Source: an uncultured Nitrospirales bacterium (lineage in GTDB: Bacteria; UBA10199; JADGCS01). From it: a DNA stretch of 64,000 nt. Made by a program: the position numbers and the translations under genes. The DNA is taken from the NCBI GenBank assembly GCA_964609965.1, contig CAZSTS010000003.1, positions 67,260-131,259 of the forward strand, read 5' to 3'. The notes beneath the pieces are model-generated. The model was not told the origin of the DNA, made no database searches, and was given only the letters and a program-made list of their open reading frames with translations. Of the stretch, positions 1-64,000 are shown piece after piece. Position 1 is the first letter of the stretch. Each line of letters opens with the position of its first letter.

Positions 1-1
1 A

Positions 2-709
2 AAATATCAAATTTTCTATGACCGTTCTTTGGCTATTGTCTTTCAAGGCATGACAGGTGCCAATAAATCTGATTACCATACAGTCAATATCAATATAGAA
101 CGTGATTTAGGTCTTAAAAACGATCCTTCATTTGAACGATTTGAGGACCTTTCGACTGTGAAGGAAGGTGATGCTTGTCCTCGTTGTAAAACAGGCAAGC
201 TCACTCTCATCAGAGGCATTGAAGTTGGCCATATTTTCAAGCTTGGCGATGTTTATGCCAAACCCATGAAAGTTCATTTCCTAGATAAAGATGGCAAAGA
301 AAAGGTCCCTGTCATGGGTTGCTATGGAATTGGTGTCGGCCGCACCATGGCTGCCAGTGTCGAACAAAACCATGACGAAAATGGTATTATTTGGCCAAGA
401 GCTTTAGCACCTTTTGATATCCATCTGATGAATCTTGATAAATCTGAAGAAAGCGCAGAAACAACCCAAGAACTCTACGCCAAATTACAGCAGAGTGGCT
501 TTAAGGTTTTGTGGGATGACCGCGATGAGCGCGCTGGTGTAAAATTTAATGATGCAGACCTTATTGGTGTTCCTTTACAGGTCATGGTTGGTAAAAAATG
601 CCTCGCTCGTGGGTGTTATGAATATAAAATCCGTAAAGATGGCACGAGGGGAGATGTGGAATGCCCAAAGGTTATTGAAGAGGTTGGGAAGATATTGGAG
701 AAATTGTAA
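2..709 (+). CDS. proS: prolyl-tRNA synthetase, C-terminal part (5' end lies outside window)
   Basis: Frame is open from the window edge. Class II ProRS C-terminal and anticodon-binding region motifs are present (GCYGIGVGRTMAASVEQNHDENGIIWP, FKVLWDDRDERAGVKFNDADLIGVP). The track ORF 29..709 starts at an internal TTG only. Confidence 0.8.
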   Translation, partial: KYQIFYDRSLAIVFQGMTGANKSDYHTVNINIERDLGLKNDPSFERFEDLSTVKEGDACPRCKTGKLTLIRGIEVGHIFKLGDVYAKPMKVHFLDKDGKEKVPVMGCYGIGVGRTMAASVEQNHDENGIIWPRALAPFDIHLMNLDKSEESAETTQELYAKLQQSGFKVLWDDRDERAGVKFNDADLIGVPLQVMVGKKCLARGCYEYKIRKDGTRGDVECPKVIEEVGKILEKL

Positions 710-711
710 TT

Positions 712-772
712 GTAGGGGCGACCCCCTGTGGTCGCCCGTACTTTTCGGGCAGGCACAGGGACCTGCCCCTAC
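712..772 (+). terminator. GC-rich multi-hairpin element after proS (GTAGGGGC...GCCCCTAC outer stem, inner GCGACC/GGTCGC and GGCAGG/CCTGCC hairpins); probable terminator or REP-like element
   Basis: Inverted repeats read directly from the sequence. GC-rich in an AT-rich genome. No clear T-tract follows. Confidence 0.4.
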
Positions 773-791
773 ATGTTAATAAAAGAAAAAT

Positions 792-1745
792 ATGCGAAAT
801 CATCTAATAGAATATATCGATAAAGGTACGAGTGGCAGTGTTCGTGGTCTAAGAATTATGGGAGAATATTTTTACGCCCTTGATCAGCTCAAATCTGTGT
901 TACGACCCGATGTAAAAGTTGTCGCTGTTTTTGGCTCTGCCAGACTCAAAGAAGATGATCGCGAATACAAAACAGCAAAGCTTTTGGGCCGGAGCCTTTA
1001 TGACAATGGTTTTGCCGTTGTGACTGGGGCTAGTTCTGGTATCATGCAAGCAGCCAACGAAGGTGTTTATGACGGTGTTTTAGCAGAATTTAAGAGTGCT
1101 GGAAAATATAAGAATATTAAAGAAATAAAAAAGTCAGCTGAGTTTAAAAGAAAACTCATGGATTATTCTTTTGGACTGAAGATTTCTTTGCCATTTGAAA
1201 AAGAATCTAATCCTTTTTTAGGCAATATGACGACTTTTCATTATTTCATGGTACGTAAATTTTATTTTGCAAAGATTTCAAGTGCTTTTATTGCTTGCGA
1301 AGGAGGGTGGGGGACTCGTGATGAACTTTTTGAGATCATGACGCTCGTTCAAACAGGAAAAGCTCCTCTCATGCCCATTATTTATGTTTCGCCTACTCCA
1401 GGACACTTTGAAACCGATATCAATTATGCTGTCAAAAAGAAATACTTGGCACCAGAGGATCGTGATCTCATTAGCATTGTTCCTAGTTACAAGTACGCTG
1501 TGAGAATCATCAAAAAGTTCTATCGTTATGTGAAGTATATTTCTTATGATAAAGTGAATCATATTCAAATCTTTCTTGAAAAGGACCTTACAAAGGAGCA
1601 AAAAAATAAGATTACTCGCATTGTAGAAAAGAAATACAAGGATGTTTTTACCGGAGGGGTTAGGTTTTATAAAAATAAATTCGAATTAAGGGGTTATGTC
1701 CATAAATCCTATGGCATTGTCCGGAAAATAATTGATAGCCTCTAA
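792..1745 (+). CDS. LOG family / PpnN-like Rossmann-fold nucleotide-binding protein (long form)
   Basis: TIGR00730-type motifs: VFGSARLKEDD...AVVTGASSGIMQAANEG and CEGGWGTRDELFE (the LOG PGGxGTxxE motif). The 317 aa length includes a central insertion and a C-terminal extension. Confidence 0.55.
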   Translation: MRNHLIEYIDKGTSGSVRGLRIMGEYFYALDQLKSVLRPDVKVVAVFGSARLKEDDREYKTAKLLGRSLYDNGFAVVTGASSGIMQAANEGVYDGVLAEFKSAGKYKNIKEIKKSAEFKRKLMDYSFGLKISLPFEKESNPFLGNMTTFHYFMVRKFYFAKISSAFIACEGGWGTRDELFEIMTLVQTGKAPLMPIIYVSPTPGHFETDINYAVKKKYLAPEDRDLISIVPSYKYAVRIIKKFYRYVKYISYDKVNHIQIFLEKDLTKEQKNKITRIVEKKYKDVFTGGVRFYKNKFELRGYVHKSYGIVRKIIDSL

Positions 1746-1934
1746 TCAACTCTAAGACCCTGTCTTTATTACAATAAATGCAATTTGGTCTGCTGTGTTA
1801 TGGCTTTCTCAGAAAAGGAGTGACAGGTCTTTTTTTAACAATTATAGACCCGCTACTTTTAACAGTGCTTGAATAGACCCAGGTAGTTCTGTTTTTCAAC
1901 TGTCCCAGCTTGTATTCAAAATTGAGGTTTAAAT

Positions 1935-3770
1935 ATGAAGAAATGCTTCTACCAGATTCAAACCCCAGAAGAAGTAAAGGCTCTTCCCGTTCGAGAGCTC
2001 GATCAACTTTCACAATCACTTAAAAAAGATATTATCCAGCATACATCAATGAACGGAGGCCATATCGCACCGTCATTAGGGTGTGTTGATATCATTGTTG
2101 CGTTTCATCGTGTCTTTGAAACCCCAAAAGATAGCATTGTCTTTGATGTGGGGCACCAAGCCTATGCCCATAAAATGCTAACTGGCAGACGTTTGCATTT
2201 CTATACGCTGAGGAAAGAAAACGGCATATCAGGATTCACAACTCCTTCTGAATCAGAACACGATGCTTTTGGATCAGGTCATGCTTCTACCTCTATTTCT
2301 CTTGCTCTAGGCATTTTAGAAGGGAAGAAAAGAAATCATAATAACCATCATGCCATAGCTGTTATTGGCGATGGATCTCTTACAGGTGGGTTAGCCTTTG
2401 AGGCCTTGAATCATGCTGGCGAACTCAAACGAAATCTCATTGTCATACTCAATGATAATGAAATGAGCATTGATGAAAACGTCGGTGGATTGAAGGATTC
2501 TCTGAAAATGCACAGGGCAAAGGATTATTTTAATGCCTTGGGTGTTGATTATTGGGGCATGGAAGACGGACATGACATTCCTAAAATGGTTAAACTTTTT
2601 GAACGGGCTAAGCATCACAAAAATCCGCTCGTTATTCATCTTAAAACAGTAAAAGGGAACGGTTATAAGCCAGCTCTAGAAAACAAAACAAGATTTCATG
2701 GTTGTGGCCCATTTGATCTTGAGACAGGTGCTCCTATTCAATCATCTCAAGCAAAGCCCAAATATCAAGATTTGTTTGCACAAACTCTCATAGAATTAGC
2801 CAGTGTTGATGACAAAGTCATGGCAATAACAGCTGCCATGCCTAATGGCACTTCCTTGAATAGGTTTAAAAAGGTTCATCCAGACAGATTTTATGATGTA
2901 GGGATTGCAGAACCACATGCCGTGGAATTTGCTTGTGGGCTTGCTACGCAGGGCTTTAAACCGTTTGTTTGTATTTACTCAACTTTTTTACAAAGAGCTT
3001 ATGATCAATTGGTTCATGATGTGGCTGTGCATAATCTGCCAGTAACCATTTGTATGGATCGCGGAGGTCTTGTTGGTGATGATGGCGTCACTCACCAAGG
3101 TGTATTTGATTTTGCTTTTTTGAGATCAATCCCAAATTTTGTTGTGATGGCTCCAAAAGATGAGGTGGAGCTACAGCATATGTTAGAAACAGCTCGTCTT
3201 TATGATGGTGGGCCTAGCAGTATTCGTTTTCCACGGGGAGAAGTCACAGGCAAACCTTTGCCTAATAAACTTAAACAAATTCCTATTGGAAAAGCCGAAC
3301 ATGTCTATGGCAATCCTTTTGGTGATATTTTGATTTGTGCCATTGGTCATCCTGTTAACAGTGCTATTGAAGCGGCAAAAATATTAGAAGCAGAATGTAG
3401 TATTGATGTGAGCGTGATCAATTTAAGATTCGCAAAACCTCTCGATAAAAAAATGATATTAGATTTTTCGCGGCGATTTAGAGCTGTTATTACCGTTGAA
3501 GAAGGTGCTATCCAGGGTGGTGTTGGCTCAGCTATTCTTGAACTCTTAAGCGAAAATTCTCTATTAAGGCCTTGCAAGGTTTTAGGAGTGCCAGACGAAT
3601 TTATTGCTCATGCTACGCAGAATAGGCAAAGAGAAATCTGCGGGATAGATAAAGAGTCAATAGTGCAGGCTGGAATCGATATATTAGAAGAGAACGTCAA
3701 TCGCGACAAACAAGAAAAACCAAGTAATGTTACAGAGTTACTGCCTTATCGGGCTTTAAATCAAAAATAA
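1935..3770 (+). CDS. dxs: 1-deoxy-D-xylulose-5-phosphate synthase
   Basis: 611 aa. TPP-binding GDG motif (AVIGDGSLTGGLAFEALNHAG). Transketolase-like pyrimidine-binding and C-terminal domains. N-terminal LPVRELDQLSQSLKKDII is typical of Dxs. Confidence 0.9.
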   Translation: MKKCFYQIQTPEEVKALPVRELDQLSQSLKKDIIQHTSMNGGHIAPSLGCVDIIVAFHRVFETPKDSIVFDVGHQAYAHKMLTGRRLHFYTLRKENGISGFTTPSESEHDAFGSGHASTSISLALGILEGKKRNHNNHHAIAVIGDGSLTGGLAFEALNHAGELKRNLIVILNDNEMSIDENVGGLKDSLKMHRAKDYFNALGVDYWGMEDGHDIPKMVKLFERAKHHKNPLVIHLKTVKGNGYKPALENKTRFHGCGPFDLETGAPIQSSQAKPKYQDLFAQTLIELASVDDKVMAITAAMPNGTSLNRFKKVHPDRFYDVGIAEPHAVEFACGLATQGFKPFVCIYSTFLQRAYDQLVHDVAVHNLPVTICMDRGGLVGDDGVTHQGVFDFAFLRSIPNFVVMAPKDEVELQHMLETARLYDGGPSSIRFPRGEVTGKPLPNKLKQIPIGKAEHVYGNPFGDILICAIGHPVNSAIEAAKILEAECSIDVSVINLRFAKPLDKKMILDFSRRFRAVITVEEGAIQGGVGSAILELLSENSLLRPCKVLGVPDEFIAHATQNRQREICGIDKESIVQAGIDILEENVNRDKQEKPSNVTELLPYRALNQK

Positions 3771-3882
3771 AAATACTTATTTTAGAAGAGGTTATTAGAA
3801 AAAGAGCTTTGCTTTTCTGTGCTTAATTGAATTAAAGACTTTTGGCTGGTTTGCAGCAGTATATACAATTGAGGAGTATGTT

Positions 3883-5172
3883 ATGTTTTCATCTGAGAGG
3901 AAAATTTCCGTTATTGGTCTTGGGTATGTTGGTTTTCCAATTGCTGTTTTATTTGGAAAACTTGGAAAGGCCATTGGTTTTGACGTCAATGAAAAACGGA
4001 TAAAAGAGCTTAAGTCAGGGAATGATTGGACGCTAGAAGTTAGCAAAGAAGAATTAACCCAGGCAGATATTCATTACACAAGTGACCCCAAAGATCTTGC
4101 ACAAGCAAATTTTCATATCATTGCTGTTCCTACTCCTATTACAGAAGCTAAACAACCTGATCTTGTTCCCCTTTATTTGGCATCTGATACTGTTGGAAGC
4201 GCTCTTAAAAAAGGTGATATTGTTGTTTATGAATCTACAGTGTATCCTGGAGTGACCGAAGATGAATGTATTCCTATACTCGAAAAGGTTTCAGGACTAA
4301 AAGCTGGTGTTGATTTTAAAGTGGGTTATAGCCCTGAGCGTGTTAATCCAGGGGATAAGGAGCGAACCTTAGATAAAATTACTAAAGTTGTTTCAGGTCA
4401 AGATCCAGAAGCCTTAAAAATTATTTCCGAAACATACGCAAAGATCATCAAAGCACCTATTCACCCTGTTTCTTCTATCAAAGTGGCTGAAGCAGCCAAG
4501 GTTATTGAAAACACTCAAAGAGATCTTAATATTGCTTTGATGAATGAATTAGCTGTTATCTTTGACAAGGTTGGCATTGATACTAATGAGGTTATTGATG
4601 CAGCAGGAACAAAATGGAACTTTCTTCAATTTAGGCCAGGACTTGTTGGCGGACACTGTATTGGTGTTGATCCTTACTATCTTACACATAAAGCAGAAAA
4701 ACTAGGGTATCACCCACAAGTTATTTTAGCGGGGAGACGTATCAATGATGGTATGGGCAAGTTTATTGCGAATCAAACAGTGAAAAACATGATTCAGACT
4801 GGGCACGATATTGTGCATAGTAGCGTTATTGTATTAGGTGTTACATTTAAAGAGAATTGCCCTGATTTAAGAAACTCTAAGGTTGTTGATATTGTTAATG
4901 AGCTAAAGAGTTTTGGTGTTGATGTTCAGATCCACGATCCAGTCGCTGATCCTGCTAATGTAAAAAGAACCTGCGGCGTTGAACTCACAAAATTTGAAGA
5001 TCTTAAACCTGCTTCTGCTATTGTGGTTGCTGTAGCCCATGAGGACTATCAAAAACTCATGCCAGAGGATCTACAAAAGATTTCTGTTCCTCAAGCTGTC
5101 ATTGTTGATGTGAAAAATACATTTCAAAAAAAGAATTTAGAGGAATTAGGCTTTCGCATTTGGCGATTGTAA
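3883..5172 (+). CDS. wbpA: UDP-N-acetyl-D-glucosamine (or -mannosamine) 6-dehydrogenase, nucleotide-sugar dehydrogenase family (WbpA/TviB/WecC-like)
   Basis: 429 aa. N-terminal Rossmann motif ISVIGLGYVGFPIAVLF. Catalytic-Cys region GGHCIGVDPYYL. Central and C-terminal UDPG/MGDP dehydrogenase domains. Confidence 0.8.
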   Translation: MFSSERKISVIGLGYVGFPIAVLFGKLGKAIGFDVNEKRIKELKSGNDWTLEVSKEELTQADIHYTSDPKDLAQANFHIIAVPTPITEAKQPDLVPLYLASDTVGSALKKGDIVVYESTVYPGVTEDECIPILEKVSGLKAGVDFKVGYSPERVNPGDKERTLDKITKVVSGQDPEALKIISETYAKIIKAPIHPVSSIKVAEAAKVIENTQRDLNIALMNELAVIFDKVGIDTNEVIDAAGTKWNFLQFRPGLVGGHCIGVDPYYLTHKAEKLGYHPQVILAGRRINDGMGKFIANQTVKNMIQTGHDIVHSSVIVLGVTFKENCPDLRNSKVVDIVNELKSFGVDVQIHDPVADPANVKRTCGVELTKFEDLKPASAIVVAVAHEDYQKLMPEDLQKISVPQAVIVDVKNTFQKKNLEELGFRIWRL

Positions 5173-5191
5173 TTTCCGTTGTTAATCAAAG

Positions 5192-5206
5192 AACGACAGT
5201 CGACCT
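5192..5206 (+). repeat. intergenic repeat fragment (AACGACAGTCGACCTG) of the CGACAG/GTCGAC family
   Basis: Shares the GTCGACAGTC core with the elements at 8729 and 9181. Confidence 0.4.
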
Positions 5207-5428
5207 GATCAAGGATGATTCTATCCAAAAATTTACACATACCAAAGACATCACCTCCGCGTGCTCACCCGTCCACCTTTATCATTCAGCTAGTATAAGC
5301 CAATAAAAACAATTAGTTAACATGATGTTTTCATGCTCTCATGGGCTCACTTGAATCTTGACAAACAGAAGCCCTATGATAATAACGAGCAAAAATATTA
5401 CTCAAAATACAAACAAGAGAAAAAGATT

Positions 5429-5953
5429 ATGTTAGAATCCATCATCACATCAAAATCTAGGGTTAAGGTCCTCCTTAAGTTTTTTTTGAATCCAGCCATT
5501 AAAGCATATCTTCGTGAGATATCAGCTGAGTTTGGTGATTCGACTAACTCTGTTCGCGTAGAACTCAACAGATTGGTTGGGGCCAAACTTTTAAAGATTC
5601 AAAAGAACGGGCGTAATATTTATTATTCAGCCAACCAGGAACACCCGCTCTATCCAGAGATTAATAAGATTTCCAGAAAAGTCACCGGTGTTGACAAGGT
5701 TTGTGAATGGATTTCCTCTATAGGAAATATGCAGAAGGCCTATCTATCTGGTGATTATGCTCGTGGCATTGATAGTGGTGTTGTTGATGTCATTCTGATT
5801 GGCAATATTGATAAAAAAGCTGTTTTTGAAAAAGTGGGGCGTATTGAAAAATTCATTAATAGAAAGATTCGGCCGCTTGTTCTCACAGAGAAGGAATTTG
5901 AAGCCATGAGCGAGAAATTGCAGAATCAAAAATTATTAAAATTGTGGGGATAA
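5429..5953 (+). CDS. winged-helix DNA-binding protein with C-terminal minimal nucleotidyltransferase-like motif (putative regulator)
   Basis: N-terminal ArsR/MarR-like wHTH (VRVELNRLVGAKLLKIQKNGRNIYYS). C-terminal GDYARGIDSGVVDVILIG resembles the Pol-beta/MNT NTase signature G[SD]xARGxxxxxSD[IV]D. Start chosen at ATG 5429; the track start 5333 is also possible. Confidence 0.45.
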   Translation: MLESIITSKSRVKVLLKFFLNPAIKAYLREISAEFGDSTNSVRVELNRLVGAKLLKIQKNGRNIYYSANQEHPLYPEINKISRKVTGVDKVCEWISSIGNMQKAYLSGDYARGIDSGVVDVILIGNIDKKAVFEKVGRIEKFINRKIRPLVLTEKEFEAMSEKLQNQKLLKLWG

Positions 5954-5956
5954 ATA

Positions 5957-6436
5957 GTGAATAATTGGTATGTGATAAATATCAAACCTCAAAAAGAGAA
6001 TCATGTGACAAAAAGGCTGACTGATGTCGGATTTGAGATGCTAAATCCTAAGGTCAAAGACTTTGCGAGTAAACTCAAACCCATGTTTCCCAATTATATT
6101 TTTACGCGTTGTAATTTTAGTGCCTCTACCAATTATCACATGATTAAATATACACGTGGTGTAAACAAGATTCTTGGAACCTCTCAGACCCCAGTTTCTA
6201 TTTCAGAGGATATTATCAATATTATTAAAGAGCGCTTAAATTCTGATGATGTATTGGAACAAAACAAATTAGCGGTTGGGAGCCAGGTGAAAGTAAAAAA
6301 AGGATTACTCAAAGACCTTATTGCTGTGATTGAAAAGCCTGTTTCTGCTGAGGGTCGGGTAGCTGTCTTATTACGATTGTATGAAAGAGAGATGAAAGCC
6401 AAACTGAGTGTGAAGGATGTTGAGTTAGTGGCCTAG
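5957..6436 (+). CDS. rfaH: RfaH-like NusG paralog (operon-specific transcription antiterminator; NGN + KOW domains)
   Basis: 159 aa. The conserved-residue pattern aligns with E. coli RfaH (WY..I..KP...H...RL, PMFPNYIF, TRGV, KOW GSQVKVKKGLLKDLIAVIE, GRVAVLLRL). A perfect ops element lies 91 nt downstream. Confidence 0.75.
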   Translation: MNNWYVINIKPQKENHVTKRLTDVGFEMLNPKVKDFASKLKPMFPNYIFTRCNFSASTNYHMIKYTRGVNKILGTSQTPVSISEDIINIIKERLNSDDVLEQNKLAVGSQVKVKKGLLKDLIAVIEKPVSAEGRVAVLLRLYEREMKAKLSVKDVELVA

Positions 6437-6462
6437 GCCTTGGGCCTTGAGCCAATGTTTTA
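6425..6462 (+). terminator. GC-rich palindromic hairpin (GGCCTAGGCCTTGGGCCT) plus TTTT after the rfaH-like gene; possible partial terminator
   Basis: Palindromes seen in sequence, with a short T-run after them. Confidence 0.3.
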
Positions 6463-6526
6463 GAAATTTAGTGAATAGAAAAACACATAACTGCTTAATT
6501 TTAAAGGCGTAAGTAAAAACGTCAAT

Positions 6527-6538
6527 GGCGGTAGCGTG
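6527..6538 (+). promoter_or_regulatory. ops element (GGCGGTAGCGTG), RfaH recruitment site in the leader of the downstream polysaccharide operon
   Basis: Exact 12/12 match to the E. coli ops consensus GGCGGTAGnnTG. It sits on the non-template strand, in a 189-nt untranslated gap between the rfaH-like gene and the wbpB-like gene. Confidence 0.65.
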
Positions 6539-6545
6539 TTTGGAT

Positions 6546-6604
6546 TAGCTAACGGCCGACAGCCCACTGCTAACAGCCAAAATTTGGCTGTCAGTTGTTA
6601 GTAG
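6546..6604 (+). repeat. JUMPstart-like intergenic repeat module (TAGCTAACGGCCGACAGCC...CAGCCAAAATTTGGCTG hairpin)
   Basis: Shares a consensus with the gaps at 7577, 8729 and 9181. Contains a perfect 17-nt palindrome at 6574-6590. Confidence 0.55.
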
Positions 6605-6625
6605 TAAACTTGAAAGGACAAATAC

Positions 6626-7576
6626 ATGAAAAAAGTAGCATTAGTAGGCTGTGGTCGTATTTCAAAACGTCACATTGAAGCAATAAAGGACTGTTCAAAT
6701 CTTAAAATTTCCAGTGTTTGTGATATTGATGTGAACAAAGGCCAGCCCATTTCAATGGAATTAGATGTGCCTTTTGTCAAAGATTATAAAGAAATCACAA
6801 ATGCAGATATTATTTCAATACTCACTCCGTCTGGATTGCATCCCAAGCACGCCATTGAAGTAGCTGAGAACACGGACGCAAAATACATCGTTATAGAAAA
6901 ACCTATTTCACTCACGCTGCGTGAGGCTTATGAGCTTTATCATCGTGTAGATAAGGCTGGTAAAGTCTTGCTCCCTGTTTTTCAAAATAGGTATAACCCT
7001 TTAGTTGATTACATCAAAAAACTTATAGACACAGGAAAGCTCGGTCGTGTGTATCAGTTTATTTCAGATGTGTTGTGGAATCGAAATGATGAGTATTTTA
7101 ACATTGGTTGGCATGGCACAGCTACTTTAGATGGCGGTGTGCTTTACACACAGGCCAGTCATTATGTAGATATGGTTCATTATTTTTTTGGAGAGGTTGA
7201 AGAAGCTCATGGTATTGGCAGTGATTTTAGAGGATTTGATGTTTACGATTCTGTATCTGCCGTATTAAAGTTCCAGAATGGAGTGCATGGCAGTATCAAT
7301 TGTACAGTCAACGCTTTTGGAGAAAACTATTGTACAGAGTTTACGCTCATTGCAGAAAAAGGAACAATTAGATTATCTGGAACTAATCTAAACTCAATAG
7401 CTTATTGGAAGGTGGATGGGATCAAAAAACCAGATATGGAATTTCACCTAGATCATGTGTATGGAAATGGTCACAATACACTTTATAAATACATAGAAGA
7501 AGAAAAATGGGATATGTTCCCAACTAAAGACGATGTGTTATCTGGGATTCGTCTCATGGAAAAAATAAGTTATTAA
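6626..7576 (+). CDS. wbpB: Gfo/Idh/MocA oxidoreductase, UDP-N-acetyl-2-amino-2-deoxyglucuronate 3-dehydrogenase (WbpB-like)
   Basis: 316 aa. N-terminal Rossmann motif VALVGCGRISKRH. EKP motif. Gfo/Idh/MocA C-terminal domain. Same length as WbpB, and its position in the pathway fits. Confidence 0.75.
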   Translation: MKKVALVGCGRISKRHIEAIKDCSNLKISSVCDIDVNKGQPISMELDVPFVKDYKEITNADIISILTPSGLHPKHAIEVAENTDAKYIVIEKPISLTLREAYELYHRVDKAGKVLLPVFQNRYNPLVDYIKKLIDTGKLGRVYQFISDVLWNRNDEYFNIGWHGTATLDGGVLYTQASHYVDMVHYFFGEVEEAHGIGSDFRGFDVYDSVSAVLKFQNGVHGSINCTVNAFGENYCTEFTLIAEKGTIRLSGTNLNSIAYWKVDGIKKPDMEFHLDHVYGNGHNTLYKYIEEEKWDMFPTKDDVLSGIRLMEKISY

Positions 7577-7650
7577 TAGCTGACGGCTGACTGCAAACAG
7601 TCTACAGCCAGAATTCTGGCTGTTAGCTGTGAGCTGTAGGCTGTTGACAG
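7577..7650 (+). repeat. JUMPstart-like intergenic repeat module (TAGCTGACGGCTGACTGC...CAGCCAGAATTCTGGCTG...TAGCTGTGAGCTGTAGGCTGT)
   Basis: Contains a perfect 18-nt palindrome at 7605-7622 and a TAGCTGTRAGCT motif. Confidence 0.55.
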
Positions 7651-7653
7651 TTT

Positions 7654-8733
7654 ATGAAATTCGTAGATCTTAACAAACAATATCAAGCTTATAAAACAGA
7701 AATTGATGCAGCAATAGCTGAAACTATTGATAAAACAGCTTTTATTAATGGCCCTGCTGTTAAGGAATTAGAAAATGACTTAGCAGCTTATGCGGGTGTG
7801 AAAAATGCTGTGGCCTGTAGTTCAGGAACAGATGCTTTGCTTCTTGCTATGATGGCACTCGATGTTAAATCGGATGATGAGATTATTGTGCCTACATTTT
7901 CTTTTATAGCCACAGCTAGCATGATTCCAATTTTAAAGGCTAAACCTATCTTTGTTGATGTTGAGCCAATGACTTTCAATATCGATCCAGAAAAGATTGA
8001 AGAGAAGATTACTTCTAAAACAGTCGGCATTATTGGTGTGTCAATGTATGGCCAATGCTCTGATTATGACAGGATCAATGAGATTGCGGATAAGCACGAC
8101 TTATGGGTGATCGAAGATGGCGCTCAGTCATTTGGTGCTACATACAAGGGTAAAAAATCTTGTTCCATGACGACCATGTCTACGACAAGTTTTTTTCCAG
8201 CAAAGCCACTTGGTTGCTATGGTGATGGCGGTGCGATTTTTACAAATGATGATAGTCTGGCCCAGTCTCTGATGATTTTAAGAAATCATGGACAGGCAAA
8301 GAGATATCATCATGATATTATTGGTTTAAATGGACGAATGGATACGCTTCAGGCGGCTATTTTAAGAGTCAAATTAAGACATTTTGATGAAGAAATTAAA
8401 CTGAGGAACAAGGCTGCCGCGCTTTACACGGAGTTTTTACATAACTTTGTAGAAACCCCAGAAGTGAAATCAGAGAATTACTCTTCTTGGGCACAATATA
8501 CAATTAAAGCGGAAAAGAGAGATTCTTTACGACAGATTTTAAGCGATGCAGGCATACCCAGTTCTGTTCATTATCCCTTGCCTCTGAGTGAGCAGAAAGC
8601 GTTTTCTTGTTATAAGAATGGTGAAACATTTCCTGTAGCAACACAGTTATGTAGTGAGGTGATGAGTTTGCCCATGCACGCTTTTATTACCGAAGAAGAA
8701 ATACAGACAGTTTGTAAAGCCATTAAGGGCTAA
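7654..8733 (+). CDS. wbpE: DegT/DnrJ/EryC1 PLP-dependent aminotransferase (WbpE-like UDP-2-acetamido-2-deoxy-3-oxo-glucuronate aminotransferase)
   Basis: 359 aa. DegT-family fold. Lysine region SFFPAKPLGCYGDGGAIFTND. Confidence 0.75.
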   Translation: MKFVDLNKQYQAYKTEIDAAIAETIDKTAFINGPAVKELENDLAAYAGVKNAVACSSGTDALLLAMMALDVKSDDEIIVPTFSFIATASMIPILKAKPIFVDVEPMTFNIDPEKIEEKITSKTVGIIGVSMYGQCSDYDRINEIADKHDLWVIEDGAQSFGATYKGKKSCSMTTMSTTSFFPAKPLGCYGDGGAIFTNDDSLAQSLMILRNHGQAKRYHHDIIGLNGRMDTLQAAILRVKLRHFDEEIKLRNKAAALYTEFLHNFVETPEVKSENYSSWAQYTIKAEKRDSLRQILSDAGIPSSVHYPLPLSEQKAFSCYKNGETFPVATQLCSEVMSLPMHAFITEEEIQTVCKAIKG

Positions 8734-8802
8734 CGGTCGACAGTCAACAGCCAACTGCTGATGGCCAGAAAGATCAATCGTTTGCAGTTAGCTGTAAGCT
8801 AA
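8729..8802 (+). repeat. JUMPstart-like intergenic repeat module (GCTAACGGTCGACAGTCAACAGCC...TAGCTGTAAGCT)
   Basis: Shares a consensus with the other gap elements. Flanks the four-helix-bundle gene. Confidence 0.55.
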
Positions 8803-8809
8803 ACAAATT

Positions 8810-9172
8810 ATGTTTCAAGCAAAATATGAAAAACTGGATGTCTGGCAAGAATCTATAGTTTTAACAGAAGATATTTATAAACTTTTACAGAGCTTTCCAA
8901 AATCTGAATTGTTTGGAATGATATCTCAGCTTAAAAGATGTTCTGTTTCTATTCCATCAAATATTGCAGAAGGTTCTTTAAGAGGCTCAGACAAAGAATT
9001 TATCAGATTTTTATACATTGCATTAGGTTCTATTGGAGAACTACATACGCAATTAATATTATCAGAGAAATTAGGATACATAAAAAGTAATACATTCGAC
9101 ATAAGTAGAATACACTCTCTAAGAAAGAAGTTGTATTCGCTTATTTCATCCATCAGAAAAAATTTGAGCTAA
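8810..9172 (+). CDS. four-helix-bundle protein (23S rRNA intervening-sequence protein family, TIGR02436-like)
   Basis: 120 aa. Hallmark N-terminus (YEKLDVWQESIVLTEDIYKLLQSFPKSELFGMISQLKRCSVSIPSNIAEGS). Confidence 0.75.
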   Translation: MFQAKYEKLDVWQESIVLTEDIYKLLQSFPKSELFGMISQLKRCSVSIPSNIAEGSLRGSDKEFIRFLYIALGSIGELHTQLILSEKLGYIKSNTFDISRIHSLRKKLYSLISSIRKNLS

Positions 9173-9180
9173 TGATCTAT

Positions 9181-9214
9181 GGCTGTAAGCTGTGGGCTGT
9201 CGACTGTAAGCTAT
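9181..9214 (+). repeat. JUMPstart-like intergenic repeat module (GGCTGTAAGCTGTGGGCTGTCGACTGTAAGCT)
   Basis: GCTGTAAGCT occurs twice, plus the GTCGAC core. Confidence 0.5.
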
Positions 9215-9219
9215 AAAAT

Positions 9220-9708
9220 ATGAAATATTTTATTCATGAATCATCATATGTAGACGAAGGCGCTGAAATAGGTGAAGGAACTAAGGTTTGGCACTTTACC
9301 CATGTGATGGGCGGAGCGAAAATAGGTAAAAATTGTGTGCTTGGTCAAAATGTTAATGTGAGTAGAAAAGTAAAGATAGGAAATAATGTGAAGATACAAA
9401 ACAATGTATCTCTCTATGATGGAGTGATTATTGAAGATGGTGTGTTTTGTGGGCCATCATGTGTTTTTACAAATGTATTTAATCCTCGAGCTACGATTGA
9501 ACGAAAAGAAGAATTCATGGCAACTTTAATTAAAGAAGGGGCTACCATTGGAGCCAATGCCACGATTGTATGTGGTGTCACACTTGGTAAATACTGTTTT
9601 ATTGGTGCTGGCGCAGTGGTGACAAAAGATGTGCCTGATTATGCGCTTGTGTATGGCAATCCTGCTACGCAGCATGGCAAAATGGATGAAGAAGGGCGTA
9701 AGGCATAG
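9220..9708 (+). CDS. wbpD: hexapeptide-repeat sugar N-acetyltransferase (WbpD-like, UDP-2-acetamido-3-amino-2,3-dideoxy-glucuronate N-acetyltransferase)
   Basis: 162 aa left-handed beta-helix ([31 protein letters not shown]). Confidence 0.7.
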
Positions 9709-9733
9709 GCCTCAAGGCGCAAGGAGAAAAAAT

Positions 9734-10690
9734 ATGAATTATCATGGCCAAGATATCGTTTCATTGATTGAAACAAAGAATTGTAAAACCAAGGGTGATT
9801 TGAATCTTGTTTTTTCTGAGATGGGCCCTCTAGGACAAGCTTCAACCAAGACATTGTCTTTTTGTAATAAACGAGGAGAAGAGGCGTGTCGCTTGCTGAA
9901 CGATACTCAAGCTAGGATTATTTTGTGCCACGAAGAAGCTCTCTCCTATGATGTTAAAGCAGCAGACAAGCTACTCATTGGTGTCAAAAACCCACGACTT
10001 TATTTTATTAGATGTTTAAAGAAGTTTTTTCCAAAAGAAGAAAAACAAGGTGTGCATCCTACAGCAGTCATTGGAAAGGATTGCTCTATTGGGAAAAACG
10101 TCACTATTGGCGCCCACACCTGTATTGGTGATCATGTTTCTGTTGGTGACTTTTCAAAGATTTATAACAGTGTGGTTGTGAATGATAACGTTCAAATTGG
10201 AAAAAATGTTATTTTAAAATCAGGATGTGTTATTGGACATGATGGCTTTGGTTATGAAAGAAACGAAGAGGGTGAATTAGAAAAATTTCCACACAGTGGC
10301 ACAGTTGTTATTAAGGATGACGTTGAAGTAGGCTCAAATACAACGATTGATCGTGGAGTTCTTGGGAACACAGTGATTGGAGAAAATACAAAAATTGATA
10401 ATTTAGTACATATTGCTCATAACGTCAGTATTGGGAAAAATTGTGAGATTATCGCCCATGCCATGATTGGTGGCAGCGCTAGAATCGGTGACTTTGCTCA
10501 TGTGTCACCCGGGGCACAGGTCATGAACCAAATAACGATTGGAGAGCGTGCTGTAGTTGGTTTGGGCGCTGTTGTGACAAAGAATGTGCAGGCAGGCGCT
10601 GTTGTGGCAGGTTCTCCTGCGCGTCCTATGGATGAATTTCGATCCTATTTAAATTATATAAAAAAAGAGGTTTTAAAAAATGAAAAATAA
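9734..10690 (+). CDS. LpxD-family UDP-sugar N-acyltransferase (N-terminal nucleotide-binding domain + LbH)
   Basis: Strong LpxD signature ([48 protein letters not shown]). Start moved to ATG 9734, which has an AAGGAG RBS. The track start 9629 overlaps wbpD. Confidence 0.7.
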
Positions 10691-11306
10691 AAAGATTCTT
10701 TTTTTGGGGGCTCACCCTGATGATGAGTTTGGCTGTGCGGGTTCTTTGCTCAAATTTATAGAAGAGGGCGCCGAAGTATATTATGCAGTGTTTTCTTTTT
10801 GTGAAGAGTCTGTGCCAGAGGGCTTTCCCAAGGATGTTTTGAGAAATGAATTTAGTAATTCATTAAAAGTCCTTGGTGTTAAGCCTGAAAACGTTATTCA
10901 ATATGATTATAAGGTAAGAAACTTTCCTTCTAGAAGACAAGAAATCTTAGAAGATATTGTTGCCTTAAAAAAGAAAATATCTCCAGATCTTGTTATGATT
11001 CCAGCGCTAACAGATATTCATCAAGACCATCACACAATAGCCATGGAAGGTGTCCGTGCATTCAAACATGCTACCATATTGGGTTACGAACTGCCTCAAA
11101 ACACAATCACCTTTAAGCATGCATGCTTTGTTTGTCTTAAGGAAGATCAAATTCAGAAAAAAATAAAAGCTCTTATGAGCTATGAATCTCAAGCTAAAAG
11201 ACCTTACATGAGTGAGTCATTTATTGCTGGCGTTGCTAAAATACGTGGTGTTCAAATCGATGAGGAATATGCAGAGGCGTTTGAAGTTATTCGTTTTCGT
11301 CTATAA
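10680..11306 (+). CDS. PIG-L/LmbE family N-deacetylase
   Basis: [17 protein letters not shown] zinc-binding motif. Confidence 0.8.
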
Positions 11307-11309
11307 TTT

Positions 11310-12416
11310 ATGAAAAAAATAGTCACAATTGTTGGAGCAAGACCCCAGTTTATAAAAGCAGCAGCTGTATCGCGTGCTCTTCAAGAACAAAAGGGGCAGC
11401 TTGTTGAGGTGCTTGTCCATACAGGGCAACATTACGATGATAACATGTCTCAGGTATTCTTTGATGAAATGAGAATTCCTAAGCCTGATTATCATTTAGA
11501 AGTGGGTTCAGGACCTCACGGGCAAATGACAGGAAAAATGTTAATCAAAATAGAGGAATTGTTGCTTTCAGAAAAACCAGATTACGTGCTTGTTTATGGC
11601 GACACAAATTCAACTCTAGCAGGGGCTTTGGCAGCTGTTAAACTGCACATTCCTGTAGCCCATGTAGAAGCTGGCTTGCGGAGTTTTAATAGAAAAATGC
11701 CCGAGGAGCATAATCGTGTTCTGACAGATCATGTTTCTGACTTTCTTTTTTGTCCTACTGAAACAGCTGTGAATAATTTAGTAAAGGAAGGCTTTTCAAT
11801 AAACCAGCGACATAATTCACAACCTTTGGTTGTGAATTGTGGTGACGTCATGTACGATGCCTTTTTGTTTTATAGTGAATTATCTGCCCAGAAAAGCAAG
11901 GTTCTTAATGATTTGGAGCTCAAAGATAAAGATTTTGTTCTCTGTACCATCCATCGTGCTGAAAATACAGATGATCCAAAAAGACTAAAGAATATTCTTT
12001 CTTTTCTTGAAGAAATCTCTCAGGATACGACGGTTGTGTTGCCATTACATCCTAGGACAGCTAAGATATTAGAAAAAAACTGTCAGTTGTCAGTTTTCAG
12101 TTGTCAGTTAAAAATTATAGATCCTGTAAGTTATTTCGACATGGTTGAGCTTCTCAAGCAGTGTCGTCTTGTTATGACTGATTCAGGGGGGCTTCAAAAA
12201 GAAGCTTTTTATGCTAAGGCTCCTTGTGTGACTATGCGCGATGAAACCGAATGGGTGGAAACTGTTAAAGGGGGGTACAATCTTGTTGTGGGTGCTGATA
12301 AAAAAGCAATCATCTCTGGTTTTGAAAAAATGCTAGATAGTAAAGCCGATTATAGTCGTGATCTCTATGGGGATGGCGCTGCTTCCCAGAAAATAGTCAA
12401 AGCCTTTGTTTCTTAG
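11310..12416 (+). CDS. wbpI: UDP-N-acetylglucosamine 2-epimerase family, non-hydrolysing (WbpI/WecB-like)
   Basis: 368 aa. IVTIVGARPQFIKAAAV N-terminus, HTGQHYD and HVEAGLRS motifs. Contains an internal heptanucleotide tandem repeat at 12081-12108. Confidence 0.8.
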   Translation: MKKIVTIVGARPQFIKAAAVSRALQEQKGQLVEVLVHTGQHYDDNMSQVFFDEMRIPKPDYHLEVGSGPHGQMTGKMLIKIEELLLSEKPDYVLVYGDTNSTLAGALAAVKLHIPVAHVEAGLRSFNRKMPEEHNRVLTDHVSDFLFCPTETAVNNLVKEGFSINQRHNSQPLVVNCGDVMYDAFLFYSELSAQKSKVLNDLELKDKDFVLCTIHRAENTDDPKRLKNILSFLEEISQDTTVVLPLHPRTAKILEKNCQLSVFSCQLKIIDPVSYFDMVELLKQCRLVMTDSGGLQKEAFYAKAPCVTMRDETEWVETVKGGYNLVVGADKKAIISGFEKMLDSKADYSRDLYGDGAASQKIVKAFVS

Positions 12417-12430
12417 GCAAAATAAGAAGG

Positions 12431-13414
12431 ATGAATTATATGGATATTAATGGAAAAAAACTCATGGTTATTGGTGGCGCTGGTTTGATTGGCAGTCATG
12501 TTGTTGACCAGCTAACAAAAACTGATGCCAAAGAAATCATTGTTTATGATAATTTTTGTCGCGGCACGAGAGAGAATCTCGAAGAAGCCTTAAAGGATCC
12601 GCGAGTCAGCATTTTTCCCCATGGCGGAGATATTTTACAAGAGGATATTTTAGAAAAGGCTATGGAAGGTGTTGATGGTGTTTTTCATTTAGCAGCTCTT
12701 TGGTTGCTGCAATGCCATGAGTATCCACAGGCAGCCTTTGATGTGAATATTCGAGGCACGTTTAATGTCATTCAAGCGGGTATTAAAAAAGGTGTGAAAC
12801 GCGTCATCTACTCTTCTTCGGCCTCTGTTTATGGCGATGCCCTAGAAGTTCCCATGTCAGAAAATCATCCATATAATAATTTTACGTTTTATGGGGCCAC
12901 AAAAATATCGGGTGAACACATGTTTAAAACTCTTAGTAGCCGTTACAATCTTGACTGGGCTGGATTGCGTTACATGAATGTTTATGGCCCTCGCCAAGAT
13001 TACAAAGGGGCTTATATTGCAGTGATGATGAAGATACTTGATAAGCTTGATAAAGGTGAATCGCCTGTTATTTATGGCGATGGTTCACAGCAATATGATT
13101 TTATTTCTGTAGAAGATGTGGCCAGAGCCAATATTTGTGCCATGCAAGCTCAGGCATCAGGTGAGTGTTATAATATTGGTCGCGGTATTGGCTCTTCTAT
13201 CAAAGAGCTGACTGAATTATTAATTCGTCTCAAGTGTTCTGATCAAACCATTCAATATGAACCAGCAGGATTGACTTTTGTGACTAATAGATTGGGCACA
13301 GTAGAAAAGGCAGAAAAGGATCTAGGCTTTAAATGGCAGATAGATCTTGAAGAAGGGATGAAAAAACTCATTGAATGGCGAAAACAATCCAAAAAAAATC
13401 AAAGTCATGTATAA
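12431..13414 (+). CDS. NAD-dependent nucleotide-sugar epimerase/dehydratase (SDR, UDP-Glc(NAc) 4-epimerase-like)
   Basis: GGAGLIGSH Rossmann motif. SSSASVYG and YGATK catalytic YxxxK. Confidence 0.75.
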   Translation: MNYMDINGKKLMVIGGAGLIGSHVVDQLTKTDAKEIIVYDNFCRGTRENLEEALKDPRVSIFPHGGDILQEDILEKAMEGVDGVFHLAALWLLQCHEYPQAAFDVNIRGTFNVIQAGIKKGVKRVIYSSSASVYGDALEVPMSENHPYNNFTFYGATKISGEHMFKTLSSRYNLDWAGLRYMNVYGPRQDYKGAYIAVMMKILDKLDKGESPVIYGDGSQQYDFISVEDVARANICAMQAQASGECYNIGRGIGSSIKELTELLIRLKCSDQTIQYEPAGLTFVTNRLGTVEKAEKDLGFKWQIDLEEGMKKLIEWRKQSKKNQSHV

Positions 13415-14513
13415 AATTCCCCTTATAAAACCCTACATCACAAAAGAGGTTAAAGATAAAGTTCTCGAAGTCCTTGATAGTGGCTATTTAACCGAAGGGC
13501 CTGTTACGTTTGAACTAGAACAGCAGTGTCGTGATTATATTGGGTGTGAGCATGCCATTGCACTAACCTCTTGTACAACAGGTTTAGAGCTGGCGCTGCG
13601 AGCTCTTGGAATTTCTGCAGGTGATGAGGTTATTGTTCCTGATTACACATATCCAGCAACGGCAACTGTGGTGAATATTGTAGGGGCCACAGCTGTTATT
13701 GTCGCTATTGATCCAAAGACCATGCTCATTGATTATGAGGCTATCGATAAGGCGATCACTGAAAAGACTAAGGCTATCATTCCTGTTTCATTATTTGGCA
13801 ATCCCTTGGATTATGACAAATTGGACTCAATCAAGAATAAGCACGGGATTAAAATTATTGAAGACGCTGCTTGTTCTATTGGTGCCAGTTTTCATGATAG
13901 GAAAGTAGGTCTTCAAGCAGATGTATCTGTTTTTAGCTTTCACCCTCGCAAATTTATCACAACAGGTGAAGGCGGTATGGTCACAACAAACAATGAAGAT
14001 TGGGCTTCTTGGATGAATTCTTACAAACACTTTGGGATGGCTAAGAGCGATACACGACAGGAAACAGTGTTTGAGCGCGTTGGGACTAATTACAAGCTTT
14101 CAAATTTACAGGCTGCGGTTGGAGTTGTCCAGATGACTCATATTGATGAACTTCTGGCAAAACGCTGCCAACTAGCAGAAAATTATAGGCGATTACTCAA
14201 AGATGAACCCAAAGTAACTATTCCAGAAACAACGGCAAAGGGGCTTCATTCCTATCAATCTTTTTGTGTTTTTGTTAAAAATCGCGACAATGTCATGAAA
14301 AGGATGCGTGAAAAAGACATTGAAGTACAGATAGGAACATATGCGCTTCATAAACACAAAGCCTTTAATGATAATCCTTTTGTGCGTATTGTGGGTGATA
14401 TGAGTGGTAGTGATTACGCATTTAAAAACAGTTTAACTCTTCCTTTATTCCATGACATGACGGATGAAGAACAACGATGTGTTGTGGAGGAACTAAAGAT
14501 ATGTGTGGCATAG
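13407..14513 (+). CDS. DegT/DnrJ/EryC1 PLP-dependent sugar aminotransferase
   Basis: DegT fold. Start at ATG 13407 (MYKIPLIKPYI). Confidence 0.75.
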   Translation: MYKIPLIKPYITKEVKDKVLEVLDSGYLTEGPVTFELEQQCRDYIGCEHAIALTSCTTGLELALRALGISAGDEVIVPDYTYPATATVVNIVGATAVIVAIDPKTMLIDYEAIDKAITEKTKAIIPVSLFGNPLDYDKLDSIKNKHGIKIIEDAACSIGASFHDRKVGLQADVSVFSFHPRKFITTGEGGMVTTNNEDWASWMNSYKHFGMAKSDTRQETVFERVGTNYKLSNLQAAVGVVQMTHIDELLAKRCQLAENYRRLLKDEPKVTIPETTAKGLHSYQSFCVFVKNRDNVMKRMREKDIEVQIGTYALHKHKAFNDNPFVRIVGDMSGSDYAFKNSLTLPLFHDMTDEEQRCVVEELKICVA

Positions 14514-16408
14514 CTGGTATATTCAACATAGACAATTCCTCCGCAAATCTAAAAATCATCAAAGCCATGACCGACGCCATAGCACATCGAGGCCCTGACG
14601 GTGAGGGACAGTATGTTAGCGGGTCAATTGGTTTTGGGCATCGGCGATTGGCGATTATTGATCTTAGTGATAACGCACGTCAGCCCATGTGTAATGAAGA
14701 CAAATCCATCTGGCTGACATATAATGGAGAAATTTATAATTTTAAGGAACTCAGAAAAGATCTTGAGGCAAAAGGGCATAAGTTTCAGTCCAAGACTGAC
14801 TGTGAAGTCATTGTTCATGGTTATGAAGAATATGGGTTAGATATTGTTCAAAAATTAAATGGTATGTTTGCTTTTGCTTTGTGGGATGAAAACAAATCAC
14901 AGCTTTATCTTATTCGTGATCGCTATGGCATTAAACCTTTGTATTATTATTTTGATAGTCAGACTCTTATCTTTGCATCAGAAATCAAAGCCATTCTCAA
15001 GCACCCAAAAGTTTCAGTTCAGTTAAACTTTGATGCTCTAAACGAATATTTTACATTTCAGAATCTCTTCAATTATCACACTCTTTTTAAGAACATTCAT
15101 CTTGTTCCTCAGGCAAATATCATGATGTTCAAAAAAGGGATCTCCCAATATGAAAGGCACTCTTACTGGGATTATGATTTTACAAATCGTGATAAAAAGA
15201 TGACTGAAGAGGAGGCCAATGAAGAGACCTTAAGGCTGCTCAAACAGGCAGTTGAAAGACAGTTGGTTTCTGATGTTCCTGTGGGCTCTTATCTTTCTGG
15301 AGGAATGGATTCTGCTTCGGTTGTGGGCATTGCTTCCAAAAAAATACCCCATCTGGCGACCTTTACTTGTGGTTTTGATATGTCGGAAGTCACAGGACGC
15401 GAAGCGAATTTTGATGAACGTCGTGATGCAGAATTCATAGCCAGTCATTTCAAAACAGAACATTATGAACAAGTGGTTGGTGTGAATGATATTGAGAGGT
15501 CTTTGCCAAAGGTTATTTATCATCTCGAAGATCTTAGACTTGGTATGTCTTATCCTAACTATTATATTTCGCGTTTAGCTTCCAAGTTTGTGAAAGTCTG
15601 TCTGTCTGGAAATGGAGGGGATGAATTGTATGGAGGCTATCCTTGGCGCTATTATCGTTCTTTTCGCTCCATTGATCAGCAGGCTTTTTTCGACAAGTAT
15701 TATAAAGAATGGCAACGCATAATCTTGGATGAAGATAAACCAATTTTTTTCACAACAAATACGTGGCAACAAATCAAAAATAGAGATACAAAAAACATTC
15801 TTTCTCGTGTTTTCACATTTAACCCTCAGTTAAAGTATGATACACCTGAAGATCACATCGCAAACTCACTTTATTTTGAGATAAAAACATTTATGCATGG
15901 CCTATTTGTTGTTCAAGACAAGCTTTCTATGGCAAGTGGCCTTGAGGAAAGAGTGCCTTTACTTGATAATGATTTAGTAGATTTTGCGCAGCGCATACCC
16001 ATCAAACATAAATTAAAAAATCTCAAAAAAATGAAAAGGCTTGATGAAGGGGCTTTTCATAAAGAGGCGGTGTATTTTAAAGATACAAATGACGGTAAGA
16101 ATTGTCTTAGGAATGCCATGGGGTCCATTTTGCCGAGCAGTATCATTAGTCGTCCTAAACAAGGGTTTAGCTCTCCGGATGAATCATGGTACCGTGGTGA
16201 AGGTATTGCGTATGTGAAAAAGATTCTTCACGATAAAAAAGCCGTGTATAAAGACTTTATTGATCCCAAGGCTGTTGATGCCATTTTATCTGATCATTGT
16301 GATCTTAAGATCAATCATCGCTTACCCATCTGGTCGCTCTTGTGTTTTGAGTGGTGGTGTCGAATCTTTCTGCAAGGAGAACAAGATAGTGCGAGTCGTA
16401 TTATTTAG
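14501..16408 (+). CDS. asparagine synthetase (glutamine-hydrolysing) family amidotransferase (WbpS/WbpG-like, likely uronamide or acetamidino formation)
   Basis: N-terminal nucleophile MCGIAGIF. SGGMDS PP-loop. GGAGGA RBS before ATG 14501. Confidence 0.8.
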   Translation: MCGIAGIFNIDNSSANLKIIKAMTDAIAHRGPDGEGQYVSGSIGFGHRRLAIIDLSDNARQPMCNEDKSIWLTYNGEIYNFKELRKDLEAKGHKFQSKTDCEVIVHGYEEYGLDIVQKLNGMFAFALWDENKSQLYLIRDRYGIKPLYYYFDSQTLIFASEIKAILKHPKVSVQLNFDALNEYFTFQNLFNYHTLFKNIHLVPQANIMMFKKGISQYERHSYWDYDFTNRDKKMTEEEANEETLRLLKQAVERQLVSDVPVGSYLSGGMDSASVVGIASKKIPHLATFTCGFDMSEVTGREANFDERRDAEFIASHFKTEHYEQVVGVNDIERSLPKVIYHLEDLRLGMSYPNYYISRLASKFVKVCLSGNGGDELYGGYPWRYYRSFRSIDQQAFFDKYYKEWQRIILDEDKPIFFTTNTWQQIKNRDTKNILSRVFTFNPQLKYDTPEDHIANSLYFEIKTFMHGLFVVQDKLSMASGLEERVPLLDNDLVDFAQRIPIKHKLKNLKKMKRLDEGAFHKEAVYFKDTNDGKNCLRNAMGSILPSSIISRPKQGFSSPDESWYRGEGIAYVKKILHDKKAVYKDFIDPKAVDAILSDHCDLKINHRLPIWSLLCFEWWCRIFLQGEQDSASRII

Positions 16409-17165
16409 TGCAACGGAAATTGGTCTCAAATGTGCGAACAAGGTCCTAGAAAAAGGATGTTGTTTAGCTGGTGTTGCGTCAGCTCCTGAGCAGTTTTCTA
16501 TTTCCTATGCTTCAGGCAAAGTGAATAATGTGAGACATGTTTCCTATGCTGATTTTTGTAGAGAGCATCAAGTTCCTTTGATTGTGCTTGAAGAAAAAAT
16601 GATTTCTATAAAAGAACAAATAGCTGCGCTAAAGCCTGATTTGATTATTGTAGCAGGTTGGTTTCACATGGTTCCTAAATCTATCAGAGAAATAGCTCCT
16701 TTGGGTTGTGTTGGTTTTCATGCCTCTCTTCTCCCGAAGTATCGAGGTGGCGCGCCGCTTGTCTGGGCCATGATTAATCAAGAAAAAACTTCGGGAATGA
16801 CATTGTTTTATCTTAATGATGGAGTTGATGCAGGTGATATAGTTGGACAAGAATCTTTTGAGATCATGCCAGATGATACAATTGCCTCTGTGATAAATAA
16901 AGCCAATCGCTGTTCAGAAATACTCCTCGACAAATACCTTCCCCTGTTGGCTGCTAAAAAAGCACCACGTATTAAACAAGATGAATCGCAAGCTTCTCTT
17001 TATCCCCAAAGATCTCCTGAGGATGGTTTGATTGATTGGTCTTGGCCGATAGATAAAATAAAGGCTTTTATCAAAGCGCAAACAAAGCCATATCCAGGTG
17101 CGTTTACAGAAATTTCGGGAAAGCGCGTGAGAATTTGGGATGCACAGATAGAGGATTTAGAATGA
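16389..17165 (+). CDS. formyltransferase (Fmt/ArnA N-terminal-domain-like sugar N-formyltransferase)
   Basis: Formyl_trans_N motifs (HASLLPKYRGGAPLVWAMIN) and a C-terminal domain. GTG start at 16389 with an AAGGAG RBS. The track start 16260 overlaps asnB. Confidence 0.7.
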   Translation: MRVVLFSATEIGLKCANKVLEKGCCLAGVASAPEQFSISYASGKVNNVRHVSYADFCREHQVPLIVLEEKMISIKEQIAALKPDLIIVAGWFHMVPKSIREIAPLGCVGFHASLLPKYRGGAPLVWAMINQEKTSGMTLFYLNDGVDAGDIVGQESFEIMPDDTIASVINKANRCSEILLDKYLPLLAAKKAPRIKQDESQASLYPQRSPEDGLIDWSWPIDKIKAFIKAQTKPYPGAFTEISGKRVRIWDAQIEDLE

Positions 17166-17878
17166 TTGCCATTACTTTAGATATAGATTGGGCCCCTGAC
17201 TGGATCATTGATTGTGTTGCCGAGCGTCTTATAAAACACAAGGTCAAGGTAACTTGGTTTGTGACACATGATTCTGACGCAATAAAACGATTGAAAAAAC
17301 ATCCAGAACTTTTTGAATTGGGTATTCATCCAAACTTTCATCCAAAAAACACACAGGGGGGGGCACCAGAACAAGTGCTAAAAAATCTTCTCGAGATCGT
17401 ACCAGAGGCTAAATCCATGAGAACGCATGGCCTGTATCAAAGCACAAACCTATTAGAAATGGCTTCACAGAAGGGGATTTCTTATGATGTTTCTCTTTTT
17501 CTCCCACAGTCAGAACCTATAAATCCACACCGTCTTTTTTTTGAATCTGGTTCAAGTCTTATCAGACTCCCCTATGTTTGGGAGGATGATTTGGAGATGG
17601 CCAAACCCCAGCCTTGTCTTTGTTTAGATCAATTTGCGCATTTTCAAAAAGAAGCTATTCTCGATTTTCATCCTATTCACATAGTGTTGAACAGCTGTGA
17701 TATGGAGACTTACACACAGTATAAAAATAACGGTTGGAAGGGATTTTGTCAGGAACAAATGCCGTTTCAAACACACGCTCGAGGAATTGGAGATTTATTT
17801 GATGCCTGCTTGTCTTCGATGAGAGAGGGTGGGCAAACAGTTTCAGAACTTGCACAGGATTGTGAGGAGTTGTCATGA
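17162..17878 (+). CDS. polysaccharide deacetylase-like (NodB-homology) protein
   Basis: ITLDIDWAPD resembles NodB motif 1. Usually paired with sugar formyltransferases. Contains a G8 tract (17356-17363) and a T8 tract (17535-17542). Confidence 0.45.
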   Translation: MIAITLDIDWAPDWIIDCVAERLIKHKVKVTWFVTHDSDAIKRLKKHPELFELGIHPNFHPKNTQGGAPEQVLKNLLEIVPEAKSMRTHGLYQSTNLLEMASQKGISYDVSLFLPQSEPINPHRLFFESGSSLIRLPYVWEDDLEMAKPQPCLCLDQFAHFQKEAILDFHPIHIVLNSCDMETYTQYKNNGWKGFCQEQMPFQTHARGIGDLFDACLSSMREGGQTVSELAQDCEELS

Positions 17879-18810
17879 AGGTCGTTATTATCGGTCGTAC
17901 AGAGTTTCTTTATCACACGATTTCAGCATTAGAAGAAATGGGGCACACAATTCTGGGCATTATCACTGCCAAGGCTGCTCCTGAATACAAAATAAAAGAA
18001 ACTGATTTTGGGGCGCTTGCTCAAAAACGTTGCATCCCGTTTATTTGTTGTAACAATCTCAAAGAAAAAGAGGTCTCACAGTTTTTAGAGAAAATGCAGG
18101 CTGATATTGGTGTGAGTGTCAACTGGGTTAGCCTTGTCGATCAAGAAATGATTCAGAAATTTCGTTATGGAATACTTAACGCTCATTTTGGAGATCTTCC
18201 AAAGTATCGGGGAAATGCCTGTCCAAACTGGGCTATTATCAATGGTGAAAAGGAAGTCACCCTTTCCATTCATTTTATGGAGGGGGGGCAACTGGATTGT
18301 GGAAGAGTCGTTGTTCAAGACAAGATTCATTTAGATGAACAAACATATATAGAGGATGTTTATCATTGGGCCGAGCAAGTCATTCCAAAGGCCTATCAAA
18401 GTGCTTTAGAAAAGTTGGAACAAAACCCAGATGTTCTGTTGAAATATGCTGATCCAAAATCAGAAGATAGTTTTCGCTGTTATCCTCGCTGTCCAGAAGA
18501 TGGGCTTATTGATTGGGAAAAATCAGCAGTCGAAATTCATCGCCTCATTCGAGCTTCTTCAAAACCCTTTGCTGGGGCTTTTACTTATTGGTGCGGAAAG
18601 CCACTAAAGATATGGCGGGCCTCTTTATCTCAAGATGGGGAACGCTATTTTGCCGTGCCAGGGCAGGTGAGTTCCATTAACAAAGAAGAAGGCTCAATTG
18701 ATGTCATCACAGGAGAAGGTAAATTAACTCTATCTAGCATTTCTTATGATGAGAAAGAAGACATTCCACCTGCAAAGCTTATTCGATCAATAAGGAAGAG
18801 GCTAGGATAA
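17875..18810 (+). CDS. formyltransferase (Fmt-like with C-terminal domain)
   Basis: NAHFGDLPKYRGNACPNWAIINGE formyltransferase core. Contains a G7 tract at 18282-18288. Confidence 0.7.
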   Translation: MKVVIIGRTEFLYHTISALEEMGHTILGIITAKAAPEYKIKETDFGALAQKRCIPFICCNNLKEKEVSQFLEKMQADIGVSVNWVSLVDQEMIQKFRYGILNAHFGDLPKYRGNACPNWAIINGEKEVTLSIHFMEGGQLDCGRVVVQDKIHLDEQTYIEDVYHWAEQVIPKAYQSALEKLEQNPDVLLKYADPKSEDSFRCYPRCPEDGLIDWEKSAVEIHRLIRASSKPFAGAFTYWCGKPLKIWRASLSQDGERYFAVPGQVSSINKEEGSIDVITGEGKLTLSSISYDEKEDIPPAKLIRSIRKRLG

Positions 18811-18846
18811 TTCAACTCACAATAACAATTTGTTATCAGGTTCATC

Positions 18847-20325
18847 ATGACAGGTAGAAGAGTCATAGCTAAAAATACGATTTATAATCTTTTGGCGAGC
18901 GCTGTTTCGTATCCAGCGACAATCGTTATGACGATTGTTATGTCGCGAACACTCGCTCCCCAGAACTATGGGATTTGGTCTTTGTGCCTGGTTTACGGGA
19001 GTTTATCCCTAAGATTGGCTACAGCTGGTTTGTTGCCAGGGTGTGCGACCTACATGATGAAGGAGTTGTCTGTTGGGGGAGAAAAATCTCCTTTGCTTTT
19101 TTCGAACTTTATTGCCCTTGAAGCAGCTCTTATCTTTTTTGGTTCCATTATTTCTGTTTTGTGTGTTGGTTTTTTTTACAGTGATGCCTATCTGCTTTCG
19201 GCTCTCAAGATTGCTGTCCTTTATAATGTGATTCTTTCACTGAATAGCATATTCAACTATGTGTATCAGGCTCATGATGACATGAGGTCACGGTTTTTTA
19301 TGACGATCCTGACTGTTGGTGTGAATCTGACTAATCTTGTTATTTGGGCTATCTTTTTTCATGGTGTTCGCAGCTTATTGGTCATGAGTAGTTGTGTTTA
19401 TCTTTTTATTTGCACAACGCAATTTTTCTATGTTCAGAAAAAGTATAGGCTGTGGAAACCAGTCACTATAAAAATCAAGCATTGGTTTGGTTTTATCAAA
19501 AAGTCATTCTTTTTTGCTGTAAACTCGCAATTGCTGCCACTCTTTTTGTCAGTAGATGTTCTCATGCTGTCATGGCTTTCTACGACAGTGGAAATTGGGT
19601 TGTACCGTATTTCTTTCACCTATTTGACAATAGCCGCCGCTCTTCCTGCAGCTATGGGATGGGCTCTGTTTCCAATGTTAACGCGCCTGCAAAGAAATGG
19701 CACAGGGAACGTAGAGGCTGTGAGACACTATTTTCCTGTGGTCAAGGTTCATCTCTGTCTTGGAATACTCATTTCTCTTGGCTATTTCTCGTTTGCAGAC
19801 ATCTTTATCCCGTTTTTTTACGGAGAAGACTATCAGATGTCGGCCACTTTGCTTAAGGTTTTAAGTGTTTCTGTTTTCTTATCATTCATCTCAGCATCGT
19901 TTGCTGGTTATTTGAATACAGGAAATAGAGAGAAATTATCGAGTCTGGCTTTGGGGATGGGAGTGGTTTTAAATATCTTGCTAAATATTATTTTGATCCC
20001 AACACATGGAGCTATGGGAGCCGCGATTGCGACAGTCGCATCAGAATTGCTCCTCTGTGTTGTTTATGGATATGTTTTTTCCAGAGAGATTATTTCATGG
20101 AGAGAAGGGTGGATGAAGTTGACATTGGTGAGTGGTGCTTTCATGCTTCTCTTGGGTTGGATTGTGGTTTTTGTTGCAAAGGTTTCAATTATTTTGGGCT
20201 TTCTCGTTGCTATGGCAGGATCTCCTCTCATTATTCTTGTATCAAAGATCTACCCACAAGAATCTGTAAGTATATTCAAAAGTTTTTTAATAGAGATAAA
20301 AGGTTTATTACGATTAAGTCGGTAA
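18847..20325 (+). CDS. wzx: Wzx-type polysaccharide flippase (MOP superfamily) #1
   Basis: 492 aa, about 12-14 TM segments, polysaccharide-biosynthesis-protein family architecture. Confidence 0.7.
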   Translation: MTGRRVIAKNTIYNLLASAVSYPATIVMTIVMSRTLAPQNYGIWSLCLVYGSLSLRLATAGLLPGCATYMMKELSVGGEKSPLLFSNFIALEAALIFFGSIISVLCVGFFYSDAYLLSALKIAVLYNVILSLNSIFNYVYQAHDDMRSRFFMTILTVGVNLTNLVIWAIFFHGVRSLLVMSSCVYLFICTTQFFYVQKKYRLWKPVTIKIKHWFGFIKKSFFFAVNSQLLPLFLSVDVLMLSWLSTTVEIGLYRISFTYLTIAAALPAAMGWALFPMLTRLQRNGTGNVEAVRHYFPVVKVHLCLGILISLGYFSFADIFIPFFYGEDYQMSATLLKVLSVSVFLSFISASFAGYLNTGNREKLSSLALGMGVVLNILLNIILIPTHGAMGAAIATVASELLLCVVYGYVFSREIISWREGWMKLTLVSGAFMLLLGWIVVFVAKVSIILGFLVAMAGSPLIILVSKIYPQESVSIFKSFLIEIKGLLRLSR

Positions 20326-20328
20326 CTT

Positions 20329-21786
20329 ATGAAAGTTTCAATTATTTCACCCCCCAAACCTAAGCACTATCGAAGATACAGATGGTATTTACGTGAACAC
20401 AATTGTGCTCAAGTACGTGGAGACGTCACAAACCCCTGCTTGGCACTTTCTATTGTAAGCACTCTTAGTTTGAATCATGAGATTGAGATTGCGTTTCTTG
20501 ATTTGCAACTTGAGGAAGGAAAGCCTGAGCAAGTATTTGAAAAACATCTGACTTCTTTTCAGCCAGACCTTGTTATTGTTTTGATGAGTGCCTATGCCAT
20601 TCAAGAAGAAAGAATGTATGCCGAAAAGCATCCTCTTACGGTCTCTGTTATCACACCAACAAATGTGAATCCCAAAGAAGCGATTGAACAGTACAGTTTG
20701 AAGTGCCCCTATTTTACATTTGGGTACGCTGTTGAGCAGAGCCTTGCTAGCTGTGTTCAGCTTTTTTTGGAAGGTCATCGGGAATTTTCTATCCCTGGTA
20801 TTTTTAAGAATGGTTCAACTGAAAATAAAGCGGTTCCTTGTGGCGAAGTTCAAGCGCCGCTCATGACCGTTAAAGGGCATGAGATTATTCAAACTGGTAA
20901 ATACCTTCGAACGCAGACAAAAACCCCTGTTCTTTATCTTTTTACTCAGAAAGGGTGTTTGTTTCATTGCATTTATTGCACTGTCGGGTCTGACCAGTAT
21001 CGTCTTGTGAGCGGTAATGCAGAAAAACTTGTTTCTCAAATAGCGTGGTTAAAAGAAAACTACAAATTTGATCAGATTGTCTTTCTTGATGCTGACTTTA
21101 TTGCTGACAAGAAATTTTTTAACGCTTTTGTTGAGGCTATTGTCCCACAAAACCTTCAAATCAGTTATAGTGCAAATTGCACGATCAACACTCTTAATGA
21201 GGCGACCATAGAAGGTTTGCTGAGAAGTGGGTGCCAAGAAATTCGTATTGGTATTGAAACTGTGAACAAGGACCTTCTCAAGGTGCTCAGAAAATCGTAT
21301 CAAGTAGATCGTGCTCGCGATATTTTATCACAGGCAAGACAAAAAGGGCTCAATGTTCTTTTGTATTTTACAACAGGGATACCAGGGGAGAATAAGGCAC
21401 ATTTACTCGAAAACATACACTTTCTACTAGATACAGGGATCAAAAAATTCACGAATGGCAATTTGTTTCCTATTCCTTCAACTGATTTTTATGCAAAATT
21501 AAAGCAAGAAAACAATCTCATAGAAAGTGATTGGCGCCGTTATTATCTTGGCAAAACCCTCACATACAAAAATGGTTCAAACATGTCCCTGCGTCGCTTA
21601 AAGACAATGCAATATTGGATGAGGGCTATGTACTATTTTCAAAGATTAACAGGTAAATCAGAGTGGGGGACTCCTAAAACAAATGTTCTCAATATTTTGA
21701 GTGAGGTTTTTGCAATAGGATTAAAATATTTTTATGATATCGGATCAGCAGTTAAGTGGCGGATTCGTTTGCTGGTGAGAGTGTGA
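20329..21786 (+). CDS. B12-binding-domain radical SAM enzyme (class B rSAM, possible sugar C-methyltransferase)
   Basis: CLFHCIYC CX3CX2C motif. N-terminal cobalamin-binding-like domain. Confidence 0.7.
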   Translation: MKVSIISPPKPKHYRRYRWYLREHNCAQVRGDVTNPCLALSIVSTLSLNHEIEIAFLDLQLEEGKPEQVFEKHLTSFQPDLVIVLMSAYAIQEERMYAEKHPLTVSVITPTNVNPKEAIEQYSLKCPYFTFGYAVEQSLASCVQLFLEGHREFSIPGIFKNGSTENKAVPCGEVQAPLMTVKGHEIIQTGKYLRTQTKTPVLYLFTQKGCLFHCIYCTVGSDQYRLVSGNAEKLVSQIAWLKENYKFDQIVFLDADFIADKKFFNAFVEAIVPQNLQISYSANCTINTLNEATIEGLLRSGCQEIRIGIETVNKDLLKVLRKSYQVDRARDILSQARQKGLNVLLYFTTGIPGENKAHLLENIHFLLDTGIKKFTNGNLFPIPSTDFYAKLKQENNLIESDWRRYYLGKTLTYKNGSNMSLRRLKTMQYWMRAMYYFQRLTGKSEWGTPKTNVLNILSEVFAIGLKYFYDIGSAVKWRIRLLVRV

Positions 21787-21788
21787 TT

Positions 21789-22658
21789 ATGCGGAACAGT
21801 ATTGGAATGCGAAAAATCAAAAACTGGATTAAAGGAAATCCTACTCTCAAGTATATTTATCATCTTTTTATTGACCTAAAGAGTTTTGTTTTTGATTTTC
21901 GTCATTATCGAAAAGACTGGTCAACCTATCGATTCTCAATTCGTCGAACAAAAGAGTCTCTTTATCATCCCTTTTCATTAGAATACTATGATAAGTTGTG
22001 CGAACGCGTGTCTCAAGTTGAGCAAGCTCATTTTATTTCTCTGGAACAGTATATTGATAAGGATCATTTCAAAGATAAATATAATATTGTGATGAGGCAC
22101 GATATTGATTCTCGAGATTGTATTCAGAAATTGCCGTTTCTTCTTGAGGTTGAGAAGAAATATGGACTGAAATCAGCCATTTACGTGTTAACAGATGGGG
22201 TGCTGTATCATCCACAAGAAGCGGAAAATCTTATCAAAGATCTTCAGGCTCAAGACTATGAAATAGGTCTTCACACCGAAGCCCATGCTGCTCAGGATTC
22301 TCGCGCATACATGGCAAAGGAAATTGAGGCCTTTCAAAGATGCTATGGAGTGTCTCCACGCACTTATGTTATGCATGGAGTGATCCCTCGCCCAAAAAAC
22401 TATTGGCATCATATGAGAAAATTCAAAAAACAGTCTTCCAAACTAGAGAAAGAATTCAATATCAAGGGACATTTAAGATATGGTTTTGGTGAAGGTCATT
22501 TTTCTGAGCAAGCTGTCATTCATAATGGTGAAAAAAGATTTAGGTTGCCTGATTGTGTTTCAGATTTTTTGAAAGATTTTTACTTAGGATCATATCTCAT
22601 GTTGGTTACACATCCTTGGTGTTGGAAAACCGATAATTCAAAAGAGGTTATAGCTTAA
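21789..22658 (+). CDS. polysaccharide deacetylase family protein (NodB-like)
   Basis: MRHDIDSRD motif and a His-rich region (GLHTEAHAAQD). Start at ATG 21789, immediately after the upstream stop. Confidence 0.55.
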   Translation: MRNSIGMRKIKNWIKGNPTLKYIYHLFIDLKSFVFDFRHYRKDWSTYRFSIRRTKESLYHPFSLEYYDKLCERVSQVEQAHFISLEQYIDKDHFKDKYNIVMRHDIDSRDCIQKLPFLLEVEKKYGLKSAIYVLTDGVLYHPQEAENLIKDLQAQDYEIGLHTEAHAAQDSRAYMAKEIEAFQRCYGVSPRTYVMHGVIPRPKNYWHHMRKFKKQSSKLEKEFNIKGHLRYGFGEGHFSEQAVIHNGEKRFRLPDCVSDFLKDFYLGSYLMLVTHPWCWKTDNSKEVIA

Positions 22659-22659
22659 A

Positions 22660-23475
22660 ATGATAGCCCTAAATGCCTTAAAAACAGTTCAATATAATGC
22701 TGTTGCCAAAACTCTTGATCTAAAACGACAGCATTCTTTTCTGGATGTTGGTTGTGCCACAGGCCGGCAATATATTTGCTTGGCAAAGAATACTTCCCGT
22801 GCTGTGGGAATTGATGTTAACGATGAAGCCATTTTAGCGACAAAGAAGCTGATTGAAAAGAAAAGACTAGGAAACATTGAAGCACAAGTTGTTGATGGAG
22901 AAAGCATTCCCTTTGCAGATCATGCATATGATCGTGTTCTTTGTGCAGATGTCGTTTCTATTGCCACTCACCCTGTTGGCCTTATCCAAGAATCCTTAAG
23001 AGTTCTCAAAAATGATGGCGCCTTAGTGATTTGTAATGGTACGGGCTATAAAACCATCCGAGATTTTTACCAATCCACTTCATTTTTTAAGAAATGTCTC
23101 AGATCAGTTTTATTAAAAATAACAGCCCTTCCCAAAACCTTGCTTCAGTTCTATCGCAGTCGCATTGCCAGAAACATTCAATTTTCAGATCAAGAATTGA
23201 TGCAAAGGTATGAGGATGTTGAGATTCATTTAGAGAGAGTGATTAAAGAATCTGGCGGTGTTGTTTGCAAAAAAAGACATAGTTTTTGTGGGCCCAATGA
23301 ATGGCTGATGGCCTGGATTCATCTGATAACTTGCGCTTTGAAGCTGCCAGTGAGCACAGTTAAATTTATTTCATTGGGTTTTTTGCCTTTGTTTCTTTTG
23401 TTGGAATTTCTGTTTTCAAAAAGGCAAGGGTTGTCAGTTATTTATTTAGTGAAGAAAAATTCTTCTTATGAGTGA
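22660..23475 (+). CDS. class I SAM-dependent methyltransferase
   Basis: LDVGCATGRQ motif I. Hydrophobic C-terminal segment. Confidence 0.7.
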   Translation: MIALNALKTVQYNAVAKTLDLKRQHSFLDVGCATGRQYICLAKNTSRAVGIDVNDEAILATKKLIEKKRLGNIEAQVVDGESIPFADHAYDRVLCADVVSIATHPVGLIQESLRVLKNDGALVICNGTGYKTIRDFYQSTSFFKKCLRSVLLKITALPKTLLQFYRSRIARNIQFSDQELMQRYEDVEIHLERVIKESGGVVCKKRHSFCGPNEWLMAWIHLITCALKLPVSTVKFISLGFLPLFLLLEFLFSKRQGLSVIYLVKKNSSYE

Positions 23476-24985
23476 ATTTATTGTTTCAATATTTCTCGTT
23501 TTTCTTTTACGACTCTTCTTTCCAGTTGTGTTCCTTTTGACTGGTCGTACAATGACGGCCTCAGATGGTGTGTCTCATATTTGTACCACTGTTCTCATGC
23601 GTCGAAATGGGCATAGGCCTTTTGTCCGTATGCCACGCACAGAACAAAGTGGAGAGAATTATCCATGGCTTTACTCTTGGATTCTTTCGTTTTTACCAGA
23701 GCGACTGATTATGTCAGTGAGTTTGTTGACAGGAACGGTTATAGATACTCTTCTTTATGGATTGTTGGTGTTTGTGATGAAGCAATCAGGTCTTGTCCCA
23801 TTCATTGATCAGAAGATTCTGTTTCTATTTGCAGCACTCTTTGTTTTTACCCCACATCTGACGCGATTAACAACAGGCCGGATTGTTCCGCGGCCAAGGC
23901 CTCTTGGCGTTTTGCTGGGAAATCTCTTGTTTCTTTTCTTGTGGAGCTATCTCAGCACTGATCTTTGGATATGGTACTGTGCAGCTATCTTAGTTTATGT
24001 CCCTCTTTGCTTAACGAGCAAGTTTGCAGTTCAAGCAGCAGTGAGTATTTCTGTTCTTTTAGGGATTTTTACTGGGAAGCTGTTGCTCTTAGTGTTTCCT
24101 GTTCTAGCTATTGGTTTCAGTGTTCTCATCACGTGGGGGCAAAGTTGGGTTTTGTTTGTTGGTCAAATTAGGCACTCTGTTGTGTATTGGAAGAAAAATT
24201 ATGAATTTGTGAGGGAGAAAAACACATTTACGTTTCCTCGCAAGATGAATCTTTCTGAAATAAAAAGATGTCTTTACGTTTATTCAGAAAATTCTTTTAT
24301 TTTGGTGTTAACGGGATTGCCTTTTTTGATCCCTTTATTTTTGCTTTATTTCCGTACAAGTCATCTCTTAGAGCCAAATGTTCAATATTTGTTTGTGTGG
24401 ATCATGGCAGCTCTTACAGTGATGCTAATGACGTCTTTTTGGAAATTCAAAGTATTTGGTCAGGCGGAAAGATATCTTGATTTCGCTTTATTCCCTTATT
24501 TTCTTCTTCTTTTTGCTTTTTACAGCCAGATGTCATCATTACTTTTAGTAGCTTTACTGGCTTATGGTTTCTTAATGTATATAATTCATCTCATAGTGCA
24601 TATTTATGCTTACGGCACACCAAAGGGAGAAGTCAGAAAGCAGATTGAAGGGTATCAGTGGTTGAATCGTTTTCAGGATGAGTTGAAGGTCATTTCGATT
24701 CCTTACACATTGTCTCGCTATGGGCTTATGTACACGAAACATGTTTACCCTTTTACACAGGGTATTCCTAAAGAAAGACAACATGAGTTTGAGTTGATTT
24801 ATTCAAAATACCCGTACCCTCCTCATGATATGAAAAGGACTATTGAACATTACAACATAGACTTTGTTGTGAAAAAGAAAAAGAAGCTTAAACAGATGTC
24901 ATTCCACCCTTTGGAAAACTGTGTTTTCGAGAATTCTGAAGTGGCTGTTTATGATGTCAGAGAAAATAAAACTGATGTTAATTGA
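23468..24985 (+). CDS. polytopic membrane protein (>=10 TM), possible Wzy-type polymerase or glycan-modifying membrane enzyme
   Basis: Hydropathy only. No recognisable soluble domain. Confidence 0.35.
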   Translation: MSEFIVSIFLVFLLRLFFPVVFLLTGRTMTASDGVSHICTTVLMRRNGHRPFVRMPRTEQSGENYPWLYSWILSFLPERLIMSVSLLTGTVIDTLLYGLLVFVMKQSGLVPFIDQKILFLFAALFVFTPHLTRLTTGRIVPRPRPLGVLLGNLLFLFLWSYLSTDLWIWYCAAILVYVPLCLTSKFAVQAAVSISVLLGIFTGKLLLLVFPVLAIGFSVLITWGQSWVLFVGQIRHSVVYWKKNYEFVREKNTFTFPRKMNLSEIKRCLYVYSENSFILVLTGLPFLIPLFLLYFRTSHLLEPNVQYLFVWIMAALTVMLMTSFWKFKVFGQAERYLDFALFPYFLLLFAFYSQMSSLLLVALLAYGFLMYIIHLIVHIYAYGTPKGEVRKQIEGYQWLNRFQDELKVISIPYTLSRYGLMYTKHVYPFTQGIPKERQHEFELIYSKYPYPPHDMKRTIEHYNIDFVVKKKKKLKQMSFHPLENCVFENSEVAVYDVRENKTDVN

Positions 24986-25676
24986 GATCACAGGCAGTTC
25001 TGGTGCAGGAAAAACAACTTTGGCACAGCGCCTAGCTGCTGAAATACAACGGCAGGGCAGGCAAGTGGTTCTTCAGCTCGATGCGGGGACTTCTTTGTTG
25101 TTACGATTCTTTCAAGAAATAAGGGGTTTGTGGGTCTTGTTAACAAGGCGCAAACAGTATTTTCATTTATTTAGATTTTGTTATTCTTATTCTTGGAAAC
25201 ATCGTGATGGCATCTTGTCGTGGATCACTATCCTGAGAAGTCTTTTAAGAAAAATCAGCATTGATAATTATTATCGAGCAAGGTCTCAGGGAGACACCAT
25301 CACCATCATTGATGAGGGATTACTTCATCTTGCTCATAATTTGTTTGTAACTTTAAAAGAGGATTCTCAAGATCAGGACATTTCAGAGTTTTTTCAGAAA
25401 ACGCTTTTTCCTGATCTCATAGTATGTGTTCAGGCTGATTTAGATCTTCTCAAAAAAAGAGGGGTTCAGAGAAAAGATCCTCCCCGAAGATTGCGCCACT
25501 CACATGAGTTGTTATTGTTTATTGAAAAGGCGCATGCTTTGTATGGGCGAATCATTCAGGATCCACGTTTTTTCAACAAGGCGTACATTGTTGATGCATT
25601 AGATTTAGATGAATCTCTTATTGAATCAACGTGTCAGAAAATTATTCAAAAAATTAGTCTGATAAATAAAGGTTAG
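24975..25676 (+). CDS. P-loop kinase, dNMP/deoxynucleoside-kinase-like fold
   Basis: Walker A ITGSSGAGKTT, IIDEG, and a PDLIVCVQADLDLLKKR lid-like region. The start could also be ATG 24951 or 24921. Confidence 0.5.
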   Translation: MLIEITGSSGAGKTTLAQRLAAEIQRQGRQVVLQLDAGTSLLLRFFQEIRGLWVLLTRRKQYFHLFRFCYSYSWKHRDGILSWITILRSLLRKISIDNYYRARSQGDTITIIDEGLLHLAHNLFVTLKEDSQDQDISEFFQKTLFPDLIVCVQADLDLLKKRGVQRKDPPRRLRHSHELLLFIEKAHALYGRIIQDPRFFNKAYIVDALDLDESLIESTCQKIIQKISLINKG

Positions 25677-25785
25677 GAATGCTTGTATTAGTTCAAAAAA
25701 CATTTCTCCAATTCAAAGAGAGCGGTATTATGTTTTGTCAGGAAATTGTTTGCGTATTATTGAGATTGGAATGTATTGTTGTCAC

Positions 25786-27186
25786 ATGTTTTCCAAGAAA
25801 AAAATTATAATATTCACCTTTTTTTGTTTACTGATTATCTTTGTTATTTTCCATGATTTGTTTCATGAGGGATTCTATCAATTGAAATGGCACTATAAAT
25901 GGAGGATTGTCGAAGCAATGCAAGAACAGGCCCCTGTCAGCGTAAACAATATTCTATCTCTAACAAAAGGATATGCTCAGGGAGGAATTGTTGTTGGTGG
26001 TGTTGCCTATTTGGCAGCGGATCAATCAAACTCCATTGCTTCGTTTGCCAAGCCCGCTGATTATCCTTTTGCAGCCTCCTTTCAAGCCGGTACGTTGATT
26101 CCAGTAAAAGAATATGGCTTTGAAGATACATATGATAGCACGCCACTGATCATGACAAGCTCGGATGGAAAAAAATTATTGATTATGCATGAATATAAGC
26201 AACAAAGATCAAAGGCCATTGATTTGGAAACTGGCGAAACAGAGTGGGTGAGTGATGCAAATCAACCAGGGCATTCTTTTTTTGGGTTTTCCTATTATAT
26301 TCGAAAAAATGAATCAGATCTTATTTTAGTTGAGGCAGATAATGGGTTGCATGCCATTTCACTTGATACGGGACAAACCGTTTGGTGGCTTGAAAGAGAG
26401 GGTGGGGCCACGCCGGCGGTCGACCAGAAACAAGGGATTATCTATTTTCAGTCCCGTGGACGGCTTGACAAGATTAATGCATCAACTGGGCAAGTCATTG
26501 TTTCAAAAAAGATCCATAGTTATACCAAAATTTATTCAACTGCCACCGTGCTTATTAACGATGCGAACGGATATAATGTTGCTACTTATTGGTACGGACG
26601 ACCTCTTTATCGATCCAGCCTGAAAATATTTGATGCAGATCTAAATTTAAAATGGGAAAAGGAGAAATTGGCAGGGGGGCCGAAGACAACGATTTCTTAT
26701 GGAAATGGAAGGATATATTTAGGATCAGGTGATTTTTCGTATCCTTATTCTCAAAATGATTCAAAATGGAAACATATTCGTGCTTATGATGTGAAAACAG
26801 GCAAGATCATTTGGACAAGAAGGTTGTCGTCATATGCTTACGATGATATTCCCAATGTCATTTATGTTAACGAATTTATAATAGCTGAAACTCAAAGTAG
26901 AAGATATTCGAATCATCTCATTTTTGTGCTCAATGCAAGCGATGGCAGTATTTTACAATTTTTAGATACAGGCTCTCCCGCAAGTAGTTGCGCTCCACCT
27001 CTTTTTTCTGGGGGGAGATTGTTGACTGGCAATCTTTTTACAGACAGTTTTGTTGTTGTTGAACTCGGATTGGGTGAGATAGTTGATTGGCGTGGCGCTT
27101 TTGGCGACCCACAGCTTCATCATATGGCTGCAGATTCAAAAGCTCTCACAAAGTTGTACGATAGCCCCAAAATCATGAGAGATTAA
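25786..27186 (+). CDS. PQQ-repeat beta-propeller protein with N-terminal signal anchor (BamB-like fold)
   Basis: Repeated beta-propeller blades (G.IYFQSRGRLDKINASTGQ, GRIYLGSGD, VKTGKIIW). Hydrophobic N-terminus IIIFTFFCLLIIFVIF. Confidence 0.6.
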   Translation: MFSKKKIIIFTFFCLLIIFVIFHDLFHEGFYQLKWHYKWRIVEAMQEQAPVSVNNILSLTKGYAQGGIVVGGVAYLAADQSNSIASFAKPADYPFAASFQAGTLIPVKEYGFEDTYDSTPLIMTSSDGKKLLIMHEYKQQRSKAIDLETGETEWVSDANQPGHSFFGFSYYIRKNESDLILVEADNGLHAISLDTGQTVWWLEREGGATPAVDQKQGIIYFQSRGRLDKINASTGQVIVSKKIHSYTKIYSTATVLINDANGYNVATYWYGRPLYRSSLKIFDADLNLKWEKEKLAGGPKTTISYGNGRIYLGSGDFSYPYSQNDSKWKHIRAYDVKTGKIIWTRRLSSYAYDDIPNVIYVNEFIIAETQSRRYSNHLIFVLNASDGSILQFLDTGSPASSCAPPLFSGGRLLTGNLFTDSFVVVELGLGEIVDWRGAFGDPQLHHMAADSKALTKLYDSPKIMRD

Positions 27187-27291
27187 TATATTATGTTTAT
27201 CGAAAAGAAGTTTTTTTGAGAAAAACAAAAGTCGATGTTGAAAAATTAGCTAAGAGTCTTCTCTCTTGCCAAAAACCTAAAATCGTAAAAT

Positions 27292-28761
27292 ATGACATTG
27301 CCACTTGTTGAAAAAATATTTTCTCAGTTTTCAGAATCTCGAATTTTCTTTTGTCACTTCAAAAGTAACAACAGGCTCAAGGAAGCGCTTGAGGGAGAAG
27401 GTGATCTTGATCTTCTCTTTCACAAAAAAGACAGAGCTGCTGTAGAGAGTGTTTTACGTGAGTGTGGTATTATTCGATTTGTCAGATCTTGTCAGGATTC
27501 CCCAGCAGATATTGAACATTATTATGGTTTTGATGCGAATACAGGAACATTTGTTCATTTTCATCTTTATTATCATCTTGTTACAGGAGGGGCTCTTCTC
27601 AAAAATCATCACCTTGCCTGCGAAAGGGAATTAATAAATCGCTCAAACAGTAATGAGTTGGTTCCAACGCCTTGGTTGCAGGATGAATACAGTCTTCTTA
27701 TCGCACGCAAAATGGTTGAATCAGCATCTCTGCTTGAATCAATATTTTTATGGCGTGAATATGATCATTTTTTAGCAGAGTTGATTTGGTTAGAACAGAA
27801 ATTAAAACAAACCTCATCATCTGAAAATGAGACAATCCCTTTATTAAAGGAAATACCTGAGTCTCTTTTTCGAGATGCTTCTTTAGCTTTCAAGAGTAAG
27901 AAATCTTGGTTGAAGAGACGAGAGCTAGGTAAGATGTTTTGTTATTTTTTGAAGCCATATCAAATTCGCAGTTCTTTTGTGGCTTCAGTCTCTCGTGTTT
28001 TGATTCTTTTGAAGAAAATATTTAAGAAGATTCAAAAAACAAATAAGCTTGTTATGCCACAATCAGGCTTGTTGGTGGCTATTCTTGGTCCTGATCTTTC
28101 AGGGAAGAGCACCCTCACTCAGGAATTGGGAAAAAAATTTAGCAAACACTTTCAAGCAAAAGTCATTCATTCTGGAAAACCTCCTGCGTCCTGTTTGACA
28201 TTTTTTCCTAGGTTATTTCGTCGTTTTTTGAGGTTGTTTTATCTCAATGAACGCGCTGTTGACGCCGCTAATAGAAAAATGCCAGCGATTATCAAAAAAA
28301 CTTCCCTTATTTTCGCTATTCGCTGTTGTGTGATTGCTTATGATCGAATGCGAGTGGTTAAAAAAGCAAGAAACAAGGTGCAAAAGGGTTGTTTGGTTTT
28401 CAGTGATCGTTATCCAGGCCGCATACTTGGAAGTCCTGATGGTCCTGAGATTAATTCTATGAGACCACAAAACAAAGTGGTTCAAATGCTTGGCTCCTTG
28501 GAAGAATGGCTTTATCATCGTGTCTCAAAACCAGATGTTGTTTTGAATTTGACGGTTTCTTTGGGTGTTGCAAGACAACGCAACGAATCTCGCTCAAAGG
28601 TAGACAAAGAGACAGATGAGTATCTAAAAAAACTTTATGTGGCTGATAAACAAGAAAGTATTGATGGATCAATTTCTCATACGATAAATACTGGGGACAA
28701 ACTGGATGAGACGCTTTTACAAGCTTGTTCTTGTGTATGGAAAGAATTGGAAAAGACATGA
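27292..28761 (+). CDS. two-domain protein: N-terminal domain of unknown function (weak NTase-like GEGDLDLLF) + C-terminal thymidylate-kinase-like P-loop domain
   Basis: Walker A ILGPDLSGKST, DRY motif FSDRYPG, PDVVLNLTVSLGVARQR lid, as in the dTMP kinase family. Confidence 0.5.
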   Translation: MTLPLVEKIFSQFSESRIFFCHFKSNNRLKEALEGEGDLDLLFHKKDRAAVESVLRECGIIRFVRSCQDSPADIEHYYGFDANTGTFVHFHLYYHLVTGGALLKNHHLACERELINRSNSNELVPTPWLQDEYSLLIARKMVESASLLESIFLWREYDHFLAELIWLEQKLKQTSSSENETIPLLKEIPESLFRDASLAFKSKKSWLKRRELGKMFCYFLKPYQIRSSFVASVSRVLILLKKIFKKIQKTNKLVMPQSGLLVAILGPDLSGKSTLTQELGKKFSKHFQAKVIHSGKPPASCLTFFPRLFRRFLRLFYLNERAVDAANRKMPAIIKKTSLIFAIRCCVIAYDRMRVVKKARNKVQKGCLVFSDRYPGRILGSPDGPEINSMRPQNKVVQMLGSLEEWLYHRVSKPDVVLNLTVSLGVARQRNESRSKVDKETDEYLKKLYVADKQESIDGSISHTINTGDKLDETLLQACSCVWKELEKT

Positions 28762-29918
28762 AAAAAGACATGAAAATTTTCTTTATTATTAATTGTACGT
28801 TTTCGGCATGGCTTTTTAGAAAAGGATTGATGCGAACTCTTGTGGAACAAGGGCATGATGTAACGCTACTTGCTCCCTATGATAGCAAGTATCAAGAACT
28901 GATCAGAAAAATAGGTGTAAAGTATGTTCCTTTGCATGTAGAACGTTTTTTTGGCCCTTTATCAGATATTAGGCTTTTTTTTAGATTGTGGAGACTTCTC
29001 AAAAAGCACCAGCCTGATGTTGTTCATAATTTTACAATTAAGCCAAATATTTATGGAACCTTTGCGGCTAGGTTAGCTGGGATTAAGAAGATTATTTGTA
29101 CGGTAACAGGTTTAGGCGACCTTTTTGTAGAAGGTGCTGGTTTTGGTCTTAAGCTCATGAGGGGGATTGCTTCATTCATGTATAAATGTGCCTTTGCCCT
29201 TTGTGCTAAGGTTTCTTTTCAAAATGATGATGATTTGAATTTCTTTGTGAACAAAAAAATCATTAAAAAAAATAAAGCTGTTCTTATACGTAGCTCTGGA
29301 GTTGACATGGTTGAATTTCATCCCAATGTGATTTCTTCCGAAAAACAATCTTGGATCAGGACTGAGTTAGGAATTGATGCTGACACGATTGTTGTGTCGA
29401 TGTTTGCAAGAGCGCATTGGGCCAAGGGTGTTCGTGAGTTTGTCGAAGCCTCAAAGCAGATCTCATCAAACAATAAAAAATATATTTTTCTGCTTGTTGG
29501 CTGGGTTGAAAGCGGTAAAATGTCTGTTCCCAAGGAGTATCTGCTGTCAGAGCAGTCTGTTTATTTTCAATGGATTGGCTTCAGGGAAGATGTCAGGAGC
29601 TATTTAGCTATATCAAATATTATTGTTCTTCCGTCTTACTATCGAGAAGGGATTCCACGAAGCCTCTTAGAAGCCATGGCTATGGGAAAACCCATTATCA
29701 CAACCGATAATATTGGTTGCCGAGAAATTGTAGATGATGGTGTGAATGGTTATCTTGTGCCCCCAAAGGATGTCCCAGCATTAAAAGAATCCATCTCAAA
29801 ATTACTTGATGATTCAAGTAAACGGGAGGCCTTTGGCAATGCTTCATTGGCAAAAGTTAAACGGGAATTTAGTGAGACTATGGTGATCGAGCAAACTTTT
29901 TCATTGCTGTATTCATAA
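28758..29918 (+). CDS. GT4 family glycosyltransferase
   Basis: EX7E region EGIPRSLLEAMAMGKPIITTDNIGCREIVDDGVNGYLV. Confidence 0.8.
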   Translation: MKKDMKIFFIINCTFSAWLFRKGLMRTLVEQGHDVTLLAPYDSKYQELIRKIGVKYVPLHVERFFGPLSDIRLFFRLWRLLKKHQPDVVHNFTIKPNIYGTFAARLAGIKKIICTVTGLGDLFVEGAGFGLKLMRGIASFMYKCAFALCAKVSFQNDDDLNFFVNKKIIKKNKAVLIRSSGVDMVEFHPNVISSEKQSWIRTELGIDADTIVVSMFARAHWAKGVREFVEASKQISSNNKKYIFLLVGWVESGKMSVPKEYLLSEQSVYFQWIGFREDVRSYLAISNIIVLPSYYREGIPRSLLEAMAMGKPIITTDNIGCREIVDDGVNGYLVPPKDVPALKESISKLLDDSSKREAFGNASLAKVKREFSETMVIEQTFSLLYS

Positions 29919-29957
29919 GGGTTCAAAACAATTTTCTGATAGTTTATGAAGTAAAAT

Positions 29958-31280
29958 ATGCGATCCTTCACAAAAGACACAATCATAACAATGGGTACAA
30001 AAATTCTACAAATGGGATTAGGATTTTTGTCGTCCATTATTGTGGCGAGAGTTTTGGGCCCAGAGGGAAGAGGTGTTTATGCGCTTATCTTTTTGTTGCC
30101 ATCACTTCTTATTTTAACTTTTTCACTTGGTATCGAAAATGCAACTGTTTTCTATATTGGGAGAAAAAAATATGAACTTGGTGAGATTGCTGGGGCAATT
30201 CTTGTTTTTGCTGCTATTTTGGGAACTGCAGCAGTACTTAGCGGTTTGTTTTTTATTTATTTCTTTGGGGAGGTGGTCTTTCCCTCTGTAAAACAGATTT
30301 TCCTGGTTGTGACGCTCTTGTTTATTCCCTTTCAGTTCTATTTAGCCTTGCTTACGAACATGGTTTTAGGGCTAGGTAAAATTGGAAAATACAATTTTAT
30401 TGGGTTGCTGCAAGGTTTTTCTTTCTGTATTTTTAATATCTTTCTTTTGATTGCCTTAAAAATGGATCTTCCGGGAGCTATTGTTGCTTATTTTATTGCG
30501 ATTTTGATTACTTGTTCTTGGGCATTTTTTGTATGCAAAAAGGAAGGCATAAAAATCCGTTTTCCTTTTCATAAAAGAATTTACAAGGATTTTCTGTTCT
30601 TTGGTAGCCAGAATTACCTAGGCAGCTTAGGAACATTTTTTCATCTCCGGATTGATGTATGGATGATTAGCATGTTTTTATCTACACAGGCGGTTGGACA
30701 TTATTCCATAGCTGCAAAGCTTTCGGAAGAGGTATGGTTGGTTTCTCTTGCTGCTGCAACAATCCTTTTTCAAAGAGTTACAGCAGAGAGAGATGAGAAA
30801 AGGTTGAACAGTCTTACCCCGCGTGTTTGTCGAAACGTTTTATTTATCACTTTTATAATGGCTCTGGGTGTTGCTGTTTTGGCTCCATGTTTCGTTATCT
30901 GGTTTTATTCTGATATGTACATGGCCTCTATTTTGCCATTTCAGGTCTTGTTGGTGGCATCCCTTGCCTGGGCAGGGTCACGTATTCTTGGGAATGACAT
31001 GACAGGCCGTGGGAGGCCCATGATTTACACGGGGAGTACTTTTGCCTCACTTCTTGTCAATATTGTTCTCAACATTTTATTGGTTAAAAAATATGGCATT
31101 GCTGGGATAGCCGCAGCTTCTGCCATTTCATATACTTGTATGTTTCTTATTCTGCTAGCTTATTACAAAAAGGTTTCAGGAAATAGTGTCAGCAATATTA
31201 TTCTTATTAAAAGGGAAGATTTTACAATGTACAAGAATATTTTTTTGAGAGTGAAAGGTTTTTTTAAAAGTACGGGCTGA
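29958..31280 (+). CDS. wzx: Wzx-type polysaccharide flippase (MOP superfamily) #2
   Basis: 440 aa polytopic protein with the MATE-like polysaccharide-biosynthesis-protein pattern. Confidence 0.65.
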   Translation: MRSFTKDTIITMGTKILQMGLGFLSSIIVARVLGPEGRGVYALIFLLPSLLILTFSLGIENATVFYIGRKKYELGEIAGAILVFAAILGTAAVLSGLFFIYFFGEVVFPSVKQIFLVVTLLFIPFQFYLALLTNMVLGLGKIGKYNFIGLLQGFSFCIFNIFLLIALKMDLPGAIVAYFIAILITCSWAFFVCKKEGIKIRFPFHKRIYKDFLFFGSQNYLGSLGTFFHLRIDVWMISMFLSTQAVGHYSIAAKLSEEVWLVSLAAATILFQRVTAERDEKRLNSLTPRVCRNVLFITFIMALGVAVLAPCFVIWFYSDMYMASILPFQVLLVASLAWAGSRILGNDMTGRGRPMIYTGSTFASLLVNIVLNILLVKKYGIAGIAAASAISYTCMFLILLAYYKKVSGNSVSNIILIKREDFTMYKNIFLRVKGFFKSTG

Positions 31281-31310
31281 TTTTATTGTTTTCACCGGGA
31301 GTTATGTAAA

Positions 31311-32186
31311 ATGAAAAAGAATCCTTTTTTTTTCATTATAGATGATGGTGCTTTTCCCTATGCCTTGCCAGAGAAGGAATGTCCTGTTGGCATGAAGGTG
31401 TATGAAAACATCTTAAAGATTGCGAAAGCATTTCAGGTAAGAATTCCCATTTGTTTGACTCTCAAGCATTTAGATTCAACAGGGATTTCAAAAGAGGCTG
31501 ATCCTGTTCCCTATTGTGATGAGCTTGTGTCTTTTTTAAAAGAAAATCAAAAGTATCTTGAGATAGGGTATCATGGATTGACTCATGAATATCAGCAACA
31601 TGTGGGAGAATTTTTCCGTTTGGATACAAATCAAGCTGTGCCTGAAGAAGTGCAAAGAGAACATATCCAACTGAGTCAGGATATATTTGAATCTTGGGGT
31701 TTGAATTTTCCTGAGCTTTTTGTCCCTCCCTATCATGCATGGGAAGAAGGCGTGACTGATCGGCTACTTTCAGAGCTGGGTGTAAAATACATTGTATCCA
31801 TGCCCATACTAAAAGTAGGGGCCCATCACTATACTTGGAAGGGGTCACAGCATTTGGCATTTTACCCGCGCAAGAGCCTGGGGCTCAGTGGTTCAGATTG
31901 TCATTTTTCGATGAACGATTTCCGTAAAATTCGATTTTATCCTCAAAAAACTGTTCTTGAATTTGTTAAGGATCACATTCAGCCCATATCACTCATGTCT
32001 AAGTTGAGAATTCATCATTCTTTGTTTCCCAAACCTGTTCATAGTTTTATGACTCATATTGGGAATTTTTTTGATGAATCACTCGATTTTTGGCTGAAAC
32101 TATTTGAATATGTTGAGAAAAATGAAGAATTATACTTATGTCGCTCAAACGAAGATGCTATGCAGTTTTATAATCAAATTAAATAA
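31311..32186 (+). CDS. polysaccharide deacetylase-like protein (NodB motif 1 IIDDGAF, His motif HGLTHEYQQH)
   Basis: Motifs seen in sequence. Contains a T10 tract at 31325-31334. Confidence 0.5.
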   Translation: MKKNPFFFIIDDGAFPYALPEKECPVGMKVYENILKIAKAFQVRIPICLTLKHLDSTGISKEADPVPYCDELVSFLKENQKYLEIGYHGLTHEYQQHVGEFFRLDTNQAVPEEVQREHIQLSQDIFESWGLNFPELFVPPYHAWEEGVTDRLLSELGVKYIVSMPILKVGAHHYTWKGSQHLAFYPRKSLGLSGSDCHFSMNDFRKIRFYPQKTVLEFVKDHIQPISLMSKLRIHHSLFPKPVHSFMTHIGNFFDESLDFWLKLFEYVEKNEELYLCRSNEDAMQFYNQIK

Positions 32187-32206
32187 ACCAATAGGGTGTT
32201 ATATTT

Positions 32207-33058
32207 ATGTGGCAAGGAACATATAAAATTTGGCAGAATAAGGAGTTTTGTAAGCTATATGCTCAGACATCTCATCGCCAACTTCACGAATGTGGCTATA
32301 CCAAGGTTTTAGTCTCTCAACAAAAGTACCTTGGGAATACCACGTTGTATCTTTATAATCCTCTTTCATCTGATTGGACTCTTCCAGTAGATTCATTGGC
32401 TAAAGAACTAGGTGTGGCGCGAGTTTGGGCTTACTTGACTCAGCCGTGTTTGGAAAAAGAAGCCTTTCTCAAGGAAGAATTCCATACCACATTGATTCCA
32501 CTCCACGAAGGAGAGGAAAAATTATGGAAAAGAGTAGGTGATAAGACTCGAAACATGGTCCGTAAGGGAAAAAAGGCAGGTGTTGAGGTGTCTCTTGCAG
32601 AAACTCAGGAGGATTTTGAAGGTTGGTGGGCTGTGTATCATCAGCTTACGCAGCAAATAGGCTTTCAGTCACAGAATTATGATTTTTGTAAAAAGCTTTT
32701 TGAAACACCCTCTTTGTCAAAACTATTTGTGGCTCGTCTTGGTTCAAAAATCATCGGAGGCTGTTTTTTTCTGACAGATGATTATCCCTTGTATTGGTTG
32801 GGTGCCTTTGATCGTGCCTATCAAAAAACCTCAGCTGGGCATGTGACGATGTGGGAAGCCATGCTTTATTTCATGTCTCATGGGTGTTCTCTTCTTGATT
32901 TAGGTGGTATTTCGGTTGGGGAAACAGACGGTCCCTCACGATTCAAGAAGAATTTTGGTGGCGATCTTCAGAAGGCCTATATTTATGAATGGCCTGTATC
33001 AAAAATGAAAAACTGTTTTTTGAAAGTGGCAAGTAAACTTCGAACTTTTGCTAAGTGA
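32207..33058 (+). CDS. FemAB-family / GNAT-fold acyl- or aminoacyl-transferase
   Basis: 283 aa. FemAB-like and BioF2-like acetyltransferase pattern (WWAVYHQLTQ..., FVARLGSKIIGGCFF, LYWLGAFD). The wider FemAB-deacetylase-GT-Wzy-sugar-transferase-Wzz-Wza context resembles PEP-CTERM/exosortase EPS loci. Confidence 0.45.
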   Translation: MWQGTYKIWQNKEFCKLYAQTSHRQLHECGYTKVLVSQQKYLGNTTLYLYNPLSSDWTLPVDSLAKELGVARVWAYLTQPCLEKEAFLKEEFHTTLIPLHEGEEKLWKRVGDKTRNMVRKGKKAGVEVSLAETQEDFEGWWAVYHQLTQQIGFQSQNYDFCKKLFETPSLSKLFVARLGSKIIGGCFFLTDDYPLYWLGAFDRAYQKTSAGHVTMWEAMLYFMSHGCSLLDLGGISVGETDGPSRFKKNFGGDLQKAYIYEWPVSKMKNCFLKVASKLRTFAK

Positions 33059-33065
33059 GGTTGTG

Positions 33066-34154
33066 ATGCATATTTGTTTTTTGGCTGGTGCTAATTCTAT
33101 TCATTCAAAACGCTGGGTTGAGTTCTTTGCTCAAAGAGGCCATCGTGTTTCTTGGATTTCACTTGGAGTAGGAGAAACACAAGTCTGTGAGGGAATTGAT
33201 TTTTTCAATGTTGAGAAAAAGGGGCCCAGGATTTTGAGGCCTCTATATTATTACTCGCAGATTCGAGAGATATTGAAACGACAAAAACCCGACGTGCTTC
33301 ATGTTCACCAATTATGGCTTGATGGCGTGATTGCAGCTTTTTCACGCCAACACCCCTTTGTGATAACCCCTTGGGGTTCGGATATCCTTTTGTTGAAAAA
33401 TAAGCCCATTCAAAAGAAATTAACTCGGTATGCAATTTCAAAAGCTGATTTTGCCACATGTGATGGAGACAATACACGCGAAGCTCTTGTGAATTTTGGC
33501 ATGTCACCAGATAAAATAGAGAAAATCATGTTTGGTGTAGATGTTGATCTCTATCAGCCTCGTCAAAAGCCAGAAGTGCTTAAGAAAAAGTTGGGAATCA
33601 CTGATGGCCCAATAGTTGTTTCTCTCAGAAGTTTAAAGCCTTTGTATGATGTGGCTACTTTTATTCGTTCGATGCCATCGGTTCTCAAAGAAGTGCCTAA
33701 CGCTGTTTTTGTTGTAGTTGGTGACGGTCCTCAAAGAGGTGAACTGGAAAACCTAGCTAAAGAGCTTGGTGTTTATGATTCAATTAAGTTTGTTGGAGCT
33801 GTTGAGGCCCACGAGATACCTCAATACCTAAACCTAGCTGATATTTATGTCTCTACCTCGCTTTCAGATAGTGGATTGGCGGCAAGTACTGCTGAGGCCA
33901 TGTCTAGTGGTGTGCCTGTGATTGTCACAGATTCAGGTGATAATACATTGTGGATTGAAGAGGGCCAAAATGGCTATGTTGTTGGGTTGAGTGACTATAA
34001 GGCTTTGGCCTCGCATACAATTCAGCTGCTTTTCGATGAGGTGTTGAGGATGAACATTGGGCAGAATAATCGAGACATGATTGATAAAAAAAATAATTAT
34101 GATCGTGAAATGAAAAAAATGGAGAAGACTTACCTGAGCTTGTTAAACAGGTAA
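33066..34154 (+). CDS. GT4 family glycosyltransferase
   Basis: GT4 C-terminal domain (STSLSDSGLAASTAEAMSSGVPVIVTDSGDN). GAGG RBS before ATG 33066. Confidence 0.75.
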   Translation: MHICFLAGANSIHSKRWVEFFAQRGHRVSWISLGVGETQVCEGIDFFNVEKKGPRILRPLYYYSQIREILKRQKPDVLHVHQLWLDGVIAAFSRQHPFVITPWGSDILLLKNKPIQKKLTRYAISKADFATCDGDNTREALVNFGMSPDKIEKIMFGVDVDLYQPRQKPEVLKKKLGITDGPIVVSLRSLKPLYDVATFIRSMPSVLKEVPNAVFVVVGDGPQRGELENLAKELGVYDSIKFVGAVEAHEIPQYLNLADIYVSTSLSDSGLAASTAEAMSSGVPVIVTDSGDNTLWIEEGQNGYVVGLSDYKALASHTIQLLFDEVLRMNIGQNNRDMIDKKNNYDREMKKMEKTYLSLLNR

Positions 34155-34169
34155 TTTTCTGAATCGTTT

Positions 34170-34868
34170 ATGTTAAATGAATTCAAAAAATACGCGCGAC
34201 CTTTTTATTGGAAAATGCAAAAGTTTCGTGCTCTCTTATGTGGAACAACAAAATTTGAGAAACAATGGGAAAGTCTATACCAGGAGGATGGAGAGAAGCT
34301 CATTCTTGATAGCTGGGAAGATCGGTTTAGTTTGCGTCGCCAGTATTTTAGGGATTATTTCAAAAGACATGTTCCGTTTGAGAGTGTTTTAGAATTTGGT
34401 TGTCATTGCGGCTGTAATTTATATGGCCTAGCAAAAGAATATCCAGAACTTAATCTTATGGGGATTGATGTTAATCCCCAGTTGATAAAAATGGGCCGAG
34501 CTTTATTGGGACAAGAAGAACTAGGTAATATTTCATTGCGAACTGGCAATGTTCAATCCTTAAAAGAGATAGGAGATAAAAGTATTGATGTTGTATTTAC
34601 AGATGCTGTGTTGATCTATGTTGGGCCTGACCAGATTCATGAGGTTTTCGATCATTTCAAGCGCATTGCGCGTAAATCTGTAATTTTGCAAGAATGGCAT
34701 CACGATGAAGAGAAAGAGAGCCTCTTTTATAAGGGGTTCTGGGTATGGAATTATCGAAAATTTTTTTCTGATAAAACAAAAATTAATATTACAAAAATTC
34801 CTCCAGATATTTGGCCTGCTGATGGATGGAGAAAATATGGAAATGTGATCGAAATAGAGTTCGAATAG
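34170..34868 (+). CDS. class I SAM-dependent methyltransferase
   Basis: VLEFGCHCGCNL motif I. Confidence 0.7.
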   Translation: MLNEFKKYARPFYWKMQKFRALLCGTTKFEKQWESLYQEDGEKLILDSWEDRFSLRRQYFRDYFKRHVPFESVLEFGCHCGCNLYGLAKEYPELNLMGIDVNPQLIKMGRALLGQEELGNISLRTGNVQSLKEIGDKSIDVVFTDAVLIYVGPDQIHEVFDHFKRIARKSVILQEWHHDEEKESLFYKGFWVWNYRKFFSDKTKINITKIPPDIWPADGWRKYGNVIEIEFE

Positions 34869-34888
34869 AGAATTGGAAAGAGGTGTTT

Positions 34889-36181
34889 ATGAAAAAAGTG
34901 CTGATTATTGGACATTTTTGGCCCTATCACCAGGGAGGTAGTAAGCGAATATTGGGCTTAGCAAAGTATTTAGCAGAGTTTGGTTGGAAGCCAACGATTC
35001 TTACTGGAAAATTGAATTCAGGAAAGCCAGAAATTGATATTCATTATATTGAAACAGAATCAGGTAATCGCATAGCTCAATTTAAACGTTTTTTTGGATT
35101 GGACAGCAAAAAAAGTATCCAAGCACAAATGGGCATTTCTGCACCTACCCGTGAGAAAGAGGGTTCTTTAAGCACGCGATTGGTCAAGATGGTTGAGGCG
35201 GTTGTGACATATCCAGATACTGAAATTGCTTGGAAAACTCATGCAATGAAAGCTGTCGAAAAATTGATGGTAGAGCATAAATATGATGCTGTCTTAAGTG
35301 TTTGGCCCATCACGGCACACATGATTGGTCATGAGATACATAAGAAATATGGTGTGCCTTGGTTTGTAGATTTTCCAGACATGTGGGCCTTCACGTATGC
35401 TTATCGGTATGGAGAGATAAGACGTTATTTTGACAAAAGGCTTGAAAGAAAAACAATGATTCCAGCGAAAACAATTGTCACATCTTCATGGCCACAATCA
35501 CGGTTGTTAGAAAAACTACACAAAAGAGAGCGTATCCATACGATTAAAATGGGCTATGATCCTGAGTATGAAAATAACCCGCCTATACCATTAACGGATA
35601 AATTTACGATTACCTATACAGGTGTTTTGTATGGAAAAGAACGAAACCCATACAAGTTTTTTGAGGCCCTAGCTTCTCTTATTCGAAAACGGCTCATAGA
35701 TCCCAAAGATGTTGACGTGAGGTTTTATGGAAAGTTTGAAGACTGGGTTCAAGAAGATATTGAGCGACATGGGCTGCAGGATATTGTGAAGCAATATGGC
35801 TCTGTTTCGTGGATGGACTGTTTACAAAGGCAAAGAGAATCCCAGTTGCTTTTACAACTGAATTGGGAAGACCCAAAAGAAAAAGGCGCTTACTCAGGAA
35901 AAATAGCTGAATACCTGGCTGCCTTTCGACCTGTGATTTCTGTGGGCGGGTTTGGTAAAGATGTTATGGAAGAATTGTTTATTGAAACAAACGTTGGTGC
36001 CTATTGTATTGATGTTTCCGAGACTGAAACAGCGTTATTAAACTATTACAATGAATTCAAAACTCATGGTTTTGTAGATTTTAAAGGGACATTAAATGCC
36101 ATTACGAGTTACAGTTATCGAGAAATGGCTGGTCAGTTTGCTAAAATATTAAACCAAGTAGAGGAAGGTAATCAGTGCTAG
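34889..36181 (+). CDS. glycosyltransferase (GT4-like, GT-B fold)
   Basis: N-terminal GG-containing domain (IIGHFWPYHQGGSKRIL). C-terminal KIAEYLAAFRPVI. Confidence 0.5.
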   Translation: MKKVLIIGHFWPYHQGGSKRILGLAKYLAEFGWKPTILTGKLNSGKPEIDIHYIETESGNRIAQFKRFFGLDSKKSIQAQMGISAPTREKEGSLSTRLVKMVEAVVTYPDTEIAWKTHAMKAVEKLMVEHKYDAVLSVWPITAHMIGHEIHKKYGVPWFVDFPDMWAFTYAYRYGEIRRYFDKRLERKTMIPAKTIVTSSWPQSRLLEKLHKRERIHTIKMGYDPEYENNPPIPLTDKFTITYTGVLYGKERNPYKFFEALASLIRKRLIDPKDVDVRFYGKFEDWVQEDIERHGLQDIVKQYGSVSWMDCLQRQRESQLLLQLNWEDPKEKGAYSGKIAEYLAAFRPVISVGGFGKDVMEELFIETNVGAYCIDVSETETALLNYYNEFKTHGFVDFKGTLNAITSYSYREMAGQFAKILNQVEEGNQC

Positions 36182-37539
36182 TTTTTGTTTGTATAGTCTT
36201 CTTTGGCTTGTGTTTCCTAGGGCTTGCGGCAACTCGACCAGGCCTTTGGAGCCGGCTTTACATCTTTTCGACTATCATTTTATGTGGCATGATCTATGAG
36301 CAAGTGAGTTTTATTGATGAATACTTGATGAATTGCGTGATTTTGGGAGGGTGGTTACTTTTTTCTCTTGGGATCATGGACACTACCCTTCTTCCACAAA
36401 ATAAACTCAGCCGATTGCACAGATTTCTTTTTTACACCCTTTGCTTTTACTTAGTTTTTCAGAGTGTTCGTGGTGTTTATCTGACTGACATAAGAAAACT
36501 GAGATGGGTTATTTATTTTCTCTCTATTGCGTTGAGTGCCTGGATGATATCTCGTAAATCCTATGCTCTTCCTCAAGGAGTTGATTTAGTAAGAGTTGTG
36601 ACCAAGTCTTTGTTTGCGTATTTTATTCTCTATCTTTTTTATGGTTTTACTGCCGAAATTCTTTTTGGCATGAGCTGGTCTGCTGGTCAAAATATTCTTT
36701 GGGGTGGTTCATCTTACGCCATTTTTCCTTCGCTCATAGCAATCCCTTTTAGCTTTATTTTAGCTAAATATGGAGAGCAGCAGGATCGCATGATAGCTTG
36801 GGCAACTCTCTTTTTAGTTGTGATTGCAGGCTTCTATTTTGATTCACGGGCTTGCTATTTTGTTATTCTAGCCTGTCTTGGGATCGTAGCGCTCAAACTT
36901 GATTTGAAAAGGTTAATAGTAATGGGTGTGTTCTTTTTTGCTGTGCTCCTCTTTTTTACACAATTTGTTTGGCCTGAATATCAGAACTTTGAATCCTTTT
37001 GGAGTACAAGTATTGCCTCAAGCAGCAACCTTCTTTGGAGTCAAGAAGTCTCAGACCTTAGGCCAGGCGATATTGGTCGGTTTGCGCACCTGCATCTTCT
37101 TCCAAAAATAGTGGCAAAACATCCTGATGTCTTATTATTTGGAACAGGTTATCGAGCTTCAGGTTGGTTAATTGGTCCGGGGCTTGCTGAAGTTTTTATG
37201 GAAATGGGAAAATTTGGTGCAGCCAAAAGCAATGCAGGTTATGAATCAACAGTTGGGATAATCAGTATTGCTCTCGAAACTGGATTGGTTGGGCTTTTCC
37301 TTTTAATGGCCAATGTACTATGCACACTAGTTTATGTTCTTCGAAAGTGTAAAGAAATCCAAACAAAACTTTTTTTGGGACTCATATTAACAGCTTCATT
37401 TTTCTGGTTATTTGTCACAAACCCAACAGATATGCCAATATATTTTCTTTTGATTATGCCTCATGGATTTTTATACGCCTTTGTTGATGGCAAGAATACA
37501 GCTCAAGAAATGAAGGGAGTAGAACTCCAAAATTCTTAG
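36175..37539 (+). CDS. O-antigen ligase/polymerase family (Wzy_C) membrane protein
   Basis: GTG start with a GAGGAAGG RBS. Polytopic, with a periplasmic loop carrying GTGYRASGW...ESTVGIISIALETGLVGL, a Wzy_C-like motif. Confidence 0.55.
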   Translation: MLVFVCIVFFGLCFLGLAATRPGLWSRLYIFSTIILCGMIYEQVSFIDEYLMNCVILGGWLLFSLGIMDTTLLPQNKLSRLHRFLFYTLCFYLVFQSVRGVYLTDIRKLRWVIYFLSIALSAWMISRKSYALPQGVDLVRVVTKSLFAYFILYLFYGFTAEILFGMSWSAGQNILWGGSSYAIFPSLIAIPFSFILAKYGEQQDRMIAWATLFLVVIAGFYFDSRACYFVILACLGIVALKLDLKRLIVMGVFFFAVLLFFTQFVWPEYQNFESFWSTSIASSSNLLWSQEVSDLRPGDIGRFAHLHLLPKIVAKHPDVLLFGTGYRASGWLIGPGLAEVFMEMGKFGAAKSNAGYESTVGIISIALETGLVGLFLLMANVLCTLVYVLRKCKEIQTKLFLGLILTASFFWLFVTNPTDMPIYFLLIMPHGFLYAFVDGKNTAQEMKGVELQNS

Positions 37540-37554
37540 AGCAAGGAATAATGT

Positions 37555-38706
37555 ATGAGATATTTGATCCAATTTATCACAAAAAGTTCTCTTAAGAGGT
37601 TCTTTTTGAGCAGACTTTTTTTTCTCTGTTTTACACTATTATTTGTGCTAACGGGTCTTCTTTCATGGTATTTTGATTATCATTACATCATCACAATTCA
37701 ATCAGTTATTGTTTTGTTTTCTATCATTCTTGCTGTGATCCTCGTTACCTGGACCGAAGAGTTTACCTCAATGCCAGCAGAGAGATTCATGAATGTATTA
37801 ACAGGATTCGGAACAAAAGGAGAGGATGCTGTTTTTGATGAGCAGGGTGTTCCTTTGGTGAGCCTTAGAAAAATTGGAGAAATACATTATAACCCTGTTC
37901 GTGTGGCCATGGCTGGGTTTGATTATTACGAAGAATGGAAAAAGTCAGGAGAAGAGAGCGTTATTCAAAAAATGTATCATTGCACAGATTCTCTGATGGA
38001 AAACATGTTGATGAAAAAGTCTGGTGATAAGTCTTTTGCAGTGTGGGAGTATCACTATCCATGGGCAGAGCTTTCTCCTCCATGGGTTTCAGGGTTGGCA
38101 CAAGGGGTTTGTGTTCAGCTTTTTTCGATTGCCTACGAGTGTTCAAAAAATACCAAGTATTTAGAGGCAGCACAAATGACATTCAATGCCTTTGCTGTTG
38201 AAGTGAAGGATGGAGGCGTGACTTATAAAGATAGCCCTGATGAATGGTGGTATGAAGAGTATGCCAAGGCTGGCTGTGTGGAAAGTCGTGTGCTAAATGG
38301 GATGATATATGCCCTGGCAGGTATTCATGATTATCAAAGAATATCAAAAGATTCTCTAGCTCAAGAAGCTTTTGATAGGGGTGTCAGGAGTTTATTAAAA
38401 AGATTAAATGATTTTGATACAGGGTGGTGGACTTACTATGATTCGTGTGGTCTCATTGCTTCAAAATCATATCACAAGGTTCATATTAATCAGATGGAAC
38501 AAATGTATGATTTAACTGGGATAGAGGAATTCAAAAAAACTGCTGTTCGTTGGAGAAAATATAAAGCACCATTTTTTATTCGTGAATTTATTAGGCAAAA
38601 GCCAGGCTGGCATGATTTGGTAGTGCTTTTTCTTAATATGGGATTTGTATTTATCGTGATCGAAGTCTTATATATTGCTTGGAAATATTTTTTATCATTC
38701 CATTAA
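37555..38706 (+). CDS. D-glucuronyl C5-epimerase-like protein (GLCE C-terminal-domain homolog) with N- and C-terminal TM anchors
   Basis: Motif series matches animal heparosan C5-epimerase as I recall it: PWVSGLAQG (WYSAMAQG), WYEEYAKAGCVESRVLNGMIYALAGIHD (WYEEYP...VLNGFMYSLIGLYD), HINQMEQ (HINQLQ), RWRKY (RWKSY). Confidence 0.6.
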   Translation: MRYLIQFITKSSLKRFFLSRLFFLCFTLLFVLTGLLSWYFDYHYIITIQSVIVLFSIILAVILVTWTEEFTSMPAERFMNVLTGFGTKGEDAVFDEQGVPLVSLRKIGEIHYNPVRVAMAGFDYYEEWKKSGEESVIQKMYHCTDSLMENMLMKKSGDKSFAVWEYHYPWAELSPPWVSGLAQGVCVQLFSIAYECSKNTKYLEAAQMTFNAFAVEVKDGGVTYKDSPDEWWYEEYAKAGCVESRVLNGMIYALAGIHDYQRISKDSLAQEAFDRGVRSLLKRLNDFDTGWWTYYDSCGLIASKSYHKVHINQMEQMYDLTGIEEFKKTAVRWRKYKAPFFIREFIRQKPGWHDLVVLFLNMGFVFIVIEVLYIAWKYFLSFH

Positions 38707-38712
38707 TTTTTT

Positions 38713-39837
38713 ATGACCAAAATTGTTCATCTCACATCAGTTCATCAGAGCTATGATGTCCGGGTGTTTCATAAGGAATGCGCCTCACTGTCAGCTGCAG
38801 GGTATAATGTAACTCTTGTGGCGCAGCACACTTCTGATGAAGTTGTTGATGGCATAAAAATAAGGTCTCTCTGTAAGCCCAAGAGCCGATTCGATCGAAT
38901 GATAAGAAGTCCTTTGAAGCTTTATGAAATAGCTATGGAGGAAAAGGGCTCTGTTTATCACTTTCATGATCCAGAGCTTATCCCGCTTGGGGTTTTTTTG
39001 AAGCTTCGAGGAAAAAAAGTTATCTATGATCTTCACGAAGACAGTCCAAGACAAGCGCTTCATAAACACTGGCTCAAGCCTTGGCTGCGCTACTTGGTAT
39101 CCTGGTTTCTTTCTGTTATAGAAAAAATAGGGTGTCTTTTTTTTGATGGGCTTATTGCAGCGACACCTCATATTGCAAAAAGGTTTTCGCAGAAAAAAAC
39201 GATTGTCGTTCAAAATTTTCCTCGAACAAAGGGTTTGAAACTTGAGTCAGAAACGCCATATCATGAAAGAGAGAATGTTGTAGTTTATATTGGCGGTTTG
39301 TCTCAGGAGAGAGGGATTCTAGAGCTCGTACACATGCTAGAAAAACTTCCAATAAGTTTGAAAGCGCGTCTTGAGCTTGCTGGAAACTTTTCGCCTGAAT
39401 CTTTTCAGAAAGATCTTTCTGAAAGGGATGGCTGGAAAAAAGTGTGTTATTTAGGATGGCAAAATCCATCTAAGATTAAATCTCTTTTGTCACGGGCACG
39501 CGTAGGGGCTGTTGTTTTGTATCCTACACCGGCTTATCAGGAAAGCTATCCTATTAAAATGTTTGAGTACATGGCAGCGGGATTGCCAGTGGTTGCTTCG
39601 GATTTTTCTTTATGGCAAGAGATTGTTTCGCAGGCAAATTGTGGCTTGTTAGTTGATCCAAAAGACCCAAAGAGTATTGCTAAGGCTGTTCAGTGGCTAT
39701 TAGACAATTCTAATGAAGCGCAAAAAATGGGAGAAGCTGGCATGAATGCGGTCAAGGAAAAATACAATTGGGAATTGGAAGAAAAAAAATTATTGGGCTT
39801 ATATAATAATCTTACAGGAAAAGTAGTTTCTACATGA
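38713..39837 (+). CDS. GT4 family glycosyltransferase
   Basis: EX7E region FEYMAAGLPVVASDFSLWQEIV. Confidence 0.75.
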   Translation: MTKIVHLTSVHQSYDVRVFHKECASLSAAGYNVTLVAQHTSDEVVDGIKIRSLCKPKSRFDRMIRSPLKLYEIAMEEKGSVYHFHDPELIPLGVFLKLRGKKVIYDLHEDSPRQALHKHWLKPWLRYLVSWFLSVIEKIGCLFFDGLIAATPHIAKRFSQKKTIVVQNFPRTKGLKLESETPYHERENVVVYIGGLSQERGILELVHMLEKLPISLKARLELAGNFSPESFQKDLSERDGWKKVCYLGWQNPSKIKSLLSRARVGAVVLYPTPAYQESYPIKMFEYMAAGLPVVASDFSLWQEIVSQANCGLLVDPKDPKSIAKAVQWLLDNSNEAQKMGEAGMNAVKEKYNWELEEKKLLGLYNNLTGKVVST

Positions 39838-40901
39838 TGACAGAAAAAACGGATTTTCATAAAGACCCTTTTGTCACTATTATTGTTCCTTGTTGTAATG
39901 AAGCGAAGTTCATTGAGTCATGTCTCGACTCCATTCTTGATCAAACTTATCCAAAAGATCGGTACGAAATACTTGTTGTGGATGGCATGAGTGAGGATGG
40001 CACACGTGAACTAGTCAAGAAATATTCAGAACGTTTTTCTTTGATTAAGCTTTTAGACAACGTGAACAAACGCACTCCATTTGCTTTCAACCTTGGAATA
40101 AAAAATGCACAAGGTGATGTGATTTTGATTATGGGAGCACATACCAGGTATTCTTCTAATTATATTTCTGTCATTGCTCATCACATCAAAGAAGGAAGGG
40201 CTGATTGCGTTGGTAGTGTTGCGGAAACAAGACCTGCTACAAAAGGTTTTTTTGCCCCATTTATTGTAACAAGTATTTCTTCTGCCTTTGGTGTAGGAAA
40301 TTCTTACATGAGAACAGGGATTAAAAAGCCGCGCTATGTTGATACGGCGAGTTGTCCAGGGTATGGACGTCATGTTTTTGAAAAAATAGGGTTTTTTAAT
40401 GAAAAGCTTCTTTATAGTCAGGATATTGAATTCAGTATGCGACTTAAAAAAGCGGGGCTGCGTTTTTTATGTGATCCCAGCATCACATCTTATTACTATG
40501 CTCGTTCAAATATAAAATCTTTTCTAAAACACAATTATCGCAATGGATTATGGACGATTCTTCCCTTTGCCTATAGTGATTTTGTTCCGATAACCTTAAG
40601 GCATGTTGTTCCTTTGGCCTTTGTTTTGAGTTTGCTCATATCTTTTGCAGGGGGGCTGTTTAGTAGTTATTCTTTTTATTTAGGGTTGCTGATCGCTATG
40701 CTTTATGCAAGTTGTACTTTGTTCTTTTCGGCCAAGGTTGCTATACAAAAAAAGAAATGGTGTTATGTATTCATTATGCCTGTTGTGTATGCACTGTTGC
40801 ATGTGAGTTATGGTCTTGGATCGTGTTTTGCTATTCCTCGATTATTAAAGAATAAAGTGTTTTGGAAAAAAATATTTAGAAGAAAGCAAAAGAAAAAATA
40901 G
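39834..40901 (+). CDS. GT2 family glycosyltransferase with C-terminal TM segments
   Basis: VTIIVPCCNEAKFIESCLDSILDQTY, DGMSEDGT (DxD-like). Confidence 0.8.
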   Translation: MMTEKTDFHKDPFVTIIVPCCNEAKFIESCLDSILDQTYPKDRYEILVVDGMSEDGTRELVKKYSERFSLIKLLDNVNKRTPFAFNLGIKNAQGDVILIMGAHTRYSSNYISVIAHHIKEGRADCVGSVAETRPATKGFFAPFIVTSISSAFGVGNSYMRTGIKKPRYVDTASCPGYGRHVFEKIGFFNEKLLYSQDIEFSMRLKKAGLRFLCDPSITSYYYARSNIKSFLKHNYRNGLWTILPFAYSDFVPITLRHVVPLAFVLSLLISFAGGLFSSYSFYLGLLIAMLYASCTLFFSAKVAIQKKKWCYVFIMPVVYALLHVSYGLGSCFAIPRLLKNKVFWKKIFRRKQKKK

Positions 40902-40916
40902 ATTGCTGGGTTTTTT

Positions 40917-41696
40917 ATGAACAAAACAGACTATGTAGAGGTAACAGAAATCGCAGGAGAAGAAGTTTCGCAAGAACAGGTAGAGCGCATTTGTCATCGC
41001 TATTTATGGGCTCAAGGCTATAGTGAAGACAAAGATGTGATTGAAGTGGCCTGTGGATCTGGGCAGGGCTTGGGTTGTTTGTCTCGTGTTGCTAACAATG
41101 TGGTTGCTGGTGATTATTCTGATGATGTTCTCAGCACAGCACGTTCACATTATCAAGATCGTATTAAACTGATACGATTTGATGCACAAGAAATGCCTTT
41201 TGAGGATGCTTCCTTTGATGTGATCATTAATTTTGAAGCCATATATTATCTGTCAGATGCAGAAAGGTTTATTAAAGAATGCACTCGGGTTCTCAGGCCT
41301 GGGGGAAAGGTGTTGATCGCTACTGCCAATAAAGATCTCTTTGATTTTAATCCCAGCCCCCATAGTTATACTTATTATGGTGTAAAAGAGCTCGATTCTT
41401 TATTGAGGCAATATGGATTTGTGAATTCCTTTTTTGGTGTTGTTGACACTTCGAGAGTTTCATTAAAGCAAAAAGTTTTTCGGCCAATAAAGAAAGTTGT
41501 TGTGGCCTCGGGCCTCATGCCAAAAACAATGAAGGGAAAGAAGCTTCTTAAAAGATTTGTGTTTGGCAAACTCATCAAGATGCCTGCAGAAATTGATGAA
41601 AAAATGATTTCATATCAGCCGCCAACTGAAATCAGTTCTGAAACACCTGATACAAAGCATAAAGTGATCTACTGTGCAGCGGCACTCAAAAAATAG
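40917..41696 (+). CDS. class I SAM-dependent methyltransferase
   Basis: VIEVACGSGQG motif I. Methyltransf_11-like. Confidence 0.7.
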   Translation: MNKTDYVEVTEIAGEEVSQEQVERICHRYLWAQGYSEDKDVIEVACGSGQGLGCLSRVANNVVAGDYSDDVLSTARSHYQDRIKLIRFDAQEMPFEDASFDVIINFEAIYYLSDAERFIKECTRVLRPGGKVLIATANKDLFDFNPSPHSYTYYGVKELDSLLRQYGFVNSFFGVVDTSRVSLKQKVFRPIKKVVVASGLMPKTMKGKKLLKRFVFGKLIKMPAEIDEKMISYQPPTEISSETPDTKHKVIYCAAALKK

Positions 41697-41728
41697 AGCA
41701 CATAAGAATATTTTTGTTTGGAGAAATT

Positions 41729-42364
41729 ATGATAAAAAGAGTTTTTGATCTCATGTTGTCATTATTTGGTTTGATTGTCATGAGTCCTTGTCTTCTCTTT
41801 TTTGCGGTTGCCATTAAAGTGGACAGCCCAGGTCCTATCTTTTATCGTGGGCTTCGTGTGGGCAGAGGCGGAAAAACATTTCGTATTTTTAAGTTTCGAA
41901 GCATGGTGGTTGATGCAGAAAAATCAGGGGTGACGTCAACGAGTGGACAAGACGATCGCGTGACAAGAATGGGAAAGCTCATCCGTAAGTTCAAAATGGA
42001 TGAATTTGCGCAGCTGATTAATGTCTTTCTTGGTGATATGAGTCTTGTGGGACCTCGTCCTGAGGTACAAAAATTTGTTGATCAATACACCGAAGAAGAA
42101 AGGCAAATCTTAAGCATGAGACCTGGTATTACTGATTGGGCTTCTATCAAGTTTCATAATGAAGGAGATATTATTGAAGCCTCTGGTATTTCAGATGCAG
42201 ATGAGGCCTATGCCAAACTTATCAGACCAGAGAAATTACGCTTACAATTAAAGTATATAAGAGAGCGTAGCCTCTGGATAGATATTAAAATCATTCTTGC
42301 AACCCTATCGACAATTATTGTAACAAGGGTGGACGCTAAATCCGTGAGCGTCCCGGAGACCTAA
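41729..42364 (+). CDS. undecaprenyl-phosphate sugar phosphotransferase (bacterial sugar transferase, PglC/WbaP C-terminal-like; initiating enzyme)
   Basis: KRVFDLMLSLFGLIVMSP, PGPIFYRGLRVGRGGKTFRIFKFRSM, DMSLVGPRP motifs. GGAG RBS. Confidence 0.85.
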   Translation: MIKRVFDLMLSLFGLIVMSPCLLFFAVAIKVDSPGPIFYRGLRVGRGGKTFRIFKFRSMVVDAEKSGVTSTSGQDDRVTRMGKLIRKFKMDEFAQLINVFLGDMSLVGPRPEVQKFVDQYTEEERQILSMRPGITDWASIKFHNEGDIIEASGISDADEAYAKLIRPEKLRLQLKYIRERSLWIDIKIILATLSTIIVTRVDAKSVSVPET

Positions 42365-42386
42365 GAAAGAGGGAGATTTAAAGACT

Positions 42387-43493
42387 ATGAAAGTACCATT
42401 TTTTAATTATCCACATTTATTTGAGAGTGAAAAAGAAGGCCTTATTGACGTGATAAAAGATGTTGGGGGGCGTGGCGCTTTTATCATGCAAAAAGATATG
42501 GAGATTTTTGAGAAGGAGCTGACTGAATACACAGGAGCTAAGTATGCTGTGGGAGTGGCTAATGCCACAGATGGAATGCAAATGGCTCTAATGGCTGGTG
42601 GTATTGGAGACGGTGATGAAGTGATTATTAGCTCACACACCATGGTGGCTACAGCTAGTGCTGTGCATTTTTCTGGGGCAACGCCTGTACCTGTTGAGGC
42701 AGGGCCTGATCACATGATGGATCCAGCGTCTATTGAAAAAGCTATCACATCCAAAACAAAGGTGATTTTGCCTACGCAGCTTAATGGACGTACCTGTAAT
42801 ATGGATGCTATTTCTAAGATTGCTGATAAAAATGGTTTGCAAATATTCGAAGATGCAGCTCAAGCCCTTGGGTCAAAATATAAAGGAAAATGCGCAGGAA
42901 CATTTGGTCGTGGTGCTTGTATTAGTTTTTATCCCGCAAAAGTTTTAGGTTGTTTAGGGGATGCAGGGGCTGTGCTCACAAATGATGAAAAGGTTTACTA
43001 TAATCTCATCAGGCTCAGAGATCATGGTCGCGGTGCTGATGGCGAAATTACAATGTGGGGCTTCAATAGTCGGCTTGATAATTTGCAGGCTGCCATTCTT
43101 TCATACAATTTCAAAAAATACCCGCAAATAGTAGAACGAAGACGTGAAATTGCTGGCATGTATCAAGAGCAGCTTGGTAGCCTTAAAGAACTTGTTCTTC
43201 CTCCTGCGCCGCTAGATAATTCTGATCACTTTGATGTGTATCAAAACTATGAAATAGAAACCCCGCGTCGCGATGAATTACAGGCTTATTTAGCTGAACG
43301 TGGTATTGGAACATTGGTTCAATGGGGAGGCACTGCGATTCATCAGTTTAAGAGTTTGGGATTTCAGCAACATCTTCCTCAAACAGATAGATTATTTGAG
43401 CGCATGCTCATGATTCCTATGAATATGTCATTAACAAATGAGCAAGTTATCACCGTTTGTGATACTATAAAGAGTTTCTACCGTGACAAATAA
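42387..43493 (+). CDS. DegT/DnrJ/EryC1 PLP-dependent sugar aminotransferase (PglE-like)
   Basis: DegT fold (SFYPAKVLGCLGDAGAVLTND). Confidence 0.75.
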   Translation: MKVPFFNYPHLFESEKEGLIDVIKDVGGRGAFIMQKDMEIFEKELTEYTGAKYAVGVANATDGMQMALMAGGIGDGDEVIISSHTMVATASAVHFSGATPVPVEAGPDHMMDPASIEKAITSKTKVILPTQLNGRTCNMDAISKIADKNGLQIFEDAAQALGSKYKGKCAGTFGRGACISFYPAKVLGCLGDAGAVLTNDEKVYYNLIRLRDHGRGADGEITMWGFNSRLDNLQAAILSYNFKKYPQIVERRREIAGMYQEQLGSLKELVLPPAPLDNSDHFDVYQNYEIETPRRDELQAYLAERGIGTLVQWGGTAIHQFKSLGFQQHLPQTDRLFERMLMIPMNMSLTNEQVITVCDTIKSFYRDK

Positions 43494-44472
43494 AAACAAA
43501 CAAATCATCGACCTCTATCGCATGATGCTTCGGATCCGGATGTGTGAAGAGAGCCTTGTTGCCCCTATAGAGAAGCGAGAAATTCTCTGTCCAGCTCATC
43601 TTTATACAGGAGAAGAGGCTGTTGCTACTGGCGTGTGTGCACACCTAAATCACTCAGACACGATTTTTAGTAATCACCGTTCGCACGGACATTATTTAGC
43701 CAAAGGTGGTGATTTTAAGAAAATTATCGCTGAGATTTATTGTAAAGAAAATGGGTGTTCGCGAGGTCGTGGTGGTTCCATGCATGTCTATGATACGTCT
43801 GTTGGCATGATGGGATCAGCTCCTATTGTCGCGGGAACGATTTCTTTGGCTCTTGGTTCAGCACTGGCTTCTCGTATTAGAAAAGACAACTGCGTTTCTG
43901 TCACTTTTTTAGGTGATGGAGCCACAGGAGAGGGTGTTTTATATGAATCTCTTAATTTTGCAGCCTTAAAAAATCTTCCTGTGATTTTTGTTTGCGAAAA
44001 CAATTATTATTCTACACATCTTCATATTTCAGAAATTCGAGTGAGTGATCAGATTTATAAGGTGGCAGAACCTTTTGGTGTGAAGACACATCGAGTTGAT
44101 GGCAATGATGTTCTTGCTGTCAGCAAGATTGCAGAGGAAGCTGTCTCTCTTTGTCGCGAAGGAAAAGGCCCTGTTTTTATCGAAGCACTCACTTATAGAA
44201 TGCGAGGGCATGTGGGTCCTGATGACAACATTCAGGGAACGCACACAGATATTCGACCAAAAGAAGAAATAGAACAGTGGAGAGAAAAAGACCCCATTTC
44301 TCGTTTAGAAAAACATATTTTTGCTCATGATATTTGTTCGCAATCCTACTTAGATGACATCAAGGAATGCTTGCAAAAAGAAATAGATGAGGCTCACGAA
44401 GAAGCGCGATCAAGTGTGTTTCCAGATGAAAAAGAGATAAACCAATATGTGTTCAGAAAAGAAGAATCGTAA
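43483..44472 (+). CDS. TPP-dependent dehydrogenase E1 component alpha subunit (pyruvate/acetoin dehydrogenase E1-alpha family)
   Basis: LYRMMLRIRMCEE, GDGATGEG TPP motif, NNYYSTHL. GTG start assumed. Confidence 0.75.
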   Translation: MTNKNKQIIDLYRMMLRIRMCEESLVAPIEKREILCPAHLYTGEEAVATGVCAHLNHSDTIFSNHRSHGHYLAKGGDFKKIIAEIYCKENGCSRGRGGSMHVYDTSVGMMGSAPIVAGTISLALGSALASRIRKDNCVSVTFLGDGATGEGVLYESLNFAALKNLPVIFVCENNYYSTHLHISEIRVSDQIYKVAEPFGVKTHRVDGNDVLAVSKIAEEAVSLCREGKGPVFIEALTYRMRGHVGPDDNIQGTHTDIRPKEEIEQWREKDPISRLEKHIFAHDICSQSYLDDIKECLQKEIDEAHEEARSSVFPDEKEINQYVFRKEES

Positions 44473-45439
44473 ATTGACCTATGGGTTGGCTATTAATGAA
44501 GCCTTTCATCAAATGATGGAAAAGGACCCTTCAGTTGTTTTGATTGGCCAGGGCGTCAAGAGTCCTTGGTATGTCGGAGACACAGCTTTAGGGCTTATTG
44601 ATAGGTTTACTGAAGAGCGTGTGATTGATACACCTGTCTCAGAAAATGCCATGACTGGTGCCGCTGTTGGCGCTGCCATAGTTGGCATGCGGCCTATTGT
44701 GGTTCACCCTCGTTGTGATTTTATGATGTACGCTTTGGACCCTATCATTAATGAGGCAGCTAATTGGTATTACATGAGTGGTGGTTGCAGTTCAGTGCCC
44801 GCTGTTTTTTGGGGAGTTATTAATAGAGGAGGTGAGCAAGCAGCACAACATTCACAAGCGATTCATGCTTTTTTTGCGCATACACCAGGCTTAAAAGTGG
44901 TTATGCCTGCAACACCCTATGATGCTAAAGGGCTCATGATTTCTGCTATTCTAGATGATAATCCAGTGGTTTTTATAGATGATCGTTGGTTGTATCGTCT
45001 AGAAGACGAGGTTCCTAAGGATTTTTATTCTATTCCTATTGGTCAAGGCATTGTTCATCGAACGGGAAAAGATGTTTCTATTATTGCCGTATCCTACATG
45101 GTTCAAGAGGCACTTAAAGCTGCTGATGAACTGGAAAAAGAGGGCGTGTCTGTTGAAGTCCTTGATCCTAGAACCATTAAACCTTTGGATGAGGGCCTTA
45201 TTCTTGATTCTGTCAAAAAAACAGGTCGTGTTATTGTTGCAGATGTTGGTTGGCAAAGCTTTGGTGTTGCCGCCGAAATCAGCTCTCTTATTTCTGAAAA
45301 GGCTTTTTCTCATCTCAAGGGTCCTGTCAAAAGAGTGGCTCTTCCAGATATCCCTGCGCCGGCAAGTCGTACGTTAGAAAAAGCTTATTATCCAAGAGCC
45401 CCCCACCTCATTTCAGCAGTCAAAGAAATCATTTCATAG
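44447..45439 (+). CDS. TPP-dependent dehydrogenase E1 component beta subunit (transketolase-like)
   Basis: LTYGLAINEAFHQMMEKDP N-terminus, pyrimidine-binding and C-terminal transketolase domains. Start overlaps the alpha stop. Confidence 0.75.
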   Translation: MCSEKKNRKLTYGLAINEAFHQMMEKDPSVVLIGQGVKSPWYVGDTALGLIDRFTEERVIDTPVSENAMTGAAVGAAIVGMRPIVVHPRCDFMMYALDPIINEAANWYYMSGGCSSVPAVFWGVINRGGEQAAQHSQAIHAFFAHTPGLKVVMPATPYDAKGLMISAILDDNPVVFIDDRWLYRLEDEVPKDFYSIPIGQGIVHRTGKDVSIIAVSYMVQEALKAADELEKEGVSVEVLDPRTIKPLDEGLILDSVKKTGRVIVADVGWQSFGVAAEISSLISEKAFSHLKGPVKRVALPDIPAPASRTLEKAYYPRAPHLISAVKEIIS

Positions 45440-45559
45440 AAGAGTTTTCATACAATTTCTGAAAAATAACCCCTATTTTCATTTAAGTAGTCACAAGTTG
45501 CAAAAAACAGCCTATTGCCCATAGAAAGAGCATAATAACAATATCTTGACTTAAACTTT

Positions 45560-45573
45560 TACTAAATTTAGTA
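45560..45573 (+). promoter_or_regulatory. perfect 14-nt palindrome TACTAAATTTAGTA next to a TTGACT -35-like hexamer, upstream of wzz
   Basis: Read directly from the sequence. Confidence 0.3.
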
Positions 45574-45604
45574 GCATTCCACGCCAAAAGCAGCGGAGAA
45601 AATA

Positions 45605-46720
45605 ATGAATAATAAAAACCAATTACAGACAAATAGCGTCGTCAATTTTTTAGAATACTGGGGTATTATTAGAAAAAATATCGTCATGATTGTTTCCATA
45701 GTTGTTGTGATATCTCTATTAGCCGTCATTATCAGTCTCAACTTAACAAAGACCTATAAATCTGAATCAACTATTGTCCCCACAGGATCTGGAGGCATGG
45801 GCGGCCGCTTATCTTCTTTGGCAGGTGGCTTGGGTAGCCTGCTTTCTTTGCCGGGGCTTGGTTCATCTACAAATGCTAAATTATTGGTTTCCATTCTAAA
45901 AAGTCGCACGATTGCCTCAAATGTGATCGAAAAAGTTGATTTGATGCCCTTGTTTTATGAAGAAATACCAAAAGATTTTCCTGAAGAAAAAAAGTCTACA
46001 GATCAAAGATATTTACTAAGATTTGAACAAGCCATCACTCTCATGAAAAAGACAGTGGCCATAGATTATAATTTAAAAAATGATACCATAGCTGTGACAG
46101 CAATTATGGAAGATCCTGAAGTGGCAGCGAAGGTTGTTAATATGTACATTAGTGAATTACAGCTGTTTTTGGAAACGCAAGCTGTGTCATCAGCAAAGCG
46201 GCATAGGATTTTTCTGGAAAACCAAGTTTTCAATGTGAAAAGAGAGATTTTAGAGACAGGCAATATGGTAGATCAGTTTTATAAAAATAATCAGGTCTCA
46301 GTTCCTTATCTTAGCATCGATGTGGGATTGATTTCAAAAGGCCAGCAGGGGGATTACAAAAAAAGTGTAGATGATCTCATGTCAGAAAAAGAATTAAGTG
46401 CAAAAAAACTCAGAGATGCAAAGCGTGTAAAAGATGTTTCACCAAGAATCTATTTTGAGTATTTGGTGTTACACTATAGATTGTTAATGGAATTGCAAGC
46501 TATGCTCACAACTCAGTATGAAATGGCAAAGATTCAGGAATCTAAGGAAGAGATTTCATTTAATATCCTTGATTCTGGGGTCCCTTCGATTCAGAGACAT
46601 TCACCCAGACGAGGATTTATCTGTGTCATTTCGTTTTTTCTTGCCTGTGCCCTTGCTGTTTTCATAGCCTTTTTTAGGGAATATATTCATCGTATGAAGT
46701 CTTTGGAAGCAGATAAATAA
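45605..46720 (+). CDS. wzz: polysaccharide chain-length determinant / co-polymerase (Wzz, PCP family)
   Basis: N-terminal and C-terminal TM segments, Wzz domain (IDLMPLFYE..., RRGFICVISFFLACALAVFIAF), coiled-coil middle. Confidence 0.7.
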   Translation: MNNKNQLQTNSVVNFLEYWGIIRKNIVMIVSIVVVISLLAVIISLNLTKTYKSESTIVPTGSGGMGGRLSSLAGGLGSLLSLPGLGSSTNAKLLVSILKSRTIASNVIEKVDLMPLFYEEIPKDFPEEKKSTDQRYLLRFEQAITLMKKTVAIDYNLKNDTIAVTAIMEDPEVAAKVVNMYISELQLFLETQAVSSAKRHRIFLENQVFNVKREILETGNMVDQFYKNNQVSVPYLSIDVGLISKGQQGDYKKSVDDLMSEKELSAKKLRDAKRVKDVSPRIYFEYLVLHYRLLMELQAMLTTQYEMAKIQESKEEISFNILDSGVPSIQRHSPRRGFICVISFFLACALAVFIAFFREYIHRMKSLEADK

Positions 46721-46729
46721 GGTTTTTTT

Positions 46730-48613
46730 ATGAAAAAACGCTTTTTACAATTTATAGGATTTACTGATAATATTGTTCGGCACAAGAGCGTTCGCACTCT
46801 TCTCATCTTTGCAGCTTTTTCCTGTTTGATCATAGCGAATCTTTTTGTTTCGGATTTTCTAATTGATCCCAAAAAATTTGTATTTTCCAAACAGCTTGGT
46901 CTTATCGTGATATTATCACAGCTTATGTTTGCGTATGTCTTTAGACTCAATCGTGGCATGTGGAAGTATTCGAGTATTTCTGATTTAGGATTGATCTTTA
47001 AAACAGCTGCTGTGAGTTTTGCTTTTAATCTCGTTCTCGATGTTTTGGTTGTTGGTAATGGTCAAATTGTGAGAGCCTTATTTGTTAACCACATGTTTTT
47101 TATTCTAAACTTTGGTGGGCTGAGGCTGTTAATCAGATTGTACCGAAATGTTGGGCCTGTACAGGTTGACCTCAAAAGGGTGCTCATTGTTGGGGCAGGT
47201 GATGGAGGAGATATTGCTTGTCGTCGACTAAGAAAAGAGCGGAACCAATATAAGGTTGTGGGATTTTTGGATGATGATCCTTTAAAAAAGAATCATGATA
47301 TTCATGGGATTAAAGTTATTGGTACAACGAGTAATATTTTGAATGTGATCAATACTCATGAAGTAAGCGAGGTTGTCATTGCGATTCCTTCGGCTGGACC
47401 AGCTCTTATTAGAAATTTGGCTGAAAAGTGTTTTGGGGCAAAGGCTCAAGTAAAAATCATGCCAAGGCTTTCTGAAATTTCGGAAGATGATGCCACTTTT
47501 GAAATAAGAAACCTTAAATTAGAAGACTTGTTAGCCAGAGAGCCAATCATAGAAGATTTATCTCCAGTGCGTAACACCTATCATAAGAAGCGGGTCATGA
47601 TCACAGGTGCTGCTGGTTCAATTGGCGAAGAACTTGTTAGGCAGGTAGCTCAAATGAGGCCAGAGGTTGTTTGCCTAGTTGATCAGGCAGAATCACCACT
47701 TTATTTCCTGTTTCGTGAATGTGAGGCAAAGTTTCCGGATGTTCTCTTTGTTCCTACGCTTTGTGATATCACAGACCCATTGGCCATAAACCGTGTTTTT
47801 GAAGAATCTCATCCACAGATTGTTTTGCATGCGGCAGCCTATAAACATGTACCTCTTTTAGAAGACAACCTCTATCAAGCTGTGAGTGTGAATGTTGAAG
47901 GCACGATGCGCCTCGCAGAACTATCAAAAAAACATAAGGTGGAACGTTTTGTATTTATTTCTACGGATAAAGCGGTTAATCCAACTAACATTTTAGGTGT
48001 GACAAAGAGGATGGCAGAATTATTGTGCAAGGTTTTTCAAGAAGAATTTTCTCAAACAAAGTTTATTGCTGTTCGTTTTGGCAATGTGATTGGTAGTCAG
48101 GGTAGCGTTATACCTCTTTTTTCAAAACAGATTGAACAAGGTGGTCCTGTTACGGTGACACATCCTGAGATTAAACGCTATTTTATGATGATCCCAGAGG
48201 CTGTTCAGCTTGTTTTGTTTGCTTCTGTTCTCGGGGCAGGAGGTGAAATTTTCGTCCTTGATATGGGAAAACAAATTAAGATTCTTGATTTAGCCACAAA
48301 TATGATACGTATATGTGGTCTTGAGCCAGATAAAGACATCAGGATTGAGTTTTGTAAACTCAGACCGGGCGAAAAGCTTTATGAAGAGCTCTATGATGAA
48401 ACAGAGAAGGTTTGCTCTACAAAACATCCAAAAATTAATATGGCGATTGGCCACGCAACAAGTAGTCAAGATTCTTTGCCCAAAATCGAGGAATTTATTT
48501 CTTTAGTAAAAAAAGGATACAATAAGGAACAATTGCATGATTTATTAATTGAATTAGTTCCTACATATCAATCCGATAATTCTCAGAAAGAAAAATTTGC
48601 AGTTAATGCGTAA
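46730..48613 (+). CDS. polysaccharide biosynthesis protein CapD/WbpM/PglF-like (membrane-anchored UDP-GlcNAc 4,6-dehydratase)
   Basis: 627 aa. N-terminal TM segments, two Rossmann domains (VLIVGAGDGG; VMITGAAGSIGEEL), YKHV (YxxxK). Confidence 0.8.
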   Translation: MKKRFLQFIGFTDNIVRHKSVRTLLIFAAFSCLIIANLFVSDFLIDPKKFVFSKQLGLIVILSQLMFAYVFRLNRGMWKYSSISDLGLIFKTAAVSFAFNLVLDVLVVGNGQIVRALFVNHMFFILNFGGLRLLIRLYRNVGPVQVDLKRVLIVGAGDGGDIACRRLRKERNQYKVVGFLDDDPLKKNHDIHGIKVIGTTSNILNVINTHEVSEVVIAIPSAGPALIRNLAEKCFGAKAQVKIMPRLSEISEDDATFEIRNLKLEDLLAREPIIEDLSPVRNTYHKKRVMITGAAGSIGEELVRQVAQMRPEVVCLVDQAESPLYFLFRECEAKFPDVLFVPTLCDITDPLAINRVFEESHPQIVLHAAAYKHVPLLEDNLYQAVSVNVEGTMRLAELSKKHKVERFVFISTDKAVNPTNILGVTKRMAELLCKVFQEEFSQTKFIAVRFGNVIGSQGSVIPLFSKQIEQGGPVTVTHPEIKRYFMMIPEAVQLVLFASVLGAGGEIFVLDMGKQIKILDLATNMIRICGLEPDKDIRIEFCKLRPGEKLYEELYDETEKVCSTKHPKINMAIGHATSSQDSLPKIEEFISLVKKGYNKEQLHDLLIELVPTYQSDNSQKEKFAVNA

Positions 48614-48620
48614 TTTTAGA

Positions 48621-49745
48621 ATGGATATAATGATGAAAATTTATTTTAGTCGCTTATTGGTTTTTTTATTAGCTTTTATGTTTGTTGTGCAGCCTGCTAT
48701 GGCGTCCCAATCTCAATACGGTTCTATTAAGAAAAGCGACAAAATATTTAGTGATATATCAGAGGGTAATGCAAAGCAAAAACAAGGTGTGACAAGTCTT
48801 GGTGTGGTAGATGAAGGTATGTCGCAAAGACAAAAGCAGTTCGGACAGAACGCTATGGTTAATTTGTTGGGGCGGCCTATTCAGGTACATGTTATTGGCG
48901 ATGTTGGAAATCCAGGAGTTGTTGAGACGGCATTGTCAACGCGGGCATCAGAGCTTATTCAAATGGCTCAGCCTAATAGAAATAAGGTTCGTCTATTTCA
49001 AGTTCGTCATTCAGGTGAACGAGCAAGGTACTATGATCTTTATCAATACTATTTTTATGGCAATCTGAAACATAATCCCTATTTAAAGGATAATGATGTT
49101 ATTTTTGTTCCAGAAGAAAGAGGGGCTGTTCGTATAGAAGGCCCTGTTAAAAGAACAGGTATTTTTGAGCTTGCCTGGGAAAAAAACCTATACCAGATTG
49201 TTCAATTGGCGGGCGGTTTTACCACTGCCATGTCTAAAATGCACCCCATCAAAGTCATTCGCTATTCTGAAGAAGGAAAAAAGTTTGTCCTTGAAGTTGT
49301 TCAGACAAAATCAGCCCTCAAAAAGTTTAAGATAAGAAAAGGCGATGTGATTATTGTGCCTGATGTGATTAACGCCAATAAACGGTTTGATTATAGCCTA
49401 GAAACAATTCCTGGTGAGAACTTGGTTTATCCCACTTCTGTGGCCGATGTTTTTATTATGGGTGCAGTGCTTACCCCTGGTCCTTATCCTTATAAATCCC
49501 ATCTTACTGTAAAAGACTATGTTGGTTTTGCCGGGGCTCAATCAAACGCTCATTTGCATTCAGTAAAGATCTTGAGAGAAGGTAAAAAGAAACGAAAACG
49601 TATGGATGGTCAGGTACAGGCAGGTGATGTCATTATTGTACGAGAAAAGAATACAGATATGTTTGTAAAATATCTTGGCATTGCTTCCACTATTCTCAGT
49701 GTGACTTTGTCTACAATTGTGATCAGAGAGTATATGAAGGATTGA
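48621..49745 (+). CDS. wza: polysaccharide export outer-membrane protein (Wza-like, Poly_export + SLBB domains)
   Basis: Signal peptide. PGVVETALSTRASELIQMAQ and SLBB repeats. C-terminal amphipathic helix. The start is uncertain (ATG 48621, 48630 or 48633). Confidence 0.7.
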   Translation: MDIMMKIYFSRLLVFLLAFMFVVQPAMASQSQYGSIKKSDKIFSDISEGNAKQKQGVTSLGVVDEGMSQRQKQFGQNAMVNLLGRPIQVHVIGDVGNPGVVETALSTRASELIQMAQPNRNKVRLFQVRHSGERARYYDLYQYYFYGNLKHNPYLKDNDVIFVPEERGAVRIEGPVKRTGIFELAWEKNLYQIVQLAGGFTTAMSKMHPIKVIRYSEEGKKFVLEVVQTKSALKKFKIRKGDVIIVPDVINANKRFDYSLETIPGENLVYPTSVADVFIMGAVLTPGPYPYKSHLTVKDYVGFAGAQSNAHLHSVKILREGKKKRKRMDGQVQAGDVIIVREKNTDMFVKYLGIASTILSVTLSTIVIREYMKD

Positions 49746-49750
49746 TTCTC

Positions 49751-50251
49751 TTATTCCGAGTCAAAATCATCAAATCTTTTTAATGACACTGTCACTTCTT
49801 CTTCTGATATACTTGTGTTATCATCGCTGCATGTAGCATTGGTTGTAGCGTAAAGCGCTGTGTCAGCAGAATCGCCTTTTTTATAGACTACATTGCTTGA
49901 GCAATAATAATTGCTAGTGGCGGCGTCATCGTCAGTGCCACAGGTTACTGATGTGTAATCAGCAGCGCTGTCGGTCGTTGTTCTATCTGTACAGCCAAGG
50001 GTGGTAAGGCCGTCCGTTGTTGAAGAGATAGAGGGTGAGGGAGCGTTACAGGCATTTCCGTAGATGATAGTAGTGACATCACCGCTTGTTGTTGTCCCAC
50101 TTGATTCAGAACAAGAGCTGCCTGCGCCTCCTCCTTCATCTTCATCGAGATTTACACCCGAAGAACCGCAGCCCATCATAGCAATGCCAAATTGAATCGA
50201 AAAAAATACAATGAAGAGAAACGAGGAAAAATAGAGAATTTTTTTTATCAT
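49751..50251 (-). CDS. acidic Cys/Ser/Thr/Asp-rich lipoprotein (lipobox AMMGC), function unknown
   Basis: Signal peptide plus lipobox. Seven Cys. Low-complexity T/S/D-rich composition. GAGG RBS before the ATG. Confidence 0.5.
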   Translation of the reverse strand: MIKKILYFSSFLFIVFFSIQFGIAMMGCGSSGVNLDEDEGGGAGSSCSESSGTTTSGDVTTIIYGNACNAPSPSISSTTDGLTTLGCTDRTTTDSAADYTSVTCGTDDDAATSNYYCSSNVVYKKGDSADTALYATTNATCSDDNTSISEEEVTVSLKRFDDFDSE

Positions 50252-50338
50252 CTTATGCCTCAAGTTTTGGTTAAGGGTATAGATTTATTTTTTCGGGTTT
50301 GCAATGAAATGATTTTTTATCTAGCATGCCCTGAACGA

Positions 50339-50352
50339 TCCGCTTAGGCGGA
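50339..50352 (+). promoter_or_regulatory. palindromic candidate operator TCCGCTTAGGCGGA upstream of the ADH gene
   Basis: Near-identical to the 53266-53281 palindrome. Confidence 0.35.
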
Positions 50353-50400
50353 GAGTCGAAGGGTTCATAGATAGAGATTTATTATTTATAGGGAAATATT

Positions 50401-51426
50401 ATGAAGGCAATTCGAATACATGAGCACGGTGATGCTAAGGTTCTCAAAATCGATGACATTAAAGAGCCGCAACCAGGTCCTCAAGAGGTAAGGGTTAAAA
50501 TAAAAGCTTCAGCTTTAAACCATATGGATCTTTGGGTCAGAAATGGAATGCCAGGGATTGGGAAGATGCCTCTTACTTTGGGCTGTGATGGTGCTGGTAT
50601 AATAGAAAGCGTTGGTTCTGAAGTTAAAGATCTTCAAAAAGGAGATCGAGTTGTTGTTTACCCTGTTCTCAGCTGTGGTGTTTGCTCGTTTTGTTTATCA
50701 GGATTACAAAATCATTGTAAAGAGATGCAGCTTTTTGGAGAACATGTGAATGGCATGCACGCAGAAATAGTATCTGTGTCACAAAATAACGTTATTAAAT
50801 TAGACAAACGCATTTCATTTGAAGAGGCGGCTGCTTTTCCTTTGGTTTTTCTCACTGCTTGGCACATGCTTGTTTATAATGGACAAGTAAAGCCAAAGAA
50901 TACTGTTCTCATTCTTGGGGCTGGAAGTGGTGTGGGGAGCGCTGCTATTCAAATTGCTAAACATCATGGCGCGACAGTTATTGCTACTGCTGGATCAGAA
51001 AAAAAACTCGAAAAGGCACGAGAGCTTGGCGCTGATTTTCTCATCCATCATTATCAAGACAGTATTTCAGAACAAGTCAAAGAGATCACAAATAGAAAAG
51101 GTGTCGATATTGTTGTAGAACATGTTGGGCTAAAAGTTTGGTCAGAATGTCTTAAATCATTGAGCTGGAGTGGACGGCTAATTACCTGTGGTGCGACCAC
51201 TGGGCCAAAGGTTCAAATGGATTTGCGGCATCTTTTTATTAAACAGCAATCAATAATAGGATCAACAATGGGATCTCTTCCTGAAATGAAAGCTATTCAT
51301 GAATTAGTTGCTAAGGGGAGTTTTAAACCGGTTATTGCTAAGGCTTTCCCTTGTACAGATGTTCAACAGGCCCATGAGTTTCTGGAGAAATCAGAGCAAT
51401 TTGGGAAAGTTATTATTACGTGGTGA
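50401..51426 (+). CDS. zinc-binding alcohol dehydrogenase / quinone oxidoreductase family (MDR)
   Basis: GCDGAGIIESVG, LGAGSGVGSAAIQIA Rossmann motif. Confidence 0.8.
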   Translation: MKAIRIHEHGDAKVLKIDDIKEPQPGPQEVRVKIKASALNHMDLWVRNGMPGIGKMPLTLGCDGAGIIESVGSEVKDLQKGDRVVVYPVLSCGVCSFCLSGLQNHCKEMQLFGEHVNGMHAEIVSVSQNNVIKLDKRISFEEAAAFPLVFLTAWHMLVYNGQVKPKNTVLILGAGSGVGSAAIQIAKHHGATVIATAGSEKKLEKARELGADFLIHHYQDSISEQVKEITNRKGVDIVVEHVGLKVWSECLKSLSWSGRLITCGATTGPKVQMDLRHLFIKQQSIIGSTMGSLPEMKAIHELVAKGSFKPVIAKAFPCTDVQQAHEFLEKSEQFGKVIITW

Positions 51427-51468
51427 ATCGTGGATCGTGGGTCGTGAATTGTCGCTTGTTGCTTGTTG
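51427..51468 (+). repeat. six degenerate tandem heptamers (ATCGTGG ATCGTGG GTCGTGA ATTGTCG CTTGTTG CTTGTTG)
   Basis: Seen in sequence, immediately after the ADH stop. Confidence 0.5.
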
Positions 51469-51495
51469 TAGGGGCACAGCGTGCTATACCCCTAC
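51468..51495 (+). terminator. GTAGGGG...CCCCTAC hairpin (same arm sequence as the element at 712-772)
   Basis: 7-bp GC stem. No T-tract. Confidence 0.35.
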
Positions 51496-51532
51496 AAGAT
51501 CATAATTCATAATCTTTAGCATTGACTTTAAG

Positions 51533-53146
51533 ATGTCTATCGCCTTTTATCTTAGGAAGAGAACTATGATTATGCTTTCTAGATGGTTAAAAAAGTTTGT
51601 TGGAGCAAAGATTTCTTTGCTTGTCACGGCATCGCTAGTATTTGTTGTGGCTGTTGCGCTGGTGGTTATCAGTCAGTTTTCCCCTCAGTTTCTTACATCT
51701 CAAAACTTTATTACATTGACCTTATTGTTTGCTGTTTTTTTTATTTTCTTTCAGATTGCGTTGGTTGTTTTGGCTATTGGTATTTTTATTACCAAACCTT
51801 TACAAAAAGTTATTTTTTCTATGAAAAGGGTGGGTGAAGGCTCTTTGATGGAGAAGTGTGATCTCAAATCTTCTGATGAATTTGGTGAGCTCAGTGAATG
51901 TTTTAATAAGATGATTTCTAGCAGTCATCAGATCAATGATAGTCGCCAACAGATTGAAAAAAAACTGCTCATAGCTGAGGAGGGATTAAAATATAAGAGG
52001 GAGCTTGAAGAAAAGGCAAAGATTATTGAACGAATGAATGTTGAGCTTTCGGGTGCTTTTAGCGACATTTCATTATTATATACTGTTTCGCAGTATTTAA
52101 GTTCTGTTTTAGAAGTTGATGAACTTGTTTTTAAGGTAAAAAAAATATTTGAAGAAAAATTTAAGTGCAATAGTTTTGCGCTCTATTTTATTGTTCACGA
52201 CAGTAATAAAATAAAGCTAGCAGCACAGAAAGGGCTTTGTGATGATATAAAAGAAACAGAGCAATTATTTGATCTTCACAAGGGTATAGCCGGAAAAACC
52301 ATCAAGTATAATCGTAGTTTTTATATCAATGATTTAGAGGTTCTAAAAAACAGGACGCTCCTAAGTCCCGAGAGGCATTTCAAAGGGGCTATTTTATCAA
52401 TACCCTTAAGAGTGCGGGGTACGGTGATTGGGGTCCTTACTGTTTGTCGTCATCAGATTAACAGTTTTCCTTCTACAGATAGGCAGTCTCTTGAATCTAT
52501 GGCCAATCAAATTGCAGTGGTCTTTGATAGGGCTCAATTACACACAAAAACTAAAGAGCTTTCTGTTCGAGATGAATTAACTGGGGCTTATAATCGACGT
52601 CATTTTTATCAGGTCTTTCGCAGAGAACTCAAAAGAGCTAAGCGTTTTCAGAGACCCGTTTCTTTGCTCATGATTGATATGGATCATTTTAAACAGTTTA
52701 ATGATTCACATGGTCATATTAAGGGTGATGCTTTATTGAAGGAATTTGTCTTATTGTTAAAGCGTAACATCAGGGAGATTGATGTTTTGGCACGCTTTGG
52801 AGGTGAGGAGTTTGTGTTATTGTTGGCTGACACGAGAATGAGTGATGCTATTACAGTTGCTAATAAACTACGTGAATTAGTCAAAACATATAACTGGGGT
52901 GAAGCTTTGACTGTTGTGGGTGATGGCCACACAAGTATTGATCCCATCACCATAAGCATTGGCGTATCAGCTTATCCAGAATGTGGTTTTACACAGGGAG
53001 AGCTTATTAAGAAAGCAGATGTGGCTTTGTATAAGGCCAAAAAAGATGGTCGTGATTTAGTAAGAACTTTTCAGATGTGTGAAGTTTATCTTGAAGAGAT
53101 GAAAAAGTCTGATACTCAATTTAATCAAGTGCTCCCGAGCGCTTGA
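51533..53146 (+). CDS. diguanylate cyclase: TM-HAMP-GAF-GGDEF
   Basis: RFGGEEF active site, GAF region, two N-terminal TM segments. The start could also be ATG 51566. Confidence 0.8.
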   Translation: MSIAFYLRKRTMIMLSRWLKKFVGAKISLLVTASLVFVVAVALVVISQFSPQFLTSQNFITLTLLFAVFFIFFQIALVVLAIGIFITKPLQKVIFSMKRVGEGSLMEKCDLKSSDEFGELSECFNKMISSSHQINDSRQQIEKKLLIAEEGLKYKRELEEKAKIIERMNVELSGAFSDISLLYTVSQYLSSVLEVDELVFKVKKIFEEKFKCNSFALYFIVHDSNKIKLAAQKGLCDDIKETEQLFDLHKGIAGKTIKYNRSFYINDLEVLKNRTLLSPERHFKGAILSIPLRVRGTVIGVLTVCRHQINSFPSTDRQSLESMANQIAVVFDRAQLHTKTKELSVRDELTGAYNRRHFYQVFRRELKRAKRFQRPVSLLMIDMDHFKQFNDSHGHIKGDALLKEFVLLLKRNIREIDVLARFGGEEFVLLLADTRMSDAITVANKLRELVKTYNWGEALTVVGDGHTSIDPITISIGVSAYPECGFTQGELIKKADVALYKAKKDGRDLVRTFQMCEVYLEEMKKSDTQFNQVLPSA

Positions 53147-53265
53147 TCTTTCGCCATAGTTTTAGATCTCGTGTTTCCGAGTCCTTGACAGTTATATCAC
53201 GTCGTGTCATGAATTCGTAAATCGTGGATAGTGTTTTGTAATTTAATTATTTTAGGTCCGGCTTC

Positions 53266-53281
53266 GTCCGCCTAGGCGGAC
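53266..53281 (+). promoter_or_regulatory. perfect 16-nt palindrome GTCCGCCTAGGCGGAC upstream of the phasin gene
   Basis: Read directly from the sequence. 25 nt upstream of the start codon. Confidence 0.35.
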
Positions 53282-53305
53282 TACGCTACGACAAGGAGGG
53301 ATGTG

Positions 53306-53773
53306 ATGAATTTTAAATATATATTAGATGAAGCCATCAATCGTGGTGAAAAAATCAAACAAGAAGTTATTGCAGAGATTCTCAAATCTAAAACCATTCA
53401 AGAAATTGTCATGAATAAGAACTTTGTAAAAGCAGTAACGAGGCTCATCGAAACAAAAGAAGAGGTCAAAAAAGTCATCAACAAACAAGTCAAAACAATT
53501 TTTGATATGATGGATGTTCCCACACAACGCGATCTTCTTAAAATTGGAAAGAAATTAACGAAGCTTGAATCCATTCTTAACAGGGTAGGACGTAAGACAA
53601 TCCCTGTGAAATCACTCAAAAAAACCAAATCTTCAACCAAGCGTAAAAAGACTATCAAAAAAACTAAAAAACTGACTTCCAAATCAAAAAAACGGCCAGT
53701 AAAGAAGAAAACAGCTCCCAGAAAGAAGACAAAAAAGATAGTGCGTAAAACTGCGAAAAAGAGGAAGAAATAA
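53306..53773 (+). CDS. PhaF-like polyhydroxyalkanoate granule-associated protein (phasin) with histone-H1-like lysine-rich C-terminal tail
   Basis: N-terminal phasin domain (LIETKEEVKKVINKQVKTIFDMMDVPTQRDLLKIGKKLTKLESIL). C-terminal K/T/R-rich tail. AGGAGGG RBS. Confidence 0.6.
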   Translation: MNFKYILDEAINRGEKIKQEVIAEILKSKTIQEIVMNKNFVKAVTRLIETKEEVKKVINKQVKTIFDMMDVPTQRDLLKIGKKLTKLESILNRVGRKTIPVKSLKKTKSSTKRKKTIKKTKKLTSKSKKRPVKKKTAPRKKTKKIVRKTAKKRKK

Positions 53774-53999
53774 GAGGGGTTAGGGGGTAGGTTGCTGGAT
53801 GCTGGGCCCCAGATACTGGATGTCGGATGTCGAGTCAGATAAGAGGTAATCGATAGGATTAGCAGCTAATTTCTGTGTGTTCTACAGGGGGATAAAGTCC
53901 CCAAGCATGTCATTGATTTTATAGGGTGGTGGGGTAAATAGTCTACAAACCGAATGTCTTTCCAAGCCAAATTAAAATATTACTAATATAAACATATAG

Positions 54000-54359
54000 A
54001 TGCAGCGCTACATTTTTTTGTTAATTGGCCTGATTATTGCTTCCATAATAGGTATGAAGCATGAAAATAGTGAAAATCAGTGCTGTCCTCATCTTACTCA
54101 TGAGACCATTTCTGAGCTAGAATTAGCAATGACAAATTCTGCCATAGGATTTGAATATGCTAAATTGGCTCTAGAGAATATCGAGAAATTGGGAATGCAG
54201 GCTGATAGATTATCTATTGAGATTGAGCAGCATAAAATTGATTATTTCGAAGCACGTGACAAGCTCAAAACAATCGATACAGAAAGATTATCCATTCTAG
54301 AAAGTAATCTGAAAAATCAAAAAATGGTTATGTTTCATCCTCAACAATATCTTCATTAA
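54000..54359 (+). CDS. hypothetical protein with hydrophobic N-terminus
   Basis: ORF only; no recognisable domain. Confidence 0.3.
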   Translation: MQRYIFLLIGLIIASIIGMKHENSENQCCPHLTHETISELELAMTNSAIGFEYAKLALENIEKLGMQADRLSIEIEQHKIDYFEARDKLKTIDTERLSILESNLKNQKMVMFHPQQYLH

Positions 54360-54483
54360 GAAATCAATTCCTTTAGACTATCTACTTGACATAAATAGGT
54401 TGCTCATTTAATTCACGCCGGCTGTTGAATTGTGATAATGTTATTAAAATTACTAATAAAATCACAATGAACGCGCCAATTTC

Positions 54484-54556
54484 GCCGACCTAGCTCAGCT
54501 GGCAGAGCAACTGACTTGTAATCAGTAGGTCATCGGTTCGATTCCGATGGTCGGCT
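54484..54556 (+). tRNA. thrU: tRNA-Thr (anticodon TGT)
   Basis: Cloverleaf read manually: acceptor GCCGACC/GGTCGGC, anticodon loop CTTGTAA. Confidence 0.85.
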
Positions 54557-54601
54557 CAATAAGGCTGTTTTGATTATCAAAACGGTCTTTTGTTTATTCT
54601 C

Positions 54602-54684
54602 GGAGGGATGTCCGAGTGGCTAAAGGAGACGGGCTGTAAACCCGTTGGCTCACGCCTACGGTGGTTCGAATCCACCTCCCTCCA
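54602..54684 (+). tRNA. tyrU: tRNA-Tyr (anticodon GTA), long variable arm
   Basis: Acceptor GGAGGGA/TCCCTCC, anticodon loop CTGTAAA, extra arm. Confidence 0.85.
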
Positions 54685-54725
54685 CAAAAAAGGTTTTTCT
54701 TATGAAAAACCTTTTTTACTTTATT

Positions 54726-54799
54726 GCGGGAGTAGCTCAGTTGGCTAGAGCATCAGCCTTCCAAGCTGAGGGTCGCGGGTTCGAGTCCCGTCTCCCGCT
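54726..54799 (+). tRNA. glyT: tRNA-Gly (anticodon TCC)
   Basis: Acceptor GCGGGAG/CTCCCGC, anticodon loop CTTCCAA. Confidence 0.85.
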
Positions 54800-54904
54800 C
54801 AATTCGCCTACGGCGAATTCTCTATCAACTATTTACTCATGCTCATGCTTAATTTTTGCATGGGTAAATAGCATGAGTTGATAGATGATCAGCCTTTGGC
54901 TGAT

Positions 54905-54977
54905 GCCGTTGTAGCTCAGTTGGTAGAGCATTTCCATGGTAAGGAAAGGGTCACCGGTTCAAATCCGGTCAACGGCT
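54905..54977 (+). tRNA. thrT: tRNA-Thr (anticodon GGT)
   Basis: Acceptor GCCGTTG/CAACGGC, anticodon loop ATGGTAA. Confidence 0.85.
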
Positions 54978-55146
54978 CAAAAACGGTTTTACAGAAATTT
55001 TGGGACTTGCATTCCTTATAGGCCTGCATTATTGATTTCTGATTAATTACACCCTGTTAGGGGAGAGTTTTTTAATAATTTATTAAGTCTTTTAACTGCG
55101 TACAGCGTACGAAGTACAACGTACAGCGAAAAACAAGGAGAAGAAC

Positions 55147-56337
55147 ATGGCTAAGGAGAAATTTGAACGGTCAAAACCACATGTGAACGTAGGAACAATA
55201 GGACACGTGGATCACGGAAAGACCACATTAACAGCTGCAATTACTAAGGTATTGGCAGCAAAAGGCACAGCAGAATTCACGGCCTTTGATGATATTGACA
55301 AGGCTCCAGAAGAGCGCGAACGTGGAATCACAATCGCAACAGCTCACGTAGAATACCAAACCGAAACGCGCCACTACGCCCACGTAGATTGCCCAGGTCA
55401 CGCCGACTATGTAAAGAACATGATCACAGGTGCAGCCCAAATGGACGGAGCCATACTCGTAGTCAGTGCAGCCGATGGACCTATGCCTCAAACAAGAGAA
55501 CACATCTTGTTAGCTCGTCAGGTAGGTGTTCCTTATATCGTCGTTTATTTAAATAAAGTAGATATGGTAGACGATTCAGAATTGTTAGACTTAGTAGAGT
55601 TAGAAGTCAGAGAATTGTTAAGCAAATATCAATTCCCAGGCGACGATATTCCCATCGTAAGAGGAAGTGCAAAATTAGCTTTAGAAGGTGACACAAGTGA
55701 AATGGCCGAAGGCTCAATTGCCAAGCTAATGGAAGCGACAGATAGTTATATACCAACACCAGAGCGTCCAGTAGACAAGCCTTTCTTGATGCCAATAGAA
55801 GACGTATTCAGTATTTCAGGACGAGGCACAGTAGTTACCGGTCGAGTAGAGCGTGGAATCATAAATGTAGGCGAAGAAGTAGAGATCGTCGGCATTCGTG
55901 AGACTCGCAAGACCACAGTAACAGGTGTTGAAATGTTCAGAAAGTTATTGGACGAAGGCCGCGCAGGTGACAACGTAGGTTGTTTGCTCCGTGGTGTAGA
56001 CAAAGAAGAAGTAGAGCGTGGTCAAGTATTAGCAAAGCCTGGCTCAATCACACCTCATAAGAACTTTAGATCAGAAGTGTATGTATTGACCAAAGAAGAA
56101 GGTGGTCGTCACACACCATTTTTCAAGAATTACCGTCCCCAGTTTTACTTTAGAACAACAGACGTAACTGGGACAGTGACATTGAAAGAAGGCACTGAGA
56201 TGGTAATGCCCGGCGAAAACGTAGAAGTATCAATCAATTTGATCACCCCGATTGCAATGGAAAAAGAGCTTAGATTTGCGATACGTGAAGGTGGCCGCAC
56301 AGTAGGTGCTGGCGTTGTAACGGAGATATTAGAGTAA
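55147..56337 (+). CDS. tuf: elongation factor Tu
   Basis: 396 aa. [22 protein letters not shown] motifs. Confidence 0.97.
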
Positions 56338-56341
56338 GTTA

Positions 56342-56369
56342 AAAGTCAAAGGTCGAAGGTCGAAGGTCA
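56342..56369 (+). repeat. four tandem heptamers AAGTCAA AGGTCGA AGGTCGA AGGTCAA directly after the tuf stop
   Basis: Seen in sequence. Confidence 0.5.
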
Positions 56370-56408
56370 AAAAAAATAATGATCTTGGACTTTAGACAGA
56401 ATTTTAGA

Positions 56409-56448
56409 AAGGCAGTTTTTGTAATACAAAGCAGAAACTGCCTTTTTC
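56409..56448 (+). terminator. rho-independent terminator after tuf (AGGCAGTTT...AAACTGCCT + TTTTT)
   Basis: 9-bp stem, 16-nt loop, T-tract. Confidence 0.7.
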
Positions 56449-56473
56449 TACATTATTTGATCAAAGAATTAAT

Positions 56474-56623
56474 ATGGCCAAAAATTATATTATTTTAGAA
56501 TGCGATGAGTGCAAAAATAGAAACTATCGTATAAACCGGAGTAAAGAAAAGCAGTCACAGAAATTGAAAATAAAAAAGTTTTGCAAACATTGTCAAAAAC
56601 ACACACTGCATGTGCAGACATAA
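56474..56623 (+). CDS. rpmG: 50S ribosomal protein L33
   Basis: 49 aa MAKNYIILECDECKNRNYRINRSKEKQSQKLKIKKFCKHCQKHTLHVQT. Zn-ribbon CxxC...CxxC. Absent from the ORF track because it is <60 aa. Confidence 0.85.
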   Translation: MAKNYIILECDECKNRNYRINRSKEKQSQKLKIKKFCKHCQKHTLHVQT

Positions 56624-56718
56624 GAATCTATTCTCGATTTTCCAATGCGATATTCAAAATTTGCGCACTCGAAAATGGTTGATCGAAAATAGAGGAAAAG
56701 TTTCTTGCAGAAATTTTT

Positions 56719-56791
56719 AGGGGAGTAGCTCAGTTGGTAGAGCAACGGTCTCCAAAACCGTTTGTCGCAGGTTCGAGCCCTGTCTCCCCTG
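56719..56791 (+). tRNA. tRNA-Trp (anticodon CCA)
   Basis: Acceptor AGGGGAG/CTCCCCT, anticodon loop CTCCAAA. Confidence 0.8.
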
Positions 56792-57012
56792 CCCAGGTTT
56801 TTTTATAAAGAATAACCTCCTAGGATTATTAGTTATTATCTAAGGGCCTCCTTAATCATAACACAACGCGTTAATCCCCGTGTTTTTTTTTGTGCTTTTT
56901 TTGCCAAGTTTGTTAGTCAAGTGAAACTAAAATTGGCCATAATAAAAAGATCAATAAAATCATAAAGATAGAAACCTGTTAAAATAAAGGTATTTAGATT
57001 TAGGGTAATATT

Positions 57013-57384
57013 ATGAAGAGTAAGAAAATTGTAACTATTTGTTTGATTCTTGTACATGTTTTTTTGTATTGGGTCGCCTCGCAAATTGCTGAGCTGGTTT
57101 TTGACTGGCTGAACATGCCAATCACGCGTGATTATTATTTAACTATTCCTGAATTAATCGCGTTAGTGGGTACGGCAATAGTGTTTGTTATAATTTATAA
57201 AAATCAAAGGATTGTTGGTTTCTTAACAGAAGCTGTTAATGAATTATCTAAAGTTTCTTTTCCAACAAAAAAGGAAGCAGGACAATCAGCAGTTATTGTT
57301 ATTGTTTTGGTGGCAATAGCAGCGTTGGTATTAGCTTTATATGATCTTATCTGGTCAACAATGACCCGATGGATTTTGAATTAA
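57013..57384 (+). CDS. secE: preprotein translocase subunit SecE (three-TM form)
   Basis: Position before nusG. C-terminal conserved TM (KVSFPTKKEAGQSAVIVIVLVAIAALVLALYDLIWS). Confidence 0.85.
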   Translation: MKSKKIVTICLILVHVFLYWVASQIAELVFDWLNMPITRDYYLTIPELIALVGTAIVFVIIYKNQRIVGFLTEAVNELSKVSFPTKKEAGQSAVIVIVLVAIAALVLALYDLIWSTMTRWILN

Positions 57385-57387
57385 AAA

Positions 57388-57930
57388 ATGAACGTTCAAT
57401 CTGTTAAAAAATGGTACGTTGTCCATACTTATTCAGGGTATGAGCAGAAGGCAAAATTATCCTTAGAAGAGAGAATTAAGTCTGCGAATAAAAAGGAATA
57501 TTTTGAAGAGATTCTCGTACCTTCAGAAAGTGTTGTCGAAATCCGTAAAGGACAAAAAAAGACAACCACGCGCAAATTTTTTCCAAGTTATATTTTGGTA
57601 AAAATGGATCTTAATGACGACACTTGGCACTTGGTTAAAGACACACCAAAAGTAACTGGTTTTGTTGGGCATACCTCTACCCCTCCATCTATACCAGAAG
57701 AAGAGGTTATGCGTATTACTAAGCAGATTGATGATGGGCAGATGAAACCGAAGATGAAATATTCTTTTGAAAAGGGCGATTCTGTTCGAGTTGTTGATGG
57801 TCCCTTTAATACCTTTAATGGTGTCGTAGAAGAAGTTAACCCAGAGAAGGGACGACTTAAGGTATTGGTAAGTATTTTTGGAAGAGCGACACCTGTGGAT
57901 TTAGAATTTGCACAAGTAGAGAAGAATTAG
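57388..57930 (+). CDS. nusG: transcription termination/antitermination factor NusG
   Basis: [19 protein letters not shown] domain. KOW ([24 protein letters not shown]). Confidence 0.95.
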
Positions 57931-57946
57931 AAGTATTGGAGAAGTT

Positions 57947-58369
57947 ATGGCACGAAAACCTATTGCACAAATTAAATTACTTTGTCCTGCTGGTCAAGCA
58001 AACCCAGCCCCACCTGTTGGCCCCGCATTAGGGCAACATGGGGTTAATATCATGGAGTTTTGCAAAAAGTTTAATTCAGCAACACAAAAAGAGGGTGGAA
58101 TGATCATTCCCTGTGTGATCACTGTTTATACAGATAGGTCATTCAGCTTTATTTTAAAAACTCCGCCAGCGTCTATTTTGCTATTAAAAGCAGCTAAACT
58201 TAAAAAAGGTGCAGGAGATACTGGTAAAGAGAGGGTTGGCAAAGTTACAATGAAGCAGGTTGAAGAAATTGCAAAAATTAAAATGCCTGATTTAAATTGT
58301 TATGCTTTAGAAGCCGCTGTTAACACTGTAAAGGGAACAGCACGAAGCATGGGCATTGATGTTGTTTAG
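57947..58369 (+). CDS. rplK: 50S ribosomal protein L11
   Basis: [34 protein letters not shown]. Confidence 0.95.
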
Positions 58370-58378
58370 AGAGGTTTT

Positions 58379-59080
58379 ATGAAAATACCAAAAAAACAAA
58401 AAGAAGTTCGCGGAAAAATACTAGCAGATAAAAAATACAATATTGCTGAGGCAATGCAGTTACTGCAAGAGGGCGCTACAACAAAATTTGATGAAACAAC
58501 GGATGTTTGTGTTCGTTTGGGCATTGATGCTAAAAAATCCGATCAACAAATTAGAAGCGCAGTTGTTTTGCCACATGGGTTAGGAAAAAAGGTTCGCGTT
58601 TTAGCCTTTGTAAAAGGTGAAAAAGAAGCTGAAGCCAAAGAAGCTGGTGCGGATTACATTGGTGGAGCAGATCTTGTAGAAAAAATTCAAGGCGGTTGGT
58701 TAGAGTTTGATGCTGTTGTCGCTACACCTGATATGATGGGTGTTGTGAGTAAAGTAGGAAAGATCTTAGGCCCTAGAGGCTTGATGCCAAATCCAAAGCT
58801 TGGAACTGTTAATTTTGATGTAAAAAAATCTATTAGTGATTGCAAGTCTGGTAAAGTAGAATTTCGATCTGAAAAAGCTGGAAATGTTCATGCTCCATTT
58901 GGAAAAATCAGTTTTGGACCAGAAAAGCTCACAGACAACCTTAAAGTTTTGTTAAACACCATCAAAAAATTAAAGCCACAGACTTCAAAAGGTGTTTATA
59001 TTAATGCTGTTACTCTCTCAACAACGATGGGCCCAGGGGTTCGTCTTGATGTAGGAGAGGTAGCAAAGATTTTAAGTTAA
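58379..59080 (+). CDS. rplA: 50S ribosomal protein L1
   Basis: 233 aa L1 signature (VVLPHGLGKKVRVLAF, GPRGLMPNPKLGTV). Confidence 0.95.
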   Translation: MKIPKKQKEVRGKILADKKYNIAEAMQLLQEGATTKFDETTDVCVRLGIDAKKSDQQIRSAVVLPHGLGKKVRVLAFVKGEKEAEAKEAGADYIGGADLVEKIQGGWLEFDAVVATPDMMGVVSKVGKILGPRGLMPNPKLGTVNFDVKKSISDCKSGKVEFRSEKAGNVHAPFGKISFGPEKLTDNLKVLLNTIKKLKPQTSKGVYINAVTLSTTMGPGVRLDVGEVAKILS

Positions 59081-59276
59081 TGAAAAATTTATTAATTTTT
59101 CATTCTTAATTAGTAAAAAGGGTTTCATTTTCGTCAAAGATTAATGGAATGAAAGAACGAGTCAATTACTGGTTCCTTCATTTAAAATGGTGAAACAATC
59201 CATTATGAGACGTAAGAGGCTGATGTTACAGCTTGACACGGCTCGACGTAAATGAAGGTCTCGAAAGGAGACAACA
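59081..59276 (+). promoter_or_regulatory. rplJ leader (candidate L10(L12)4 autoregulatory mRNA structure)
   Basis: 196-nt untranslated gap at the conserved position. Structure not modelled. Confidence 0.35.
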
Positions 59277-59801
59277 ATGAATCGTGCTGAAAAAGCTGTT
59301 CAAATAGAAGAAATTAAGGCTTGCATTACTCAATCTCAGCTGACGATTCTTAGTGACTATAAAGGTCTTCCCGTTGGCGCGCTTACGGATCTCAGAAGAA
59401 AACTTAGAGAAAAAGATTCTTCCTTTAAGGTGGTAAAAAATAGATTGGCTAAAATAGCCATAAAGGACTCTGATGCAGATGTCCTTACTGACTATTTTGT
59501 TGGCACAACAGCTATTACCATCGCAACAGATGATCCTGCTGGCCCAGCAAAGGTTTTAAGTGAATTTGCTAAAAAGAATAACTGTCTTAAAATTAAGATT
59601 GGTTTTTTTGATGGTAAAGAACTTGATCTAAACGGGATTAAGAATCTGGCAACATTGCCAAGCAAAGAAGAGTTGGTTGCTAAGCTCCTTGGTTCTATGC
59701 AGGCGCCTGCCACTAATTTGGTAAGCGTGCTTAGCCAAGTGCCTAGACAACTAGTTAATGTACTTAATTCTGTTAAAGAACAGAAAGAACAATCAGCTTA
59801 A
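59277..59801 (+). CDS. rplJ: 50S ribosomal protein L10
   Basis: 174 aa, L10 family. Position between rplA and rplL. Confidence 0.9.
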   Translation: MNRAEKAVQIEEIKACITQSQLTILSDYKGLPVGALTDLRRKLREKDSSFKVVKNRLAKIAIKDSDADVLTDYFVGTTAITIATDDPAGPAKVLSEFAKKNNCLKIKIGFFDGKELDLNGIKNLATLPSKEELVAKLLGSMQAPATNLVSVLSQVPRQLVNVLNSVKEQKEQSA

Positions 59802-59870
59802 GTAATTTTTTGAAAGTTGTTTTCCTGTCAGTGCTTATTGACAACAACAACTTTCAAGATATTTTTAGTT

Positions 59871-60233
59871 ATGACAACCGAACAAATCGTAGATGCAGTT
59901 GCAAAAATGACTGTTTTAGAAGTTGCAGATTTGGTCAAAGCTTTTGAAGAAAAGTTTGGTGTTTCTGCAGCAGCTCCAGTAGCTGTTGCCGCTGTTGCTG
60001 CAACCGCAGCAGCTGAAGAACAGACCGAATTTAATGTTGAACTTAAAGAGTTTGGCAGCAACAAAATCAATGTTATTAAAGAAGTACGAACTATTACTGG
60101 ATTAGGCCTCAAAGAAGCCAAAGATCTTGTTGAAGGCGTACCATCAATAGTTAAAGAAAGCGTTGATAAAGAAGAGGCTCAGAAGATCAAAGAACAGCTC
60201 GAAAAAGCTGGTGGCAAAGTCGACATAAAATAA
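59871..60233 (+). CDS. rplL: 50S ribosomal protein L7/L12
   Basis: [31 protein letters not shown], Ala-rich hinge, C-terminal domain. Start at ATG 59871; the track start 59817 is a TTG further upstream. Confidence 0.92.
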
Positions 60234-60260
60234 TCCTCTTTTGAGAGTGTTTTACGGTTT

Positions 60261-60317
60261 GGGCAGTTTCTTTTTTGAATCAAAAAAAGAAATTTGCCCT
60301 CACTTGTATTTTTTTGA
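60261..60317 (+). terminator. rplL-rpoB intergenic attenuator/terminator hairpin (GGGCAGTTTCTTTTTT ... AAAAAAAGAAATTTGCCC) plus downstream T-run
   Basis: Inverted repeat seen in sequence. This is a known site of partial termination in other bacteria. Confidence 0.55.
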
Positions 60318-60452
60318 TGGCTAGCAGTTGAGTGAATGAATTGGTGGCTATTATCTTTATTATTAATGTGTTTTGTTTTTTTTGCTTATTAAAACTGACT
60401 TTAAACAGTATTTGTTAAAGGCAGTTTTAAAAGAGAGAACAAAGGAGCATCC

Positions 60453-63400
60453 ATGCCAAAGTCTGTTTCGGACCTTTACCGTTTGCGCAAAGATTTTTCT
60501 CAAATTAAAAAAATTGTAGACATACCAAATCTTATTGAAGTTCAGAAAAAATCTTATGATACGTTCCTTCAATTTAATATGTCAGCTGAAAAGCGTGTAG
60601 ACATCGGTCTACAAGGCGTATTTAATAGCGTTTTCCCCATAAAAGATTTTAACAATACAGCTTCTTTAGAGTTTGTTAGTTACAGTTTTGAAAAACCTCG
60701 ATACGATGTCAATGAGTGTCGCCAGAGAGGGATGACTTTCGAAGCTCCTATGAAGGTAGTGGTTCGATTAGTTGTTTGGGATAACGATACAGCCAACGAA
60801 ACTCAAACGATTCGGGATGTGAAAGAACAAGAAGTTTATTTTGGCACAATCCCCCTCATGACAGAAAACGGGACTTTTATCATCAACGGTGTTGAGCGTG
60901 TTATTGTATCGCAGCTGCATAGATCGCCAGGTGTCTTTTTTGAACACGACAAAGGCAAAACCCATGCTTCTGGAAAGCTCCTCTATTCAGCGCGTGTTAT
61001 TCCTTACCGTGGATCATGGTTAGATTTTGAATTTGATACTAAAGATTTACTTTATGTCCGAATTGATAGACGGCGTAAAATTCCTGTGACAATTCTTTTG
61101 CGTGCTATGGGTATGAGCATCGAAGATATTTTAGAATACTTCTATAAAACAGAAACAATTAGGCTTGATAGTAAAAAAGTCTATAAAAAGATCAAAGAAG
61201 AAACTCTAAAGCTACAAAGAGCAAGTTCCGATGTTAAGGCGCCTGGATCTCGTGAGGTATTAGTAAAAAAAGACAACAAGTTTACAGCTCGAGCTCTCAA
61301 AAGAATGAAAGAGCTCAAGATGAAAGAGCTCGAACTCGAAGAAAGTGAATTGTTAGATTGTGTCGTTGCTCATGATATTGTTGATGAGTCCACAGGTGAA
61401 GTTTTAGCAGAATGTAATGTTGCTATCACCGAAGAAAATCTCGAAGCCATTCGTAAAGCTGGCATTAAGAGCTTTGATATTCTTTTTATCGATAACCTTA
61501 ATGTGGGCGGCTATATTCGCAACACTTTACTCATTGATAAGGTGAGTTCACCAGATGAAGCTGTTATCGAAATCTATAAAAGATTAAGACCAGGTGATCC
61601 TTCTACACTCGAAGCAGCTCAAACACTATTTCAGAATCTATTCTTTTCTGAAGGTCGCTATGATCTGTCTAAAGTTGGTCGATTAAAAATAAACCATAAA
61701 TTTGGTTTTGATGTTCCGCTCGATACAACCATTCTTAGAAATGATGACATTCTCTATATCACACAATACCTGTGTCGTTTGAAAGATGGTTATGGCTCAG
61801 TAGATGATATTGATCATCTTGGTAATAGACGAGTGCGTGCAGTTGGTGAGTTATTGGAAAATCAGTACCGAATTGGTTTGGTGCGAATGGAACGCGCCAT
61901 TAAAGAACGTATGAGTCTCCAAGAAATCGAAACACTCATGCCTAATGATTTGATCAATGCCAAACCTGTTTCTGCTGTTGTGAAAGAGTTTTTTGGTTCT
62001 TCACAGCTTTCTCAGTTTATGGATCAAACAAACCCATTATCTGAGATTACGCATAAGAGACGTTTGTCTGCTTTAGGGCCAGGTGGTTTGACGAGAGACA
62101 GGGCGGGGTTTGAAGTAAGAGACGTTCACCCAACACATTATGGTCGTGTTTGTCCTGTAGAAACTCCCGAAGGACCAAACATTGGTTTGATTGCTTCTTT
62201 GTCTTCTTATGCTCGTGTCAATGACTATGGTTTTATCGAAACACCTTATCGTGTTGTTGCTAATGGCACGCTGAGAGATGAGGTAAAATACTATACAGCG
62301 CTCGACGAAGAAAAACATGTTATTGCTCAAGCAAATGCTCCTTTGTCAGACAAAGGCAAATTTATAAATGAGCTGGTTTCTTGTCGTAAGGACGGTGAGT
62401 TTGCTTTAGTTCCTCGAGAAGAAGCTACTCTCATGGACGTTTCTCCTAACCAGCTTGTGAGTATTGCAGCTTCGATGATCCCTTTCCTTGAGCACGATGA
62501 TGCTAATAGAGCTCTTATGGGATCTAATATGCAACGTCAGGCAGTTCCCTTGCTTAAGAGTTCCTCACCTATTGTTGGTACAGGCATGGAAAAAGTCGTG
62601 GCAAGAGATTCAGGTGTGACTATTGTTGCTGGGCGAGATGGCACAGTCTTATCTGTCGATGCCGCTAGAATTGTTGTCAAAGCGAGCATGGTTAAGAAAA
62701 AGGAAGCTGGTTCCGAAATCGATATTTATAACCTTATTAAGTATCAACGTTCAAATCAGAATACCTGCATTAATCAAACTCCTTTAGTATCAGCTGGGAT
62801 GAAGGTAAAAAAAGGTGATGTCATTGCTGATGGTCCTGCTACTGAGTTAGGTGAGTTAGCACTTGGCAAAAATCTGGTTGTCGCTTTTATGCCTTGGGGT
62901 GGTTATAACTTCGAGGATTCTATTCTATTGTCTGAACGCCTTATGCGCGATGATGTTCTTACATCTATTCACATCGAAGAATTTGAATGTGTGGCTCGCG
63001 ATACAAAATTAGGCAAAGAAGAAGTGACAAGAGATATCCCCAACGTAGGAGAAGAGGCCTTAAAGGATCTCGATGAATCTGGCTTAGTTCGCATTGGAGC
63101 TGAGGTGGTTTCTGGAGATATTTTAGTAGGAAAGGTAACTCCAAAAGGTGAAACACAGTTATCACCCGAAGAAAAACTCTTACGAGCTATTTTTGGTGAA
63201 AAAGCTGGTGATGTAAAAGACACATCACTCAAAGTTGGTCCTGGTGTTGTTGGCACAGTAATATCTACTCAGATATTTTCTCGTGAAGGTGTTGAGCTTG
63301 ATGATCGTGCAAAAGATCAACAGGCAGCAGCAACAAAGAAACTCAAAAAAGACCAAATAGACGAGATCAAAGCCATTCAGTTGAGTTATGAGAAACAATT

Positions 63401-64000
63401 GAGAGAACTTTTTATTGGCCAATCAGCTTCATCAGACGTCATGGACGAGAATGGCAAAGTTGTCTTACACGAAGGTAAAAAAGTTTCTAATGAAATACTC
63501 AACAAACTTTCTATTTCCTATTGGAAAAACATTTCAATAGATGATGAAGATGTTGAAGAACATATTGAAGAGCTTTTTGATGATATGGAAGACCAAATTG
63601 ATATGGTAGCCATGATGTATGATCAAAAAGTGAGCAAGCTCAAAAAAGGTGATGAACTTCCTCCAGGCGTTATCAAGCTGGTTAAAGTTTATGTCGCTAT
63701 TAAGCGTAAAATCATGGTTGGTGATAAAATGGCTGGCCGACATGGAAACAAAGGTGTGGTCAGTATTATTCTTCCAGAAGAAGATATGCCTTATTTAGAG
63801 GATGGAACTCCAGTAGATATTATTCTCAATCCTTTAGGCGTGCCCAGTCGTATGAATATTGGGCAGATACTTGAGACTCATCTCGGATGGGCTGGACTCA
63901 TGTTAGCGCAAAAAATTGAGAAAATGGTCGAACAATCCTTTAATCGATCCGAAGCCTTGAAGATCTTGAAAAAGGTCTACTCAGACAAGGAAGTTTATGA
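60453..64000 (+). CDS. rpoB: DNA-directed RNA polymerase subunit beta, N-terminal ~1180 aa (3' end outside window)
   Basis: [40 protein letters not shown]. Open to the window end. AAGGAG RBS. Confidence 0.95.

Follow-up and report, generated by a model that had tools for sequence, protein, structure and literature searches.

A predicted GLCE-type uronosyl C5-epimerase in a conserved surface-glycan cassette of an uncultured Nitrospirales bacterium: a candidate for action on a lipid-linked amino-uronate

Introduction

Animal D-glucuronyl C5-epimerase (GLCE; PDB 6HZZ, 4PW2) is a protein of 617 aa with a single type II anchor, whose lumenal catalytic domain is accompanied by an N-terminal beta-hairpin dimerisation domain and a beta-sandwich domain. 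The protein described here is encoded in a stretch of 64,000 nucleotides from an uncultured Nitrospirales bacterium (contig CAZSTS010000003.1), called the window below. It belongs to the same family, PF06662, but does not have the architecture of an animal GLCE orthologue: it counts 383 aa, both accessory domains are missing, three membrane helices take the place of the single anchor, the catalytic domain may lie in the cytoplasm instead of the lumen, and the substrate is probably not N-sulfated heparosan.

Prokaryotic PF06662 relatives, including those in O-antigen loci, have been catalogued since 2011 (Raedts et al. 2011). Gae of E. coli O112ab and S. boydii 15 (Raedts et al. 2011) resembles our protein in being short (~300-400 aa), in lying among glycosyltransferases of a Wzx/Wzy-type locus and in its inferred role in providing an L-uronate for a strain-specific glycan. 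This comparison is one by description. O112ab contains L-IdoA, made from a Ugd-derived GlcA precursor, whereas the locus studied here encodes a candidate amino-uronate pathway, and its epimerase is of a rare clade marked by two N-terminal helices, which sets it apart, again by description, from the relatives in O-antigen and capsule loci. The D-glucuronyl C5-epimerase of Bermanella marisrubri RED65 (Raedts et al. 2013) is likewise a bacterial PF06662 protein, for which, according to its citation in PMC13308652, an alignment suggests a GLCE-like mechanism. It has 448 aa, and its assay used O-desulfated heparin; we liken it to our protein by description. To our knowledge, it is the only biochemically characterised bacterial member, and we know of no natural bacterial substrate for the family.

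AlgG, AlgE, dermatan-sulfate epimerase and Halobacterium Agl32 epimerise uronates at C5 after incorporation, as our protein would, but their folds or active sites are unrelated to it. AlgG and AlgE are generally regarded as right-handed beta-helix proteins; our protein gave no beta-helix match in Pfam, its predicted fold is an alpha/alpha barrel, and it does not belong with them. Agl32 does not have the GLCE catalytic residues (PMC13308652), all of which are present here. VpsJ, from the VPS pathway of V. cholerae, resembles our model in the reaction: it was proposed to convert ManNAcA to L-GulNAcA on a bactoprenyl-PP-linked disaccharide, between two glycosyltransfer steps in a Wzx/Wzy pathway (PMC13463779). 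Its authors place it in a new class: its sequence had no informative matches, and its fold is only distantly similar to the AGE type. VpsJ is not reported as a PF06662 protein, and its published description sets it apart from ours.

Results

The reading frame singled out by the first-pass annotation was recovered exactly, on the same strand (Table 1). The position of the ribosome-binding site supports the ATG at 37555 over an internal GTG (V31). The latter start, which one JGI gene call (P0126) adopts, would remove helix 1. We rejected it since the ATG is well placed behind the ribosome-binding site and since helix 1 and the K/R-rich tail in front of it (R2, K10, K14, R15) form an N-terminal extension that is kept in the nine nearest clusters, divergent as these are.

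The homology to GLCE that had been read from four motif blocks was confirmed. All four were located in the translation by regular expression: WYEEY at residues 232-236, VLNGxxYxLxGxxD, here VLNGMIYALAGIHD, at 246-259, HINQ at 310-313 and RWxxY, here RWRKY, at 332-336. The Pfam profile C5-epim_C (PF06662) matched over positions 5-188 of 188 with E = 1.5e-46 and 158.7 bits, well above the gathering threshold of 23.3 bits and, as a sequence match, far beyond chance; no NCBIfam model matched. Searched with phmmer, the PDB sequences yielded zebrafish Glce (9.6e-17) and human GLCE (3.6e-16). In the phmmer alignment to 6HZZ (chain numbering +90, plus position checks), E235, Y236, N248, Y295 and Y306 were the counterparts of human E499, Y500, N510, Y560 and Y578, residues taken from the list of GLCE catalytic residues in PMC13308652. 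The alpha/alpha-barrel fold of the AlphaFold model superposes on solved GLCE. This model consists of short strands and a helical barrel only, and the ~260 soluble residues all align to the GLCE helical domain. With an intact GLCE-type set of catalytic residues, including the Tyr and Glu residues whose presence had been in question, the protein is a predicted enzyme. N248 was retained in 219 of 221 family cores, Y295 in 217, Y306 in 218 and Y236 in 191. In the N-terminal motif block, P100 and N113 were invariant in alignment A1, and the same 221 cores showed N113 in 196 and P114 in 204 cases.

The proposal of transmembrane helices at both ends was correct but incomplete, as there are three hydrophobic segments, two N-terminal and one C-terminal. 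They were found by a Kyte-Doolittle scan with a hydropathy script of our own in place of a trained predictor and are listed in Table 1 beside the helices of the AlphaFold model. Helix 2 leads into the catalytic domain and is the one to which the N-terminal helix aligns in homologues that have a single helix at either end (1+1). A conserved amphipathic stretch, FFIREFIRQKP, precedes the C-terminal helix; behind this helix, the protein ends in nine residues, one of them Lys.

Table 1. Features of the window discussed in the text, with assignments from sequence and model
Feature	Position	Strand	Remarks
Candidate amino-uronic acid precursor genes	3883..12416	+	Pfam and NCBIfam
TviB/WbpA-like UDP-GlcNAc 6-dehydrogenase	3883	+	
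Gfo/Idh/MocA oxidoreductase	6626	+	
DegT aminotransferase	7654	+	
LpxD-like N-acyltransferase	9629	+	Not WbpD-like
PIG-L deacetylase	10680	+	
WecB-type 2-epimerase	11310	+	NCBIfam 339.8 against a cut-off of 210
Upstream cassette half: Wzx, DUF2334/polysaccharide deacetylase, FemAB-like acyltransferase, GT4, methyltransferase, GT4-like	29958..36181	+	Pfam
Wzy-like multi-helix membrane protein (candidate)	36175..37539	+	Directly upstream of epimerase, 15-nt gap
Ribosome-binding site AAGGA	37543..37547	+	7 nt 5' of ATG; read from sequence
Predicted GLCE-family (PF06662) uronosyl C5-epimerase gene	37555..38706	+	ATG start; 383 aa plus stop
Hydrophobic helix 1	37606..37662	+	Residues 18-36; hydropathy 2.17; model helix 20-39
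Hydrophobic helix 2	37687..37743	+	Residues 45-63; hydropathy 2.86; model helix 43-83
Conserved N-terminal motif block GVP...YNP	37846..37896	+	Residues 98-114
PF06662 C5-epim_C domain	38038..38559	+	Residues 162-335; predicted catalytic E235, Y236, N248, Y295, Y306
C-terminal hydrophobic helix	38620..38676	+	Residues 356-374; model helix 352-382
GT4 glycosyltransferase	38713..39837	+	Pfam Glycos_transf_1; directly downstream of epimerase, 6-nt gap
Initiating phosphoglycosyl transferase (Bac_transf), DegT aminotransferase, TPP-dependent E1 alpha/beta pair	41714..45439	+	Pfam

The epimerase gene is part of a cassette of the order Wzx–deacetylase–FemAB-like–GT4–GT4'–Wzy-like–epimerase–GT4, which also occurs in five independent metagenomic loci (L085-L089). 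The epimerases of these loci are 44-52% identical, and the order of the upstream half is kept at 36-60% identity. The gene indeed lies amid glycosyltransferases and next to a Wzy-like protein, as annotated: GT4-type genes start at 33048, 34826 and 38713 and a GT2 gene at 39834. The Wzy-like reading frame has at least nine hydrophobic segments and a loop of roughly 100 aa and gave no match in Pfam or NCBIfam; orthologues (28-42% identity) hold the equal position in L085-L089. It is a candidate Wzy by its topology and by a weak Wzy_C match of the orthologue in L086. The downstream GT4 gene is co-inherited with the epimerase, with orthologues directly 3' of it in L086-L089 and, at 47% identity, in a further locus, L090, whose epimerase is 40% identical to ours. 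The genes at 41714..45439 are kept in L085, L086, L087 and L089.

With Wzx flippases (Polysacc_synt) at 29958 and 18847, the candidate Wzy polymerase, a phosphoglycosyl transferase (Bac_transf, E = 1.3e-60) at 41714, the chain-length regulator Wzz at 45605 and an SLBB export protein at 48597, the window has the components of a Wzx/Wzy-dependent heteropolysaccharide locus. All of these and the GT4/GT2 genes are on one strand, and gaps around the epimerase gene do not exceed 15 nt. An XrtA/PEP-CTERM-associated exopolysaccharide locus was considered for its FemAB-like, stp-like and amidotransferase matches. We rejected it because the NCBIfam equivalogs compared (pepcterm_femAB, stp1-3, EpsB_2 and eps_aminotran_1) all scored far below their cut-offs, for example 48 against 260 for pepcterm_femAB, 113 against 409 for stp2 and 457 against 817 for eps_aminotran_1.

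Among the window reading frames scanned, the TviB/WbpA-like gene was the only NDP-sugar 6-dehydrogenase, and no UDP-glucose dehydrogenase was found. It scored 508 bits with the TviB model, which is below the NCBIfam equivalog cut-off of 592, against 27-164 bits with the UDP-glucose dehydrogenase models. The gene set around it contains enzyme types similar to those of the WbpA/B/E/D/I-type UDP-ManNAc3NAcA pathway, with no equivalog-level assignment for the pathway. The dehydrogenase lies 33 kb upstream of the epimerase and may feed another residue, and a UDP-glucose dehydrogenase may sit elsewhere in the genome. The precursor span also contains an RfaH-like gene and an ops motif. In L090, a compact set of dehydrogenase, 3-dehydrogenase, acetyltransferase, aminotransferase and WecB-like genes adjoins the epimerase. 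WecB-like genes 50-55% identical flank the cassette in L088 and L089; L085-L087 have no dehydrogenase within 10 kb.

A GTDB genome scan with a 7-sequence alignment retrieved only distant homologues (at most 32% identity), mostly from Solirubrobacterales MAGs, which for this reason say little about the query clade. A tblastn search with the window dehydrogenase in those of their loci of at least 15 kb gave a match within 10 kb in one of 49 (L036). On this count we rejected a family-wide linkage to an NDP-sugar dehydrogenase and retain such linkage only for the window and L090. As the scan gave distant homologues only, the source genome is not one of the species representatives in GTDB; by EF-Tu, the organism falls near MAGs labelled 'Deltaproteobacteria bacterium', at 86-89% identity.

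Discussion

We lean, if only slightly, towards an explanation in which a cytoplasm-facing GLCE-type epimerase acts on a repeat unit linked to undecaprenyl diphosphate, with an amino-uronate as its target. The enzyme would consist of the alpha/alpha-barrel catalytic domain alone, held at the membrane by its two N-terminal helices and its C-terminal helix. Its Tyr/Glu acid-base set (E235, Y236, Y295 and Y306, with N248) would abstract and re-add the C5 proton of a hexuronate already transferred into the glycan, which would invert it from the D- to the L-series. The glycan would be a lipid-linked intermediate and not the finished polymer, and the reaction would take place between two GT4 steps, before flipping by Wzx. 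A residue of the D-ManNAcA or D-ManNAc3NAcA type may be converted to its L-gulo epimer, for which the reaction proposed for VpsJ is a precedent (PMC13463779).

Where the reaction takes place depends on the orientation of the protein: with its catalytic domain in the cytoplasm, the enzyme would have the lipid-linked repeat unit, not polymer, as its substrate. The first-pass annotation had favored polymer-level epimerisation, which would mean a periplasm-facing enzyme that acts on the polymer after flipping and Wzy polymerisation, in the way of animal GLCE with heparosan and AlgG with polymannuronate. The neighboring Wzy-like gene is in line with this, as is the action of animal GLCE and the Bermanella enzyme on polymer (PMC13308652), and other family members carry dockerin, TIG, CARDB or discoidin fusions behind signal peptides. 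Moreover, most homologues, 87 of the 1+1 type, are rich in K/R in either tail (2.2 K/R in the N-tail, 3.6 in the C-tail), which argues for N-in/C-in and a domain outside. The query clade, however, carries an additional helix behind a K/R-rich N-tail and has lost the K/R-rich C-tail. In its ten members of 2+1 type, which are the query and the proteins closest to it, we counted 3.5 K/R in the N-tail, 1.0 in the loop between helices 1 and 2 and 1.1 in the C-tail; for the C-tail, the difference to the 1+1 class gave a Mann-Whitney p of 1.3e-5, which overstates independence as these ~10 sequences are related. They formed one clade in an NJ tree, and a profile search found no further members. A periplasmic domain would put the K/R-rich N-tail of the query, with five K/R, outside.

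The orthologue P0248, at the equal cassette position in L088, points in the same direction. In it, a signal-peptide-like helix 1 is followed by ~1,000 aa that include a heparinase II/III-like domain, and these in turn by helix 2, the epimerase and the C-terminal helix. Since the part between the first two helices is an exported domain, the epimerase would lie across the membrane from it. Judged by the charge bias and this fusion, the catalytic domain of the query clade may face the cytoplasm, and we regard polymer-level action in the periplasm as possible, though on the unlikely side. That cytoplasmic family members exist is indicated by P0378, a GT4-epimerase fusion devoid of transmembrane helices. 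A cytoplasmic orientation would depart from that of animal GLCE and from the one inferred for most prokaryotic homologues. The more specific proposal that the clade turned cytoplasmic by helix gain and loss of the basic C-tail and there performs lipid-linked D-manno to L-gulo epimerisation of a (di)amino-uronate is tentative and, taken as a whole, rather doubtful.

Concerning the substrate, the WbpA/B/E/I-like set comprises the only nearby uronate-forming genes, which speaks for an N-acetylated amino-uronate. Such a residue, made by these genes, rather than GlcA, would most likely be the target of the epimerase. A canonical conversion of GlcA to L-IdoA, with a UDP-glucose dehydrogenase encoded outside the window and the amino-uronate genes serving other residues, we consider unlikely. 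It would agree with the fact that every characterised PF06662 enzyme acts on GlcA/IdoA (PMC13308652), with the cluster for the L-IdoA-containing O112ab O antigen encoding a family member (PMC3068255; PMC7685785), and with the three cassettes that have no dehydrogenase nearby. The window reading frames scanned, among which the sole NDP-sugar dehydrogenase is TviB/WbpA-like, argue against it, and so does L090, where the epimerase has no uronate pathway beside it other than the amino-uronate-type set.

An epimerase of nucleotide sugars, converting a UDP-D-uronate to the UDP-L-uronate before transfer as assumed for Gae, appears improbable. A review of O antigens does draw a UDP-L-IdoA pathway with Gae, explicitly without experimental support (PMC7685785), and a cytoplasm-facing domain could reach UDP-sugars. 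GLCE enzymes, however, bind extended oligosaccharides and require flanking sugars (PMC13308652), an anchor of three membrane helices fits a lipid-linked substrate better, and the tight linkage is to the Wzy and GT4 genes and not to the precursor genes 25-33 kb upstream. That the barrel is a lyase, a hydrolase or a non-catalytic Wzy/GT scaffold is highly improbable.

The value of the protein is that of a lead: its conserved cassette, the WbpA/B/E/I-type genes linked to it and the fusions that are informative on topology yield the testable hypothesis that, at the cytoplasmic face, some family members act on lipid-linked intermediates and so produce L-configured amino-uronates. If true, the protein would be the first GLCE-family member to have an amino-uronate as its substrate and a candidate for the C5-epimerase step behind the L-gulo acetamido-uronic acids of bacterial O antigens and exopolysaccharides. 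It would widen the substrate range of GLCE-type enzymes and help to predict rare L-uronates from genomes. Searches of the literature for PF06662 by name and for GulNAc3NAcA returned nothing useful.

The supposed rarity of such enzymes in bacteria did not hold, given ~4,200 cluster representatives of PF06662 at 50% identity, the O-antigen relatives listed in 2011 and one characterised bacterial enzyme. Our protein is one more example of a pattern described in that year, a family member within a bacterial surface-glycan locus. The query clade is rare: among 5.8 billion proteins, it accounts for about a dozen clusters at 90% identity.

Identity and fold of the epimerase

The epimerase gene starts with an ATG preceded at 7 nt by a ribosome-binding site (AAGGA), encodes 383 residues and lies within an unbroken run of plus-strand genes. 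The first-pass annotation had placed it amid glycosyltransferases and beside a Wzy-like protein, and indeed a multi-helix Wzy-like ORF lies 15 nt upstream and a GT4 gene 6 nt downstream. The motif blocks quoted there as shared with animal heparan-sulfate D-glucuronyl C5-epimerase (GLCE) are all present verbatim: WYEEY (232-236), VLNGMIYALAGIHD (246-259), HINQ (310-313) and RWRKY (332-336). The proposed membership in PF06662 was borne out by a C5-epim_C match of 158.7 bits (E 1.5e-46) covering nearly the entire profile, and equivalents of all five GLCE catalytic residues were found. In human GLCE these are E499, Y500, N510, Y560 and Y578 (PMC13308652), to which E235, Y236, N248, Y295 and Y306 correspond in the phmmer alignment (chain numbering +90); N248, Y295 and Y306 are each conserved in 217-219 of 221 family cores.

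Among PDB sequences, phmmer matched the protein solely to zebrafish and human GLCE (1e-16 to 1e-17). The AlphaFold model, built from a 24-sequence alignment, was confident (pLDDT 90.6, pTM 0.84), and a Foldseek search with it ranked eight GLCE chains at the top (E about 1e-9). The ~260 soluble residues thus correspond to the GLCE helical domain alone. Animal GLCE, however, also has beta-hairpin and beta-sandwich domains, both absent here, and the protein differs from its animal orthologues in lacking their multi-domain, type II layout. In domain, predicted fold and catalytic residues, it nevertheless has all testable defining features of the PF06662/GLCE family. An AlgG/AlgE-type epimerase was rejected, as was a component of a PEP-CTERM system, all such matches being under their cut-offs. 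Agl32 lacks the GLCE catalytic residues (PMC13308652), whereas our protein has them.

Distribution of the family

When 1.84 billion representatives clustered at 50% identity were searched exhaustively with HMMER, 4,189 proteins passed E<=1e-3 and 2,341 passed E<=1e-10. The rarity in bacteria that had been claimed for this epimerisation applies to the demonstrated chemistry, but not to the gene family, and the gene's occurrence in a glycan locus is a known pattern. Homologues from Desulfobacula, Oceanithermus, Methanosarcina, Flavobacteriales and others are already labelled 'D-glucuronyl C5-epimerase family protein' or 'heparosan-N-sulfate-glucuronate 5-epimerase' (NCBI, JGI). Raedts et al. (2011) catalogued prokaryotic PF06662 candidates among glycosyltransferases in O-antigen-type loci, including those of E. 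coli O112ab and S. boydii 15 (PMC3068255); the O112ab antigen contains L-IdoA and the cluster gene was named gae (PMC7685785). One bacterial enzyme, from Bermanella, has been assayed (cited in PMC13308652). The present protein is a further member of this known family and pattern; an identical epimerase is present on 24 metagenomic contigs, the largest of 271 kb.

Membrane orientation

Membrane helices had been predicted at both ends of the protein. Kyte-Doolittle segments at 18-36, 45-63 and 356-374 agree with this, except that the N-terminus carries two helices instead of one. Homologues were sorted with a home-made hydropathy script by the hydrophobic segments flanking the domain, and tail charge was taken as the K/R count in up to 15 residues. 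Proteins with one helix on each side (1+1, n=87) had K/R-rich tails (N 2.2, C 3.6), a signature predicting both termini inside and the domain outside, as in the type II animal enzyme. The 2+1 class (n=10), consisting of our protein and its nearest relatives, had a more basic N-tail (3.5), a nearly uncharged loop between helices 1 and 2 (1.0) and a short C-tail that is likewise almost free of charge (1.1); the C-tails of the two classes differed with a Mann-Whitney p of 1.3e-5, the ten 2+1 sequences being related to each other. An NJ tree groups the ten as a single clade within the 1+1 proteins, and a profile search for further members did not enlarge it.

Following the positive-inside rule, the tail and loop charges of this clade would place the N-terminus inside, the loop between helices 1 and 2 outside, the domain inside and, beyond the C-terminal helix, the C-terminus outside. 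Support independent of charge bias comes from P0248, the orthologue in metagenomic locus L088 (1,393 aa, epimerase part 48% identical, same cassette position). Here helix 1 resembles a signal peptide, and ~1,000 residues, among them a heparinase II/III-like domain, separate it from helix 2, behind which lie the epimerase and the C-terminal helix. Since the insert lies between helices 1 and 2, the epimerase would sit across the membrane from the exported domain. P0248 also pairs lyase-like and epimerase domains with the membrane in between.

In P0378 a GT4 glycosyltransferase is fused directly to the epimerase domain without a membrane helix, which shows that some of the family are cytoplasmic; fusions behind signal peptides (dockerin, TIG, deacetylase plus discoidin) indicate that outside-facing members also exist. 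Partners in the homologues P0378, P0359, P0292, P0336 and P0289 comprise GT4, polysaccharide deacetylase/DUF2334 with discoidin, and dockerin, CARDB and TIG; the fusion of deacetylase and epimerase parallels the conserved DUF2334 gene of the cassette.

A cytoplasmic domain could not act on the Wzy-made polymer. In that case the natural substrate would be a repeat-unit intermediate carried on Und-PP, and the enzyme would act between two GT4 steps. It would thereby resemble, in its mode of action, VpsJ of Vibrio VPS, which is proposed to convert ManNAcA to L-GulNAcA at this stage (PMC13463779).

Candidate substrate

A TviB/WbpA-like enzyme, at 508 bits versus 27-164 for UDP-glucose dehydrogenase models, is the sole NDP-sugar 6-dehydrogenase detected among the scanned ORFs of the window. 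The set formed by this enzyme with the oxidoreductase, aminotransferase, acyltransferase and WecB-type 2-epimerase resembles, below equivalog level, the five-step WbpA/B/E/D/I route to UDP-ManNAc3NAcA known from P. aeruginosa and Bordetella. In metagenomic locus L090 the gene after the epimerase (1+1 class, 40% identical) encodes a GT4 that shares 47% identity with its counterpart downstream of the window's epimerase, and the only uronate pathway is a compact dehydrogenase, 3-dehydrogenase, acetyltransferase, aminotransferase and WecB-like set. On gene content, L090 is the cleanest available case tying PF06662 epimerases to a 2,3-diacetamido-uronate pathway. Both L088 and L089 also have WecB-like genes (50-55% identical) flanking their cassettes, and the heparinase-like domain of P0248 would suit a polymer that contains uronate.

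Against an amino-uronate, the window dehydrogenase lies 33 kb upstream of the epimerase, none was found within 10 kb in three cassettes, and only 1 of 49 distant homologues has one nearby. An amino-uronate substrate, epimerised from D-manno to L-gulo type, is thus a tentative assignment that falls somewhat short of probable, and that it should hold jointly with the inverted topology is rather unlikely. Conversion of GlcA to IdoA, for which a Ugd elsewhere in the genome could be the GlcA source, we likewise consider rather unlikely.

The glycan locus and its conserved cassette

The locus, a giant one from an uncultured bacterium, extends on one strand from ~6.6 kb to 49.7 kb in three blocks.

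Features of the window and of two metagenomic loci (window positions unless a locus is named)
Feature	Position	Content
Precursor enzymes	3.9-18.8 kb	TviB/WbpA-like UDP-GlcNAc 6-dehydrogenase, Gfo/Idh/MocA oxidoreductase, DegT aminotransferases, LpxD-like N-acyltransferase, PIG-L deacetylase, WecB 2-epimerase, AsnB-like amidotransferase, two formyltransferases, WbmS-like protein
RfaH/LoaP-like antiterminator gene	5957..6436	TIGR01955, 76.7 bits, under cut-off
ops core, exact	6527..6534	GGCGGTAG, 3' of the antiterminator gene
Amidotransferase to radical-SAM set	14477..18810, 20329..21786	AsnB-like, two formyltransferases, WbmS-like, radical-SAM enzyme
Middle block		Wzx-like gene, radical-SAM gene, others
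Wzx-type flippase genes	18847..20325, 29958..31280	
Sizeable ORFs, Pfam match absent or marginal	21756..22658, 23468..24985, 27292..28761, 34826..36181	
Cassette	30-45 kb	Wzx, DUF2334/deacetylase, FemAB-like, GT4, methyltransferase, GT4-like, Wzy-like, epimerase, GT4, GT2, methyltransferase, Bac_transf, DegT, TPP E1 alpha/beta pair
DUF2334/polysaccharide deacetylase, FemAB-like (Acetyltransf_6)	31311..33058	
Epimerase	37555..38706 (+)	
TPP-dependent E1 alpha/beta pair	43483..45439	pyruvate-dehydrogenase-E1-like
After cassette		Wzz, PglF/CapD-like dehydratase, SLBB export protein
Housekeeping genes	54484..57930	tRNA-Thr/Tyr/Gly/Thr, tufA, tRNA-Trp, (secE), nusG
L090 locus	L090:2519-14306	Wzz, kinase, phosphatase, dehydrogenase, 3-dehydrogenase, acetyltransferase, aminotransferase, Wzx, epimerase, GT4, Wzy, WecB-like, GT4
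P0248	L088:10001-14182	

Gene content and order of the cassette are preserved in L085, L086, L087, L088 and L089, the contigs with the nearest homologues (41-50% identity). Orthology was confirmed by tblastn, identities being 43-55% for the deacetylase, 38-46% for FemAB-like, 46-55% for GT4, 49-60% for GT4-like, 28-42% for Wzy-like and 36-44% for the downstream GT4; the Wzy-like, epimerase and GT4 trio is the invariant centre. The deacetylase/FemAB-like pair is kept in 6/6 cassettes and suggests that a repeat-unit sugar is N-deacetylated and re-acylated, possibly aminoacylated. The E1 pair, an unusual component of a glycan locus, is found in L085, L086, L087 and L089 as well (47-78% identical between loci) and adjoins the initiating phosphoglycosyl transferase and a DegT aminotransferase.

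The ops core, matched once in the window against 0.41 expected by chance, sits in a 190-nt gap 5' of 6626, where the first gene of the ~43-kb one-strand operon begins. The amidotransferase to radical-SAM set recalls loci for uronamide-containing and N-formylated O antigens. No glycosyltransferase was detected among scanned ORFs upstream of 28725; the two flippases fit either one mega-locus with both or two fused glycan systems. The 505-aa ORF at 23468, with at least nine hydrophobic segments, may be another protein of polymerase- or ligase-like type, besides the Wzy-like one. The tRNA, tufA and nusG genes at the 3' end of the window have their standard arrangement, and the glycan locus thus abuts a core housekeeping region; the EF-Tu encoded there is 86-89% identical to proteins of 'Deltaproteobacteria bacterium' and ACD MAGs.

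Follow-up and report, generated by a model that had tools for sequence, protein, structure and literature searches.

An E2-less E1-type ThDP enzyme pair in a surface-glycan cassette of many uncultured phyla: a candidate sugar-branching carboligase

Introduction

The closest described systems to the locus reported here are the alphaKADH2 enzymes, which put a pyruvate-derived two-carbon branch on keto-sugars (PMC12247030). Members are AviB1/AviB2 (avilamycin), Pau11/Pau12 (paulomycin), AlmDI/DII (aldgamycin) and KbDH-alpha/beta (kibdelomycin); these pairs occur in specialised-metabolite clusters of Actinomycetota, presumably serving TDP-deoxysugars that are later joined to an aglycone. Branching by KbDH-alpha/beta has been demonstrated in vitro on ketone sugar analogues, and the ketone of the branch may afterwards undergo reduction, methylation, oxidation or, in kibdelomycin, transamination (PMC12247030). 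The E1 alpha/beta pair (E1ab) Pau11/Pau12 works with the aldo-keto reductase (AKR) Pau7, such that a C-4 acetyl becomes a hydroxyethyl branch (PMC4753412). AcoAB (Ao:DCPIP OR) ligates onto ketones in vitro, and acetoin-type E1s use small aldehydes and ketones (PMC12247030).

For envelope glycans, a 2025 review gives the branching role to YerE-like enzymes. YerE and ErwE, of the yersiniose and erwiniose of LPS O-antigens, add an acyl anion from pyruvate or another 2-oxo acid to a 4-keto-6-deoxy nucleotide sugar, with reduction afterwards. YerE is a single chain of the decarboxylase superfamily (TPP_enzyme_N/M/C, flavin-binding), and its acceptors are CDP-3,6-dideoxy sugars.

Two further systems share parts with our locus. 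The E1 enzymes of pyruvate dehydrogenase (PDH) and acetoin dehydrogenase (PdhAB/AcoAB; human 1NI4, G. stearothermophilus 1W85) have the same fold and domain order. The bacillosamine/AATGal modules (PglF-PglE-PglD-PglC; WcfR/WcfS) likewise bring together a PglF-type dehydratase, a DegT aminotransferase and a monotopic phosphoglycosyl transferase (PGT) of about 200 aa. Small PglC-type PGTs classically take N-4-substituted or 4-amino trideoxy-HexNAc, and ring ketones are the usual amination target of DegT enzymes.

Results

The E1 pair and its neighbours

The window (the whole 64-kb stretch of DNA analysed) contains the following glycan gene cluster.

39834-40901, + strand: GT2 glycosyltransferase with a C-terminal membrane segment (PF00535, E=3.6e-26)
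40917-41696, + strand: class I SAM-dependent methyltransferase (MT), 259 aa (PF08241/PF13649; under all NCBIfam cut-offs)
41714-42364, + strand: small monotopic PGT of PglC size, 216 aa (PF02397, E=1.3e-60)
42387-43493, + strand: DegT-family PLP aminotransferase (PF01041, E=1.5e-92)
43483-44472, + strand: E1alpha, ThDP-dependent E1 subunit of an E2-less glycan clade, 329 aa, GTG start (PF00676 E1_dh, E=6.6e-73)
44447-45439, + strand: E1beta of the same clade, with pyrimidine-binding and transketolase-C domains, 330 aa (PF02779, 5e-33; PF02780, 2e-39)
45605-46720, + strand: Wzz-type chain-length determinant (PF02706, E=4.9e-9)
46730-48613, + strand: PglF/CapD-type membrane-anchored UDP-HexNAc 4,6-dehydratase (PF02719, E=1.5e-107, and PF13727)
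48597-49745, + strand: Wza-like SLBB-domain polysaccharide export protein, the last gene of the cluster (PF22461, PF10531)

Both E1 genes are intact, and the original prediction of an overlapping E1 alpha/beta pair was confirmed: the ORFs have exactly the coordinates given there, and they carry the domains PF00676, PF02779 and PF02780. Alpha and beta overlap by 26 nt (44447-44472), an overlap that recurs in homologous loci, and alpha overlaps the upstream aminotransferase gene by 11 nt (43483-43493); a Shine-Dalgarno-like AAAGAG lies 5' of both E1 starts. The GTG start of alpha is supported by homologues 326 aa long, whose consensus begins MxxxKxxLxxLYR. The proposed glycan-operon setting was also borne out, with the PGT and DegT genes upstream and the Wzz-domain and PglF-like dehydratase genes downstream. 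The Wzz gene follows after a 165-nt gap and is a member of the glycan cluster that is not conserved beside E1ab in related loci.

The aminotransferase had been called PglE-like, a label that these comparisons do not specifically support. Among solved structures, DesV, QdtB and WbpE come closest to it, closer than PglE/PseC, and it falls under every NCBIfam equivalog cut-off (for PseC, TIGR03588, 195 vs 423 bits). The PGT does match PglC (PDB 8e37, E=1.7e-24). A PglD-type N-acetyltransferase is absent from the stretch of 39.8 to 49.7 kb and is not a conserved member of the 46 related cassettes, nor is any other acyltransferase family a constant part of the cassette in these loci. Hexapeptide transferases do occur in the window at 9220-10690, as part of a WbpB/E/D-like module 30 kb off.

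E2 and E3 partners, and E1 phylogeny

A tblastn search with seven E2 sequences found no E2 in the whole 64-kb window, and the window ORF lists showed no E3-like ORF, in agreement with the claim that this E1 stands without its usual partners. Nor did E2-like sequence turn up in any of 52 related loci, which together span about 738 kb. More distant relatives behave differently: 21 of 30 have E2-like sequence in the locus, and in 14-15 of these 21 a lipoyl/E3-binding/2-oxoacid_dh E2 was identified by Pfam no more than two genes downstream of E1beta. E2 and E3 could be encoded elsewhere in the genome, outside the window.

We built a neighbor-joining tree from concatenated alpha and beta sequences, midpoint-rooted and without bootstrap support values. 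Every E2-linked locus lies on one side of the midpoint root and the glycan-cassette loci lie opposite; relatives at 45% identity or below are mostly E2-adjacent and fall on the E2-linked side. All loci with PGT/DegT/PglF context form a single clade. Its sister group also lacks E2 and has NDP-sugar dehydratase, SDR, DegT and nucleotidyltransferase genes as neighbours; one member is from a cultured organism, Solidesulfovibrio magneticus RS-1, where it lies on plasmid pDMC1. In this sister clade the E1 pair is immediately flanked by an NDP-sugar 4,6-dehydratase on one side and an SDR on the other (in locus L052 the dehydratase is immediately upstream). With no E2 or E3 adjacent and the clade set apart from E2-linked E1s, the pair is likely not a housekeeping PDH, as had been anticipated.

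The same cassette in other genomes

We found about 46 related loci with the same cassette, from at least 15 phyla and almost all from metagenome-assembled genomes (MAGs). The typical order is [GT]-methyltransferase-small PGT-E1a-E1b-DegT-(class I aminotransferase)-PglF-like dehydratase. Hosts include Patescibacteria and Saccharibacteria, both with reduced genomes, Nitrospirota, Desulfobacterota, Omnitrophota, Bacteroidota, Planctomycetota, Verrucomicrobiota, Elusimicrobiota, Acidobacteriota, Margulisbacteria and one Methanomassiliicoccales archaeon; E1alpha identity across these lineages is 48-68%. The arrangement had been described as uncommon, which is true of studied organisms, where it is rare, but not of uncultured ones, where it is widespread.

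No gene is tied more closely to E1ab than that of the PGT, which is found in 40 of 46 clade loci, mostly as the next gene upstream. A PglF-like gene is no more than 8 kb from E1ab in 22 of the 46, many of the loci being on truncated contigs. MT homologues of the same length as that in the window are found in 15 loci (cluster MT7), with alternatives MT9 in 13 and MT16 in three, for about 31 in total. The GT2 ORF cluster, likely the second-step transferase, is present in 14 related loci, mostly just 5' of the MT/PGT genes. A class I aminotransferase, of a family acting on amino and 2-oxo acids, is found in 19.

A cassette DegT occurs in 32 loci. The DegTs adjacent to E1ab form one clade, apart from the other DegTs of the same loci; they are a dedicated clade, co-inherited with E1ab. 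Four loci (L021, L022, L029 and L036) retain E1ab and carry an AKR gene beside E1a in place of DegT. This swap mirrors the actinomycete logic, where the C-acetyl branch made by E1ab undergoes either reduction (Pau7) or transamination (kibdelomycin).

Active-site residues and loops of the E1 pair

The top PDB matches are the human PDH subunits, E1alpha for alpha (1.2e-49) and E1beta for beta (6e-69). Against NCBIfam, alpha falls under both PDH E1alpha equivalog cut-offs (TIGR03182, 310 vs 394 bits; TIGR03181, 217 vs 411), while beta is over the subfamily cut-off of NF006667 (334 vs 321) and under that of NF008854 (308 vs 454).

As in PDH E1, the ThDP/Mg2+ motif (GDGA at alpha 144-147, with N173/N174), the cofactor-activating beta Glu (E66) and the two catalytic histidines (alpha H243, beta H135) are retained. 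The motif is invariant in 46/46 clade members, as are alpha H65, R66, D145, N173, N174 and H243 and beta E66 and H135; beta F92 is also invariant within the clade. Other features set the clade apart. Alpha has a clade-specific loop, GHVGPDDNIQGTHxDIRP, with an insertion of 3-5 residues. Beta has about 29 clade-specific positions, among them H87-P88-R89, N106-W107, N126-R127, G129-E130-Q131 and R180-W181, and has Q35-G36 at a site that reads E-D in 21/21 E2-linked relatives. The clade-specific invariant residues, several new arginines among them, would fall in stretches that match, in human E1alpha, both phosphorylation loops and, in beta, the loop ahead of the catalytic His. On this alignment, the remodelled and clade-invariant loops at the active-site entrance would be consistent with a remodelled acceptor site.

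Discussion

Judged from the comparative evidence, the most likely task of the E1ab cassette is to give the first sugar of a surface glycan a two-carbon branch; acetyl-CoA production is a less likely role. The specific scheme that we consider probable, though far from assured, is that an E2-independent E1-type carboligase branches UDP-4-keto-6-deoxy-HexNAc, after which DegT would aminate the branch, the MT would decorate it and the small PGT would load the lipid carrier. Behind this stand the gene content, the synteny, the phylogenetic separation from E2-linked E1s and the conserved catalytic residues, all directly observed; from these we infer the acceptor, donor, regiochemistry and step order.

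The PglF-like dehydratase would first convert UDP-GlcNAc to UDP-2-acetamido-2,6-dideoxy-hexos-4-ulose. E1ab would decarboxylate a 2-oxo acid, most likely pyruvate, to a hydroxyethyl-ThDP carbanion, which would attack the C-4 ketone to give a 4-C-acetyl tertiary alcohol. The class I aminotransferase of 19 loci has no place in this scheme and might mean that the donor is instead an unusual 2-oxo acid. The cassette DegT would then turn the branch ketone into a 1-aminoethyl group, or, in the four variant loci, the AKR would reduce it to 1-hydroxyethyl. The methyltransferase would decorate the product by O-, N- or C-methylation, and the PglC-like PGT would transfer the sugar phosphate to undecaprenyl phosphate. 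The presence of DegT, AKR and MT genes is observed, and their predicted action on the branch follows alphaKADH2 precedents. Some points weigh against the scheme: we know of no glycan structure with a 4-C-(1-aminoethyl)-HexNAc; DegT enzymes usually act on ring ketones, and if the cassette DegT takes the C-4 ketone, E1ab is left without an obvious acceptor; and a PglF-like gene is near E1ab in only 22 of 46 loci.

The original prediction had raised a C-branched sugar made by YerE-type chemistry as one option. The branching option is backed by the comparative evidence; the YerE part needs amendment, because YerE belongs to a different ThDP superfamily and the E1-type alphaKADH2 enzymes are the closer analogue. 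Our pair has E1_dh and Transket_pyr/Transketolase_C domains on two chains, unlike YerE, so the resemblance is one of mechanism and not of family. With the alphaKADH2 pairs it shares the two-subunit E1-type architecture without E2/E3, the nearby NDP-sugar 4,6-dehydratase and a candidate ketone-processing enzyme (DegT or AKR), along with an MT; this likeness is one of gene logic. It differs in its partner enzymes, a dehydratase of the UDP-HexNAc type and a small PGT, and in its hosts, which are mostly uncultured and non-actinobacterial. Given these partners, the sugar made would end up on Und-PP as the first residue of a surface polymer.

A possible objection is that the cassette makes a conventional amino sugar. 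Here DegT would produce a 4-amino-4,6-dideoxy-HexNAc, as happens in bacillosamine/AATGal synthesis, and E1ab would replace PglD, giving N-4 an acetyl, hydroxyethyl or other acyl group that comes from pyruvate or another 2-oxo acid. We regard this as unlikely, although several observations are in its favor. The cassette has no PglD-like acyltransferase, the order PGT-DegT-E1ab-PglF recalls pglC/E/F, the window PGT is similar to PglC, whose type classically takes such 4-amino or N-4-substituted sugars, and the class I aminotransferase could provide a special 2-oxo acid. Against the objection, first, E1 alone yields a hydroxyalkyl-ThDP carbanion, a nucleophile, and an acyl donor would require a two-electron acceptor (lipoamide, flavin or Fe-S) that the cassette lacks. 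Second, the four variant loci have no aminotransferase, hence no amine, yet they keep E1ab together with an AKR. Third, the aminotransferase does not look specifically PglE/PseC-like. The locus departs from the bacillosamine/AATGal modules in lacking PglD, in having E1ab and a methyltransferase, in the apparent type of its aminotransferase and in that an AKR can replace it. We are aware of no case in which an E1 N-acylates a sugar. Acetyl or hydroxyethyl transfer to an amino sugar, the other option first raised, is thus disfavored by the four variants and by the missing oxidant.

A second alternative, which we rate a little lower and consider distinctly unlikely, is that the product of E1ab is not a sugar but a small molecule, such as an acyloin or a 2-oxo-acid-derived aldehyde then reduced to an alcohol by the AKR or aminated, which would serve as a substituent or in some other way, the sugar being an ordinary 4-amino or 4-hydroxy 6-deoxy-HexNAc. 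The AKR that stands in for DegT in four loci has its best similarity to methylglyoxal and glyceraldehyde-3-phosphate reductases, which are small-carbonyl enzymes, the substrates of class I aminotransferases are amino and 2-oxo acids, and acetoin-type E1s join small aldehydes and ketones. However, the cassette has no transferase to attach such a substituent, E1ab is linked most tightly to the PGT and the dehydratase that forms the keto-sugar, and in the sister clade an NDP-sugar 4,6-dehydratase and an SDR directly flank the E1 pair.

That the pair is an ordinary PDH or acetoin dehydrogenase E1, its E2/E3 elsewhere supplying acetyl-CoA for glycan N-/O-acetylations and its operon position reflecting co-regulation only, is very improbable: the database matches to PDH subunits (beta even over a subfamily cut-off), the retained His residues of lipoamide acylation and an E2 search limited to the window and related loci speak for it, but alpha is under both equivalog cut-offs, the clade is apart from all E2-linked E1s with no E2 in 53 loci, the same cassette recurs in 15 or more phyla, with reduced-genome Patescibacteria and Saccharibacteria among them, and, in contrast to PdhAB/AcoAB, the loops at the active-site mouth are remodelled and invariant.

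Returning to sugar branching, we propose that the cassette is a mobile five-to-six-gene unit whose product is the lipid-linked sugar from which a surface glycan starts. More tentatively, and with rather less confidence than in the branching scheme itself, MT-PGT-E1ab-DegT/AKR-PglF may define an unrecognised family of eight-carbon, C-4-branched (1-aminoethyl or 1-hydroxyethyl) 6-deoxy-HexNAc initiating sugars in many uncultured phyla, including Patescibacteria and at least one archaeon, with an E1-type carboligase recruited to envelope biogenesis and spread horizontally as part of the unit.

If the branching reading is true, E1-type ThDP carboligases, so far tied to the deoxysugars of actinomycete antibiotics, would also be a widespread envelope-glycan tool, and a new branched amino-octose is predicted at the reducing end of glycans in unculturable lineages. 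Glycan chemistry, the substrate specificity of PGTs and the annotation of thousands of genes labelled 'pyruvate dehydrogenase E1' would all be affected, and the E1ab enzymes would be new biocatalysts for tertiary alcohols on UDP-sugars. If such genes are counted as PDH or acetoin dehydrogenase, a capacity for pyruvate oxidation would be wrongly read into the genome, so that metabolic reconstructions from MAGs would be corrected, especially those of the reduced-genome Patescibacteria.

E1 genes within a polysaccharide cluster

A single plus-strand polysaccharide cluster fills the window from ~4 to 50 kb. By its EF-Tu, the organism lies close to uncultured "Deltaproteobacteria" MAGs (86-88% identity); the contig comes from JGI metagenome 3300009008 (Ga0115649_1000375). 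We found both E1 genes as ORFs where the original prediction had placed them (alpha 43483-44472, beta 44447-45439), and the predicted glycan-operon setting is borne out by the flanking genes for a phosphoglycosyl transferase (PGT), a DegT aminotransferase, Wzz and a PglF/CapD-type dehydratase.

Genes around the E1 pair
40917-41696, +, SAM methyltransferase (259 aa), upstream of the PGT gene
41714-42364, +, Bac_transf phosphoglycosyl transferase (216 aa), between methyltransferase and DegT
42387-43493, +, DegT aminotransferase, directly upstream of alpha
43483-44472, +, E1 alpha (329 aa, GTG start; Pfam E1_dh, E=6.6e-73)
44447-45439, +, E1 beta (330 aa; Transket_pyr, 5e-33; Transketolase_C, 2e-39)
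46730-48613, +, PglF/CapD-type dehydratase, downstream of Wzz
Downstream of E1 beta, +, in order: Wzz, the PglF/CapD-type dehydratase, an SLBB export protein

The claimed gene overlaps are also present, 26 nt between alpha and beta and 11 nt between alpha and the DegT stop. An AAAGAG motif precedes the start codons of both alpha and beta; homologues of alpha are 326 aa long with the same N-terminus as the window's alpha, and there too alpha and beta overlap. The upstream intergenic gaps (methyltransferase, PGT, DegT) are 17-22 nt, and the gap from E1 beta to Wzz is 165 nt. A scan for promoter and terminator signals across 39.5-50.5 kb did no better than shuffled expectation.

E1 enzymes without a neighbouring E2

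Judged by its sequence, the pair is an E1 in fold and chemistry. Among solved structures it comes closest to human PDH E1alpha (1.2e-49) and E1beta (6e-69). It has the GDGA...NN ThDP/Mg motif, beta Glu66 as cofactor activator and the histidines alpha His243 and beta His135, all of them invariant in 46/46 members of its clade. The alpha subunit nevertheless scores under both PDH E1alpha equivalog cut-offs (310 vs 394; 217 vs 411). Neither the window nor any of 52 related loci (together 738 kb) gave a match in a tblastn search with seven E2 sequences; the same search detects E2 in 21 of the 30 more distantly related loci, and for 14-15 of those 30 Pfam identifies lipoyl/E3-binding/2-oxoacid_dh proteins within two genes of E1beta on its downstream side. 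In a midpoint-rooted neighbor-joining (NJ) tree of concatenated alpha and beta, every E2-linked locus falls on one side of the root, and all glycan-context loci form one clade, adjoined by a small E2-less sister group. The original prediction was to be abandoned if E2 and E3 genes adjoined the pair beyond the window and the pair grouped with housekeeping PDH; tblastn found no E2 in the window or the related loci, and the tree gives the pair a separate clade. On gene context, the tree and the equivalog thresholds together, we rejected housekeeping PDH or AcoAB.

We also considered a phosphonate pathway, pairing a phosphonopyruvate decarboxylase with an AEP transaminase, and rejected it on two grounds: the pair's architecture is E1-type and not TPP_enzyme_N/C, and no PEP mutase was annotated among the Pfam-scanned cassette families, which take in the neighbours except several smaller or singleton ones. 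The window's second ThDP enzyme, a full-length Dxs (1-deoxyxylulose-5-phosphate synthase; 1935-3770) just upstream of the cluster, is a housekeeping enzyme unrelated to the E1 finding; E1alpha has weak DXP_synthase_N matches because it shares a fold with Dxs, and for no further reason.

Certain residues are invariant in the clade and specific to it: T178/H179, R186, G245 and a QG[TS]H insertion in alpha, and in beta H87-P88-R89, R180-W181 and N126-R127-x-G129-E130-Q131, the last just before the catalytic His. The alpha positions fall in stretches that we take as the aligned counterparts of human E1's two phosphorylation loops. These residues are consistent with an altered acceptor site and unchanged decarboxylation chemistry.

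A cassette shared across phyla

Homologues of E1 alpha number in the thousands. In the best 120 clusters, identity is 60-81% and length ~326 aa, and every cluster is metagenomic; looking up the members of close-homologue clusters for named or cultured sources likewise turned up metagenomic entries alone. The same neighbours surround homologues on three contigs, one from Parcubacteria, one from Nitrospirota and one of 704 kb. Scanning species-representative genomes yielded 80 loci, whose neighbours we identified by tblastn synteny and by clustering of adjacent ORFs. Among the 46 loci in which E1alpha shares at least 48% identity with that of the window, a small PGT occurs in 40, mostly immediately upstream, DegT in 32, a class I SAM methyltransferase (three sub-families) in ~31 and a PglF-like dehydratase within 8 kb in 22; GT2 or GT4 is common. 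Clustering of neighbour ORFs at these 46 loci revealed no conserved acyltransferase family in the cassette.

Hosts are Desulfobacterota, Patescibacteria/Saccharibacteria, Nitrospirota, Omnitrophota, Bacteroidota, Planctomycetota, Verrucomicrobiota, Elusimicrobiota, Acidobacteriota, Calditrichota, Margulisbacteria and one Methanomassiliicoccales archaeon. Sequence identity so high between phyla implies that the cassette spread horizontally as one unit. Among plasmids, identity was highest to Streptomyces albogriseolus pSALBX2 (49% over 80% of alpha), an uninformative match: the neighbours of its E1 encode transporters, an acyl-CoA dehydrogenase and a sigma factor, with no sugar genes.

Aminotransferase and reductase variants

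The cassette takes three forms: with DegT only, as in the window; with DegT plus a class I/II aminotransferase (19 loci); and with an aldo-keto reductase (AKR) replacing DegT (4 loci). In the last form the AKR (PF00248, E=6e-67) lies between PGT and E1 alpha, with no DegT at all (L021, at 7007-7993; L022; L029; L036). These four loci are scattered within the clade of the E1 tree, so the swap between aminotransferase and reductase occurred more than once. The DegTs adjacent to E1 form a clade of their own, separate from the remaining DegTs at those loci and from the other two in the window. The label "PglE-like" first given to the window's DegT is not supported, its closest solved structures being DesV, QdtB and WbpE rather than PglE or PseC.

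The class I/II aminotransferase (PF00155) adjoins DegT (for example at L005:5639-6811, L007:11122-12279 and L033:11088-12239), and its best NCBIfam models, PRK07550 or PRK08912, are methionine-aminotransferase-like. Loci that have it tend to carry one particular DegT subtype, and the window lacks it. Its function may be to provide the 2-oxo-acid donor or, alternatively, to couple Ala with pyruvate and Glu.

Proposed sugar-branching route

An E1 without E2 yields a hydroxyalkyl-ThDP carbanion which, if there is no oxidant, can only be protonated or add to a carbonyl. In antibiotic pathways, the E1 pairs AviB1/B2 and Pau11/Pau12 are the proposed installers of a pyruvate-derived C-4 acetyl branch, which the aldo-keto reductase Pau7 turns into hydroxyethyl (PMC4753412). 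Such pairs are classed together as "alphaKADH2"; KbDH-alpha/beta performs ketone carboligation in vitro, and the branch ketone may be reduced, methylated, oxidised or, in kibdelomycin, transaminated (review PMC12247030). The cassette has in common with these antibiotic-sugar pathways a 4-keto-sugar dehydratase, the E1 pair, an AKR or aminotransferase, and a methyltransferase.

The key argument comes from the AKR/DegT swap. Most simply, both enzymes act on one and the same carbonyl. If that were ring C-4, neither variant would leave an acceptor for the E1 pair; with the branch carbonyl as substrate, each of the conserved genes has a function. On the strength of the swap and the shared parts list, we propose a C-branching route. 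The PglF-like enzyme would convert UDP-GlcNAc to UDP-4-keto-6-deoxy-HexNAc, to which the E1 pair, using pyruvate, would add a branch to give a 4-C-acetyl sugar. DegT would convert this to a 4-C-(1-aminoethyl) sugar, or AKR, in the variant loci, to a 1-hydroxyethyl sugar; the methyltransferase would methylate the branched sugar, and PGT would then transfer the product to Und-P. We infer the acceptor, donor, regiochemistry and step order from what is observed, namely gene content and relationships.

A possible objection is that the E1 pair instead N-acylates or N-alkylates a 4-amino sugar. This would account for the missing PglD, but it provides no oxidant or reductase, leaves the AKR variants unexplained and has, to our knowledge, no precedent in E1 catalysis on a sugar; we consider it improbable. 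Slightly less credit still goes to the idea that the pair makes a small non-sugar product, for whose attachment the cassette has no transferase. A conventional E1 working with distant E2 and E3 is contradicted by the NJ tree, the equivalog thresholds and the cross-phylum synteny, and is very improbable.

The mechanism class of the proposed C-branching is already known from antibiotic pathways. Genome mining by Krug et al. in 2024 reportedly listed about 120 alphaKADH2 clusters, so some of the clusters considered here may have been described before. In the searchable literature we found nothing relevant on E1 or PDH genes belonging to O-antigen or capsule clusters, nor an alphaKADH2-type enzyme in a UDP-HexNAc/PGT initiating-sugar cassette or its breadth among uncultured phyla. 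In a 2025 review, YerE-like enzymes are given the envelope sugars, and alphaKADH2 is placed "mainly" with specialised metabolites.

Other genes of the window

Upstream in the cluster is a WbpB/WbpE/WbpD-like module (GFO oxidoreductase, 6626-7576; DegT, 7654-8733; hexapeptide transferase, 9220-9708). Between its DegT and hexapeptide transferase sits a 120-aa ORF (8810-9172) that may resemble the "four-helix-bundle / 23S rRNA intervening-sequence protein" family. The 6626-18810 region also encodes an LpxD-like hexapeptide protein (9629-10690), a PIG-L deacetylase, a UDP-GlcNAc 2-epimerase-like protein, an AsnB-like amidotransferase (14477-16408) and two formyltransferase-like proteins around a WbmS-like one (16260-18810). 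Because of this gene set, the cluster probably makes at least two further modified amino sugars.

A FemAB/GNAT-like protein (PF13480, PF02388; 32207-33058), within the glycan cluster and outside the conserved cassette, is a candidate enzyme for attaching an amino acid or acyl group to a sugar's free amine, perhaps that of the proposed aminoethyl branch. The cluster further encodes a radical SAM protein (20329-21786) and, at 37555-38706, a protein in which an N-terminal membrane segment is followed by a C-terminal D-glucuronyl C5-epimerase domain (PF06662, 1.5e-46); both kinds are unusual in bacterial O-antigen/EPS loci. Directly after the cluster, the region's only sizeable minus-strand ORF (49751-50263, 170 aa) encodes a signal peptide, a lipobox-like Cys (…AMMGCGSS…) and a very Ser/Thr/Asp/Gly/Cys-rich sequence, a possible lipoprotein or glycosylation substrate. 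Between a GGDEF-type protein gene (51533-53146) and the tuf/ribosomal-protein region, 53303-53773 encodes a 156-aa protein whose C-terminal third is nearly pure Lys/Thr/Arg (histone-H1-like tail).

The sister group and a cultured member

The E2-less sister group (L045, L052, L053, L055, L058, L075 and L090) likewise lies among sugar genes, for NDP-sugar dehydratase, SDR, kinase, NUDIX, nucleotidyltransferase, B12-radical-SAM and DegT proteins. At L052 an NDP-sugar 4,6-dehydratase gene is directly upstream of the E1 pair and an SDR gene downstream; other sister loci have B12-radical-SAM and GT2 neighbours. One member is cultured: plasmid pDMC1 of Solidesulfovibrio magneticus RS-1 (L090; NC_012797.1, 4097-16990) carries, in order, GT2, GT2, radical SAM, NUDIX, kinase, E1 alpha, E1 beta, GDP-fucose-synthase-like, DegT, epimerase/dehydratase and nucleotidyltransferase genes. 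Its E1 subunits (DMR_RS21995/22000) best match those of L052 (alpha 50%, beta 58%), and its beta shares 51% identity with that of the window. This pDMC1 pair offers an experimental handle on the E2-less E1s.
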